Part shown: positions 1-38,435 of the stretch, piece after piece
Layout of the letters: each line of letters begins with the position of its first letter
Numbering within the stretch: the stretch's first letter is position 1
DNA from: Bellilinea sp.
GTDB taxonomy: Bacteria > Chloroflexota > Anaerolineae > Anaerolineales > Anaerolineaceae
Assembly: GCA_036514835.1 (NCBI GenBank)
Contig: DATBWK010000099.1
Span: 1 to 38,435 of the forward strand
Direction: 5' to 3'
Length of the DNA stretch: 38,435 nucleotides
Translations under genes and position numbers: made by a program
The notes under the pieces: model-generated
Seen by the model: the letters and a program-made list of their open reading frames with translations, nothing else
What the model was told of the DNA's origin: nothing
The model's database searches: none

Positions 1-1
1 G

Positions 2-241
2 GTGATCGGCTATATCCGGGATCGATACGGCTCGGAAGTGCCCGCCTGTGAAATCCAGGCCGGCAAGCGGATCAAGATCGAGAACTGGCTCAATGACTTG
101 TCCGGGACCGGCCTAACCTTCCTGATCAGCGCTACCGATTATAACGATACCACTGAGACGTGCACCCTGGGCATTGGCCAGGTGGATGAACTGGATGTTT
201 TTCTCTCCCGGCTGGCAGCGGAAAGCCTGTCTTTGCGCTAA
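2..241 (+). CDS. C-terminal fragment of a tail protein, probably continuing 37115->38435
   Basis: Open from the window edge; VIGYIRDRYG..IQAGKRIKIEN..TFLISATDYN reads like a tail (Tal-like) C-terminus; converges on the leftward arm. Confidence 0.6.
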   Translation: MIGYIRDRYGSEVPACEIQAGKRIKIENWLNDLSGTGLTFLISATDYNDTTETCTLGIGQVDELDVFLSRLAAESLSLR

Positions 242-246
242 GAGAG

Positions 247-513
247 TTAGATATTATTTGGATTTGAGTCTGAAAAATCGTCTACCCGATATGGAATGCG
301 GAAGGCATCGACAATTGCTTCCTCTGCTATTTTCAGCGCCTGATCTATGCCGCTGTTTAGCGTTTCTGTAGAAACGATCAGCGCTCCATCCACGGCCGGC
401 GACGTGATGACCGGCATGCCGGCAATAGATTCGATCAGGGCGGCACCGCACAGCGGGCAATAATTCCAGGCCTCCATGGCCAGGGCATTTGGATGTTTCG
501 GGCATTCTTTCAT
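247..513 (-). CDS. hypothetical protein with N-terminal Zn-ribbon motif
   Basis: CPKH...CPLCG; overlaps stop of upstream gene; last gene of the leftward operon. Confidence 0.6.
   Translation of the reverse strand: MKECPKHPNALAMEAWNYCPLCGAALIESIAGMPVITSPAVDGALIVSTETLNSGIDQALKIAEEAIVDAFRIPYRVDDFSDSNPNNI
361..376. repeat. parS-like palindrome (1 mismatch)
   Basis: CGTTTCTGTAGAAACG. Confidence 0.75.
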
Positions 514-842
514 TTAAGAATTCCTTTCTTGCCCCGGTAAGGGGAGCACACAAAACATTTTAACCTACGTGGGTGATTCGGGACATACCATTGGCCGCAG
601 TTGCACTGGCTGGCATTGACAACCTGGGTACCATCCGGGACGCGATTGCCCAGGATAACGATCACGGTCGCGGATTGTGGCAGGTCCAACTTTTGCCTGA
701 TTTTCTTGCCTGGATCGTAGCCGGTGGCGATCAGGCGGGCCATGGCTCCGCTTATGCCGTACTCAGCGCCAATTTTGCGCCAGGACGCTATCGGGTGCTT
801 TTCTGCCAACTCGGTAGATAGATGATCCAATGATCGCAACAC
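510..842 (-). CDS. putative HTH plus Cys-rich DNA-binding protein
   Basis: SWRKIGAEYGISGAMARLIA HTH-like segment; CNCG...CFVC; GGAG RBS. Confidence 0.6.
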   Translation of the reverse strand: MLRSLDHLSTELAEKHPIASWRKIGAEYGISGAMARLIATGYDPGKKIRQKLDLPQSATVIVILGNRVPDGTQVVNASQCNCGQWYVPNHPRRLKCFVCSPYRGKKGILK

Positions 843-849
843 GCCGCTC

Positions 850-1149
850 CTATGGGGTGTAAATTTTATTTACAGGGGATTGTAGAATTGGTTGCTGCTT
901 ATCGGAAAGGCGATTCCAATCCGGCCAGGATAGCCAGATCAGGAAGTCGTAATCCACTTCGACCAGCGGCCGCAGCTTATCCGGGAATTTGGAAGCCGTG
1001 CCAAGGATCGACCGGCCATTTTTAGTACCCGGTTCACTGCGCAGCAGAAATGCGATGGAAGCCGAATTCAGATCGGAATGATATTGATCAATGATCTGCT
1101 TCGCCAGGTGCAGGATTGAATCAGGTGCGGAAGACCAGGAAACGCTCAT
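850..1149 (-). pseudogene. phage metallopeptidase-like protein, apparently truncated before the HExxH motif
   Basis: IAFLLRSEP..NGRSILGTASK..YDFLIWLSWPDWNRLSDKQQ is normally followed by ALxDHELxH, which is absent in all three frames. Confidence 0.5.
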
Positions 1150-1661
1150 TGCATCACCTGTAATAACTCACGAAACTGGAATAACTGTGGTAATCTAAGC
1201 AACTTTACTGGCCGGGGCAGGGGCGTTCCTAGTCTGGTTGCGGGCTCTATGGGATATTCTGTCGACAAAACAGCAGGCTCACCTGGTGAAATCTCCGAGA
1301 CTGGATAGGCATTCAAAATTGTGTGGGATTCCTCGATATGGCAAGTTTTCAAGGCCGGATAAACATAGTCGCCTCTATAGGCTTCCCAAACAGGATAACT
1401 CTTCCACACCGGATCACTTTCCTTGATCGGATAGCCTTCCCATGCAGGATAGCTTTCCCTGGTCGGGTAGCCTTCCCATACAGGATAGCTTTTCTGAACC
1501 GGGTAATTCTCATCGATCGGATAGCCTTCCCACGGAACTACCGGCGCGGTCGGGATATCTTCACCATAGACCACACCGGTCAAACTGGCAGCTGGAATTG
1601 CTATACCAAGGTAAGCGATTGCCAGCAAAACGATTAAGCAAGAAATTAATTTACCTTTCAT
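1146..1661 (-). CDS. exported or membrane-anchored protein with hexapeptide YP repeats
   Basis: Hydrophobic N-terminal signal segment followed by (WEGYPx/KSYPV)n. Confidence 0.7.
   Translation of the reverse strand: MKGKLISCLIVLLAIAYLGIAIPAASLTGVVYGEDIPTAPVVPWEGYPIDENYPVQKSYPVWEGYPTRESYPAWEGYPIKESDPVWKSYPVWEAYRGDYVYPALKTCHIEESHTILNAYPVSEISPGEPAVLSTEYPIEPATRLGTPLPRPVKLLRLPQLFQFRELLQVMQ
1375..1536. repeat. nine degenerate 18-bp tandem repeats (coding)
   Basis: Units such as GGATAGCCTTCCCATGCA / GGATAGCTTTCCCTGGTC at exact 18-bp period. Confidence 0.85.
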
Positions 1662-2020
1662 TTCGATCCTCCAAATATCTAGTTATGATTTCGGCTGCCG
1701 TTTGCCAATCCCAGGCCAGGCGGACGTAATATCCTTGATCCCGCAGTGCATCCATCCATTTGAACTGGTCCGTCTTGGGCTTGTTCTTCCCAAACTTCAT
1801 TTCCATAAAACATGCCGTGATATTTGCCGCGCGGGACCGGCAGGAAAATATCCGGCACGCCGGCCTTGACTCCTTCATCTCGCAGCTTGCCGGCTACGGC
1901 TGGATGGCGATCACCGCCGTTAGGGATGGCGAACATCAAGGCCAGCTCCGGGCAGGCGCCAAGCTGATAGCCGGCCCACTGGAAGAGCGCAACCTGCTCA
2001 TCATGTTCGGACATGGCCAT
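1651..2020 (-). pseudogene. VRR-NUC domain nuclease (Holliday-junction resolvase-like), split by a +1 frameshift
   Basis: SEHDEQVALFQW..FAIPNGG..GVKAGVPDIFL (1679-2020 frame) continues as MEMKFGKNKP..Q..W..ALRDQGY (1651-1878 frame); one extra base in the A4 run at 1807-1810. Confidence 0.8.
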
Positions 2021-2026
2021 TACCTT

Positions 2027-2179
2027 TCATCGCCTGTTCTTCTGCTTTCGCTCGTGTCTGACATAACTCACCTCCCAGTGAAGACAAGCGCTGCATTGAC
2101 GCAGCGTGAAATTTTTCAGGACCGATTTTTTCCACGGTCCATATTTGTGAATACCGATCGCGCATAAAAGCCGGGTCAT
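2027..2179 (-). CDS. small phage protein (LLCxxGxHK...CxxC)
   Basis: ATG at 2179 overlaps upstream stop; MTRLLCAIGIHKYGPW...CSAC. Confidence 0.55.
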   Translation of the reverse strand: MTRLLCAIGIHKYGPWKKSVLKNFTLRQCSACLHWEVSYVRHERKQKNRR

Positions 2180-2364
2180 TACGCCAGCTCCAATTCTGCC
2201 TGTTTGCAGGTGTGGCATTTCTGACAATGTTTTCCCCAGGCCATCTTTGCCCGTTCCAGGTGGCTGCGGGCCGCGGAAGAATGATCGCCGTGCAAAACGG
2301 TGGCGCGGGCAGTGGAATAATTCAGAATCAGGCTGACGCCGGCCGGGCAGTAATGGACGCTCAC
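2179..2364 (-). CDS. small Cys/His-rich hypothetical protein
   Basis: Coupled by overlap to the initiator gene; HCQKCHTC. Confidence 0.55.
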   Translation of the reverse strand: MSVHYCPAGVSLILNYSTARATVLHGDHSSAARSHLERAKMAWGKHCQKCHTCKQAELELA

Positions 2365-3158
2365 CTGGCACCTGCTTTCATAATGGCTGGCTCTCGGATG
2401 ATAAACTCCACCCGGGCGCCAGGTGAATCGACCAGGCCGCGGATCATGCGGTTACAAATTGGTCCAATCCGGGATTGCAGCAGCTCCTGAGCATGCTGGT
2501 TGGCTACTCCGATTTTCAGCAGACCATTTGCCAGGCTGACCGGAACGGCCGGCCCGATCCAGGAGGTATAAAAACCGCGGGAGCTGGAAGCGGCGATTTG
2601 GCCAGAAATAAAATCCCAGATGGATTGAGGGTCAGAAAAAGAATTTTTGCGATCTTCACTCTCATGGTTTAATTGATGGTTAATTAAAGATTTGGGTGAA
2701 TCAGGTTCACCCTCTAAACGAACGTCATTCACCGGGGGGGGTGAATCTGATTCAGGGGGGTGAACGTCATTCACCGGGGGGGGTGAATCTGATTCGGGGG
2801 CATTCCCACCTATCCCCGGGTGTGTTTTCTCTATCCTGGTTTTCGTTTTTTCGTTTTTGCAAATTGAGAAAAGCAGGTCCATATTGAGTGTGTACTCATT
2901 CCCCCTTGTGTACTTGCCTTTTACAAATACTGGTTCAGCAACAAAAGTGAGAAAACCCGATTCCTTCAATTTTGCTAGGGTGATTTGAATGGAACGATCG
3001 GTCAGGCTTGTTTTTGTTGCTAATGTTTTAACGGATGGCCAAATTCCATAGCCTTCATCATTTCCAAAATCGGCCATCGCTACTAAAACGAGCTTTTCCG
3101 TAGAGGATAGTTTTTCCGGATCAGCCCAGAATACGAGACTCATTGCATCCATGCTCAT
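2361..3158 (-). CDS. phage replication initiator (N-terminal wHTH, C-terminal DnaA domain I-like)
   Basis: LSSTEKLVLVAMADFGNDEG..WPSVKTLATKTSLTDRSIQ wHTH; internal iterons; IWDFISGQI..FYTSWI..LKIGVANQHAQELLQSR DnaA_N-like. Confidence 0.85.
   Translation of the reverse strand: MSMDAMSLVFWADPEKLSSTEKLVLVAMADFGNDEGYGIWPSVKTLATKTSLTDRSIQITLAKLKESGFLTFVAEPVFVKGKYTRGNEYTLNMDLLFSICKNEKTKTRIEKTHPGIGGNAPESDSPPPVNDVHPPESDSPPPVNDVRLEGEPDSPKSLINHQLNHESEDRKNSFSDPQSIWDFISGQIAASSSRGFYTSWIGPAVPVSLANGLLKIGVANQHAQELLQSRIGPICNRMIRGLVDSPGARVEFIIREPAIMKAGAR
2694..2795. repeat. iteron array, probable replication origin inside the initiator gene
   Basis: 34-bp direct repeat at 2720-2753 and 2762-2795; five GAA-N5-TTC dyads starting at 2698, 2720, 2743, 2762, 2785; AT-rich flank 2665-2693. 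Confidence 0.8.
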
Positions 3159-3745
3159 GCCGGCACCTCCAGTAGCGTCATGCCGGCTTGATCCGGAGTG
3201 CGATCTCGTTTTCTTGAATTGCAGTATCTACAGGCTACAACTAGATTTTGCATTTCTGTTTTTCCACCGAGAGAATAAGGGATTACGTGGTCGATGGTGA
3301 TCGGGTTGGCTTCTTTTGTGCAATATCTGCAAAGACCCTTATCTCTATTGATTATTTGCTGCCGCAGGTTGCCTGCACCGGGCATTCGTTTGAAATCTTT
3401 CTTTTCGCAATAGTTGCGATAATATTCCAGAAATTCTCGAGCCTCATTTTTCTGCTTTTCAGAGGCATAAGGATTGTTTTCGATTGCTTCAATGCGGGTT
3501 GCAAGACTTGGATCTTGCCGCATCCTATCGAACGCATCGTGATCACCGCCGAAGAAATAATAGATCAACCATAAATCGCCAAGAAAGATCGTGTTTTCTC
3601 GAGCTTGATAGAGCAATGCGATTTGTTGATCCTGGGGTAGATCCCAAAACTCGGCGTTGAAATGAATCAAAACATCTCCACCTATATCGTCCTCAGGCCC
3701 TGAGTGAAGTCCGGCAAGTCCGTGCGTAAAGCTCTGATATTGCAT
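3155..3745 (-). CDS. HNH endonuclease
   Basis: RDKGLCRYC..TIDHVIPYSLGG..NLVVACRYCNSRK; ATG 3745 preceded by GAGGTGG. Confidence 0.9.
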   Translation of the reverse strand: MQYQSFTHGLAGLHSGPEDDIGGDVLIHFNAEFWDLPQDQQIALLYQARENTIFLGDLWLIYYFFGGDHDAFDRMRQDPSLATRIEAIENNPYASEKQKNEAREFLEYYRNYCEKKDFKRMPGAGNLRQQIINRDKGLCRYCTKEANPITIDHVIPYSLGGKTEMQNLVVACRYCNSRKRDRTPDQAGMTLLEVPA

Positions 3746-3756
3746 TTCCACCTCGT

Positions 3757-3793
3757 AAAACAAAAATAGGCCGTTGCACGGGCGCAGCCTATT
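3757..3793 (-). terminator. intrinsic terminator/attenuator just upstream of the HNH-rep operon RBS
   Basis: AATAGGC...GCCTATT stem followed by TTTGTTTT on the minus strand. Confidence 0.5.
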
Positions 3794-3802
3794 GGTTATA
3801 AT
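3774..3802 (+). promoter_or_regulatory. sigma70-type promoter
   Basis: TTGCAC-17bp-TATAAT. Confidence 0.6.
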
Positions 3803-3808
3803 TTCTAT

Positions 3809-3876
3809 GGCAGCACCGGGTCAGCGGTGAATGCATTATCCCGGAGAGGTTTTCTCACCTCTCCGGGATTGCTTTA
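3809..3876 (+). ncRNA. candidate ~70-nt small RNA antisense to the replication-operon leader
   Basis: Follows the 3774-3802 promoter; hairpin CACCG-ggtcag-CGGTG, then perfect 13-bp stem 3838-3869 and a short T tail; no ORF. Confidence 0.4.
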
Positions 3877-4045
3877 GGATGCCGGCCCGACCTTGCCTCC
3901 TTTCTAAAAATCACCCTTTAGAACAAAAATAGAAACCTGCTAGACTCGGACTCCGCCCGACTTAACAGATTTGCAAAGTGGCTTATCGGGAGCTTTGGCC
4001 CGCTCTGTGCATCCCTCTAGTGAAAATGGATTGCTGGAGGTAAAT

Positions 4046-4975
4046 ATGCTGCGGCTGCAGGAAGCGTTGGACATCTTCCTCGCAGCGATGGAGGGGATCG
4101 TCTCCCCTAAGACAATCGCTTTTTATGCTAAACGGCTGCCATCGCTGATTACGTTCCTGGGGGATATCCCAGCCGAGGAAATTGATATCGTGGATTTGCG
4201 CGCCTGGCGGGGGTTCCTGTCCAGACGACCGCTGCAATACACCCACCGGAAACCGCGATCTGTGAAAGATAATCATCTTTCCCCGAACACGGTCCACCAG
4301 TATGTGCGCTGCGTGCGGCGCCTGTTTCGCTGGCTTTTCCTGGAAGGATTGATCGCTTCTAACCCGGCGCAGCGGCTGGAACTGCCGGCGCTGCCAAATC
4401 CAAGGCCGCGGGGCATTCCGCTGGCCGATCTGGAGAAGCTATACGTTTCTGCAGAAACGGCCCGGGATCGGGCGATTGTGCTCTTCCTGGGGGATACGGC
4501 CGCCCGCGTGGGTGGCGTCGCCGGCCTGCAGCTGAAAGATTTGAATCTCTCACTGGGCCAGGCGATTGTTCACGAAAAAGGCCGCGGCGGAAATGGAAAA
4601 ACCCGCCCAGTCTTTTTCAATGAGCGTACCCGCCAGGCATTGGAGCTGTATCTGGCAGAGCGGCCGGATATACCCGGCTGCGAATCCGTTTTTGTACGGG
4701 AAAAATGCAACCGCTATAAACCCGGAGCTCTCACCACGGACGGCATTTACCAGGTACTGAAGCGCCTGGCCAGAAAAGCCGGAGTGAAAGCAAATTTCAA
4801 CCCGCACAGTTTCCGGCATGGATCCTTGCGCGGCATGCTGGAAGCCGGTATGCCGCTGCCGGATGTAAGCCAGATCGCTGGCCATTCGTCGGTTAAAGTA
4901 ACCGGTGATATTTATGGGGTCGTAAGCGATATGGTCCTCAGCCAGCGGCATCAAAAATACAGCTGGTTGAAGTAG
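4046..4975 (+). CDS. int: tyrosine recombinase/integrase
   Basis: Catalytic set TAARVG, KGRG, HSFRH, GHSS, DIY; GGAGG RBS before ATG 4046; next to attP-like site. Confidence 0.93.
   Translation: MLRLQEALDIFLAAMEGIVSPKTIAFYAKRLPSLITFLGDIPAEEIDIVDLRAWRGFLSRRPLQYTHRKPRSVKDNHLSPNTVHQYVRCVRRLFRWLFLEGLIASNPAQRLELPALPNPRPRGIPLADLEKLYVSAETARDRAIVLFLGDTAARVGGVAGLQLKDLNLSLGQAIVHEKGRGGNGKTRPVFFNERTRQALELYLAERPDIPGCESVFVREKCNRYKPGALTTDGIYQVLKRLARKAGVKANFNPHSFRHGSLRGMLEAGMPLPDVSQIAGHSSVKVTGDIYGVVSDMVLSQRHQKYSWLK
4444..4459. repeat. parS-like palindrome (perfect)
   Basis: CGTTTCTGCAGAAACG in int. Confidence 0.85.
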
Positions 4976-4984
4976 TTCTAAACC

Positions 4985-5032
4985 AGTGGCCTTTTAAGCC
5001 ATTGGTTAAGGGTTCGAGCCCCTTCGCGCTCA
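4985..5032 (+). other. attP core: 3' portion of tRNA-Lys(UUU), not a full tRNA
   Basis: Anticodon arm GTGGC-CTTTTAA-GCCAT, T arm AAGGG-TTCGAGC-CCCTT, acceptor 3' strand CGCGCTC-A; 5' acceptor strand and D arm absent. Confidence 0.85.
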
Positions 5033-5121
5033 TCGTCGTACGGACCTGACATCCTAAATTGTTAAGGTTCGGGCATCCCGGAAGTTTGGTGACTGGTCGG
5101 GTGCCGGCATACAAGCAGAAT

Positions 5122-5147
5122 GGCCTCGGGTAGCAATACCTGGGGCC
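5122..5147 (+). terminator. hairpin terminator after int/attP
   Basis: GGCCTCGGGTA-GCAA-TACCTGGGGCC with GNRA loop and G-U pairs valid on +, then GTTCGTTT. Confidence 0.55.
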
Positions 5148-5153
5148 GTTCGT

Positions 5154-5393
5154 TTATTGACTCGCCTTCTTTGTGGGATCGTAATCAAAGAAGTCTCCTG
5201 GCGTCAGATTGAGCGCATCACAAAGCCGCTCCAATGTTTCCAGATCAATCTGGCGTACATTGCCCACCAGACGATTCACAGTCTGACGGTGGGTTCCCAT
5301 TTTGGTTGCCAGGTCGACTTGCTTCATTTTGCGTTCCTCCAAAATATCGGCGAGCCGGAAACGAACGGCTCGTGTTTTCATGATTTCTAACAT
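5154..5393 (-). CDS. XRE/Cro-C1 family HTH repressor (79 aa, no peptidase domain)
   Basis: RLADILEERKMKQVDLATKMGTHRQTVNRL..IDLETLERLCDAL; AGGAGG RBS before ATG 5393. Confidence 0.88.
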   Translation of the reverse strand: MLEIMKTRAVRFRLADILEERKMKQVDLATKMGTHRQTVNRLVGNVRQIDLETLERLCDALNLTPGDFFDYDPTKKASQ

Positions 5394-5411
5394 AGGCCTC
5401 CTGTCAATTTG

Positions 5412-5484
5412 ATTATATAGACTCTTTGCGCTGGTGTCAACAAGTAAATTGCTAGTTGACAACCGGTATTTTATTTTGTATAAT
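5412..5484. promoter_or_regulatory. back-to-back consensus promoters with a shared dyad (genetic switch)
   Basis: Leftward TTGACA(5440-5435)-17-TATAAT(5417-5412); rightward TTGACA(5456-5461)-17-TATAAT(5479-5484); imperfect palindrome 5435-5461 spans both -35 boxes. Confidence 0.85.
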
Positions 5485-5654
5485 GTAATCATCTAAGTTG
5501 CTACACGACTAAACGAACTTTTCAATTATCATCTGCTACCCAATACCTGACCCGTGACTGAAGTCACCGGCTGGACATGAAGCCTCGAGGCCTGGGCGGT
5601 GGAGCACCTAAGCGGGGCTGGTTGCCTCCCCTCAGCCGGCCCCAAAGGATTGCC

Positions 5655-5864
5655 ATGACACAACAATGGATTTACGTCAAAACGAAACAAGGCCACGTTG
5701 GCCAGGTGCTGATCGATATTTCCCTCCCGTTCGATGACCAGGTCAGCGACCAGGTTATTTGGATGGGTTGGGATGCTCCGGAAGAATCGCATGCCGGCCA
5801 GGCTATTTTCTGGCTGGCCGTCTATTTGCTGGCGCTGATTGCCATTTGGGTTGGGGGTTTGTGA
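5655..5864 (+). CDS. hypothetical protein with C-terminal TM helix
   Basis: AAGGA RBS; AIFWLAVYLLALIAIWVGG. Confidence 0.55.
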   Translation: MTQQWIYVKTKQGHVGQVLIDISLPFDDQVSDQVIWMGWDAPEESHAGQAIFWLAVYLLALIAIWVGGL

Positions 5865-6229
5865 TGCTTACCAACAAGCGGGCGGCCAAATGCAAGAAGT
5901 GCAGTGCCAGGATAGCTGCCGGCGCTGGTATTGGGATTGGGATCCGTCCGGCATTTGCGGATTTTTATCTTTGCCCCACCTGCTATACCTGGAGCGTTTC
6001 TGCGGAAACGGCCCGAAAGGAAGCCAAAACCGATCTGCAGAAAATAGAAGCTCTTGTTTCGGGCAACGCCATGGCCTGGCGGATCATGGAAGTTGCCGGC
6101 CAGATCGTTTGGAATGCCGGCCCGGATGCGGCTATGGTTGCCCAGGAAATTCATGACCGGCTTTCTCTTTTGCCGGAAATACGTTTTAGCGAAGTGCTGG
6201 CTGAGATTGGCCAGTGCGGTCAGTTTTGA
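5864..6229 (+). CDS. Zn-finger hypothetical early protein
   Basis: TGATG coupling; CKKC...CPTC. Confidence 0.6.
   Translation: MLTNKRAAKCKKCSARIAAGAGIGIGIRPAFADFYLCPTCYTWSVSAETARKEAKTDLQKIEALVSGNAMAWRIMEVAGQIVWNAGPDAAMVAQEIHDRLSLLPEIRFSEVLAEIGQCGQF
5995..6010. repeat. parS-like palindrome (1 mismatch)
   Basis: CGTTTCTGCGGAAACG. Confidence 0.75.
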
Positions 6230-6239
6230 AGAGGAACCG

Positions 6240-6569
6240 ATGATTCACCGCAAACTTTACCACCGCAAACGAGCTGCAGATCCTGCTCCGAAAACGCTGA
6301 CCACCACGGCACCGGCCGATATGAATGCCCGGTACTGGGAGCTTTCCTGTAGATACGACATGCACCTGTGCGAAGAATTGATGGGAGAAACCTACAACAA
6401 ATTTATCTTGTTGACAGACGATAGTTTCACCTCGAACCTGAGCTGGAAAGAGCTGAAAGCGCGGCTGCTGCGGGTTAGAGGACTTTACCTGGAACTCTCC
6501 AAGCAAGCCACGCCTGAACAATTATTGGAACGATTTATGGAGGCATTACCTGATGGCTACCTCGACTAA
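6240..6569 (+). CDS. hypothetical early protein
   Basis: GAGG RBS before ATG 6240; operon continuity. Confidence 0.6.
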   Translation: MIHRKLYHRKRAADPAPKTLTTTAPADMNARYWELSCRYDMHLCEELMGETYNKFILLTDDSFTSNLSWKELKARLLRVRGLYLELSKQATPEQLLERFMEALPDGYLD

Positions 6570-7098
6570 GTACACTCGCATGGATCTGACCGCCCAGTAC
6601 GGCGGTGTAGCGGTCAGATGTTGGTCTGGCCACTGGCAGGAAGGCGATATGCCAGACCAGGAGATTTTCCGGGAGGGTGTAACCCTGGATCAGGCCTGCA
6701 TGGCGCTTGAAGATGCCGGCTGGTCCGTGGTTATTTTTACGAGCCGCAACAGCAATCAAACCGCCCGGGCGCTGCGCGGCGATATCACCCGCGTTGATTT
6801 TTACCTCACGTCTCAGGGATTGGCTGCCAAGCATTATCCATACGGCTGGAAGGCAAATACGCGGCCGATCCGGGTAGAGCACTGGCCGGTAGATCAATTT
6901 GAATCCCAGGTGGAGGATTATCAGGCTCGCGGATGGACGGTGCGTGTCTGGCGTAATGGCGCGCGGGCTTTCAAAGGCGCTCCAGAACCGGTGCGCAACC
7001 AAAATGAGATCATGGTTTTGCGGCACCGCGTGGAGAAAGATTTTCAGCACGGCGAGCATAACGATACTCGCAATTACAACCTGGCTTACGACTTTTAG
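6553..7098 (+). CDS. hypothetical early protein
   Basis: GGAGG RBS; 181 aa; internal duplication-like GWSVVIF/GWTVRVW. Confidence 0.7.
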   Translation: MATSTKYTRMDLTAQYGGVAVRCWSGHWQEGDMPDQEIFREGVTLDQACMALEDAGWSVVIFTSRNSNQTARALRGDITRVDFYLTSQGLAAKHYPYGWKANTRPIRVEHWPVDQFESQVEDYQARGWTVRVWRNGARAFKGAPEPVRNQNEIMVLRHRVEKDFQHGEHNDTRNYNLAYDF

Positions 7099-7107
7099 GA
7101 GGTCACA

Positions 7108-7965
7108 ATGGCAATTACTTTAAATCTGGAAACGGCACGACAGATGGGCGGGGGCATGAATATTGGCAGGGATATCAAGCTGCCCTTCCATGCGCCCCTG
7201 TTTTGGGTGGTCAATGGCGACAGCCGGCTAAAGGCCCAGAACAACGCTCTATATTTTGGCGGCTGGGCTGTGAAAATGACTGATGTACAGGAAGCACAGC
7301 GGGATTGGGGAATTGATTTCCTGCCCGGTGGTTTTGTAGATGGGGAAGTTGTCCCCGCCCAGGGCGACCCTTTCCAGGCCCACCTGGTTCGCAACCTGCT
7401 GGTAGCGCCCATTGGACTACGCATCGGCTGGATTGGTGAGGGAATGGCCCATCATGCCCAATACCAGGCTGGCGCACGGCAGCATGTACAAGCTCTGGTC
7501 TTCGTTGGCTCGCGCGAAAAAGGCGGCATGATCCCCTGGGGGCCGGCCGTGCTGAGCGCGAAGGGTTATCAGGCTGGGAACGTCGTTAAAGCATTTAAGG
7601 ATTGGGAACGGCATACAGCCGCAGCCCGCAAGACGGCCGCCCCAGGCGTTCCGGCATGGGCGTTTTACCTATCCGTCGGCACCTTCGGTAAGGAGCGGGT
7701 TGCCATCAGCGTGGGCAAAAGTAGCAAGTCGCCCATTACGCCGATTGGCGCCTATTTGCCTGAATCTATGGATGAAAAACTACTGGAGTCGCTTTTCGTC
7801 GGGGAGGAGATTGCGAAGGAAATGGTCACTTATTTGGCAGATGCCGGCGAATGGTTGAACGCCTGGGCGAAGCTGGGGGGCAATGGAAATGTCCAATCTA
7901 TTGGCGGAGGCCCCGAGTTCGATGATTTCATACCCGATCAACCTGGCGAGGATGTCCCCTTCTAA
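7108..7965 (+). CDS. putative ssDNA-binding/recombination protein
   Basis: AGGAGG RBS; Gly-rich linker and acidic C-terminal tip EFDDFIPDQPGEDVPF typical of SSBs. Confidence 0.5.
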   Translation: MAITLNLETARQMGGGMNIGRDIKLPFHAPLFWVVNGDSRLKAQNNALYFGGWAVKMTDVQEAQRDWGIDFLPGGFVDGEVVPAQGDPFQAHLVRNLLVAPIGLRIGWIGEGMAHHAQYQAGARQHVQALVFVGSREKGGMIPWGPAVLSAKGYQAGNVVKAFKDWERHTAAARKTAAPGVPAWAFYLSVGTFGKERVAISVGKSSKSPITPIGAYLPESMDEKLLESLFVGEEIAKEMVTYLADAGEWLNAWAKLGGNGNVQSIGGGPEFDDFIPDQPGEDVPF

Positions 7966-8022
7966 CCATATCCATGCCCTGGCAGGTCTCCCCTCCTGCC
8001 AGGGCAATTTTACGGAGGAATT

Positions 8023-8238
8023 ATGCCATTCCTTGATCTGCCTGCTAATTGGTTCGAAAATTACGAAATTGAATGCAGCCAGCGGCCGGCCGTAATTTGC
8101 CAAGAATGCCAGGGCGATGGTTATGTCATCACCGACGCTTCCTGTACTGATCCGGTACCGGATATCGACCGGTGCCCAACCTGCGGCGGAAGCGGTTTTG
8201 TTTACGAGGAGGCCCATGCCCAAACAAAAACAGCCTAA
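8023..8238 (+). CDS. small DnaJ-type Zn-finger protein
   Basis: CQECQGDG...CPTCGGSG; GGAGG RBS. Confidence 0.7.
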   Translation: MPFLDLPANWFENYEIECSQRPAVICQECQGDGYVITDASCTDPVPDIDRCPTCGGSGFVYEEAHAQTKTA

Positions 8239-8467
8239 ATTGACGAACTGCGAGCTGGTCGATGCCTACCTGGCAACCTGCTCCGAGGCAGACCGCGTTT
8301 TTACAGAAACGCTGCTGGCAAATATCGAAGCCAATTATAAGCGGCGCTCCGAAGAGCGCGGTAGAAACGTTCCCTTTGGCGCCTGGATGGCCAAAGATTT
8401 ATTAGGCGGACTGCTGCGCTGGAGTCTGCAGCAGGACGGCCAGATCTACATTTTTGGAGACCTATGA
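8216..8467 (+). CDS. hypothetical protein
   Basis: AGGAGG RBS before ATG 8216. Confidence 0.6.
   Translation: MPKQKQPKLTNCELVDAYLATCSEADRVFTETLLANIEANYKRRSEERGRNVPFGAWMAKDLLGGLLRWSLQQDGQIYIFGDL
8296..8311. repeat. parS-like palindrome (2 mismatches)
   Basis: CGTTTTTACAGAAACG. Confidence 0.55.
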
Positions 8468-8940
8468 AAATCCTACTGGAAGATAAAGACAATGCCATTT
8501 TGCTGGAGGTGGCGCAGCATCTAAACGTTGAACTGGCCAATCCAAAGCTGCTGTATGAAATTGGCCATCCGGCGTTGGTGGCGGTGGCTGTTGCCCTGGG
8601 CGGCGTTCAATGGTTCGAAACCGAAAGACAGCCGGCGCCGGCAGCATTGGCCATTGTGGAACCAGAGGCTGAATCGGAAGATTTAGGCCGGGATCTGGAC
8701 CTTCTGCCTCCGGACGAAACGGTCCGGGTGATTGTCAAAGGCAACGGGCATAAACCGCTCATTCTGGCGGAAGGCGTGAAAAGGTGCGAAGTTTGTGGCA
8801 GTCAAATCATTGGACGGCGAGCACAAGCCAAAACCTGTTCGGTATCCTGCGCGAAGGAAGCGAATCGGCGCAAGGCTGTTGAGCGGGCGCTAACCAAACT
8901 CCGGGAGGCCGGCGCAGCAGCCGAGTCCCCTTTAGCGTGA
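8464..8940 (+). CDS. hypothetical protein with C-terminal Zn finger
   Basis: ATGA coupling; CEVCG...KTCSVSC. Confidence 0.7.
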   Translation: MKILLEDKDNAILLEVAQHLNVELANPKLLYEIGHPALVAVAVALGGVQWFETERQPAPAALAIVEPEAESEDLGRDLDLLPPDETVRVIVKGNGHKPLILAEGVKRCEVCGSQIIGRRAQAKTCSVSCAKEANRRKAVERALTKLREAGAAAESPLA

Positions 8941-9155
8941 CCGCGCTGAAGGAGCCGGTTCAGCTGCTGGAAACGACACATATTAACAACGGGCACTGTG
9001 TTCTGTGTGGAAAGTCGTATGGCTACTGCAGCTGCAAGTGCACCGCTTGCGGCGCCAAGAAATGGACGCGGACCCGGTACGGTTGGCACCATCATGTATT
9101 TTGTGGAGGAAAGGGCAATGGAAAAAACGGCGGAAAAAATACCCAGTTGGGCTGA
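8937..9155 (+). CDS. small Cys-rich hypothetical protein
   Basis: GTGA coupling; CVLC..CSCKCTAC. Confidence 0.45.
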   Translation: MTALKEPVQLLETTHINNGHCVLCGKSYGYCSCKCTACGAKKWTRTRYGWHHHVFCGGKGNGKNGGKNTQLG

Positions 9156-9417
9156 GTGGAAGGCAAAAGCGGAGGCTAGATTTCGGGATGAAAATGGCCA
9201 TTTATTGGATCCTCCGATTCGGGTCATGATTGCCTACAATGGCCGGGCGAAGGGGAAGAAGAAGTGTGGCGATTGCAAGTTCTGCGTTTCCAAAGAGCAT
9301 CCGACCAAAGCCGGCCGGCATATTCTGGCCTGCACTGAAACCGATCAGAAAGATCGTTGGAATAAAGATTGGCCGGCCTGTGGCAAATTCACAACTCGAA
9401 AAGAGGAGATCAAATAA
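9118..9417 (+). CDS. Cys-motif hypothetical protein
   Basis: GGAGG RBS; CGDCKFC...C...WPACGKF. Confidence 0.6.
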   Translation: MEKTAEKIPSWAEWKAKAEARFRDENGHLLDPPIRVMIAYNGRAKGKKKCGDCKFCVSKEHPTKAGRHILACTETDQKDRWNKDWPACGKFTTRKEEIK

Positions 9418-11192
9418 TGACCCAAATTACCGAAACTGTCCGGCTGGTCCCGGTTGAGATCATCCAGGCCAACCCTTACCAGATGCGCGACTCGGAAGAC
9501 CCTGAGCACATCGCCAAACTGGCCGATTCGATTGCTCGGGATGGTTTGCTTCAGTATCCGCTGGCCAGACCGGGAGCCCATGGCGACCAGGTGGTACTGG
9601 CGTTTGGCCATTCCCGCCTGGCGGCTTATAAGCTGCTGAAGGAACGCAGCGATCGCGGTGAAATTATGTCTGGCGGCGACCTGACCGACCTGGCCAAGTA
9701 TCACCATATGCCGGTGATCGTGCGCGAGCTGAGTGATGAACAAATGTTCGTTTATGGCACCCAGGAAAACATTGCCCGCAAGAATCTGACCCCGGTGGAA
9801 GAGGCCAAGCTCATGCGCATTTACCGGGAGAAATTCGGCAAAACCAGCGCGGAGATCGGGCGGCTTTTTGGCATGAGTGAATCGGCGGTGCGAAACAAAA
9901 TGCGATTGGTCGATCTGCCTGAAGCGGCTATCGCCGGCCTGAATGAGGGCAAAATTACCGAGGTAGCAGCCAGGCGGTTGTTATCCCTGAACGATGTGAT
10001 CCCGACCCCTGTGATCAACGATCTGGCGAAGCACATTGCCACTACGGAATATTCCAAACCTGAACAGGTGGACAATTCGATCCGCACCGTTATTTTGGCG
10101 CAGAAGGAATCTATCCAGCTTTACGAGCCCTACAATCAAAGCAAGGACAAAGCACAAAATTTATTCATGCTGGACTGGCAGCCGGCCGAAACTTTACCTG
10201 CTCCCACCTACAAGCAATTCAAGCGATTCTTTCAGCAAGACCAGGAGCCGGTGACGATTCAGCTGCCGTCTGTGGAAGGACTGACACACATCAATGGCGG
10301 CATTTCGGTTGTTCAACCGAAAGAAATATTCGAGCATTTATACGTGGTATTTTTGCGTACGGAAGGAGAACAGCCCTCAACGGTTGGAAAACTGATAGCC
10401 GAAAAGGCGCCGGAAATGGCGAAGGCAATCAATCACCTGGCGCATCCGCCTGAGTGCAAAAAGTGCCCGTTCTTTGTGTCAGTTCAAAACGAGGGGATTT
10501 GCGGGCGGAAGATTTGCTTCGAGCGCAAACGCGATGCCTGGATAAAAATCGAACTGGCCCGCGTTTCTGCAGAAACGGGCATTGCCATTTATGATCCCGA
10601 GGTGGATGGAAAACTCTTCGAGGACGAAAACTGGGCTACTCGCGATCGGTTCAAAAAAATGTGGGAGGAGAAATCCCCAGATTTGCGCCTGAGAGGGCGT
10701 GTCTCCAAATGGGGACCGGATCAGCACACCCAATCCAGAGCGGTGGACGTGATCAGTATTTCCAAAGCCTCTATTGCCAGCCAAAGCAAGAATCAGAATA
10801 ATCTGGCATTCCAGCAGGAACGGGAACGGCTGCGCGAAGAACGAGAAAAACAAGAAAAAGAAAGGGTAGGCCGCGCCGCTAAATATTTAGATGCGGTCGC
10901 CTCGGAATTTGGCGGCTTTTTGTACAGTTCCCATAATGCGGGGACGCTCAATGTTTTGTGCCGGATAGGCCGCATTCGGCTGGAGGGCGAGTTTACCAAA
11001 GCTGATTGCTTGAACCGGCTGGGCCGTGATTTTGTCGGTACCCTGGTGGACTGGAGTATGCTCCGAGAAGGGCCGGCTGTCGTGGCAGACTATTTGATCG
11101 GCGTTGCGGCCGAAATGGGTATGAAGCCGAAGCTGGACCTGAAAGCGCTGGTCCAGGAGCTGGCAGAAGGAGCGCTGGCGCCGGCAGCGTAG
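9417..11192 (+). CDS. parB: ParB/Spo0J-family protein with long C-terminal extension
   Basis: NPYQMR..LADSI..GLLQ..GHSRLAA (GxxRxxA), ENIARKNLTPVEEA, HTH TSAEIGRLFGMSESAVRNKMRL; CKKCPF..CGRKIC in the extension. Confidence 0.88.
   Translation: MTQITETVRLVPVEIIQANPYQMRDSEDPEHIAKLADSIARDGLLQYPLARPGAHGDQVVLAFGHSRLAAYKLLKERSDRGEIMSGGDLTDLAKYHHMPVIVRELSDEQMFVYGTQENIARKNLTPVEEAKLMRIYREKFGKTSAEIGRLFGMSESAVRNKMRLVDLPEAAIAGLNEGKITEVAARRLLSLNDVIPTPVINDLAKHIATTEYSKPEQVDNSIRTVILAQKESIQLYEPYNQSKDKAQNLFMLDWQPAETLPAPTYKQFKRFFQQDQEPVTIQLPSVEGLTHINGGISVVQPKEIFEHLYVVFLRTEGEQPSTVGKLIAEKAPEMAKAINHLAHPPECKKCPFFVSVQNEGICGRKICFERKRDAWIKIELARVSAETGIAIYDPEVDGKLFEDENWATRDRFKKMWEEKSPDLRLRGRVSKWGPDQHTQSRAVDVISISKASIASQSKNQNNLAFQQERERLREEREKQEKERVGRAAKYLDAVASEFGGFLYSSHNAGTLNVLCRIGRIRLEGEFTKADCLNRLGRDFVGTLVDWSMLREGPAVVADYLIGVAAEMGMKPKLDLKALVQELAEGALAPAA
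10562..10577. repeat. parS-like palindrome (perfect)
   Basis: CGTTTCTGCAGAAACG in parB. Confidence 0.85.
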
Positions 11193-11211
11193 CAGTTTGA
11201 TTGATTATGAA

Positions 11212-11241
11212 AAATGCCCGTTGGTTTGACAGAGGGCATTT
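11212..11241. terminator. hairpin at end of the early operon
   Basis: AAATGCCC...GGGCATTT right after the parB stop. Confidence 0.5.
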
Positions 11242-11305
11242 CATAGATTTTATTAAGTGGTTTTAGAAATTATTTACTCGTATAATTGTTCTAAGATTGG
11301 CCATC

Positions 11306-11515
11306 ATGATTGAGCCGAATCGATCTGCCTCAGGGAATTTACATGACATTTCCAAATTGCTGAGCAAAAAAGCAATGCGTTTATTGCATCATAAAGTGGA
11401 TGCTTTGCAGCGTGAAGGCGGGTGGGGGGAGTTGCGCATAGAATTCCACAATGGCGATATTTACAAGATTTATTACACCTCCGAATCCATGACCAAAGAC
11501 GAGCCGGAAGAATAG
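11306..11515 (+). CDS. small hypothetical protein (YezD/DUF2292-like)
   Basis: GWGELRIEFHNGDIYKI motif; TATAAT at 11281; start uncertain. Confidence 0.5.
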   Translation: MIEPNRSASGNLHDISKLLSKKAMRLLHHKVDALQREGGWGELRIEFHNGDIYKIYYTSESMTKDEPEE

Positions 11516-11519
11516 ATTG

Positions 11520-11548
11520 TTGAAATTTAATTGAGTTCTGTCTATAAT
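11520..11548 (+). promoter_or_regulatory. late-operon promoter
   Basis: TTGAAA-17bp-TATAAT. Confidence 0.7.
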
Positions 11549-11574
11549 GGCTTTAGCTCGTCGGTGGCATAGTT

Positions 11575-11627
11575 CCCGGGGCGGTTATACCTGATGAATC
11601 AGGTATGCCGCTCCGGGCTTTTTGTTT
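11575..11627 (+). terminator. leader terminator before the lysis/packaging operon
   Basis: CCCGGGGCGG..ATACCTGA-TGAA-TCAGGTAT..CCGCTCCGGG followed by TTTTTGTTT. Confidence 0.7.
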
Positions 11628-11647
11628 AACCCCTCAAGGAGATTCGT

Positions 11648-12112
11648 ATGAAAAAGATCGTTGTGTCCCTGATTCTTTGCCTGGTTTTGCTGTTTGTGCT
11701 GGCTGCGCCCGTATTTGCTGCGCCCGTGTCCCAGGAGGTGGCGCCGGCTGTCGAACTGACGCCTCAGCTTTTGGGTGGAATTGCTGGTGTGGTCCTCAGC
11801 CTGGCGTTTAGTTACATCCCCTGGCTCAATGTTAAATTTGCCGAGCTGGCGCCCGAGCTTAAGCGATTGATTATGCTGGGGGTTTTGCTGGCAACTACCA
11901 TAACGATTTACGCGCTCAACTGCGAAGGGATCATCGACACTGGCCTGGCCTGTGATCGAACCGGGATTATACAACTGGTCACGATTTTTATCAGTACCCT
12001 GATTGCCAACCAATCCACTTACAGCTTGACCCCTTTACCTGCACCGGTCAAACTGGCAGCGGATGAAGCCAAAGAAAAAGCGCTGCGGGATGCCTACATT
12101 GGCGTTCCTTAG
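11648..12112 (+). CDS. holin-like multi-pass membrane protein
   Basis: Signal-like N-terminus plus about three hydrophobic helices; upstream of endolysin; AAGGAG RBS. Confidence 0.6.
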   Translation: MKKIVVSLILCLVLLFVLAAPVFAAPVSQEVAPAVELTPQLLGGIAGVVLSLAFSYIPWLNVKFAELAPELKRLIMLGVLLATTITIYALNCEGIIDTGLACDRTGIIQLVTIFISTLIANQSTYSLTPLPAPVKLAADEAKEKALRDAYIGVP

Positions 12113-12131
12113 TCAGGGATAGGCAAAATAT

Positions 12132-12614
12132 ATGCCAACCCCTGAAATCCCTGTGCCAACTGTGTCTATCTGGGACCAGTATGTGGTCACTGGAATCATG
12201 TTCGTGGTGATTGTTGCCATCGGATATGCGTTGTATCACCTCTTTCGAGCCTATTCTGCCTGGCAGACGACCGAGAACGATAAACAGCGTGTCTGGCAGG
12301 AAGCACAGTACGAAAAGCGTGAGACCGAGAGGAAAACTCAACTCGCCTGGTATGAAGTCATGGGACGAAAGCACGAGGAGGAACAGGCTCAACGGGACCG
12401 GCAATGGCAAAAATTCCTGCTGGAAATTTCCGATCAGCAAGCCAGGCAGTACCGGGAAAATAATGAGGTACTCGAAAAGCTAATTCGCCGGATTGATGCC
12501 CTGACAGAGACAATGACCTCTCATGACAGGGCATCCAAAGAGCGCGCTGAAGAGCTAGGGGATATTGCCAAGGATATTGCCGCCAAAGTCGTTCCGAAAC
12601 GGAGGAATGCATGA
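12132..12614 (+). CDS. TM plus coiled-coil lysis-cassette protein
   Basis: One N-terminal TM helix, then charged coiled coil; ATGA-coupled to endolysin. Confidence 0.6.
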   Translation: MPTPEIPVPTVSIWDQYVVTGIMFVVIVAIGYALYHLFRAYSAWQTTENDKQRVWQEAQYEKRETERKTQLAWYEVMGRKHEEEQAQRDRQWQKFLLEISDQQARQYRENNEVLEKLIRRIDALTETMTSHDRASKERAEELGDIAKDIAAKVVPKRRNA

Positions 12615-13510
12615 CTAACGCTTTAGGAACCGATCTCTCAAAGTGGCAGGATAACAATTCTACCCCCCAGATGGTCGACTTTTCGAAGATGGTCGCCGGG
12701 GGCGTTTCATTTACCGCGGTCAAAACATCCCAGGGCACCTGGGCAGACCCGGATTACGCCTTGAATTGGATCCATGCCAGACAGGCTGCATTGCCGCGCT
12801 TTGGTTATCACTACCTGGATTGGCGCTATGGGCCGGCTACCCAGGGGAATTTCTTCGCCGGCATGCTGAAGGCGGACCCAGGCGAAATCTCGCCGGTCGC
12901 TGATTATGAAATGCGCTCCTATAACCCCGGCCGGGCGCGGGCATTGGCGAACCTGAAAATTTTCATCGATGCAGCCGAACAGGGTCTGGGGCGGGAATTA
13001 ATGATTTACACCTCGCCTTCGTTCTGGCGGGAATTTGGTTCTCCGGATGATCCATTCTTCGCCGCGCGCAAATTGTGGATTGCCAATTATTATGTTTCAA
13101 AACCGGATATCCCGCTGCCCTGGACGCACTGGACCTTCTGGCAGTTTACCGACCTGGGCGACGGGCTTACCCTGGGCGCGGAATCCAAAGAGCTGGACAT
13201 GAATTACTTCAACGGCACAGTGGAAGAGATGCGAGCGTTGTTCAACATTGTCCCGCCTCAAACAACGCCGATTCCTGTTCCTCTTCCGGAACCCGCCCCA
13301 GCCGGGTTGGTACTGACCGTTTCTGCAGAAACGCTGAATTTGCGGGATGGGCCGGGTATAAATTTCCGGGACAAAGGCGACCTGCACAAGGGTGAGAAGT
13401 TTATCGTTACCGGGATTGCCGGTAGCCAGGCCTGGGCTTTTGGTCATACCGTAGACGGTCGTGAGGGCTGGGCGGCGGTGCAGATCAACAGCACGCGGTA
13501 TATGGTGTGA
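12611..13510 (+). CDS. endolysin, GH25 muramidase with C-terminal SH3b-like domain
   Basis: GTDLSKWQ, VKTSQG, GYHY, VADYE, IYTS, LWIANY, FWQFT, LDMNYFNG; Pro linker; LNLRDGPG. Confidence 0.92.
   Translation: MTNALGTDLSKWQDNNSTPQMVDFSKMVAGGVSFTAVKTSQGTWADPDYALNWIHARQAALPRFGYHYLDWRYGPATQGNFFAGMLKADPGEISPVADYEMRSYNPGRARALANLKIFIDAAEQGLGRELMIYTSPSFWREFGSPDDPFFAARKLWIANYYVSKPDIPLPWTHWTFWQFTDLGDGLTLGAESKELDMNYFNGTVEEMRALFNIVPPQTTPIPVPLPEPAPAGLVLTVSAETLNLRDGPGINFRDKGDLHKGEKFIVTGIAGSQAWAFGHTVDGREGWAAVQINSTRYMV
13318..13333. repeat. parS-like palindrome (perfect)
   Basis: CGTTTCTGCAGAAACG in endolysin. Confidence 0.85.
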
Positions 13511-14232
13511 AAATGGACCCGGGCGAAGAGGTAAAACCCTGGGAACGGCAGTGGTATGAGACCTCGAACCAGTTTCGAGTCTTCCACGAGTTTTACCTCA
13601 GCCAAGCGGCGCCGCGGTCGCTAGCGAGGGCCTATAGGGACTATTTAGAGTCAAAAAAGAGTCCGATCGAAATTGTTTCCAAAGAAGTTCGCGGATGGGA
13701 GGATCTGGTAAATACAGAGCCCGTCCGGGATATTGAGCCCAAGAAAAAACCGCTCAAACAGGCCAGTACCCGATTTAAATATTGGGCGCATGTACTGGAC
13801 AATGCCGGCAAACCGATAACGGGAGGTTTGACCTGGGAACAGCGGGCCAGCGCCTGGGACGATTATCTGGCAGAGGAGACCCGGTTAAAGTGGATGGCTC
13901 GGTATGAAGCGCAGCGAGAACTTGATTGGGCTGCATCGAATCAATTGCGCGACCTGGCCATAGAAACATTACAGGCCAGGCGGGTTGAGCCCGGAAGAAT
14001 CGATCATGTCGCCAGAGCCATCGATCTGGCTGCCAAGATCGGCCGGTTGGCGACCGGCGATAAGGTAAATCCGGATCAGGCCGAAAGTGAGGAAGACAAA
14101 TTTGCTGGACTCAGTGACGCAGAACGAAGTAGCCGAATTGCTGCCTTACTTGACCTCGCGCGAACGCGCAGAGCTGGACAAGCTGCTGATCGTGAGCAAG
14201 TTATGGGGCCCGAACGCCGGCGTACAGACTGA
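13507..14232 (+). CDS. terS: terminase small subunit (putative)
   Basis: KPWERQ..ET..F..F..YL....RSL...WEQRASAWD pattern; directly upstream of and overlapping TerL. Confidence 0.65.
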   Translation: MKMDPGEEVKPWERQWYETSNQFRVFHEFYLSQAAPRSLARAYRDYLESKKSPIEIVSKEVRGWEDLVNTEPVRDIEPKKKPLKQASTRFKYWAHVLDNAGKPITGGLTWEQRASAWDDYLAEETRLKWMARYEAQRELDWAASNQLRDLAIETLQARRVEPGRIDHVARAIDLAAKIGRLATGDKVNPDQAESEEDKFAGLSDAERSSRIAALLDLARTRRAGQAADREQVMGPERRRTD

Positions 14233-15649
14233 GGCTTACTTCTCCCCCGCAGAAGAGCTATTCTATGGCGGCGCGGCTGGCGGTGGTAAAAGCGACTTGC
14301 TGATCGGGCTGGCCTTGACTGCGCACCGGAAGAGCATTATTTTCCGGCGCGAGTATCCGCAATTAAAAGACCTGGCTTTGCGCTCCTGGGAATTACTGAC
14401 CGGATCCGGCGCCAAATACAATGGTACCGAAAAGATATGGCGCGATATTCCGGGCGGGCGCATGCTGGAATTCGGCGCAGTTCAATATGAACACGACCGG
14501 GAAAAATTCAAGGGCCGGCCGCATGATTTGAAGGCTTTTGATGAGCTACCCGATTTTACGGAAAATCAATATCGTTTCCTGACGGCCTGGAATCGCACTA
14601 CTATCCCAGGCCAGCGCTGCAGAGTTGTAGCAGCCGGCAATCCACCCACCACTTCGGACGGTGACTGGGTTACCCGGCGCTGGGGCCCATGGCTGGATGA
14701 AAAGCATAAGGATCCGGCTATGCCTGGCGAAGTCCGCTGGTTTGCCACAGTCACCGAGCGCGGTCAGGAACGGGACGTGCAGCGGGAAGACGGTTCGCCT
14801 TTCAGCTTCAAAGGGGATGAAATTGTCCCGCGGTCCCGTACCTTCATCCCGGCCAAGATCAAAGATAATCCATACCTGGTTGCTACCGGATATGGCGCGG
14901 TGTTGGATGCTTTGCCTGAACCGCTGCGCAGTCAGTTTAAATACGGCTTATTCAACCTGGCCAAAACTGACAACCCTATGCAGGTGATCCCCACCTCCTG
15001 GGTCAAGGCTGCTCAAGCGCGCTGGAAACCCGGACCGCCTGCCGACTCCCCGCTCTCCGCAGTATCTTGCGACGTGGCTCGCGGCGGTAATGACCAGACG
15101 GTGATTCCAGAGCGGCATGGTACCTGGCTAGCACCGCTGCATAAATATCAAGGGGTTGAAACACCAGACGGCCAGATTGTGACAGATTTAATCATTGCGA
15201 TATTGAACGGCCGAAAGGCACCGATCAATATCGATGTAATCGGGGTGGGTTCGAGTGTGTATGACAGTTTGCGCCGGCTAAAGCTGCCTGTGGCTGGAAT
15301 AAACGGGGCCAGTAAATCGGATAGGCGCGATCGATCCGGGCTGCTGGCCATGCGCAATGTTAGGGCAGCCATGTACTGGGGGCTGCGTGAAATGCTGGAT
15401 CCCATCGATGGAGAGAATATTGCTCTGCCTGACGACCCGGAAATTTTGGCTGATCTGACTGCGCCCCGCTGGCACATGAGCCTGCAGGGGATCCAGATCG
15501 AAGAGAAAGACGAAATCATCAAGCGACTGGGCCGCTCTCCAGACTGTGGGGATGCGGTAGCTATGGTTTTTTACACTGGCGCACACATTGACTGGGCCGG
15601 CCTCTCCGACCTGGGGCACATTGACGATTATGAATCGAGGTGGAAATAA
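14087..15649 (+). CDS. terL: terminase large subunit (start may be 14114)
   Basis: Walker A YGGAAGGGKS, Walker B AFDEL, GNPP, nuclease DVARGGNDQT...SPDCGDA. Confidence 0.95.
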   Translation: MRKTNLLDSVTQNEVAELLPYLTSRERAELDKLLIVSKLWGPNAGVQTEAYFSPAEELFYGGAAGGGKSDLLIGLALTAHRKSIIFRREYPQLKDLALRSWELLTGSGAKYNGTEKIWRDIPGGRMLEFGAVQYEHDREKFKGRPHDLKAFDELPDFTENQYRFLTAWNRTTIPGQRCRVVAAGNPPTTSDGDWVTRRWGPWLDEKHKDPAMPGEVRWFATVTERGQERDVQREDGSPFSFKGDEIVPRSRTFIPAKIKDNPYLVATGYGAVLDALPEPLRSQFKYGLFNLAKTDNPMQVIPTSWVKAAQARWKPGPPADSPLSAVSCDVARGGNDQTVIPERHGTWLAPLHKYQGVETPDGQIVTDLIIAILNGRKAPINIDVIGVGSSVYDSLRRLKLPVAGINGASKSDRRDRSGLLAMRNVRAAMYWGLREMLDPIDGENIALPDDPEILADLTAPRWHMSLQGIQIEEKDEIIKRLGRSPDCGDAVAMVFYTGAHIDWAGLSDLGHIDDYESRWK

Positions 15650-17073
15650 TGGCAAAAATTGATCTCTTCCAGGAAACGGGCTCACTGGGTTTGAAAACCA
15701 CCATGGGCTTTGTGAACGAGGCTTACCATGCGGATCTGCACTGGCCAGGCGTGCAGCCGCTTTTTTCAAGATTGCGCAGGGCGGACCCGGAAATATCGAT
15801 CGTGCGCCAGGTCTATGCCGCACTGGCGCGGGGAATCAAGCTGAGCTGGGAACTGCCAGACAAACCCTCAGACGGCGATAAACGTGCCCAGGAGTTTGCA
15901 GAGACGATGCTGCTGGATATCGAGGGCGGGATGAGTAACCTGGCAGAGACGATGGTCTCTCAGGTACCGTTTTTTGGCTGGGGCTGGTGGGAAGTGCTGC
16001 CTGGCGTGCGTAATCCGAAGTGGCGTCCGCCCGCTGAAGACGATTGGCGGTCCAACTATTCAGATGGATTAATCGGCATCCGGCGCTTTGCCTGGCGCGA
16101 CTCCAGCAGCTTCGATCATTGGTCGCTGGATGATGCCAGCGGACGATTACGGGGTATGTGGCAGATGGACTGGCCTAACCCGGCAACAGAGATCCCACTC
16201 GATAAATCGCTGCACCTCACCTTTGGGGATCCGCATAACCCGGAAGGGCTGAGCCCGCTTGAATCGGTCTGGCGGCTGGAACGGATCAAGTTCGGTCTGG
16301 AGGTAGTACAGGGCATCGGCTTTGAACATGCGGCCGGCTTCCTGAGCGTCAATGCCGAGGGTGAGATTACCGACCTGGCCAAAACTCAGGTGCGGGATGC
16401 GGCGCGGGCGATTATGACCGCCCAGGAAGGAAATTATGCGTTGTTTCCCAAGGGCTTTCTGGGCGAGGTCAAAGATATTCCTTTCCAGGCGGCCGGTTCG
16501 ATCCTGGAGGCGATCAAATATTACGGTATTCTCAAATTGACGTTATACAACGCGCAGTGGATGGCGCTTTCGGCCACCACCGGCGCCGGCAGTTACAGCG
16601 CGATGAACGATTCCAGCAGCATGTGGATCATCACCTACAATGCCATGATCGACGGCTTTGTCAACCAGATCGACAATCAAATCGGCCGGCGCCTGTTCGC
16701 CTGGAATGCCGGCGCTTTTCCCGGTATGACCCGGCGCCCGCGGCTGAAGGTCGAACCGGTTCAGAAAGTAATTTCATTGAGCGAATTGGGCAGCATTTTA
16801 GCTCCGCTCAAAGCAACGATCCCCCTGGGTGAAGAAGATTTCAAGGCGATCCGAGCGCGTACCGGGTTCCTGCCTGAAACGCTGCCCGAACAGGGAGAGA
16901 GCGTTTCTGCAGAAACGCCCGAGGAGGACAATACAGACGAGACCACGGAAACAGAAGCCGGTCTGGCGCAATCATCCGCTAAGCGTGTGCAACTGGCTAT
17001 GCAACGGTGGCGGGAGTGGGCCAGGGTGAACGAACCGGAAACCTACGCGCTGCTGCAGCGGAGGGAAAAATGA
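15649..17073 (+). CDS. portal protein (Mu gp29/DUF935-like)
   Basis: Follows TerL via TAATG with GAGGTGG RBS; ~474 aa; DPEISIV..AQEFAE..FFGWGWWEV..NPEGLSPL. Confidence 0.8.
   Translation: MAKIDLFQETGSLGLKTTMGFVNEAYHADLHWPGVQPLFSRLRRADPEISIVRQVYAALARGIKLSWELPDKPSDGDKRAQEFAETMLLDIEGGMSNLAETMVSQVPFFGWGWWEVLPGVRNPKWRPPAEDDWRSNYSDGLIGIRRFAWRDSSSFDHWSLDDASGRLRGMWQMDWPNPATEIPLDKSLHLTFGDPHNPEGLSPLESVWRLERIKFGLEVVQGIGFEHAAGFLSVNAEGEITDLAKTQVRDAARAIMTAQEGNYALFPKGFLGEVKDIPFQAAGSILEAIKYYGILKLTLYNAQWMALSATTGAGSYSAMNDSSSMWIITYNAMIDGFVNQIDNQIGRRLFAWNAGAFPGMTRRPRLKVEPVQKVISLSELGSILAPLKATIPLGEEDFKAIRARTGFLPETLPEQGESVSAETPEEDNTDETTETEAGLAQSSAKRVQLAMQRWREWARVNEPETYALLQRREK
16902..16917. repeat. parS-like palindrome (perfect)
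   Basis: CGTTTCTGCAGAAACG in portal. Confidence 0.85.
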
Positions 17074-17288
17074 GCGAGGTTCTCTGGGGCGACCGGCCAG
17101 CGCTGCCCTATAACGGCATCCCTACCGGCGAATCGCATGCCGGCCAGTGCCCATTCTGCTCGACCAGCAACCGCATGATTTTCCATGCCGGCGCCTGCCC
17201 GCGGATCAAGGAGATCGTTTACTATCCGGACGGCACGATCCAGCGGGTTCATCTCTACCCGGCGAAGGATCAGGAGAGGCGCAAATGA
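17070..17288 (+). CDS. small Zn-binding hypothetical protein
   Basis: ATGA coupling; CPFC..HAGACPRIKEIVYYPDGTI. Confidence 0.65.
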   Translation: MSEVLWGDRPALPYNGIPTGESHAGQCPFCSTSNRMIFHAGACPRIKEIVYYPDGTIQRVHLYPAKDQERRK

Positions 17289-17935
17289 CAGAGCCGACTC
17301 TGTTCGATCTGGTCATGGGCGCTGAACTGGTCCAGCTCTCCCTGGGCGATTATGCCGAGGTGCGGCGAATCTATCGCGGCGAAATCTGGGCAGCCATTCA
17401 GGATTATTTTACCCAGGATCACGTGCGGATTACCCGCTTTCGCAACCTGATGAAGAAGGCCATGGTCAATGCATTCTTACTGGCCATTGAAATCGGGTTT
17501 GCAGACGGCGGCGGGGGTGTCTGGGCTACAGATGCCGAGCCGGAAGATAAACAGTGGGCGGCGGCTCGCACCAATGCGGAACTTGGCTTTATCGATAGTC
17601 TGTTCTACCAGCTCAAGGATCTGAAGAGCGAGGGCATGGAAGCCTGGATCGGAGAGGCGGACCGGCGCGCAGAGGGATACTGCAAGACGCTGGACAGCAT
17701 TTATTCCGAGGCCAAGATGCGCGGGGCGAGGAATATAGTGCTTACATTTGGCGGGCATGACGGCGCTGAGAGCTGCGCTACCTGCCAAAAGTTGAAAGGA
17801 CAGCGGCATAAAGCCAGTTGGTGGATCAAGCGTAACCTGATTCCGGGCCGGCCGGGCAATCATAGCTATATCTGTGGTGGCTGGCAATGCCAACATTTTC
17901 TTTTCGATGACACCGGTAAAGTTTGGACAACCTGA
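17285..17935 (+). CDS. head morphogenesis/minor capsid protein (Mu gpF-like)
   Basis: After portal; ESCATCQKLKG...PG...CGGWQCQH. Confidence 0.7.
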   Translation: MTEPTLFDLVMGAELVQLSLGDYAEVRRIYRGEIWAAIQDYFTQDHVRITRFRNLMKKAMVNAFLLAIEIGFADGGGGVWATDAEPEDKQWAAARTNAELGFIDSLFYQLKDLKSEGMEAWIGEADRRAEGYCKTLDSIYSEAKMRGARNIVLTFGGHDGAESCATCQKLKGQRHKASWWIKRNLIPGRPGNHSYICGGWQCQHFLFDDTGKVWTT

Positions 17936-18123
17936 TGCCAGACGAAAAACCAGTAACCGACCTCAGCCCTCAAGCCGTTCGGGTGGGGCGGGTGATCGAC
18001 CGGCTTCCGCCAGGCGGGGAATATATTATCCGGGTAGTCAAGGATGATCTCCGGACTATTCCCTGGCAAGTGGAAATTTCCCGAGTCGAGCAGATCAACC
18101 GATTGGAGCCGAGGGATGTTTGA
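17935..18123 (+). CDS. hypothetical protein
   Basis: TGATG coupling. Confidence 0.55.
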   Translation: MPDEKPVTDLSPQAVRVGRVIDRLPPGGEYIIRVVKDDLRTIPWQVEISRVEQINRLEPRDV

Positions 18124-18373
18124 AGTGAATGTGCTGGACTGGCCTCAGGTAGTGGCGCATATTATGCCGGGCACCTGGTTCTATGGGACAAGCTGTTTTG
18201 TTTGCGGGAGCCGGTGGGTGGCCATAGCCAAACCTGGGCTGGGTGAGCTGGAATGCCCGACGTGCAGCTGCAGACAGATCAACGTGAAATTCCCCATGCC
18301 GGTGCAGGCGCAAGGGCATGATGGCGTCTGGATCGATCCGGGAACGGAACCCAGTACGCTGTTTCTAAATTGA
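18116..18373 (+). CDS. small Zn-ribbon protein
   Basis: CFVCGSRWVA..LECPTC; GAGG RBS. Confidence 0.6.
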   Translation: MFEVNVLDWPQVVAHIMPGTWFYGTSCFVCGSRWVAIAKPGLGELECPTCSCRQINVKFPMPVQAQGHDGVWIDPGTEPSTLFLN

Positions 18374-18415
18374 AAACTTTAATGGATCCAGGTAGGTTTG
18401 AGGTAGTGAACTGAT

Positions 18416-19324
18416 ATGGACATTCAGCGGTTCATCCGATACCGGGCACTCATTCCCCGTTATCCACAGGGCATTCGACGGGCCGAAATTGCCCGTCGTT
18501 TGGGCGTGAATCGTTCAACTGTTACCAGAGATTTAGCAAAGCTAGAAATTTGCGGGCTAAAAATCACCGAAGACACAGACGGTTTGATTAGTTTAATCGA
18601 AAGGAGCAATATGACAGTTTCAGATTACCTGGTTTGTGGGATGGGGTTACCGGCGATCGAAAGCCCACCGGTTCCGGTCCCGGAAAATACACGCTGTGCA
18701 CTGGAAGGGACGCCTATCACCACCGGATACTCGCTATGGGACATTATTCCAGATGCTGCTGGAGAATTCATCGAAATGCTGCACGGCAATCTATCCGGTT
18801 ATCTGTCCGAAAATGCGGCCAGGGCTTTCAAAGGCACCTGGAATATGGGTTCATGGCTAATTTTCGAAGATGGAACAGGTTTTCACCCATTGATTTCCCG
18901 AGAGGAGGCGGAAAAACAAGATCGTCCCTGCTGGTCAGACCTGGCGCGCCTGGTATGGCGCGAACGGCAGGGAACGGGCGTTTTGTGCATTCTAACAACC
19001 GATGTTAAAAAGCGCGTGTGGCCACGCGCCCGAGTGGATGTGTTGAGCGATGCCACGCTGGTTTATCTACATGACCCGGAGCAAAATTGTTCGGGAGTCA
19101 TATCACTGAATTGGGGCGAAATGCTCCAAATGCTTGATTTTTTGGAGAGCATATTGGCTAAAGGGTTCAATAAACCGACCCTGGGGCGAAACCTGCTCTC
19201 GGACATCAAAACCGCCATGATCGTTGGACTGCAACAGACCATCGACTGGGAAAAACGGTTGAGCGGCATGCGCCATCAGCCTGAATATCAATTTGCTTAT
19301 GTCATTTCACAGAGGAAAAAATGA
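18416..19324 (+). CDS. csf1: type IV Cas8-like Csf1 with in-frame N-terminal wHTH (alternative start 18611)
   Basis: HTH RRAEIARRLGVNRSTVTRDL; then degenerate Zn-finger region CALEG..TGY..EFIE and CILTTDVKKRVWPRARV; ATGA-coupled to csf2. Confidence 0.6.
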   Translation: MDIQRFIRYRALIPRYPQGIRRAEIARRLGVNRSTVTRDLAKLEICGLKITEDTDGLISLIERSNMTVSDYLVCGMGLPAIESPPVPVPENTRCALEGTPITTGYSLWDIIPDAAGEFIEMLHGNLSGYLSENAARAFKGTWNMGSWLIFEDGTGFHPLISREEAEKQDRPCWSDLARLVWRERQGTGVLCILTTDVKKRVWPRARVDVLSDATLVYLHDPEQNCSGVISLNWGEMLQMLDFLESILAKGFNKPTLGRNLLSDIKTAMIVGLQQTIDWEKRLSGMRHQPEYQFAYVISQRKK

Positions 19325-20718
19325 AACCAATTACGATCCAAGCCAATTTACTTTTAACTGCGCTGACTCCGATCAGCCATCACGATCCAGCCGTTCAGGA
19401 TGGATCCAATGTTTTGACCTTCAACCGCCAAAAACAGTTGATTGCTCAGTCTGGAGAACAGACTGCAATCGGCCCGGAAATCATCGAGCAATTCAGCTCG
19501 GCGCATCCGGTTCCGGCCGATCTGGCGCCTATTGTAGCGGATATGCCATTTGCGGAATTCGCTGCCTGCGCGCTAATCAAACTGCTGATCGACACCTACA
19601 ACAGTCAGGATGGAACCGGGTTGTTCTCGGGCATGGAGCGTTATAGCCTGTTGGAAAGCCGTGCTCGCACGGCTGCGGTCAAATCCTCCAATCTGCGTTC
19701 GTTCTGGTCCAATATCACCCGCGACCTGCAACTCCCGATTCAATTAGGGCGCGAGGATGAACTACTGATCGGATTCTTTGCTTTGCCAGGAGCGGCACAG
19801 TTTGCGGTGATCAACCAAATCGCCACGGAACACCGGACGATCATCACCGTGGCGCGAGTTTGGAGCGCAAAAGCCAAGATGCAAAACGAAGCTTATGCCC
19901 AGGCTGTTTCTCTACCGCTTGATGAAAGCGGATCACAAACTGCTAAACTCCGATCTCCGGAATTGGCTTCACTGCCAGCGTCGCTGGTACTGGATGTGCC
20001 GGCAGTCTCGGCCAACAGCCTGCGTCACCAGATCGTGCGTGAACCGGGTTGGCTGCATCTGTTCGGGGCGCTCGATCTGGCCGGGGAAACGCTGCCGGTG
20101 GAAGCCGAAGCGATCTTCTACAATGGCGGGAATATCCGCGCCGGTGCAAAACAGCCATCCGGCGCCTTTGCTCTGGCACGCAAAGCGCGCAAAAATTACC
20201 CGCTGCTCGATCTACTGGGCGGCGTATGCGATTCGTTCGATCTGGGCGAATCGCTGTTGTCCGTTTCTGCATGGCTGGTGTGCCGCGAAAATCATGCTGC
20301 GCTTTCCGGGATGGCCGCTGAGCTGTCTGGCGCTGCAGTAAGCGCATTCGATCTACTGGATGACATCACCCATACCCGCCAGGCTACCGAACAAGGAGCA
20401 GGGCAGATGATCTACAACTTCGAAGCGCTGGTACCGGGAGCGCAGTTTGTGGTGAGATTATCCCTCAAACCCTATGCCGATCAACTGGCGATCGGGGCGC
20501 TGGCGGCGGCACTGCAAACCTACCTGGACTGCCATCCAGTGATAGCCGGACAGTCAGCGCGTGGGTATGGCGTGGTTAGCGCGGGATGGCTAGAACGCCC
20601 GAACGAATTCGAACAGGCGCGCGATTTCTACGAAACCTACCTGGCTGAGAATCACGATCAACTGCGCAGATGGATTCTGGATGGCACGCTCGGAACGGGC
20701 GCAAAAGTAGTATCGTGA
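19321..20718 (+). CDS. csf2: type IV Cas7-family Csf2 with ~180-aa Cas11-like insertion
   Basis: RAMP motifs LTALTPISH, NVLTFNRQ, VPAVSANSLRH, FYNGG, PLLDLLGG, TRQ..GQMIYNFEALVPG, G-rich loop IAGQSARGYG. Confidence 0.85.
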   Translation: MKPITIQANLLLTALTPISHHDPAVQDGSNVLTFNRQKQLIAQSGEQTAIGPEIIEQFSSAHPVPADLAPIVADMPFAEFAACALIKLLIDTYNSQDGTGLFSGMERYSLLESRARTAAVKSSNLRSFWSNITRDLQLPIQLGREDELLIGFFALPGAAQFAVINQIATEHRTIITVARVWSAKAKMQNEAYAQAVSLPLDESGSQTAKLRSPELASLPASLVLDVPAVSANSLRHQIVREPGWLHLFGALDLAGETLPVEAEAIFYNGGNIRAGAKQPSGAFALARKARKNYPLLDLLGGVCDSFDLGESLLSVSAWLVCRENHAALSGMAAELSGAAVSAFDLLDDITHTRQATEQGAGQMIYNFEALVPGAQFVVRLSLKPYADQLAIGALAAALQTYLDCHPVIAGQSARGYGVVSAGWLERPNEFEQARDFYETYLAENHDQLRRWILDGTLGTGAKVVS

Positions 20719-21467
20719 GCCCTGAAGAAACTGCCTACCGAGCTTATGCTCTGCTGCCGATCTTCGAACGGCGCGTGGCGCAGGCAATGAATTGCATTCG
20801 ATATGCATACCAACTTTGTCGCGCGCCGTATGTTTCATTTTCGGCCGGGAAAGATTCATCAGTCATGCTGCATCTTATCCTATCCATAAAGCCGAATGCC
20901 ATAGTGCGGATTCTGACCGGCGGAGAGACCCGCCTGCTGCATCGCGACATCGATGGTGTTTTGGATTGGTGGCGCTCTGGGTATCCGAAGATGGATTTTG
21001 CCGAAATTCAGGTAGATCATGTTTTTTCGCCCGGGTGGGAAGACAAAACATTCTACGAGCAATACCAGACCTTTCAAAATGAATGGGAAAAATATCTTCA
21101 TGCGGCTGGTGACTGGGATGGCTGCTTCATCGGATTGCGGGCAGAGGAATCGGCCATCCGCAGAGCCTGGCTGCGGGAGCGAATGGAAGGGCATGCCATC
21201 CGCCAATATCGTGCCGGCAGCAAAGCCGGTGTTTATCGCATCTGCCCGCTGGCAGACTGGCGCGAGGAAGATATTGGAGCATATATCATCAAACATCAGA
21301 TCCCGCTACTGGCTGGTTACGAAAAAGGGTTCTCTGCGCGCACCAAGACGAGAATGGGAGGACGGGCGATGATCGCCTTTGGACAATTGGCCGAGCTGCG
21401 CGAACGCGACCCGGAAAATTACCAAAAACTGATCGAGCGTTTCCCAGAATTGACGAGATGGACATGA
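20715..21467 (+). CDS. cysH: CysH-like PAPS-reductase-family (PP-loop) protein associated with type IV-B
   Basis: YVSFSAGKDS, FIGLRAEES..R, CPLADWREEDIGAYI; GTGA-coupled to csf2. Confidence 0.85.
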   Translation: MSPEETAYRAYALLPIFERRVAQAMNCIRYAYQLCRAPYVSFSAGKDSSVMLHLILSIKPNAIVRILTGGETRLLHRDIDGVLDWWRSGYPKMDFAEIQVDHVFSPGWEDKTFYEQYQTFQNEWEKYLHAAGDWDGCFIGLRAEESAIRRAWLRERMEGHAIRQYRAGSKAGVYRICPLADWREEDIGAYIIKHQIPLLAGYEKGFSARTKTRMGGRAMIAFGQLAELRERDPENYQKLIERFPELTRWT

Positions 21468-21488
21468 GCGATTGAAAGGAAAACTGAC

Positions 21489-22223
21489 ATGATTAACCTT
21501 CCTGAATTCGAAGCGTTTACCCGTGAATTTGGAGCGCTGGAAATGCGCCCGCTGGTGGTGCGAGCTGTACTAAAACCCAATTCTCCGGTGATTTCCTATC
21601 ATCCACCGCCTTATCTGGACAACCTATTGGCACGCTCGGTAGTGGATCGGGCAACTGGCGGCAATGGACTGCCGGACACTCCAGAAGCCTACTGGCTGCC
21701 GCTGCCGCTCAAAATGGTCTGGTTATCGCCAGAAGGATTGCCGCTGTGGGATAGTTCTGTTTTTGAACCGATCGGCATAAATATTTCAGACACCGTATAT
21801 TCGCATAAACGACCGCCAAAAGCGCTGTTCAGCGAGGCCAGGTCGATCAAATTCAATACCGGGCGGTGGATGGAACGTCGTCTGCCGATGCCTGTGGCGA
21901 TAGCGCCGGGCTGGGAGGCGCGCTGCATCGGAAATATTGAAGCGATCCTGGATTTGCTAAAAGATATTGCATTTCTGGGAAAGCGGCGGTCCATTGGCAT
22001 GGGAGAGATTGACGAATGGATTGTTGCGCCGGCCGAGTTCGAGACCGCGCTGATCAGTGACGGTTATCTGGCGCATGGTATACCGGAGGGCAGCGGGATC
22101 GAATGCGATATGCCGACCAGCCCAGTGGGATGGACGCCGCCGCAATGGAAGGTGAGCCTTCATTCTCCCGGGTGGCCGGTTGGGACAATGCGCAGAGTGG
22201 ATTGGTACGAGGAAGCGGTATGA
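21489..22223 (+). CDS. csf3: type IV Cas5-family Csf3
   Basis: PLVVRAVL..LDNLLA..LPLPL..W..S..KR..GRW..RRLP..IGNIEAILDLL..LGKRRSIGMGEIDEW..PPQW. Confidence 0.85.
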   Translation: MINLPEFEAFTREFGALEMRPLVVRAVLKPNSPVISYHPPPYLDNLLARSVVDRATGGNGLPDTPEAYWLPLPLKMVWLSPEGLPLWDSSVFEPIGINISDTVYSHKRPPKALFSEARSIKFNTGRWMERRLPMPVAIAPGWEARCIGNIEAILDLLKDIAFLGKRRSIGMGEIDEWIVAPAEFETALISDGYLAHGIPEGSGIECDMPTSPVGWTPPQWKVSLHSPGWPVGTMRRVDWYEEAV

Positions 22224-22224
22224 T

Positions 22225-22250
22225 AAAAAGCCCGCCGGTCAGGGCGGGCT
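22225..22250 (-). terminator. intrinsic terminator between convergent operons
   Basis: AGCCCGCC-N6-GGCGGGCT with T tract on the minus strand. Confidence 0.75.
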
Positions 22251-22270
22251 GTAAATCGAGTGCTATGATG

Positions 22271-22606
22271 CTACTTTATTTTCCGCGGCGCTCCCCCCTT
22301 GCGCCCATTTATGCGGGATTGAGCTGCCTTTTTTGGCGTGCGGATGGAGCCGAGGGCTGCGGCAGCTTCGGATGCGTGCATGTTCTGTTCCCGCGCGAAC
22401 TGGATATCATCCAAATTAACGAGCAAGCCATTTTGATCTAAGATGCGATAGTTATGCGCCCATGTGCCACTCCCGCCGCTGGTTTGTGATCGGTTTGTGT
22501 CCATAGCGCGAACGGCCGCACGCAGTGAGGCGTATGTTCCAAAGAGTTTGAAGGCACTATCGGGTGCAATTACATGTGCAGAATCAGTTCGTTCTAGAGT
22601 AAACAT
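22271..22606 (-). CDS. small protein with basic putative DNA-binding tail
   Basis: AGGAG RBS; C-terminal AAAALGSIRTPKKAAQSRINGRKGGAPRK. Confidence 0.7.
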   Translation of the reverse strand: MFTLERTDSAHVIAPDSAFKLFGTYASLRAAVRAMDTNRSQTSGGSGTWAHNYRILDQNGLLVNLDDIQFAREQNMHASEAAAALGSIRTPKKAAQSRINGRKGGAPRKIK

Positions 22607-22615
22607 GTCAGTCTC

Positions 22616-22831
22616 CTATGCACAGTCATCACAAATTTTGTTTTGGCCCTGTGTGAAACGGGCCCCATCGAAGTTTTTTGATGCGCCGCAGCGCTTGCAA
22701 ACGATATCTGTGTCGTGCATCCGCTGGATGCGTTCGATATCTTCGACTGTTGGGATGATCGGCAGGCTCTGGTCATTATTGATCCCGCCGATCCCCAATC
22801 CGCTGTCCGAGTCGTATGTGTGATCGATCAT
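22616..22831 (-). CDS. small acidic Zn-finger protein
   Basis: CKRC...CDDC; tightly packed in operon. Confidence 0.65.
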   Translation of the reverse strand: MIDHTYDSDSGLGIGGINNDQSLPIIPTVEDIERIQRMHDTDIVCKRCGASKNFDGARFTQGQNKICDDCA

Positions 22832-22832
22832 C

Positions 22833-23030
22833 TTATTCCATCCCGTGAGTGGCGTTATAGGCTTCTTCTTCGGCTTCCCGGAGGGTTGCGAAACCTCGGA
22901 TTTTTTCGGCCCAACTGCGCTCCGCTTTTTCGGCGGTCAGAACGAAGTAACCCTTGCTTTTGCTGTACATGACGAAGAAATTTTTCTCAGTGCTGGACTT
23001 GCTGGTGGTGTTTCCGGTTGTGTCTGTCAT
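22833..23030 (-). CDS. small hypothetical protein
   Basis: GGAG RBS; first gene after a strong promoter. Confidence 0.65.
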   Translation of the reverse strand: MTDTTGNTTSKSSTEKNFFVMYSKSKGYFVLTAEKAERSWAEKIRGFATLREAEEEAYNATHGME

Positions 23031-23059
23031 CTCGTGTCTCCGTTTCGTTTGATGTATAC

Positions 23060-23088
23060 AGTATATAACCTAACGTTAGGTTTGTCAA
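23060..23088 (-). promoter_or_regulatory. strong promoter with perfect palindromic operator in the spacer
   Basis: TTGACA-17bp-TATACT; spacer contains AACCTAACGTTAGGTT (23067-23082). Confidence 0.85.
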
Positions 23089-23158
23089 GTGGTTTTAGGA
23101 AACTCGTTGAAAACTCTAATGTAAAATTCTAAAATTGTTCTACGATATAAATTAGAAC

Positions 23159-23187
23159 TTGCATTTTTAGAAAAGACGTGCTATCCT
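23159..23187 (+). promoter_or_regulatory. promoter for the capsid/tail operon
   Basis: TTGCAT-17bp-TATCCT with extended -10 TG. Confidence 0.55.
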
Positions 23188-23249
23188 CTGGGTGCACGAC
23201 TTAAACAACCGCATACTACGGTTCTCGCTGACAAACTATTTTTGTGGCT

Positions 23250-23291
23250 GGCCGCGTTTGCCCACTTTGGGCGGCGCGGCCTTTTTTGTTT
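23250..23291 (+). terminator. leader terminator before the protease/capsid operon
   Basis: GGCCGCG..GCCC-ACTTT-GGGC..CGCGGCC followed by TTTTTTGTTT. Confidence 0.7.
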
Positions 23292-23305
23292 AACCCAGGA
23301 GCGCA

Positions 23306-24418
23306 ATGCCCAAACAACAGCGATTTTTTTTACTGGCCAGCATGTCCGGTCAAACGGCCGAGGGTAAACCGTTCGACGGTATGGCGGCCGGCACTTTCTA
23401 CGATATGTGGGGCCGGGAAGCGAGTATTGACCGAGCCGATTTTTCGACCTTCCTGGCCAATACCCGTGCCCTGATCGAATCCACCCGCGGCGAAAGTGGT
23501 CAAGTTGTCGGGCTGCCAATCGATTGTTATTCGCACGACCTGAATGGCGGCGCCGGCTGGATCACAGCGGTTGAGTTGAGCGAAGACGGCAGCAAAATCC
23601 GGTTTACCCCGCGCTGGACTGATGACGGGATGGAGCTGATTGCCAGCGATAAGGTGCGCTTTTTCTCGCCTTCATTGAATCTGGTGGATAAGGTCATTTT
23701 GGGTGGGTCGTTGACCAACTGGCCGGCCACCCGGACACCGACAGAAATCAAGCTTCGCCCGATTGAATTATCGGAAGGGCTGAACGAGCTGGACATCGAA
23801 GAGGACGCCGATGCCTTGACCTTGCTCGAATCGGCGTTCGAAAATGTGAAACGACTGTTTTCCGGGCGGCGGCCCGGTTCAGTGGGGAATCCCCCAAAAA
23901 CCAATCCTAATCAGGAGGAACCTATGACCGACAATCACCAAAGCTTGGAAGCGCTCTTGTCGGCGGATCCCGCACGGGTCGCCGAATTGCAGGCGCTGGT
24001 CGAAACTCGCGCGAAGGCGCAAGTGACCGAGTTGCTGGAAGCTGAAAAGCGGAAGGCGCACGTGGCTGAATTCTCTGCCCGCGTGGTTTCTGGCAGTGCG
24101 GAGCGCCCGGTCGGGCTGCCCGTTACCCAGGAACGGCTGAGCAAATTCATGTCCAGCTTAAGCACTGAGCAACAGGCCGAGTTCGAAGGTCTGATTGAGG
24201 ACGTGCTGACGGCCGGCAAACTCACCGAGTTTTCCGAGCTGGGACACTCCAAAGACCTGGGCGGAAAGGGCCGGCAGAAATTGCCCGCACCGATTGCCGC
24301 GCAATTGCAGGCCTGGGTGGATGCCAAACAGTCCATCGAGGAGTTTTTCAGGGTCAATGCGGTCGAGTTGGGCAACCAGGCCGATTATGACCTGACCGCT
24401 TTCGAAGCCAAAAAGTAG
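23306..24418 (+). CDS. Mu gpI-like prohead protease with C-terminal scaffold
   Basis: LPID..H..GAGWI..RW...G.ELI....RFFSP..LTNWPA; internal AGGAGG-ATG at 23924. Confidence 0.85.
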   Translation: MPKQQRFFLLASMSGQTAEGKPFDGMAAGTFYDMWGREASIDRADFSTFLANTRALIESTRGESGQVVGLPIDCYSHDLNGGAGWITAVELSEDGSKIRFTPRWTDDGMELIASDKVRFFSPSLNLVDKVILGGSLTNWPATRTPTEIKLRPIELSEGLNELDIEEDADALTLLESAFENVKRLFSGRRPGSVGNPPKTNPNQEEPMTDNHQSLEALLSADPARVAELQALVETRAKAQVTELLEAEKRKAHVAEFSARVVSGSAERPVGLPVTQERLSKFMSSLSTEQQAEFEGLIEDVLTAGKLTEFSELGHSKDLGGKGRQKLPAPIAAQLQAWVDAKQSIEEFFRVNAVELGNQADYDLTAFEAKK

Positions 24419-24427
24419 GAGGAACCC

Positions 24428-24886
24428 ATGGCTGATTTAACTGCTGCTGCACCGCTGCGGACACTGGGAGAGGCTGTTCTCGAACAGTTCGCCCTGGATA
24501 CCTCCGCTGCGCGAACGATCTACAAGGGTCAGCCGCTGATCCTTTCAGCGACGGACACAGTTAACCCGATTGGTTGGGTGGATGCCACCGTTGTGGCTCC
24601 GACCGACGTGTTCATTGGCATCGCTGCCGAGGACAAATCAGTTGCGCTTGGCGATGCGGAGACGGTCGAAAAGTCCGGCATCAATGCCTTTGTTGGCCCG
24701 ACCATTCTGGGCTTCAAGTCGGCTGTTTTTACCGATGCCGATCTTGGCAAAACCGTCTATATGTCCGATTCGGGCACGCTGTCCGTTACCGTGGCTGACA
24801 ATCCTCAGATTGGCAAGTTGCACCGGGTGCTGGACGGTTATGCCTACGTTGAGCTGATCACCCCGCAGGTTTGCACCGGGGCATAG
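24428..24886 (+). CDS. capsid decoration/cement protein
   Basis: Between scaffold and capsid; IYKG..FIGIAAE..ADLGKTVYMSD..IGK. Confidence 0.7.
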   Translation: MADLTAAAPLRTLGEAVLEQFALDTSAARTIYKGQPLILSATDTVNPIGWVDATVVAPTDVFIGIAAEDKSVALGDAETVEKSGINAFVGPTILGFKSAVFTDADLGKTVYMSDSGTLSVTVADNPQIGKLHRVLDGYAYVELITPQVCTGA

Positions 24887-24895
24887 GAGACTAAC

Positions 24896-25789
24896 ATGAT
24901 TTCTGGAAACGTACCGCAACACTTAGTCGTCGCTGCCCGGTCAGGCTTCCTGACGTCCGTTCGCTCCCAGGCTCCCACCTGGGGCCGCGTGGCGCAGGTC
25001 GTCGATATGAACGCCAAATCGATCGATCTGGTTGATCTGGGCGACGCCCCCATGCCGACTGAAAACGTCGGCAAATCCCAGGTGCAGGAAATGATCGAGA
25101 AGAGCATGACGGTCAAACCGCGCAACTGGGACACTACTGTGGGTATCTCCCACAACGCGGTGATGGATGATCAGACCGGATCCCTGGACCGCAAGGCCCG
25201 CTCCGCTGGCGAGAAATTCACGAAGCACATCCAAAAGATGGTCTTCCAGGCATTGAACGCCGGCGACGTGGCAGGCAACATCGGCTATGACGGGCTGACT
25301 TTCTTCCACAATGCCCATATCGACAAGGGTGCGGCCTATCAAACCGGTCAGGATAACCTGTTCGGCAATTTGCTCAGCCTGGACAATTTCGCCACGGTCA
25401 TGGCTGCGGCCCGTCAATTCCGCACCGATCAGGGTGACTACAGCGATTTCATCTACGATGCGCTGATCGTTCCTCCGGTGCTGGAGACTCTGGCAATCCA
25501 GATTTGCAGCAATCCCCAGGCCTACGATACGGCCAATCGCGAGGTCAATCCGTTCTCCGGGCGGATCACCCCGATCGTCACCCCGTATTTCGATGCGACC
25601 GCCTGGGTGCTGGCTGCCACGGGCGAAACAGCCAAACCGATTCTGGTCTCCATGCGCGAGCAGCCGAACCTGCAGAGCGCCTGGTTCGACCCGATGGGCG
25701 GCGATGGCGGCATGTACTACTTCAAGTTCTACGGCCGCTACAACGTGCATTATGGCGATTGGCGGTTGGCTGCTCTCGGAAACACCTAG
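24896..25789 (+). CDS. major capsid protein (Mu gpT-like)
   Basis: LGDAPMPTE..RNWDTTVGISHNAVMDDQTG..YDGLTFF..H..LIVPP..W. Confidence 0.88.
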   Translation: MISGNVPQHLVVAARSGFLTSVRSQAPTWGRVAQVVDMNAKSIDLVDLGDAPMPTENVGKSQVQEMIEKSMTVKPRNWDTTVGISHNAVMDDQTGSLDRKARSAGEKFTKHIQKMVFQALNAGDVAGNIGYDGLTFFHNAHIDKGAAYQTGQDNLFGNLLSLDNFATVMAAARQFRTDQGDYSDFIYDALIVPPVLETLAIQICSNPQAYDTANREVNPFSGRITPIVTPYFDATAWVLAATGETAKPILVSMREQPNLQSAWFDPMGGDGGMYYFKFYGRYNVHYGDWRLAALGNT

Positions 25790-25798
25790 GAGGCTTGC

Positions 25799-26212
25799 AT
25801 GGGTATAACCAATTTTGATGAGGTCAATGCCTCGATTGTGCGGGCGGCCTTCGAAGGTGGTCTGACTGGCAATGTGTTGGGCGATATCCAGGGCAATGTA
25901 CTGGCTCCGGTGGCGCTGGCAGCCGGCGATGGCGCAATCGCGATCAAATCCGGCGCAGTGATTATCACCAAGGGCAGCGCTGCGGCTCTGACCCTGGCTG
26001 ATCCTGTAGCCGGCACGGATGATGGCAAAAAGCTGGATATCTATTCCACCACGGCCTTTGCTCACACGGTGACCATCACCGGTGGGCTGAATGGCGCGGG
26101 CGCCGGCGCGGACGTTGGCACTTTCACGGCTGCGGCCGGAAACTGGCTGCGCCTGGTAGCCTACAACGGCAAATGGTACGGTCTTGGGCTGCTAAACGTC
26201 AGCTTTGCGTAA
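25799..26212 (+). CDS. virion structural protein (head-associated)
   Basis: AGGAGG RBS; Ala/Gly/Thr-rich beta-type protein right after capsid. Confidence 0.7.
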   Translation: MGITNFDEVNASIVRAAFEGGLTGNVLGDIQGNVLAPVALAAGDGAIAIKSGAVIITKGSAAALTLADPVAGTDDGKKLDIYSTTAFAHTVTITGGLNGAGAGADVGTFTAAAGNWLRLVAYNGKWYGLGLLNVSFA

Positions 26213-26291
26213 ACAAATCCTTTAGGGTCTGGGTGGGCAGTTACCTATCCTTACCTCCCACCCGGCCCATTGACTAGAGAAAGGAATATCC

Positions 26292-26576
26292 ATGGAGGCA
26301 CGCGTTAAATCTACGTGGCCGCTTCGCGCACTTCAAGCCCTGGCTGGCCAGGAATTTATCAAAGATGAATTCCGCCCGGTTATGCCTGGCTTTGAGGCGG
26401 AGGCCAAGCGGCATCCCTACCTGGAAGTGCGGGAGACGCTGGCGGATGACGGATCTGCCCCGGATGAGCCGCCCGTTGAAGGCGACACCGTTTCTGCAGA
26501 AACGCTGACCATTCCCAAGCCGCGCACTCCCAGACCACATACCACCCTTTCCAAGGGGAAGGGCGGTAAAAAATGA
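26292..26576 (+). CDS. hypothetical protein
   Basis: AAGGA RBS; low-complexity C-terminus. Confidence 0.6.
   Translation: MEARVKSTWPLRALQALAGQEFIKDEFRPVMPGFEAEAKRHPYLEVRETLADDGSAPDEPPVEGDTVSAETLTIPKPRTPRPHTTLSKGKGGKK
26489..26504. repeat. parS-like palindrome (perfect)
   Basis: CGTTTCTGCAGAAACG. Confidence 0.85.
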
Positions 26577-26971
26577 GCCAGGGGCATTTGCTGCATACGG
26601 TTGGGCCGATCAACTCAGGCGCAGCGGTTGGCGGCGCCGGCGTGGCTACCGCGAATGCCAACACGCCCGTGCGGGTGATGGGCCGGCTGCGCGGCATATA
26701 CATCAAATACAACGATGCGCCCCCCGCTGCCACCTGCGACATTACGATTGCCACCGTTGGCGGTAATGGCGCTCCTCCCAGCCAGGCTTTGCTCAGCATT
26801 GCCAATGCGGCTACCGATGGGTGGTTTTATCCGGCAGTTCAACTTCATACCACAGCCGGCGCTGCGATTGCCGGCGAGTATGGTCCGCTGCTGGTAGATG
26901 ACCATGTCAACGTCAAGATCGACCAGGTGAATGCCGGTGACAACATCGATGTTTGGCTGGTGCTGGAATAG
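26573..26971 (+). CDS. virion structural protein
   Basis: ATGA coupling; beta-rich. Confidence 0.7.
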   Translation: MSQGHLLHTVGPINSGAAVGGAGVATANANTPVRVMGRLRGIYIKYNDAPPAATCDITIATVGGNGAPPSQALLSIANAATDGWFYPAVQLHTTAGAAIAGEYGPLLVDDHVNVKIDQVNAGDNIDVWLVLE

Positions 26972-26984
26972 GAGGACCTGACCC

Positions 26985-27623
26985 ATGTCTGAAAAAACTG
27001 GACAACTGGCACTGCGCGGCGAAATGAAGACGAAAATCATTCGGGCATCGGGGCCTGGTTTGGGCTGGAATTTACGTAACCGGCTGCGCTGGTCGTTTGT
27101 ATGGGGCTGGCTCACAACCTGGCTGGCAAAGGTATTCAGCCGGTTTTCCGGTATTGTGACGCTGACCAGCGAGCTCAGCATTCGGGCGAAGCTCAACGGG
27201 CGCTGGGTGAATTTCGGTGTAGTCAGCCGGCGTGTGGTTACCGACGCTTTTGTGGCCTACGTGGTGGATGACTGGGACAGCGGCGCCAACGTGATCGACA
27301 ATTTCAATTATCACGGCTGCGGCACTGGCGCAGTAGCGGAAGCTGCTGGAGATATAGCACTGGGGGCGGAATGCACCACGGTACTCAATCCGGATTCCAC
27401 CCGGGCAACTGGCACCAAGAGCCAACCGGCCGCTAACCAGATGCGCACAATCGGCACGCCTGCATTTGATGGGGCTGCGGCAGTCACTGAACACGGCGTT
27501 TTCACCCAGGCAGCCACAGGCGGCGGCACACTGATGGATCGGTCTGTTTTTGCGGTCATTAATGTGGCCAGTGGAGACAGCATCCAATTTACCTATACCC
27601 TGACGCTGAACTCGGGCGGGTAA
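26985..27623 (+). CDS. virion fibre/collar-associated protein
   Basis: GCGTGAVAEAAGDIAL..VTEHGVF..GGTLMDRSVF..GDSIQFTYTL resembles fibre-anchor domains. Confidence 0.6.
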   Translation: MSEKTGQLALRGEMKTKIIRASGPGLGWNLRNRLRWSFVWGWLTTWLAKVFSRFSGIVTLTSELSIRAKLNGRWVNFGVVSRRVVTDAFVAYVVDDWDSGANVIDNFNYHGCGTGAVAEAAGDIALGAECTTVLNPDSTRATGTKSQPAANQMRTIGTPAFDGAAAVTEHGVFTQAATGGGTLMDRSVFAVINVASGDSIQFTYTLTLNSGG

Positions 27624-27629
27624 TGGCGC

Positions 27630-28964
27630 ATGCCAGCATTCCGGGCGGTCTCCGCAGCGACAGGCACCGACGCAACCGGGGAGGGAGTACTTCCTTCCGG
27701 AGTGCAAGCCGGTGATTTAATGCTGGCCTTCGTGGGGCACAGCGCTTCCAGCGCAACTATCACGGGGGAACCGGCCGGCTGGAGCTTGCAGGAAGCAGAT
27801 CCAAACCCGGCTGATTTTAGTTTGTGGTGCTATGCCAGGGTATACCAAAACGGGGATGCGGCGCCGGTGTTTACCTTCTCGGCGGCCGGATCCTGGACTG
27901 TGGATATCGCGGCCATTTCAGGAGTAGCAGCTACACCGGTCAATGCGGATATCGGTGAACAAATCGCTGCGGCCAATGCGATTGCTTTGGGCGATATCAC
28001 TCCGACCGTGAATGACTGCCTGCTGGTCGGATTTGCCATGGCAGATGCTTCGGGCGGTGCGCGTACCTGGACTCAGTCCGGATCCATGACAGAACGCCTG
28101 GATCAAATGAACAATGATTTGCATCGGGCGCTGGCGGATGAATTGCTTTCGGGCGGCGGCGGTGTACCGGTTGGGCGGACATTCACAGTCAGTGGAAACG
28201 CTCAGGATTTGGGCGGATTTTTGCTGGCCATTGCACCCCTGGCCGGCACCCAATTTTCTCAGTCTGTTTCCGGCGCCATTACACCGGCCGGCGCGATTGC
28301 CAAGCAGGACCAAAAAATAATTTCCGGCACGGTCACCCCGACCGGTGTGGCGATCAAGCAAACCAACACCACCAAAACTGGTGTAGTGAGCATGGGCGGC
28401 GCAGTGCTGAAACAGGTTCAGCGGGCACTGGCTGGAGCATTGACGCCTGCGGGATCCGTCAGTATTTCACGGCTGTTTATCAAGACAGTGTCCGGGGTCC
28501 TGTCCGGCGCGGGCGCATTGACGAAACGGGCCGCCCATGGACTGAGCGGTGAGCTGACTGTAAGCGGTTCCGTATTCAAATCCATTTACCGGGCATTGTC
28601 TGGCGCACTGAGCATGGCCGGGTCTTTGACGGCCAGTCAGGCTGCAAAAATATTTTATCAGGCTGTTTCGGGTGCACTTGACTTATCCGGTGCATTGGCC
28701 AGGAAAACCCAGCGATCACTGAACGGCAACCTGACCGGCAATGGACAGTTGGTTAAGTCGATTTCCAAACTACTCAACGGTATTTTGAGCGGTCTGGGCA
28801 CACTGGCTGCTGAGCTGCTCAATGCCTGGACTGGTACGCCGGCCAGCCGCACGCTGAGCGTTTCTACAGAAACGCGGGTGCTTCAAATTTTGCGGGAAAA
28901 CCGCACGCTGACCATTTTCCCTCAGCCACGCATATTCTATATTTCTGCAGGGATGTTGCAATGA
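27630..28964 (+). CDS. fibre-like protein with ~18-aa repeats
   Basis: N-terminal LPSGVQAGDLMLAFV..PAGW domain; about ten LSGxLxxxGxLxK repeats (~28260-28820). Confidence 0.7.
   Translation: MPAFRAVSAATGTDATGEGVLPSGVQAGDLMLAFVGHSASSATITGEPAGWSLQEADPNPADFSLWCYARVYQNGDAAPVFTFSAAGSWTVDIAAISGVAATPVNADIGEQIAAANAIALGDITPTVNDCLLVGFAMADASGGARTWTQSGSMTERLDQMNNDLHRALADELLSGGGGVPVGRTFTVSGNAQDLGGFLLAIAPLAGTQFSQSVSGAITPAGAIAKQDQKIISGTVTPTGVAIKQTNTTKTGVVSMGGAVLKQVQRALAGALTPAGSVSISRLFIKTVSGVLSGAGALTKRAAHGLSGELTVSGSVFKSIYRALSGALSMAGSLTASQAAKIFYQAVSGALDLSGALARKTQRSLNGNLTGNGQLVKSISKLLNGILSGLGTLAAELLNAWTGTPASRTLSVSTETRVLQILRENRTLTIFPQPRIFYISAGMLQ
28859..28874. repeat. parS-like palindrome (1 mismatch)
   Basis: CGTTTCTACAGAAACG. 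Confidence 0.75.
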
Positions 28965-29245
28965 GCAATGTCGGCCGCTTTACCAAACGCACCACAGCAA
29001 AACTGGATTATTTGTTCGATTGGTCGCTCTGGCTGGAGACGGGTGAAACAATCGTCTCTTATGTTTTGACGGTCGAATCGGGTATTACCAAAGTGTCGGA
29101 TGCTAAAGTCAACAGTGACAAAGCTGTGGTCGTGTGGCTGGAAGGCGGAATCCTGGGCGAGCGCTACATCATCGATTGTACGATCACAACCACCAGCACG
29201 CGGATCGACCCGCGCCGGATGGAAATCGAAATCGGGCCTTATTAG
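28961..29245 (+). CDS. fibre adaptor-like small protein
   Basis: KLDYLFDWSLWL..GETI..VVWLEGG..G..Y.I.C.ITT..R pattern. Confidence 0.65.
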   Translation: MSNVGRFTKRTTAKLDYLFDWSLWLETGETIVSYVLTVESGITKVSDAKVNSDKAVVVWLEGGILGERYIIDCTITTTSTRIDPRRMEIEIGPY

Positions 29246-29257
29246 GCAAGGAGATTC

Positions 29258-29770
29258 ATGGCTGTAGATCCCAATTCTTATGGTACCCCTACGGAGGTCG
29301 CGGCTTTGACCAGGCGCTATACCACCAACGGCACCTATGACATCACTACCAATCCAACCCTTGAAACCGTGGAGGGCTGGATCGACAGCGTTTCTGCGAC
29401 GCTGAACGTACTGCTGGCGGAAGTCGGTTTTGCGGTGCCGGTCACCCAGGCTACAGCCAAGAAAGCACTGGCCGGTATCGTTGTGGAAGCGGTAGCTGAT
29501 CTGTGCCATGCAGCCAATAGCGCCGGCCGGTTTTTCACCGATCGGATGCTGGAGCGCGGCAAATCACCGATGCAGATCATCCGGGTTGAAATGGCAGACT
29601 GGGTACAGGAGCATGCGGCCGGGTTGGAAGCGGTAGGCGTGGCCAGAGGCGGCGGAGCGGCCGATTCCGGCAGAATTGTCTTTCGAAACGGAGACGAGGC
29701 CGGCAATGCGGTCGACCCGCTCTTTCAGCGCAATGCTTTTGGCGAGCGCTCGCGGAACTGGGATCAGTAA
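29258..29770 (+). CDS. head-tail adaptor
   Basis: SYGTPTEVAAL..PT..VEGWID..SATLN.LL..GFAVPV, Mu gp36/SPP1 gp15-like pattern. Confidence 0.7.
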   Translation: MAVDPNSYGTPTEVAALTRRYTTNGTYDITTNPTLETVEGWIDSVSATLNVLLAEVGFAVPVTQATAKKALAGIVVEAVADLCHAANSAGRFFTDRMLERGKSPMQIIRVEMADWVQEHAAGLEAVGVARGGGAADSGRIVFRNGDEAGNAVDPLFQRNAFGERSRNWDQ

Positions 29771-30195
29771 TGAGATTATCGATCAAGGTCGACGGTGAGT
29801 TGGTCCGCAAGGGATTGCAGGATCTGGGTGCTGAAATCCCCAGGATCGGGCGGTCTCAAATCCGTTTTACTTCGGAGCGGATTGTCCGGCGCATGCAGGC
29901 TTATCCAGCTAAACGTCCGAGGCAAAAATACAGTCGCACCGGGCGACTTTTCAGCCATTGGAAGATCGAAAACAGCCGGGATCGCTATACCATCGAAAAT
30001 ACCGCCAGACACAAAGGCAGGGCCTATGCCAAGTTCGTGGTTGGCGATGCCTTTGGTACCAGTCAGGCCTGGATGCACCGCGGCCGCTGGCTGGTTTTTC
30101 GGGATGTAGCCGAGGAAGAATTACAGAAATTGCCGGCTGAAGTGCTCGATCAAATTTTACTGACTGCCAGACGGAAGGGACTTCAAACCGCATGA
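29770..30195 (+). CDS. neck/tail completion protein (HK97 gp10-like)
   Basis: Basic; YSRTGRL..W..YAKFV. Confidence 0.65.
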   Translation: MRLSIKVDGELVRKGLQDLGAEIPRIGRSQIRFTSERIVRRMQAYPAKRPRQKYSRTGRLFSHWKIENSRDRYTIENTARHKGRAYAKFVVGDAFGTSQAWMHRGRWLVFRDVAEEELQKLPAEVLDQILLTARRKGLQTA

Positions 30196-30653
30196 GTCGC
30201 TATGCAACGCTTTCCACTGCAGCAAAGACACTGCTGCAAACCCTGACAGTCTTCGCCGGTCATCCTGAACAGGTGACTGAAGCGGATGACCGCATTCTGG
30301 ACATGGGCGTGGATCAGGCCATCATCCTGTATCCTGGCATGTTCGGGGAAGAGGTTGACGAACAGGATCGATCCTACCGATCCTATACAATGGTCATCGA
30401 GCTGTTTGTGCGGCTTTCCAGCACAGATGCAGCCGCCTTTGCTGCCCTGATTGCCTTGCGCGATTCAGTGATCCAGCTGGAGGAGGAATATCCTCACCTG
30501 AATCTGGCCGATGCGCTGGAGTCTACTATTCGGGCGGATGAAGATCCGGCCTGGGTATTCGATACCGCTTCGACCGGCCCGACCTTCCTGATGCAGACCT
30601 TGCGCTGGGAAGTTTATCGGCTTACGCCGTTGATAGGAGGTTTGTTCGCATGA
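30192..30653 (+). CDS. tail terminator (putative)
   Basis: Acidic 153 aa protein at the expected position. Confidence 0.55.
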   Translation: MSRYATLSTAAKTLLQTLTVFAGHPEQVTEADDRILDMGVDQAIILYPGMFGEEVDEQDRSYRSYTMVIELFVRLSSTDAAAFAALIALRDSVIQLEEEYPHLNLADALESTIRADEDPAWVFDTASTGPTFLMQTLRWEVYRLTPLIGGLFA

Positions 30654-31399
30654 GATCTGTGAAACGCTGGTCCCGCTTTTATGCCGATGGCTATAACCTG
30701 AGTTCCGAGGTGGGCACCATTGGCCAGTTGAAGTGGGAGTACGATGCAGAGCTGTTCGCGGCGCTGGACTGGGAAGTCCAGGGCAGTCTGCCCGACCAGG
30801 TCAACCTGGGCGCCGGCCCGGTGAATGGCTTATTCAGCCAGGAAACGGGCGGAACGCTGCAAGCTGTGCTGGTGCCTGGCATCGATCGGTACGTGATGGT
30901 CCCGGTCGGATTCCTGGCTCCTCCGGCCATGGGCGACCCGGTTTATTGCGCCAGATTGCTGCAGACAGAGGGTAAATTGACACCTGGCGCCGGCATGATG
31001 ACCGGTTCCTGGAATTTCCCTCAGGCCAGCATTTTGGGCGGATGGAACTATACCAAACCCTGGGGTGTGCTGCTCAATCCGCTGATCAGCCGGACCGCAG
31101 TCAATGCAGCTGCCGGCGTGGACGGCGGAGCGGCTTCCAGCGCGGGCGGTTTCATGGCTTACCAGGTCATGGCGGGCGCCGGCGTGGGATCCGTGGTGAT
31201 CAAAGTGCAGGACAGCGCAGATAATGCGGCCTGGGCTGACCTGGCACTGGCCACTATTTCCGTTGCCAGCACGGCCATCCCAACCGCTGGCCAGGTGCAA
31301 ATTCCTATTACTGCCACTGTGCGTAGATATCTGCGCTGGCAGATCGTATTCACCGGGATGACCGGAGTCACATTTGCCCTCGCGTTCGTGCGCGGGTAG
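30650..31399 (+). CDS. tail-tube-like structural protein with extra C-terminal domain
   Basis: Position; C-terminal IKVQDSADNAAWADL..TVRRYLR beta-sandwich pattern. Confidence 0.55.
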   Translation: MRSVKRWSRFYADGYNLSSEVGTIGQLKWEYDAELFAALDWEVQGSLPDQVNLGAGPVNGLFSQETGGTLQAVLVPGIDRYVMVPVGFLAPPAMGDPVYCARLLQTEGKLTPGAGMMTGSWNFPQASILGGWNYTKPWGVLLNPLISRTAVNAAAGVDGGAASSAGGFMAYQVMAGAGVGSVVIKVQDSADNAAWADLALATISVASTAIPTAGQVQIPITATVRRYLRWQIVFTGMTGVTFALAFVRG

Positions 31400-31411
31400 A
31401 AAGGTTTTTCT

Positions 31412-31897
31412 ATGGCTGCAAACGTCGGACGTACGGTAAAACGGTGGACCAATTTCATCTTGCATGATTCGGCCGGTGTGCTGCGAGCTATCCCGGTCGA
31501 TTCGATCAACGGGGTTGGTTTGACCTATCCGGAAGCGGACCTAACCGCTTTTCAGGATGCGCTCAAGGGCGCGTTGCCGGATACCCCGGAATGCGTGATC
31601 GACATCACTGGCCCGGTGGATAATTCGGTCGCTACCGCTTCGCCGGCATTGTCCGGATCACATACGGTGCTGAGCGCTTTAGCTGGCGGCGTCACTCCGC
31701 TCTCGCTGGACGTGCAAATCGGCATCCGGCACGCCTGGGAAGCCGGGGAACCGCAGTTTGGGATCACCAAATCGGCAACTTCAGGTTTCCTGTGCCTGAG
31801 CTACACTGTGGACCCGGGTACCCAGCGTTATTCGGCCAAGTTCGGCATGTTCCCGGGATCCAGCGCCCCTGCATGGGGTGTTGCCAGCGAGGTTTAA
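31412..31897 (+). CDS. tail tube protein (putative)
   Basis: 161 aa directly before the chaperone; DLTAFQD..K.ALP....IDITGPVD. Confidence 0.6.
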   Translation: MAANVGRTVKRWTNFILHDSAGVLRAIPVDSINGVGLTYPEADLTAFQDALKGALPDTPECVIDITGPVDNSVATASPALSGSHTVLSALAGGVTPLSLDVQIGIRHAWEAGEPQFGITKSATSGFLCLSYTVDPGTQRYSAKFGMFPGSSAPAWGVASEV

Positions 31898-31900
31898 TCT

Positions 31901-32257
31901 ATGCCGAAAACCATTGAATCCCCCGTCAAACGATTTTCGGGTACGGTTGTGCTGCCAGATGCGCTGACTTTTCCGCAGTACAACGCCTTCAATGCTGCAA
32001 TGAAGGCGGTAAAAACTTACAATGATGCCATGAAAGCAGCGGAAACAAATCCGGAAAGATCCAGACAAAATCAGGCCATGGTTCCTGGCGTGTTGGCGTG
32101 TGTTGCGGAATGGACATTGGCCAATTTGACACCTGAGCAACTCACGGAAGAAACCTTCCCTGCGACTCCATATGTGGCCGTCACGCAGTTACTGACCTGG
32201 CTGGTTAAAGCGATCACTGACCTGGTTTTTGAGGCAGACGACAGCCCAAACGCATAG
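31901..32257 (+). CDS. tail assembly chaperone (G)
   Basis: Between tube and TMP; ends in slippery C-CCA-AAC. Confidence 0.7.
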   Translation: MPKTIESPVKRFSGTVVLPDALTFPQYNAFNAAMKAVKTYNDAMKAAETNPERSRQNQAMVPGVLACVAEWTLANLTPEQLTEETFPATPYVAVTQLLTWLVKAITDLVFEADDSPNA

Positions 32258-32568
32258 CGGCGCGTTATGCAGCTTATCGATTGCAGAGCGCGCCGGAAGG
32301 CGACCTGGAAAAGCAGATTGCGGAAGACCTGGAAGAATTGTCTCTGGTCAGTGCATTCGGAATCGAGCCCGTTTATGGAATAGGCCCACTTCCACTGGCA
32401 AACTTGCGAAAGCTCAGAACGCTTGGAAATTTACGGAAGTTCTGGGAGATCAAAGATGCCCAGGAAAATCAAGCGGAGTGGGCCGAGAAAAATCCAGATG
32501 CGGAAGGGATGATCCAGTGGGCGATTGTACAGGCTCAGAGACAGGGCCTAATCGATGACCAGGAGTGA
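32245..32568 (+). CDS. tail chaperone -1 frameshift extension (GT)
   Basis: -1 frame open from CCCAAAC (32245-32251) to TGA 32568; no clear own RBS. Confidence 0.65.
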   Translation, partial: PKRIAARYAAYRLQSAPEGDLEKQIAEDLEELSLVSAFGIEPVYGIGPLPLANLRKLRTLGNLRKFWEIKDAQENQAEWAEKNPDAEGMIQWAIVQAQRQGLIDDQE

Positions 32569-32582
32569 AACGTGCTTTTCGA

Positions 32583-32777
32583 TTAATTGAAGAGGAAAGA
32601 GAGAATGCTGATCGCTACTGCAGCACCGGCCAGGAAGGATAAAAATCCCACGGATCCCCGGATGGAGCGGAGATATCGGGCAATCTCCAATAGCAGGAGT
32701 TGGTCTGTCTCAGGCTGGACCGGCGTATCCAATTTGCGGCCTTCGATCAAATCAGAAATGAACTTTGATGTAATCAT
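32583..32777 (-). CDS. moron-like small membrane protein
   Basis: Antisense to tail operon; AAGGAG RBS; extended -10 TG-C-CATAAT (32804-32799); C-terminal TM helix. Confidence 0.65.
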   Translation of the reverse strand: MITSKFISDLIEGRKLDTPVQPETDQLLLLEIARYLRSIRGSVGFLSFLAGAAVAISILSFLFN

Positions 32778-32824
32778 GAAAAAATCTCCTTTGTGCTTAT
32801 TATGGCACAGATTCGGAATTGTCA

Positions 32825-34639
32825 ATGGTTAAAGCGCAAGGCAATATTCAGATCGGCATTGGAATTACAACTGCTGACGCCGAAAGAAAGCTCAAAGGCG
32901 TATCGGACACCGTTGACGGATTAGGTAATAAGTCGAAAACTTCCGGCCTTGGTATAACGGAATTTAATAGTGCCCTGGCCATTGCTGAAAAGGTGATTGT
33001 CGGCGTTGGTCAAGTATTGGATCAGACCGTTGGCGCATGGAGTAAATACACGGAGTCCATGGGCAAGGCGGCTAAAAACGCAGGTGTATCCTCTGAGGAA
33101 ATGAGCCGGCTCACCCAGGCGGCCGACGATTTCCGGGTCGAGCAAAGTGTGCTGGAATCTGCCATGGCGCTGGCACTAAAGAATGGGTTTGTGCCGACCA
33201 TTGAAAATATCGCTAAGTTATCCGATGAATATATAGCCATCGAAGACCCGGCACAACGCGCCGAATTTGCTTCCAAAATATTTGGTCGGTCGTATGCAGA
33301 GCTCACGCCGATGCTGTTACAGGGCGGGGATGCAATCCGGGCCGGCACGGCCGCGATCGCTGATAATTTGGTCGTCACTGAAAAGGCCGTACGGGAAAAC
33401 ACAAAATATATTGCAGCTCAGGACAACCTGGCCGATTCCTGGCAGGGTCTAAAAAATGCAGCGGGACAGTTCCTACTCCCATATGCCACAGCTTTGCTGG
33501 AAGGGACAGTGGCTGGCGATAACTTCTGGGAAATGATGAAGCGCATCCATGATGAAACCAAAGAAACAGACCCGGCCATTGAGGCGTCTACGGATCGGTT
33601 GCAAGCGCAAGCGGATGCGTACGATCGGGCGAAAACCGCAGCTAAAGCCAAAATAGATGCCGAAAATCAGTCGCATTTGGATGCGTTGGCAGCGCGTCAA
33701 GCAGCATACACTCAGGCCGTGAAAGATGGGCGGATCGAAGTTCAAACGTACACTGACGAGCTGGGCAATGAACTAAAAACCATGGATGAGTTGAAGCTGT
33801 TTATGGCCGGCCCGATGGGAAATGAAATATATAATTTCAACCAAAAGCAGGAAGACTTGGCGGAAAAAGCTGCAAATATCCAAAAAGAAATTGATGAGCT
33901 TGCCACTAAAAAATATTTATCAACTGAACAACGGGAAGAACTTGCGGCATTGCAGGGAAAATTGGGAGAAATTAATGAACAAATTGGCGCGAATGCCGAC
34001 GCCCACGACGAAGCCACTAAGCGCATTCTATTTGACATGATGCAGCAGCAAATGGCGGTGGATGGATTGTCCCAAAAAGAGCAAGATGTATTGTGGGAAA
34101 TATCCAAAAATTGGGGACTGATCGACCAGGCAACCTATGAAGCCTGGATGCAGATGAAAAACTATACCGGCTCGATTGACGATGCCGCATTGCCCGCTGA
34201 TATCCTTGCCCGCAAAATAGCGCTATTGCAGGACAAACATATCTGGATCACTACGACCTACGTGGATGAATATGTAAATGCGCTCCAGTATGGAACGGCT
34301 TTGCCACCCACACGCAGCGGCAGCCAAGACGACTTTGCCGAACCACCGTCCGTGGTAGTTCCGGTCACCCCACCACCTAGTAATAATTGGGGCCGAGACA
34401 TAATTGACTATGCGGCGGGCGGATCATTTATGGTGCCGCCTGGCTATGCTAATGACAGTTACCCGCTTGGGCCAGGCCGGAACGCCAGTTCCGGGGAATT
34501 CGTGACGATCTCCCCGACCTTTCATATTACCCAGCAGCCTGGGCAATCTGGCGAAGTTATTGCAGGCATTGTCATGCGCAGAATCGAAGAATTGACCCGG
34601 CGCCGGCGTCTGGCCGGCGGCCGCTACATCGGAGGATGA
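32825..34639 (+). CDS. tape measure protein
   Basis: ~604 aa helical Ala/Glu-rich protein; IFGRSYAELTPMLLQG and C-terminal YAAGGSFMVPPG; position after G/GT. Confidence 0.85.
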   Translation: MVKAQGNIQIGIGITTADAERKLKGVSDTVDGLGNKSKTSGLGITEFNSALAIAEKVIVGVGQVLDQTVGAWSKYTESMGKAAKNAGVSSEEMSRLTQAADDFRVEQSVLESAMALALKNGFVPTIENIAKLSDEYIAIEDPAQRAEFASKIFGRSYAELTPMLLQGGDAIRAGTAAIADNLVVTEKAVRENTKYIAAQDNLADSWQGLKNAAGQFLLPYATALLEGTVAGDNFWEMMKRIHDETKETDPAIEASTDRLQAQADAYDRAKTAAKAKIDAENQSHLDALAARQAAYTQAVKDGRIEVQTYTDELGNELKTMDELKLFMAGPMGNEIYNFNQKQEDLAEKAANIQKEIDELATKKYLSTEQREELAALQGKLGEINEQIGANADAHDEATKRILFDMMQQQMAVDGLSQKEQDVLWEISKNWGLIDQATYEAWMQMKNYTGSIDDAALPADILARKIALLQDKHIWITTTYVDEYVNALQYGTALPPTRSGSQDDFAEPPSVVVPVTPPPSNNWGRDIIDYAAGGSFMVPPGYANDSYPLGPGRNASSGEFVTISPTFHITQQPGQSGEVIAGIVMRRIEELTRRRRLAGGRYIGG

Positions 34640-34640
34640 C

Positions 34641-37118
34641 TTGACCTACAGCGCAAAACTGGTACGCGGCAGCTATACGTTCGACCTAAATGATGGGAAA
34701 TATTCCCTCGGGCAGGACTTTGCTCCGCCCGGCGTTTTGGAGACGGCGTTTCTTTCGGGCGGCACATCGGCCAATCGCTCTGGCGGCGCAGATCTAGTGG
34801 GCACCCGGGCCGAAAACCGTTCCTGGTCCTTTACCGTGCGCTGTCTGGGCAGCGTTTCTGCAGAAACGCATAATCTGGTTTCGCGCCTGGTGTCCTTTTT
34901 GGCCGGGGCAACCGATACCCGGCAGGACAAGACATATTTCGAATTTCGGCCGGATGCAGACCTGCCCGAACCGATCTGGGGAACGTTTGGTCAGGCATTG
35001 AGGTATGAGGTGGTGCATGCCACAACCGCGCTGGATGACCTGTATGGGCGGGGGCAGATCAATCGCAGCGCGATTTTGATGATGGTTAATCTAACGATCA
35101 AACCCTTTGCGCAGGGCCGGCCGCTGCGAACGTGCCTTGCAACAGACGGTATACTGGAGGATCGGGTCGGGACAGTAGATAACAGCAGCCGGGGAGTCAT
35201 TTTGCCGCCTGCTACAACCAATTACGTCAAGAATCCGATCTTTGGAAACAGCACTCCACTCACCGGCTGGACGGCGACCACGGTTACTGCTCGAATAGAT
35301 CGATCCGAAAGACTGTTTGGAATTAACAATATATTATTATCGGGGGCGGCCGGGAAATTTGAAACTGTAACTGACAGCATTGCGGCAGGCACCTACACCC
35401 AAAGCTGTTATGCTAAAAAGAAGGACGGCACCCCCATCACTGATTTGGATGTCAAACTCGGTGCTTCAACCGGGACATTCACAACAACCTACACGCCCGT
35501 TGGAAATGGCTGGTATAGGCTCACTTGCTCGCGTGTACTGGCTGCTCCATCCATTGTGTATGTTTCGGTTTGGACCATCGCTCTGGGCACGGCCGTAGTT
35601 ATAACTGGTTTTCAGCTGAGCTTGCAGGGTACGGATTATCCGCTTTGCCATGGGGATATGCTCGGCGCGACCTGGTCTGGAACTGCTCATAATAGCAACA
35701 GCGTTAGAAGCGTGGACGGATTGATCAAGAATTTTATGAGCGGGGATTTGGTGTCTAATCCCCTTCTCGGTCGCGGAACTATGCGAATCGTCATCAAAAT
35801 GGCGCGCGCTTACAACGAGCTTGCTTCTCGCCTTGGGATTGTTTACACAGGGTCAGCCAATTCACTGCGGCTCTATTACCATTACACCAATTTTCAATTC
35901 GTGATTGGAGAGGGCGGCGTTACTGCTGGCGGCGCTGTCCAATCTTTTATTGCCGGCGCAACATTCACGCTTCACCTTCAATGGTCTACGGCGGGTGTGA
36001 AATTGTATGTTAATGGTACGGCCGATGGCAGCGTAATTCTCTATACCGGCTTGTTCTGGGGCATGGCGCAATTGGGTGATTTGACTGCGGGATTTACTGA
36101 CAAATCCTGCACCTTCCTTGATTTTGCGCTGTTCGATGAAGTTTTGACGCCGGCCCAGATCGCGGCCGACTATGCCCGAATTGCACCTCTGGCCGCGGCG
36201 GATGTCAATATCGGCCGGATCCCCTGGATCTACACCAAAGAGGTGGCGAGCAATGTGAATCGGGTGCGCAATGCGCTGGATACCAACAACAGCAATTTTG
36301 TAGTGGTGGGCGGCGTGCCCGGCTCGGCCGAATGCGATACAGAAATGATTTTGAATCCCCAGATGACCTGGGATCTTGGAGACAATATTTTGATCTCCAA
36401 CTTGAATGCACGAGAATTTATTAACCCGTCTTTATTGTATTTCGACATTAATACCACTGCTGATGCCGACCGTTCTGGCGGCGGCTATGGCAGCCAATCC
36501 ATTGCGTCTCCCAATTATATTTTTGATAATTTCCAAATTACCGTTTCACCTTTTATAATGGAGGCCCTGGTCGGTAAAAATATCTACCTGATGGTAAACA
36601 TGGATGACGCCGGCAGTGGATTGGAGGTTAAATCCAGATTCTACACGGGTACTGGCGTGGTTGGAATTTCAGATTTTTCCTACACCTCAGATCCTAAGCC
36701 ATTCGTTGATACAGCGAGTTTTCAATTTTTTCTGACCAATCCCCTGCTTCTGTCATCCAAAAAATTCTATACTTATGCTTCTCAGCCGGGCGGAGTGTTT
36801 ACCCTGGGTTTCAAAAGAGCAACGGGAACCGCAGATGTAAAGCTGGATTTCTTTGAAATCCTAAGCGGGAAGTTAATATTGGTCATGGGAAGCGGCAATG
36901 GAATTGATGAGGTCGTTATAAATGGCATGCACGCCAATATCTATGGTATTACCAATGAGCTCTCATACCATTCGGTGGCGGTGATCGGAAGTGGTTTAGG
37001 TGTAACGCCAGATCAATATAATGTTTTAACATTTTTCTTTTATCCGTATGGCGCCATTGTGGGCCCAACCCGTGATCTCCTTAGATTTATACTCATTCCC
37101 CGTTGGCATTTGCTATGA
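34641..37118 (+). CDS. distal tail protein with carbohydrate-binding-like and LamG-like insertions
   Basis: N-terminal ENRSWSFTV..LTIKPFA; NYVKNP..VGNGWYR; KLYVNG..FDEVLTPAQI. Confidence 0.7.
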   Translation: MTYSAKLVRGSYTFDLNDGKYSLGQDFAPPGVLETAFLSGGTSANRSGGADLVGTRAENRSWSFTVRCLGSVSAETHNLVSRLVSFLAGATDTRQDKTYFEFRPDADLPEPIWGTFGQALRYEVVHATTALDDLYGRGQINRSAILMMVNLTIKPFAQGRPLRTCLATDGILEDRVGTVDNSSRGVILPPATTNYVKNPIFGNSTPLTGWTATTVTARIDRSERLFGINNILLSGAAGKFETVTDSIAAGTYTQSCYAKKKDGTPITDLDVKLGASTGTFTTTYTPVGNGWYRLTCSRVLAAPSIVYVSVWTIALGTAVVITGFQLSLQGTDYPLCHGDMLGATWSGTAHNSNSVRSVDGLIKNFMSGDLVSNPLLGRGTMRIVIKMARAYNELASRLGIVYTGSANSLRLYYHYTNFQFVIGEGGVTAGGAVQSFIAGATFTLHLQWSTAGVKLYVNGTADGSVILYTGLFWGMAQLGDLTAGFTDKSCTFLDFALFDEVLTPAQIAADYARIAPLAAADVNIGRIPWIYTKEVASNVNRVRNALDTNNSNFVVVGGVPGSAECDTEMILNPQMTWDLGDNILISNLNAREFINPSLLYFDINTTADADRSGGGYGSQSIASPNYIFDNFQITVSPFIMEALVGKNIYLMVNMDDAGSGLEVKSRFYTGTGVVGISDFSYTSDPKPFVDTASFQFFLTNPLLLSSKKFYTYASQPGGVFTLGFKRATGTADVKLDFFEILSGKLILVMGSGNGIDEVVINGMHANIYGITNELSYHSVAVIGSGLGVTPDQYNVLTFFFYPYGAIVGPTRDLLRFILIPRWHLL
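34853..34868. repeat. parS-like palindrome (perfect)
   Basis: CGTTTCTGCAGAAACG in distal tail gene. Confidence 0.85.
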
Positions 37119-38435
37119 GATACAACAACCTCAGCGTTCAAATTCTGGATTCCACCGGCCAGATTCAGGGCGACAATCTGGACCATCTGACCGGGATCTC
37201 GTTTGGTACGATCTACCCGGGCGGACTCTACGGCTCATTCAGTTGTTTTGTACCGAGGAATATCACGCATGCCTGGCAGGTGACGTTTGGCAATATTATT
37301 CGCGCATACAATGGGTTAAAACCGGTTTGGGAAGGGCGAATAACCAGCCTGACTCCGGTGGTCAATGTGGAAGGGCATGGCATTGCCATTACCGCCTTTG
37401 GTTACTGGGCGGATGTACTCATGGCGCGCAAACTGCGCAAGCCCTGGTGCGATACCAGAATCGGGCAGGATGTATGGCCAGAAGCCATTGCCTGGGACGC
37501 GGCCGATATCACGCTGAAGCAAAATTGCACAGTCGACAGGTTGAATCGCATCCGCTTTACCCCGAAAAATGTGGCCTGGGCGCTAAACGATTACCATCGG
37601 GTTTTATATCTGGCGCCGGCCGGGCAAACCATCAAGCGCATCACCTGCAGCTACGATTTTCAGGAAGCCGCGCAGGTCTGGAATTTGGCAATTTATTCCG
37701 GAACATCTGCGCCTGTTACAAATTTAGCAAACATTACTGTCAGCGGAACCGGAACGATCGATCATACGCTTGTTACTCCCAACCAGGGAGTAAATATCAT
37801 ATTCAGGGCATTGGCTGCCCAGACGCCGCCTTCAGACGGTACGATCTACGGCCAGATGAGCAATCTCAAGGTCTATACCGAGACCGGCTCGATCAACCTG
37901 ACCGAGATTGCCAAGGACGTGAGGGCGGTTCCCTCGGAACTCTCCGCCGATGTCAGCCTGATTGGGTCCAACACCTTTGTCACCGAACCGTTCATTGCGG
38001 ACCCACCCAAAAGCCTGGCCGATATCCTCATGGATGCAGCCGGCTACGGCGATGCCAGTTACAACGCCTGGGCAGTGGGGATACGCAGCAGTCACCTGGC
38101 CAGTGATAGCAAGCCGATCCTGTTTGTGGAGCAACAGCCGGTTTTGACTGATTACGACTATGCTTTGCGGGTAGATGAAACCAACGTGGTCGGGCAGCTC
38201 AGCTTTAGCCAAAATGTGGAGGACGTGCGCAATTACATCCTAGTCCAGTATGAGACATCGGACGGCGCGCCGGCGTACCTTACTCCGGATGATGATACCA
38301 CGCTGAAGGACGCCACTTCCATTACCAGTTATGGTGAACGGCACGAGCTGATCACAGTACGAACCTCGGTGACCGCCAAGGCGGCCAATGTGGCCAGGCG
38401 GATACTGGCGGCCCGCAAAAACGCACAGTGGCGGG
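37115..38435 (+). CDS. tail protein (Tal/hub-like), partial, runs off the window; missing from the ORF track
   Basis: ATGA-coupled; MRYNNLSVQI..PGGLYG..VWEGRI..SITSYGERH..RRILAARKNAQWR open with no stop for 440 codons. Confidence 0.8.
   Translation, partial: MRYNNLSVQILDSTGQIQGDNLDHLTGISFGTIYPGGLYGSFSCFVPRNITHAWQVTFGNIIRAYNGLKPVWEGRITSLTPVVNVEGHGIAITAFGYWADVLMARKLRKPWCDTRIGQDVWPEAIAWDAADITLKQNCTVDRLNRIRFTPKNVAWALNDYHRVLYLAPAGQTIKRITCSYDFQEAAQVWNLAIYSGTSAPVTNLANITVSGTGTIDHTLVTPNQGVNIIFRALAAQTPPSDGTIYGQMSNLKVYTETGSINLTEIAKDVRAVPSELSADVSLIGSNTFVTEPFIADPPKSLADILMDAAGYGDASYNAWAVGIRSSHLASDSKPILFVEQQPVLTDYDYALRVDETNVVGQLSFSQNVEDVRNYILVQYETSDGAPAYLTPDDDTTLKDATSITSYGERHELITVRTSVTAKAANVARRILAARKNAQWR

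Follow-up and report, generated by a model that had tools for sequence, protein, structure and literature searches.

The window, the whole stretch of 38,435 nucleotides analysed here, contains a phage-borne type IV-B CRISPR-Cas cassette whose four genes are predicted to encode all five components of the subtype, since Cas11 is a domain inside Csf2. It represents a minimal four-gene IV-B locus, in which Cas7 and Cas11 would be fixed at 1:1. A 2026 paper calls both what type IV-B, a subtype of class 1 CRISPR, does and how it is built in full unclear (PMC13676074). Type IV-B systems in viruses were already known. Literature searches for a Cas11 nested in Csf2 and for a radical SAM partner of IV-B found no such paper; supplements may list such variants. 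The cassette is tentatively interpreted as an RNA-bound scaffold delivering a nucleic-acid-modifying enzyme, a reading that is favoured and falls somewhat short of probable.

All four open reading frames are intact within 18416-22223 (Table 1). The earlier note had described a four-gene operon of HTH-Csf1, Csf2/Cas7, a CysH-like gene and Csf3/Cas5, the first three coupled by overlaps. Intact frames and profile matches bear this out, and an ATGA overlap (19321-19324) joins Csf1 to Csf2, a GTGA overlap (20715-20718) Csf2 to CysH. The component list was right for the four genes and overlooked Cas11. The CysH stop is separated from Csf3 by 21 nt. The CysH start is probably the GTG at 20715 (250 aa), not the ATG at 20670, because of the overlap with Csf2. 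Csf3 matches the PADLOC type IV Cas5 profile (E 2.6e-24) and, under its cut-off, TIGR03116 (E 1e-7).

Table 1. Features of the cassette and of the insertion that carries it (window positions).
Feature	Position	Strand	Basis or remark
Winged-helix HTH (about 65 aa), in-frame fusion to Csf1	18416..18610	+	Pfam HTH_11, E 9e-6
Csf1, Cas8-like large subunit, degenerate zinc finger	18611..19324	+	PADLOC Csf1 matches at family level
Csf2/Cas7 backbone with predicted internal Cas11 domain, 465 aa	19321..20718	+	PADLOC and fold matches
Cas11-like all-alpha insert, about residues 48-200 of Csf2	19462..19920	+	HMM and PDB sequence matches
CysH-like PP-loop enzyme (SAGKDS)	20715..21467	+	start from GTGA overlap
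Csf3/Cas5	21489..22223	+	PADLOC type IV Cas5
8-bp G+C hairpin separating csf3 from the convergent small genes; resembles a minus-strand terminator	22229..22250	.	
Three small genes without family matches (65, 71, 111 aa)	22271..23088	-	part of the 4.8-kb insertion
4.8-kb insertion with imperfect 13-14-nt direct repeats at its ends (18366-18379, 23148-23160)	18366..23160	.	

Csf2 matches the PADLOC type IV Cas7 profile (E 6e-30). Its model resembles the type IV Cas7 structures 8rc3_A (Z 19.9, rmsd 3.4, 261 aligned) and 7jhy_e (Z 17.6, rmsd 2.8, 228 aligned), in agreement with the RAMP (Cas7) fold expected earlier for 19321-20718. A helical insert of about 150 aa in Csf2 is, judged by sequence, Cas11. 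Type IV Cas11 HMMs match 26 of 47 inserts, with a best E of 4e-9 among the seven Cas11 models matched. The best PDB sequence match of the insert is the Cas11 chain 7jhy_h (E 0.0037), and the insert modelled in isolation reaches a pLDDT of 88. Aligned by hhalign with free Cas11 genes, it yields an E of 1.6e-4 (reversed control 0.18); the matches to two small Cas11 subsets were not significant (E 0.24 and 0.054), and an ESM Atlas search with the insert gave no informative match. Asn replaces the putative catalytic Asp42 of Csf2 in 43/43 sequences. The motifs that align with Csf2 likewise do not vary (43/43).

Csf1 is the weakest of the four identifications and is recognized through family members. 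Neither a Csf1 HMM nor a PDB sequence matches the window protein; the PADLOC model Csf1_0_IV matches 7 of 37 family members (best E 4.6e-5). Its zinc finger is degenerate in most of the family. Both CxxC pairs are kept in the loci L009 and L070, and the window Csf1 retains one Cys. A Shine-Dalgarno sequence and an ATG at 18611 give Csf1 a separate start, which may allow a second form without the HTH. Five of the 27 complete clusters, and two partial clusters as well, have HTH-Csf1 fusions, which originate from two HTH subfamilies; four of the fusions lack a Met at the usual Csf1 start. The RNA might be merely structural, with a Csf1-fused HTH binding a DNA site and loading filament and enzyme there. 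The fusions from two subfamilies and the loss of the Met fit this proposal, as does an HTH in or beside 15/27 complete operons against 4 matches in 226 kb of flank, a contrast inflated because the profiles were seeded from these same HTHs. It is very unlikely, given that 12/27 complete operons have no HTH match, that the HTH position varies and that the window Csf1 keeps its own start. Simple autoregulation would account for all of these observations. In the scaffold reading, the HTH would autoregulate the operon or tether Csf1 to DNA.

The gene order csf1, csf2::cas11, enzyme, csf3 recurs at 77 loci in 50 clusters. This core is fixed across the 50 related locus clusters and comprises neither nuclease nor helicase; no effector gene is conserved beside it in the related loci. 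Cas6 follows csf3 in two loci (L027, L087). In comparison with L001, second codon positions are 64-85% identical and fourfold sites 63-80% different, and CysH is the best conserved cassette gene (71%). The cassette is under purifying selection. A homologue search gave no match in GenBank phages and only two unfused haloarchaeal plasmid matches. In 400 other genomes of the phylum, matches were found in only 4, all weak and C-terminal.

The CysH-like protein matches PAPS_reduct (E 6e-15). The PP-loop is retained in the CysH proteins of related loci, and the C-terminal catalytic cysteine of true CysH is absent from the window enzyme. DndC/BrxP HMM matches are weak and lie on the common fold. Among 27 complete clusters, the enzyme slot is occupied by a CysH-like protein in 25, by a B12-radical SAM protein in two and by both in none; the radical SAM gene is present in 6/50 clusters overall. 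In the Cas7 tree, the radical SAM locus L024 is sister to the CysH-bearing L023 (support 99/96), and the radical SAM loci L038 and L062 fall into another clade (96/99). Viral loci of this radical SAM family at 39-67% identity have csf2 or csf3 adjacent in 21/22 cases, and a cysH match lies beside the family in 0/24. The tie between radical SAM and Csf proteins is also seen in contig sizes common to the two homolog lists (10/120 vs 0.94 expected by chance; one is the query's contig). Single operons include a SpoU RNA methylase (L052) or a GT2 glycosyltransferase (L007), and a second B12-binding protein is located inside the operons L089 and L094. The CysH-like gene lies 2.3 kb beyond csf3 in L009 and after csf3 in L003. 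DNA methylases occur within 2.5 kb in 5/26 loci. Phage regions near the terminase often gather methylases, and the enzyme swapping could therefore also reflect a generic moron hot spot.

In the proposed mechanism, Cas11-containing Csf2 chains are predicted to coat a short RNA, with Csf3 and Csf1 as caps; an RNA-bound Csf filament has been described (7JHY; PMC7937560). The CysH-like enzyme would be brought to a nucleic acid and likely modify it chemically with ATP, not cut it, because this helper enzyme is exchanged for a different one in related phages. Enzyme and scaffold would act together. The product may be a mark on a base or on the backbone, which would either shield nucleic acid of the phage or disable that of the host. 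AMPylation has been proposed for CasCysH in the literature. The recurrent gene order, the exclusive swap, the radical SAM-Csf tie, the Asp42 to Asn replacement and the purifying selection support the modifying function. The variable CysH position (L009, L003) and the Cas6 genes after csf3 speak against it. In addition, the binding of non-CRISPR RNA in 7JHY may be artefactual, because type IV-C, with the same Cas7-Cas11 backbone, uses host crRNAs against dsDNA targets, and its Cas7-Cas11 fibre was deemed non-functional (PMC13676074).

The cassette lies inside a phage head module, as proposed between the minor head genes and the protease: portal, minor-head-like and small genes precede it, and a Mu-like protease and capsid gene follow, with the three small reverse-strand genes between csf3 and the protease. 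An integrase and a tRNA-Lys attP core mark the phage as temperate. The window probably lacks about 1 kb of the phage's tail region. No clear avoidance of restriction sites was seen in the phage. The close relative L112 (83% portal and protease identity) is without the insertion; its sequence matches 15225-18379 and continues directly with 23145-25437. The cassette was acquired as part of a 4.8-kb insertion into the head operon. Ahead of the three small genes lies a strong sigma-70-like promoter (23088-23060, 11/12) that includes a perfect 16-bp palindrome (23067-23082). For the cassette itself, the candidate promoter TTGAAA-17-TAGGTT did not stand. Its letters are present at 18370-18398, but it has 8/12 consensus positions and is absent from the promoter scan output. 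The scan returned 7 sites against 4.4 +/- 2.2 in shuffles, so this candidate is no better than chance, and no strong promoter was found upstream of the cassette. Late expression by read-through from the packaging genes would fit the position.

Late expression, suggested by the position after the packaging genes, would be too late for an anti-CRISPR. It would speak against the possibility that the complex is a plain anti-CRISPR sponge, sequestering small RNAs unspecifically with the enzyme genes as passengers. The 7JHY complex assembles on heterogeneous 55-60-nt RNA, a Cas11 fused into Cas7 would ease filament making, and the phage is under CRISPR attack. A sponge is nevertheless highly doubtful, as the enzyme slot is occupied in 27/27 complete clusters by mutually exclusive types and no cassette gene is better conserved than CysH in the comparison with L001. 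Morons often protect lysogens, and in a temperate phage the RNP might sense incoming nucleic acid; superinfection would then be stopped by a nucleotide signal from the PP-loop enzyme or by its depletion of a metabolite. A second-messenger role has been proposed for CasCysH in the literature. Such a defence is rather improbable: the core lacks a conserved neighbouring effector gene and a strong upstream promoter, and a radical SAM enzyme is a poor stand-in for a signal synthase.

The earlier note reported no array, cas6, dinG or adaptation genes. This is confirmed for CRISPR-like repeats and arrays, DinG helicase and Cas6/Csf5 in the window and for cas1, Cas6 and Pfam RAMP proteins in the whole assembly. 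Its argument that few candidate RNAs remain led to no candidate. An Rfam scan found no family except a tRNA fragment at attP, and comparing the 500-nt flanks (38 upstream, 30 downstream) all against all with blastn revealed short scattered matches only, with no conserved non-coding RNA adjoining the cassette. Two of the 50 cluster representatives, L021 and L023, have arrays. The simplest account of the L021 array is a chimeric join made by way of a spacer, since the identical phage sequence of L019 continues into csf3. The L023 array was rejected as cassette partner; it is located 2 kb away beyond an IS element and follows a zinc-ribbon-ended gene, type V-like by eye. No CRISPR-like repeat pair was found in L083-L109.

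The main rival to a modifying scaffold is that the complex borrows mature host crRNAs. It would then act as a guided binder, silencing for instance competing elements or starving a host effector, with the enzyme marking or signalling on the target. Two runs contain contigs in which CRISPR repeats adjoin 33-34-nt pieces of the window phage; no PAM was established from the two phage protospacers. Type IV-C recruits crRNAs in trans and has six Cas7-Cas11 pairs (PMC13676074). The spacer-mediated join of the L021 cassette region, the retention of Csf3 and Csf1, the two Cas6 genes after csf3 and the presence of cas1 in 5/18 same-genus genomes are also consistent with borrowing. Against it, the binned host genome (88% complete) has no cas1, RAMP or Cas6 match and no copy of the repeat from the two runs, and the Csf1 zinc finger is degenerate in most members. 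The Mycobacterium complex loaded few co-expressed I-E crRNAs (PMC7937560), and IV-B is negatively correlated with other CRISPR systems (PMC7038947). The crRNA capture suggested in the earlier note is thus possible, given the spacer-phage joins and the IV-C precedent, and not favoured, because the binned host lacks cas genes and a pure sponge leaves the swappable enzyme unexplained. Borrowing is unlikely, yet the most serious alternative.

A more specific form of the modifier reading, itself quite unlikely, is that phage IV-B is RNA-programmed, with a single-chain Cas7-Cas11 scaffold and a non-array guide directing an interchangeable writer to a chosen DNA or RNA site. The writer would be a PP-loop adenylating enzyme or a B12-radical SAM methylase. 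If this were true, the cassette would be a natural programmable base modifier; a programmable scaffold would make it an RNA-guided modifier, not a nuclease. The natural enzyme swap predicts two different chemistries on one scaffold. Together with the minimal locus and the natural pair of phages with and without the cassette (window phage and L112), it makes RNA identity and enzyme role directly testable.

The assignment to type IV-B holds. Csf2, Csf3, Csf1 with a zinc finger (through its family only), a predicted Cas11 inside Csf2 and a CysH-like gene with a PP-loop lacking the catalytic Cys are present; array, cas6, helicase and adaptation genes are absent from the window, in which about 1 kb of tail region is probably lacking. 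The DinG, Cas6/Csf5 and array of type IV-A are absent. The Cas10-like HD-nuclease large subunit of type IV-C is replaced by a 237-aa Csf1 without Cas10/HD match. The cysteine desulfurase and ATPase partners of Dnd, Ssp and BREX-4 systems were not found among the 58 window proteins. A single polypeptide combines Cas7 and Cas11 also in type III-E Cas7-11. That protein is a large multi-Cas7 RNase accompanied by an array, whereas here Cas11 sits in a loop of a single Cas7, which has to polymerise.

The Csf complex of Mycobacterium sp. JS623 (PDB 7JHY) likewise comprises Csf1, Cas11, Csf2, Csf3 and a CysH-like gene, without array, cas6 or adaptation genes (PMC7937560). The Csf2 of the phage, by contrast, harbours Cas11 between the residues corresponding to Csf2 53 and 57 and has Asn in place of Asp42. 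Its Csf1 is fused to an HTH and most of the zinc ligands are gone; cysH is one of the genes within the operon, and the carrier is a phage instead of a megaplasmid. DndC and BrxP/SspD share the PP-loop fold, used there for nucleic-acid modification (PMC12839542, PMC8175902). Unlike them, the cassette has no cysteine desulfurase, no other Dnd/BREX gene and no C-terminal catalytic Cys, and phosphorothioation is therefore unlikely. Type IV-C resembles the cassette in its Cas7-Cas11 pairs in 1:1 register, which the fusion would fix, and in the frequent absence of a linked array; it differs in being chromosomal and in its Cas10-like HD nuclease, while the phage cassette has no nuclease (PMC13676074). 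Virus-encoded IV-B systems with CysH have been published from the Bathyarchaeia 'Fuxiviridae' (PMC10848311) and a Methanoperedens virus (10.1101/2023.08.02.551345), where counter-defence is a hypothesis. The Methanoperedens virus has cas11 as a separate gene and the Fuxivirus a mini-array, whereas the window cassette nests cas11 in csf2 and has no array. The host of the window phage is probably bacterial, and an empty-site relative delimits the insertion, in which it also differs from these systems.

The four-gene cassette is a real, intact and selected variant of type IV-B. Its open reading frames proved genuine and coupled, as the earlier note had described them. Csf2 and Csf3 were identified by clear HMM matches, and the CysH-like protein by a Pfam match. 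The assignment of Csf1 was borne out through its family, in which 7 of 37 members match the Csf1 HMM; the zinc finger is complete in two related loci (L009 and L070) and down to one cysteine in the window protein. Comparison with the cassette relative L001 revealed purifying selection on all four genes. The reported lack of a CRISPR array, cas1 and cas6 was confirmed by repeat scans of the window and by searches of the assembly, which matched neither cas1 nor Cas6. The Pfam RAMP model found nothing either; it also misses the window Csf2 and is thus insensitive to type IV. Across the assembly, a rough scan for repeats picked out two contigs, one of them at the end of a tRNA. The promoter proposed in the earlier note has 8 of 12 consensus bases and was not called by the promoter scan.

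The family profile of Csf2 aligns to Mycobacterium Csf2 in two blocks, profile positions 7-43 with residues 17-53 and 223-435 with 57-269. All ten unfused homologs tested match the same two blocks, which are nearly contiguous in nine. In an AlphaFold model (pLDDT 88, pTM 0.79), strands 36-42 and 221-227 enclose an all-helical domain (52-195); the linker at about 211-220 is of lower confidence. The remainder of the model matches type IV Cas7 folds in a fold search. The isolated insert is predicted to fold alone (pLDDT 88). Its top PDB match is 7jhy_h (E 0.0037), the Cas11 of the RNA-bound Mycobacterium complex 7JHY, and inserts of 26 of 47 members match type IV Cas11 HMMs. Judged by alignment, sequence profiles and the model, Cas11 sits inside Csf2. 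Proteins with the nested domain form a large clade, numbering 257 among 7,999 scored candidates, and the 145 representatives at E <=1e-30 include some unfused or partial proteins. A second layout, with a Cas11-like domain N-terminal to Cas7 (~420 aa), occurs in about nine radical SAM loci (L093, L096, L100, L102-L106, L109) in the order cas11-cas7, csf1, radical SAM, csf3 (hhalign E 0.0025 versus 0.36 reversed). Asn30 of the window Csf2, invariant in 43/43 sequences, aligns with Asp42 of the Mycobacterium protein, a putative catalytic residue according to PMC7937560.

Related loci numbered 76 (11 viral, 65 metagenomic), the unfused plasmid locus L017, the window's own L012 and four weak matches (L013-L016) being excluded; with the window they form 50 clusters at 90% Csf2 identity. 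In the 27 complete clusters, with csf1 and csf3 both in view with flanks, the enzyme slot holds CysH in 25 and a radical SAM enzyme in two, never both (0/27). An HTH lies in or beside the operon in 15 of these clusters and is fused to Csf1 in five; targeting directed by this HTH is highly improbable. CysH proteins share 21-72% identity with the window's, and their similarity is discordant with the Csf2 tree (46 rows, partial loci and L051 excluded): L001 (72%) and the cassette relative L002 (27%) are both close to the window. Radical SAM enzymes share 54-78% identity with one another, yet fall into separate supported Csf2 clades. In a search seeded with them, csf2 or csf3 adjoins the enzyme in 21 of 22 viral loci (39-67% identity); the set contains duplicates (L090/L091), a repeat of L062 (L095) and a truncated locus without csf2/csf3 (L108). 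Two distant radical SAM loci (24% identity) have no adjoining csf2/csf3, and cysH occurs in 0/24 radical SAM loci. Among NCBIfam models, the radical SAM enzyme comes nearest to B12-binding radical SAM families, with every score below cut-off. Most B12-radical SAM enzymes are methylases. Individual operons also harbour genes for a SpoU methylase, a glycosyltransferase or a further B12-binding protein. Cas6 lies directly past csf3 in L027 (13203-13958) and L087 (near 6676-7572); no array was found in these two loci, which are suitable places to look for a processed guide RNA. In L008, L009, L057, L086 and L087 another PAPS-reductase-like gene, which forms an IbrA/IbrB-like pair with a ParB-like gene, is located in or beside the operon. 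The L023 contig combines its csf cassette and a fibre gene of phage with a CRISPR array (1-1200, 61-nt period) that follows a zinc-ribbon-ended gene of type V-like look.

Because the scaffold is fixed and the enzyme obligatory but exchangeable, the simplest reading, held tentatively, is that the Csf scaffold would position a modifying enzyme. Lacking the CysH cysteine, the PP-loop ATPase would activate its substrate by adenylation, as proposed in PMC8175902. Both slot enzymes would be writers, and neither would cut. The SpoU methylase and tRNA-modifying PP-loop relatives hint at an RNA substrate; the DNA methylases nearby and the setting among packaging genes hint instead at phage DNA. A natural programmable modifier is a rather unlikely identity for the cassette, and its action as an RNA sponge is very doubtful.

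The cassette-free relative L112, whose portal is 83% and protease 82-83% identical, matches 15225-18379 and 23145-25437 and has no sequence in between. Imperfect 13-14-nt repeats border the insertion, which has a GC content of 53% versus 57% in the flanks. No csf match occurs in any of 15 portal-related loci, and the protease is downstream in 14 of them; cassette gain is therefore simpler than loss. On sequence comparison, the cassette is a mobile insertion. Its place in the head module is not conserved: related phages carry it elsewhere, in many cases between the replication genes and the packaging genes. The small genes under a palindrome-bearing promoter are arranged in a manner resembling anti-defence early operons. 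A strong promoter lies <=1 kb past csf3 in 10/23 loci versus 28/187 background bins (Fisher p 0.002, uncorrected for kinship and GC). A second related phage occurs at high depth in the sequencing run X8, with 85-90% match to portal/protease genes (16089-16710, 23255-23400); none of its listed pieces or differences falls on the cassette.

Features of the phage contig
Feature	Position	Strand	Remark
Cassette	18416-22223	plus	
Insertion	18366-23160		cassette and small genes
Three small unknown genes	22271-23088	minus	inside insertion; strong promoter (11/12) with perfect 16-bp palindrome
16-bp palindrome, CGTTTCTGCAGAAACG	361, 4444, 5995, 8296, 10562, 13318, 16902, 26489, 28859, 34853		10 copies across phage
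ParB-like gene	9369-11192		
tRNA-Lys(TTT) identity	4984-5032		49 nt, after integrase
Degenerate tandem repeat	1378-1532		18-nt period; within ORF 1146-1661
Direct repeat pair	2720-2800		39 nt; inside replication initiator gene

The window (C99 of a 2.59-Mb assembly, completeness 87.9%) belongs to a temperate tailed phage. Its genes specify an integrase, a replication initiator, a ParB-like protein, a lysin, a terminase, a portal, a Mu-like protease and capsid, and tail proteins. Defence of the lysogen by the cassette is quite improbable. The segment after the integrase matches the 3' part of tRNA-Lys(TTT) from contig C126 without a difference; C126 also holds further degenerate tRNA-end copies. 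The segment is consistent with an intact attP core, and the identity makes the window's assembly a plausible host; contigs from other organisms match this region too. Chloroflexota is the likely host phylum, solely on the basis of Csf2 family genome matches, four of five being Chloroflexota MAGs. Both window ends lie inside tail-region ORFs. The longest Csf2-cluster contig has 39,361 nt, and contigs reach 788-1,821 nt beyond the right end in 3/4 runs examined, so ~1 kb of phage is probably missing. The 14-nt core of the CGTTTCTGCAGAAACG palindrome has 8 exact copies in the window versus 0 in the remaining 2.55 Mb of the assembly; none of the 10 copies of the 16-bp form, which resembles a parS-type site, lies in the insertion. 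The two repeats near the left end are probably origin iterons.

The public runs X8 and X11 are both possible sources of the window DNA. An X8 contig joins a CRISPR repeat to phage sequence at 15907 (protospacer ~15875-15907), and phage 36731-36764 is flanked by CRISPR repeats on both sides in X8 and on one side in X11. From these junctions, the phage is a target of CRISPR spacers. The 28-nt repeat joined to the phage pieces, of I-E-like look, is absent from the binned host. L021:3897-4220 probably arose by chimeric assembly, which joined a phage csf locus to a host array through a spacer; such a junction indicates that host CRISPR targets a small gene inside the L021 cassette. Borrowing of crRNAs by the complex, the strongest rival to an enzyme-positioning scaffold, would suit such targeting and the loading of crRNAs in trans by type IV-C (PMC13676074). 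It is nevertheless unlikely, given the RNA data on the 7JHY complex (PMC7937560), a cas-free host bin and a negative correlation between IV-B and other CRISPR systems (PMC7038947).

Type IV-B with CysH and without an array is established, viruses included, in the literature compared (PMC10848311, PMC8175902, 10.1101/2023.08.02.551345, PMC7038947, PMC11656645, PMC10910872, PMC12839542, PMC12669027, PMC7937560, PMC13676074). Neither a nested Cas11 nor a radical SAM partner of IV-B turned up in literature searches, which covered few subscription papers or supplements. Beyond the known systems, the locus contributes a relative with an empty site and exactly defined junctions, a recurrent fusion of an HTH to Csf1, an Asp-to-Asn change that is invariant, and the spacer evidence.

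Follow-up and report, generated by a model that had tools for sequence, protein, structure and literature searches.

Among class 1 effectors type IV-B is the one least understood, and the locus described here raises the question of where the Cas11 subunit of such an effector resides when its operon contains no visible cas11 gene. The function of type IV-B is still called unclear in the accessible text of papers from 2025-2026 (PMC12669027; PMC13676074). The window, by which we mean the whole stretch of DNA that was analysed, is the entire 38,435-nt contig C99 of a host assembly of 2.59 Mb that is 87.9% complete. It carries a four-gene, same-strand operon, csf1-csf2-cysH-csf3, in which the first and second junctions overlap by 4 nt and no nuclease is encoded:

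18416..19324, + strand: csf1, Cas8-like large subunit, with an HTH at aa 1-65 (Pfam PF08279, E 9e-6)
19321..20718, + strand: csf2/cas7 with nested Cas11, 465 aa (PADLOC typeIV_Cas7, E 6e-30)
20715..21467, + strand: cysH-like PP-loop protein (Pfam PAPS_reduct, E 5e-15)
21489..22223, + strand: csf3/cas5 (PADLOC typeIV_Cas5, E 3e-24; TIGR03116, E 1e-7, under its cutoff)
22229..22250, no strand assigned: GC-rich hairpin directly 3' of csf3, terminator-like on the minus strand by consensus match only

The cysH-like gene starts with a GTG that overlaps the csf2 stop, with an alternative ATG at 20670, and the terminator-like count in the hairpin region was no higher than in shuffles.

The csf2 reading frame (19321-20718, + strand) translates to a 465-aa protein that is a type IV Csf2 by PADLOC and by structural Z score. 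The original prediction held that two Csf2 motifs, which lie about ten residues apart in typical proteins, are separated by some 180 aa in this one, and both parts of that statement proved correct: NVLTFNRQKQLI occupies aa 30-41, VPAVSANSLRH begins at V226, and the Arg-Pro spacing is 191 residues (R36-P227), against 14 in 7JHY Csf2 (Arg49-Pro63) and ~13 in the Csf2s of a sister IV-B clade, which are 280-281 aa long. The protein is divided as follows:

19321..19443, + strand: N-terminal Cas7 piece, aa 1-41, aligning to 7JHY Csf2 residues 19-53 and to the sister Csf2 N-terminus
19444..19983, + strand: insert of linker, Cas11 domain and linker, aa 42-221, delimited by alignment, insert folding and structural match
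19486..19890, + strand: Cas11 (Csf4) fold proper, aa 56-190, delimited by structural match to 7jhy_h and by HHalign to sister Cas11
19984..20715, + strand: C-terminal Cas7 body, aa 222-465, with VPAVSANSLRH, NGGN, thumb and G-rich loop

The N-terminal piece comprises the first RRM strand, a loop with invariant H20, D22 and N30, and the first hairpin strand. In a profile of 119 homologues, aa 9-43 align with 7JHY Csf2 residues 19-53 and the alignment resumes at residue 56, with ~177 extra residues at the beta-hairpin tip, after the first strand of the Cas7 fold. With the first Cas7 strand before the insert and the Cas7 body after it, and with 7JHY and sister Csf2 matched on both sides, the proposed domain insertion within Cas7 was borne out. 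An end-to-end fusion of an N-terminal Cas11 to Cas7 was also considered and is ruled out, because the first Cas7 strand precedes the insert. The homologues come from a search that returned 257 proteins at E<=0.001, from the best 120 of which 119 were aligned and one 378-aa partial sequence was omitted; the insertion site carries 167-207 aa in 119/119, so that the insert is neither chance nor misassembly. The homologues share 56-60% identity with the window protein in the Cas7 parts, 45% over aa 76-195 and 10-25% in the two flanks, with 10% over aa 196-221.

The AF2 model of the full chain (pLDDT 93, pTM 0.87) and structural comparison reveal one Cas7 domain only within the 465 aa, and the pTM suggests a defined docking of the insert. 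The closest structures of the full chain are type IV Csf2 (Z 20.0 for 8rc3, Z 17.8 for 7jhy_e), versus Z 11.2-12.5 for III-E chains against the Cas7 part; the insert being closest to IV-B Cas11 as well, the claim that this protein is unrelated to type III-E Cas7-11 is supported. The TIGR03115 match of the window Csf2 lies under its cutoff, as expected for a split match. A two-copy complex prediction of the window protein scored 0.00 and was weighed neither way.

The insert in the window Csf2 is a IV-B Cas11 (Csf4) domain. Folded alone it is helical, as predicted, with pLDDT 88. Among 48,161 chains its best structural match is 7jhy_h, the Cas11 of 7JHY (Z 11.0, rmsd 3.1 A, 126/143 residues), which is the sole chain at Z 8 or more and is followed by a runner-up at Z 5.0; the structural aligner cautions that Z below ~13 can be generic for helical bundles. 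Foldseek also ranked 7JHY Cas11 first for the insert, with prob 0.93 and a non-significant E of 0.19. A profile of the full-length protein matched three of 177,635 PDB sequences, namely 7JHY Csf2, IV-C Cas7c and 7JHY Cas11; phmmer of the window protein against PDB gave 0 matches, and Pfam named neither Csf2 nor the insert in it. When 51 inserts were compared with 5,027 PADLOC models, typeIV_Cas11 accounted for 7/10 matched families, including the top six, and the top typeIV_Cas11 family matched 23/51 inserts (best E 4e-9); the window insert by itself gave E 0.007-0.02 against Cas11 profiles.

A profile of the insert found 219 matches among 1.84 billion proteins. Among the best 150 of these, 91 are >=400 aa and 48 are <=200 aa. 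All 91 long matches listed have a Cas7 core after the insert, and 77/91 have the N-terminal Cas7 piece before it. Five of the 48 listed short matches are fragments of nested genes; 37/42 short proteins checked match typeIV_Cas11, and a profile of 39 short proteins matches 7JHY Cas11 at E 8.7e-6. The same profile, made of stand-alone Cas11 proteins of the sister clade, matches the insert with HHalign 100%, E 1.8e-42. Eight proteins of a different IV-B Cas11 subfamily gave no match to the insert (HHalign 0.3%, E 0.17), in line with the high divergence among Cas11 families. The proposed resemblance to IV-B Cas11 is thus confirmed by Z and by HHalign, and the identity claimed for aa 42-221 holds; their extent as Cas11 does not, as the fold is limited to aa 56-190 and the rest consists of long, variable linkers (aa 42-55, 14 aa; aa 191-221, 31 aa). 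That the insert is instead an unrelated helical domain, an intein-like element or an assembly chimera merely resembling Cas11 is extremely improbable: the weak single-sequence E-values, the helical fold and the one unmatched Cas11 subfamily would agree with such an origin, but 55 distinct loci and 119/119 aligned homologues contain the insert, Pfam gave no intein match for this all-helical domain, and the insert matches, at the E-value of 1.8e-42 just given, stand-alone proteins that occupy the cas11 position of sister operons.

The prediction that no separate cas11 gene accompanies this csf2 was upheld in the window and beyond it. No stand-alone cas11 was found in the 38,435 nt, the 4-nt csf1/csf2 overlap leaves no room between these two for a further gene, and in the rest of the assembly the sister-Cas11 profile matched the csf2 gene and nothing else. 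Among the loci collected, 71 entries carry the nested gene, 55 of them distinct by insert peptide. In 48/49 distinct loci with a csf1 end the insert starts <=322 nt from the csf1 stop, which is too close for another cas11, the exception being an interrupted nested gene. The same profiles find stand-alone cas11 in 14 un-nested loci, 9 by construction, and the sole extra Cas11-like ORF in nested loci is the 5' half of an interrupted nested gene, in L074. None of the intact nested loci in this set has a separate cas11, and the expected correlation between the insert and loss of the stand-alone gene was thus found across homologues. In L074 (4298-7095) the nested csf2 is broken within the Cas11 domain by a 413-aa ORF of transposase-like look that gave no Pfam or PADLOC match. 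Among 38 four-gene loci (duplicates counted), the order is csf1-csf2-cysH-csf3 in 31 and csf1-csf2-csf3-cysH in 7.

The sister clade suggests how this architecture may have arisen. Its five stand-alone loci (L089-L093), all viral, have a homologous Cas11 gene between csf1 and an insert-free csf2 (5/5), and its insert-free short Csf2 family has 316 matches. These loci resemble the window in their homologous Cas11 and Csf1, in belonging to the nearest Cas7 clade and in lying on viral contigs, and differ from it in the arrangement csf1-cas11-csf2(280 aa)-csf3-(cysH) and in a Csf1 with both CxxC motifs. In a Cas7 tree of 48 hand-picked rows (LG+G4, C-terminal Cas7 stretch only), nested and sister Cas7 fall together in a single clade (100/100), within which the window groups with L008. 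The 21 nested rows make up one side of a weak branch (85/34), so that monophyly of the nested clade versus the sister is weakly supported and two insertions or a reversal are possible; since none of the outgroups is nested, it is more parsimonious to assume that the neighbouring cas11 was inserted.

A second Cas7 family (L078:865-2160; P0271-P0274), of 408-431 aa, carries a shorter insert in the same hairpin loop, and this insert is also Cas11 (HHalign 93% to sister Cas11; PADLOC Cas11 E down to 3e-17). The family clusters with other short Cas7s (99/98); a tree uniting both nested families is rejected with a p-AU of 2.3e-5, a value somewhat weakened by the fact that the group of nested and second-lineage sequences was named after the first tree had been seen. 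A search of viral contigs gave no locus of the second lineage, which leaves a single 2.8-kb contig as the source of its gene context. From these comparisons of sequence, nesting of Cas11 in the Cas7 hairpin likely arose at least two times independently. Very probably, the nested gene goes back to a sister-like ancestor whose upstream cas11 became inserted, in frame, in the hairpin, and a separate event of this kind took place in an unrelated IV-B lineage. What is new here is the un-nested sister clade as likely donor, together with the second, apparently independent nesting. Independent nesting at one loop would point to a place in Cas7 that tolerates insertions, and to convergence in subunit fusion beyond type III; for the role of Cas11, the un-nested sister clade offers a matched, ready control.

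The nested Cas7-Cas11 is a variant of type IV-B in its architecture rather than a new system, and as far as the tests show, IV-B function is unchanged by nesting. It is a variant in that canonical IV-B has a cas11 gene between csf1 and csf2, which is not so in the window. The IV-B system of Mycobacterium sp. JS623 (7JHY), as presented in the accessible text of PMC7937560, resembles the window in its Csf1, Csf2, Csf3, Cas11 fold and cysH-like gene, and in having no array or cas6; both window domains match 7JHY chains best among IV-B entries. It differs in having a separate Cas11 gene and a 6:5 rather than a predicted n:n stoichiometry, and in its location on a megaplasmid rather than a temperate phage. 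The window, in contrast, has cysH between csf2 and csf3, and Ser/Asn, not Asp, aligns with the putative catalytic Asp42 of JS623 (D42 falls opposite S29 or N30, the latter being N in 119/119). In RNase Cas7 proteins of the Csm3 type the catalytic Asp lies in the loop that follows the first strand. Nearby, D22 is invariant in the 119 aligned homologues, and D27 is Asp in 98/119.

Other systems join or pair these subunits in different ways. According to the available text of PMC12669027, III-E Cas7-11 and III-I Cas7-11i likewise hold Cas7 and Cas11 domains in one chain, but comprise several Cas7 domains with one Cas11 and are III-D-derived, whereas the window protein has one type IV Cas7 with a nested IV-B Cas11, and its chain would be a repeating unit. 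The IV-C effector (PMC13676074; PDB 11FS) is alike in the weak profile matches to Cas7c and Cas11c and in its Cas7-Cas11 pairs along the guide; in the portions of that paper available to us it has a Cas10 with an HD nuclease, crRNA use, separate subunits and no CysH. The Csf1-Csf3 fusion of IV-E (PMC7038947, accessible text) and type I Cas8-Cas11 fusions also join neighbouring effector subunits, different from those joined here. In the accessible portions of the fusion literature, which report Csf1-Csf3, Cas8-Cas11, nuclease-Cas11 and multi-Cas7 III-E/III-I fusions (PMC8175902, PMC7038947, PMC12669027, PMC13676074; also PMC10910872, PMC10848311, PMC11656645 and bioRxiv 10.1101/2023.08.02.551345), none describes Cas11 inside Csf2. 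Nor did any title or abstract opening returned from the full-text literature searched, a body of text outside which most subscription papers lie, describe Cas11 nested in Csf2, and the impression that this architecture lacked a known description has held to that extent.

We consider with good confidence that the whole is best explained by a IV-B Csf2/Cas7 that carries an entire Cas11 in its first beta-hairpin and likely polymerises on small RNA, each subunit bringing its own Cas11. The 7JHY complex, according to the available text, has an RNA-bound backbone of six Csf2, with five Cas11 placed at the Csf2-Csf2 interfaces (PMC7937560). By analogy, the nested chain would probably build a double filament of the 7JHY type, in which Cas7 lines the RNA as the backbone and Cas11 forms the belly, at n:n, not 6:5, and which Csf3 and Csf1 would cap; one extra Cas11 would be left at an end. 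Conserved Cas7 motifs, the Cas11 core, long variable linkers and the high pTM together suggest the same double filament from one chain. The 1:1 Cas7:Cas11 ratio of the original prediction follows from covalent linkage and, in the predicted assembly, would be a small change from 6:5 in 7JHY and from the 7:6 given for IV-C in the accessible part of PMC13676074.

The nested Cas11 might alternatively have been repurposed, its double tether barring the belly position or sliding and creating a new interaction surface or a lock. The IV-C Cas11 slides along the Cas7 backbone on target binding, in the available text of PMC13676074, which a double tether could restrict, and aa 52-73 of the insert are an extra N-terminal helical segment relative to sister Cas11. 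We nevertheless hold repurposing to be quite unlikely: the insert core retains the sister Cas11 motifs DGxGLFSGxxRY, W and AR, the linkers of 14 and 31 aa are long and variable, and the choice of the same loop by two lineages fits proximity to the normal docking site. For a 7JHY-type filament built from nested chains, the main value of nesting would lie in streamlining and in guaranteed co-assembly from one phage transcript. It is unlikely, in our estimate, that nesting is a selected, recurrent phage invention in which the single-chain unit has new behaviour, for example as a locked, length-unconstrained RNA/DNA-coating filament that delivers CysH late in infection; if true, a locked single-chain filament would set this IV-B variant apart in function and offer a minimal chassis for learning the role of IV-B. 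A natural single-chain Cas7-Cas11 unit also removes one variable from reconstitution, and nesting does not by itself reveal guide, target or activity.

The predicted Csf1 cap has features of its own. Csf1 proper aligns starting at ATG 18611. The window Csf1 has no direct PADLOC Csf1 match, and 8/10 aligned Csf1 homologues match PADLOC typeIV_Cas8 (E 1e-9 to 4e-3); by homology through these relatives, 18416..19324 is assigned as a type IV Csf1 large subunit. The window Csf1 (18611-19324) retains 1/4 zinc-finger Cys, as do those of L003, L007, L008 and L009, and both CxxC motifs are retained in Csf1 of L013, L027, L072 and of the sister clade. With this zinc finger lost, capping in the window system may differ from that of canonical IV-B. 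Nested systems can be missed when typing is gene-based, since they show no cas11 gene, the profiles overlook their csf1 and their csf2 scores under the NCBIfam cutoff. An HTH is fused to the front of Csf1 (18416-18610), as also in L002 and L032, and a related small stand-alone HTH gene lies inside or beside the operon in L009, L014/L036, L033, L035, L046 and L085; the Csf1-linked HTH is possibly an autoregulator.

The window contig reads, from its gene content, as a near-complete temperate tailed phage, with annotated repressor, replication initiator, ParB-like protein, endolysin, terminase, portal, protease, major capsid and tape measure genes, and with these two features:

3971-4975: integrase
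9369-11192: ParB-domain protein

Beside the integrase, 4984-5032 is identical in 49/49 nt to part of the tRNA-Lys(TTT) gene on host contig C126; this is likely attP and ties the phage to the host assembly. The Csf operon lies in the head module, with the portal region on one side and the protease on the other. Terminase, portal, capsid, holin or integrase genes flank several nested loci, close relatives make up 15/21 viral-contig loci, and a Chloroflexota label is found on 4/6 genome contigs. By tblastn, matches were found in 0/50,697 GenBank phage records and in 2/72,556 plasmids, where they are confined to the C-terminal half, and the sister-Cas11 profile matched 0/400 other genomes of the host phylum. 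Common neighbours of nested operons (L001, L004, L007, L009, L011, L048, L072) are DNA methylases, a second PAPS-reductase-like gene, a SNF2 helicase and a glycosyltransferase, hinting at a nucleic-acid-modification context.

What the complex does for the phage is approached through its CysH-like protein and its guide. The protein has SAGKDS, the PP-motif, at aa 43-48 and no Cys beyond aa 177, and thus fits the CasCysH pattern of a PP-motif without the catalytic C-terminal Cys, proposed in the accessible text of PMC8175902 to mean ATP-dependent adenylation. Repeat and mini-array scans found no CRISPR array in the window, and cas6, dinG and adaptation genes were absent among its 48 ORFs (PHROGs) and the 5 operon queries (PADLOC). 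A simple repeat scan of the host assembly (87.9% complete) gave no CRISPR array, its lone match having 3 copies at 67-nt spacing. In the search for a guide RNA, the sole Rfam match in the window was a tRNA fragment, and by blastn the window and its relatives have no conserved non-coding stretch in common. In nested L031 (401-1182), a 13-repeat CRISPR-like array with a ~28-nt repeat and spacers of 25-39 nt lies 1.8 kb upstream of the operon and is a candidate guide source; its 12 spacers had no match to the collected loci or the host assembly. A cas6 gene directly follows csf3 in nested L026 (6706-7572) and in sister L090 (7726-8409), and cas6-like-looking candidates occur in L016, L083, L020 and L087.

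We tentatively favour, as a possibility drawn by analogy, a non-nuclease RNP that would direct the CysH-like PP-loop enzyme to adenylate bound nucleic acid and so aid the phage, either by counter-defence or in its conflicts with other mobile elements. We prefer it to the idea, which we regard as rather doubtful, that the complex is a passive sponge for RNA or a scavenger of crRNA and thereby weakens the host's RNA-guided defence, CysH being an accessory and the nested Cas11 simply stabilising the filament. A sponge would suit a phage-borne module without array or cas6, as well as the array of nested L031 and the cas6 of nested L026; the RNA on which the JS623 IV-B complex assembled was heterogeneous, and the idea of a sponge appears in the available text of PMC7937560, PMC8175902 and PMC7038947. 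However, no CRISPR array was found in the host assembly by the simple repeat scan, and a sponge leaves the recurrence of cysH in the operon, seen in the 38 four-gene loci counted above, unexplained.

Several further features of the phage were observed. A perfect 16-bp palindrome, CGTTTCTGCAGAAACG, has six copies in the phage (4444, 10562, 13318, 16902, 26489, 34853) and 0 in the other 2.55 Mb of the assembly, with variants near 362 and 28860; it is a candidate parS-like site, and the phage has a ParB-domain protein. A tandem repeat of 18-nt period (1378-1532) lies within a 171-aa minus-strand ORF (1146-1661). On the minus strand at 22271-23030, three small ORFs that gave no match in Pfam run counter to the head module and are possibly lysogen-expressed accessory genes; a sigma-70-like promoter match accompanies them at 23088-23060.
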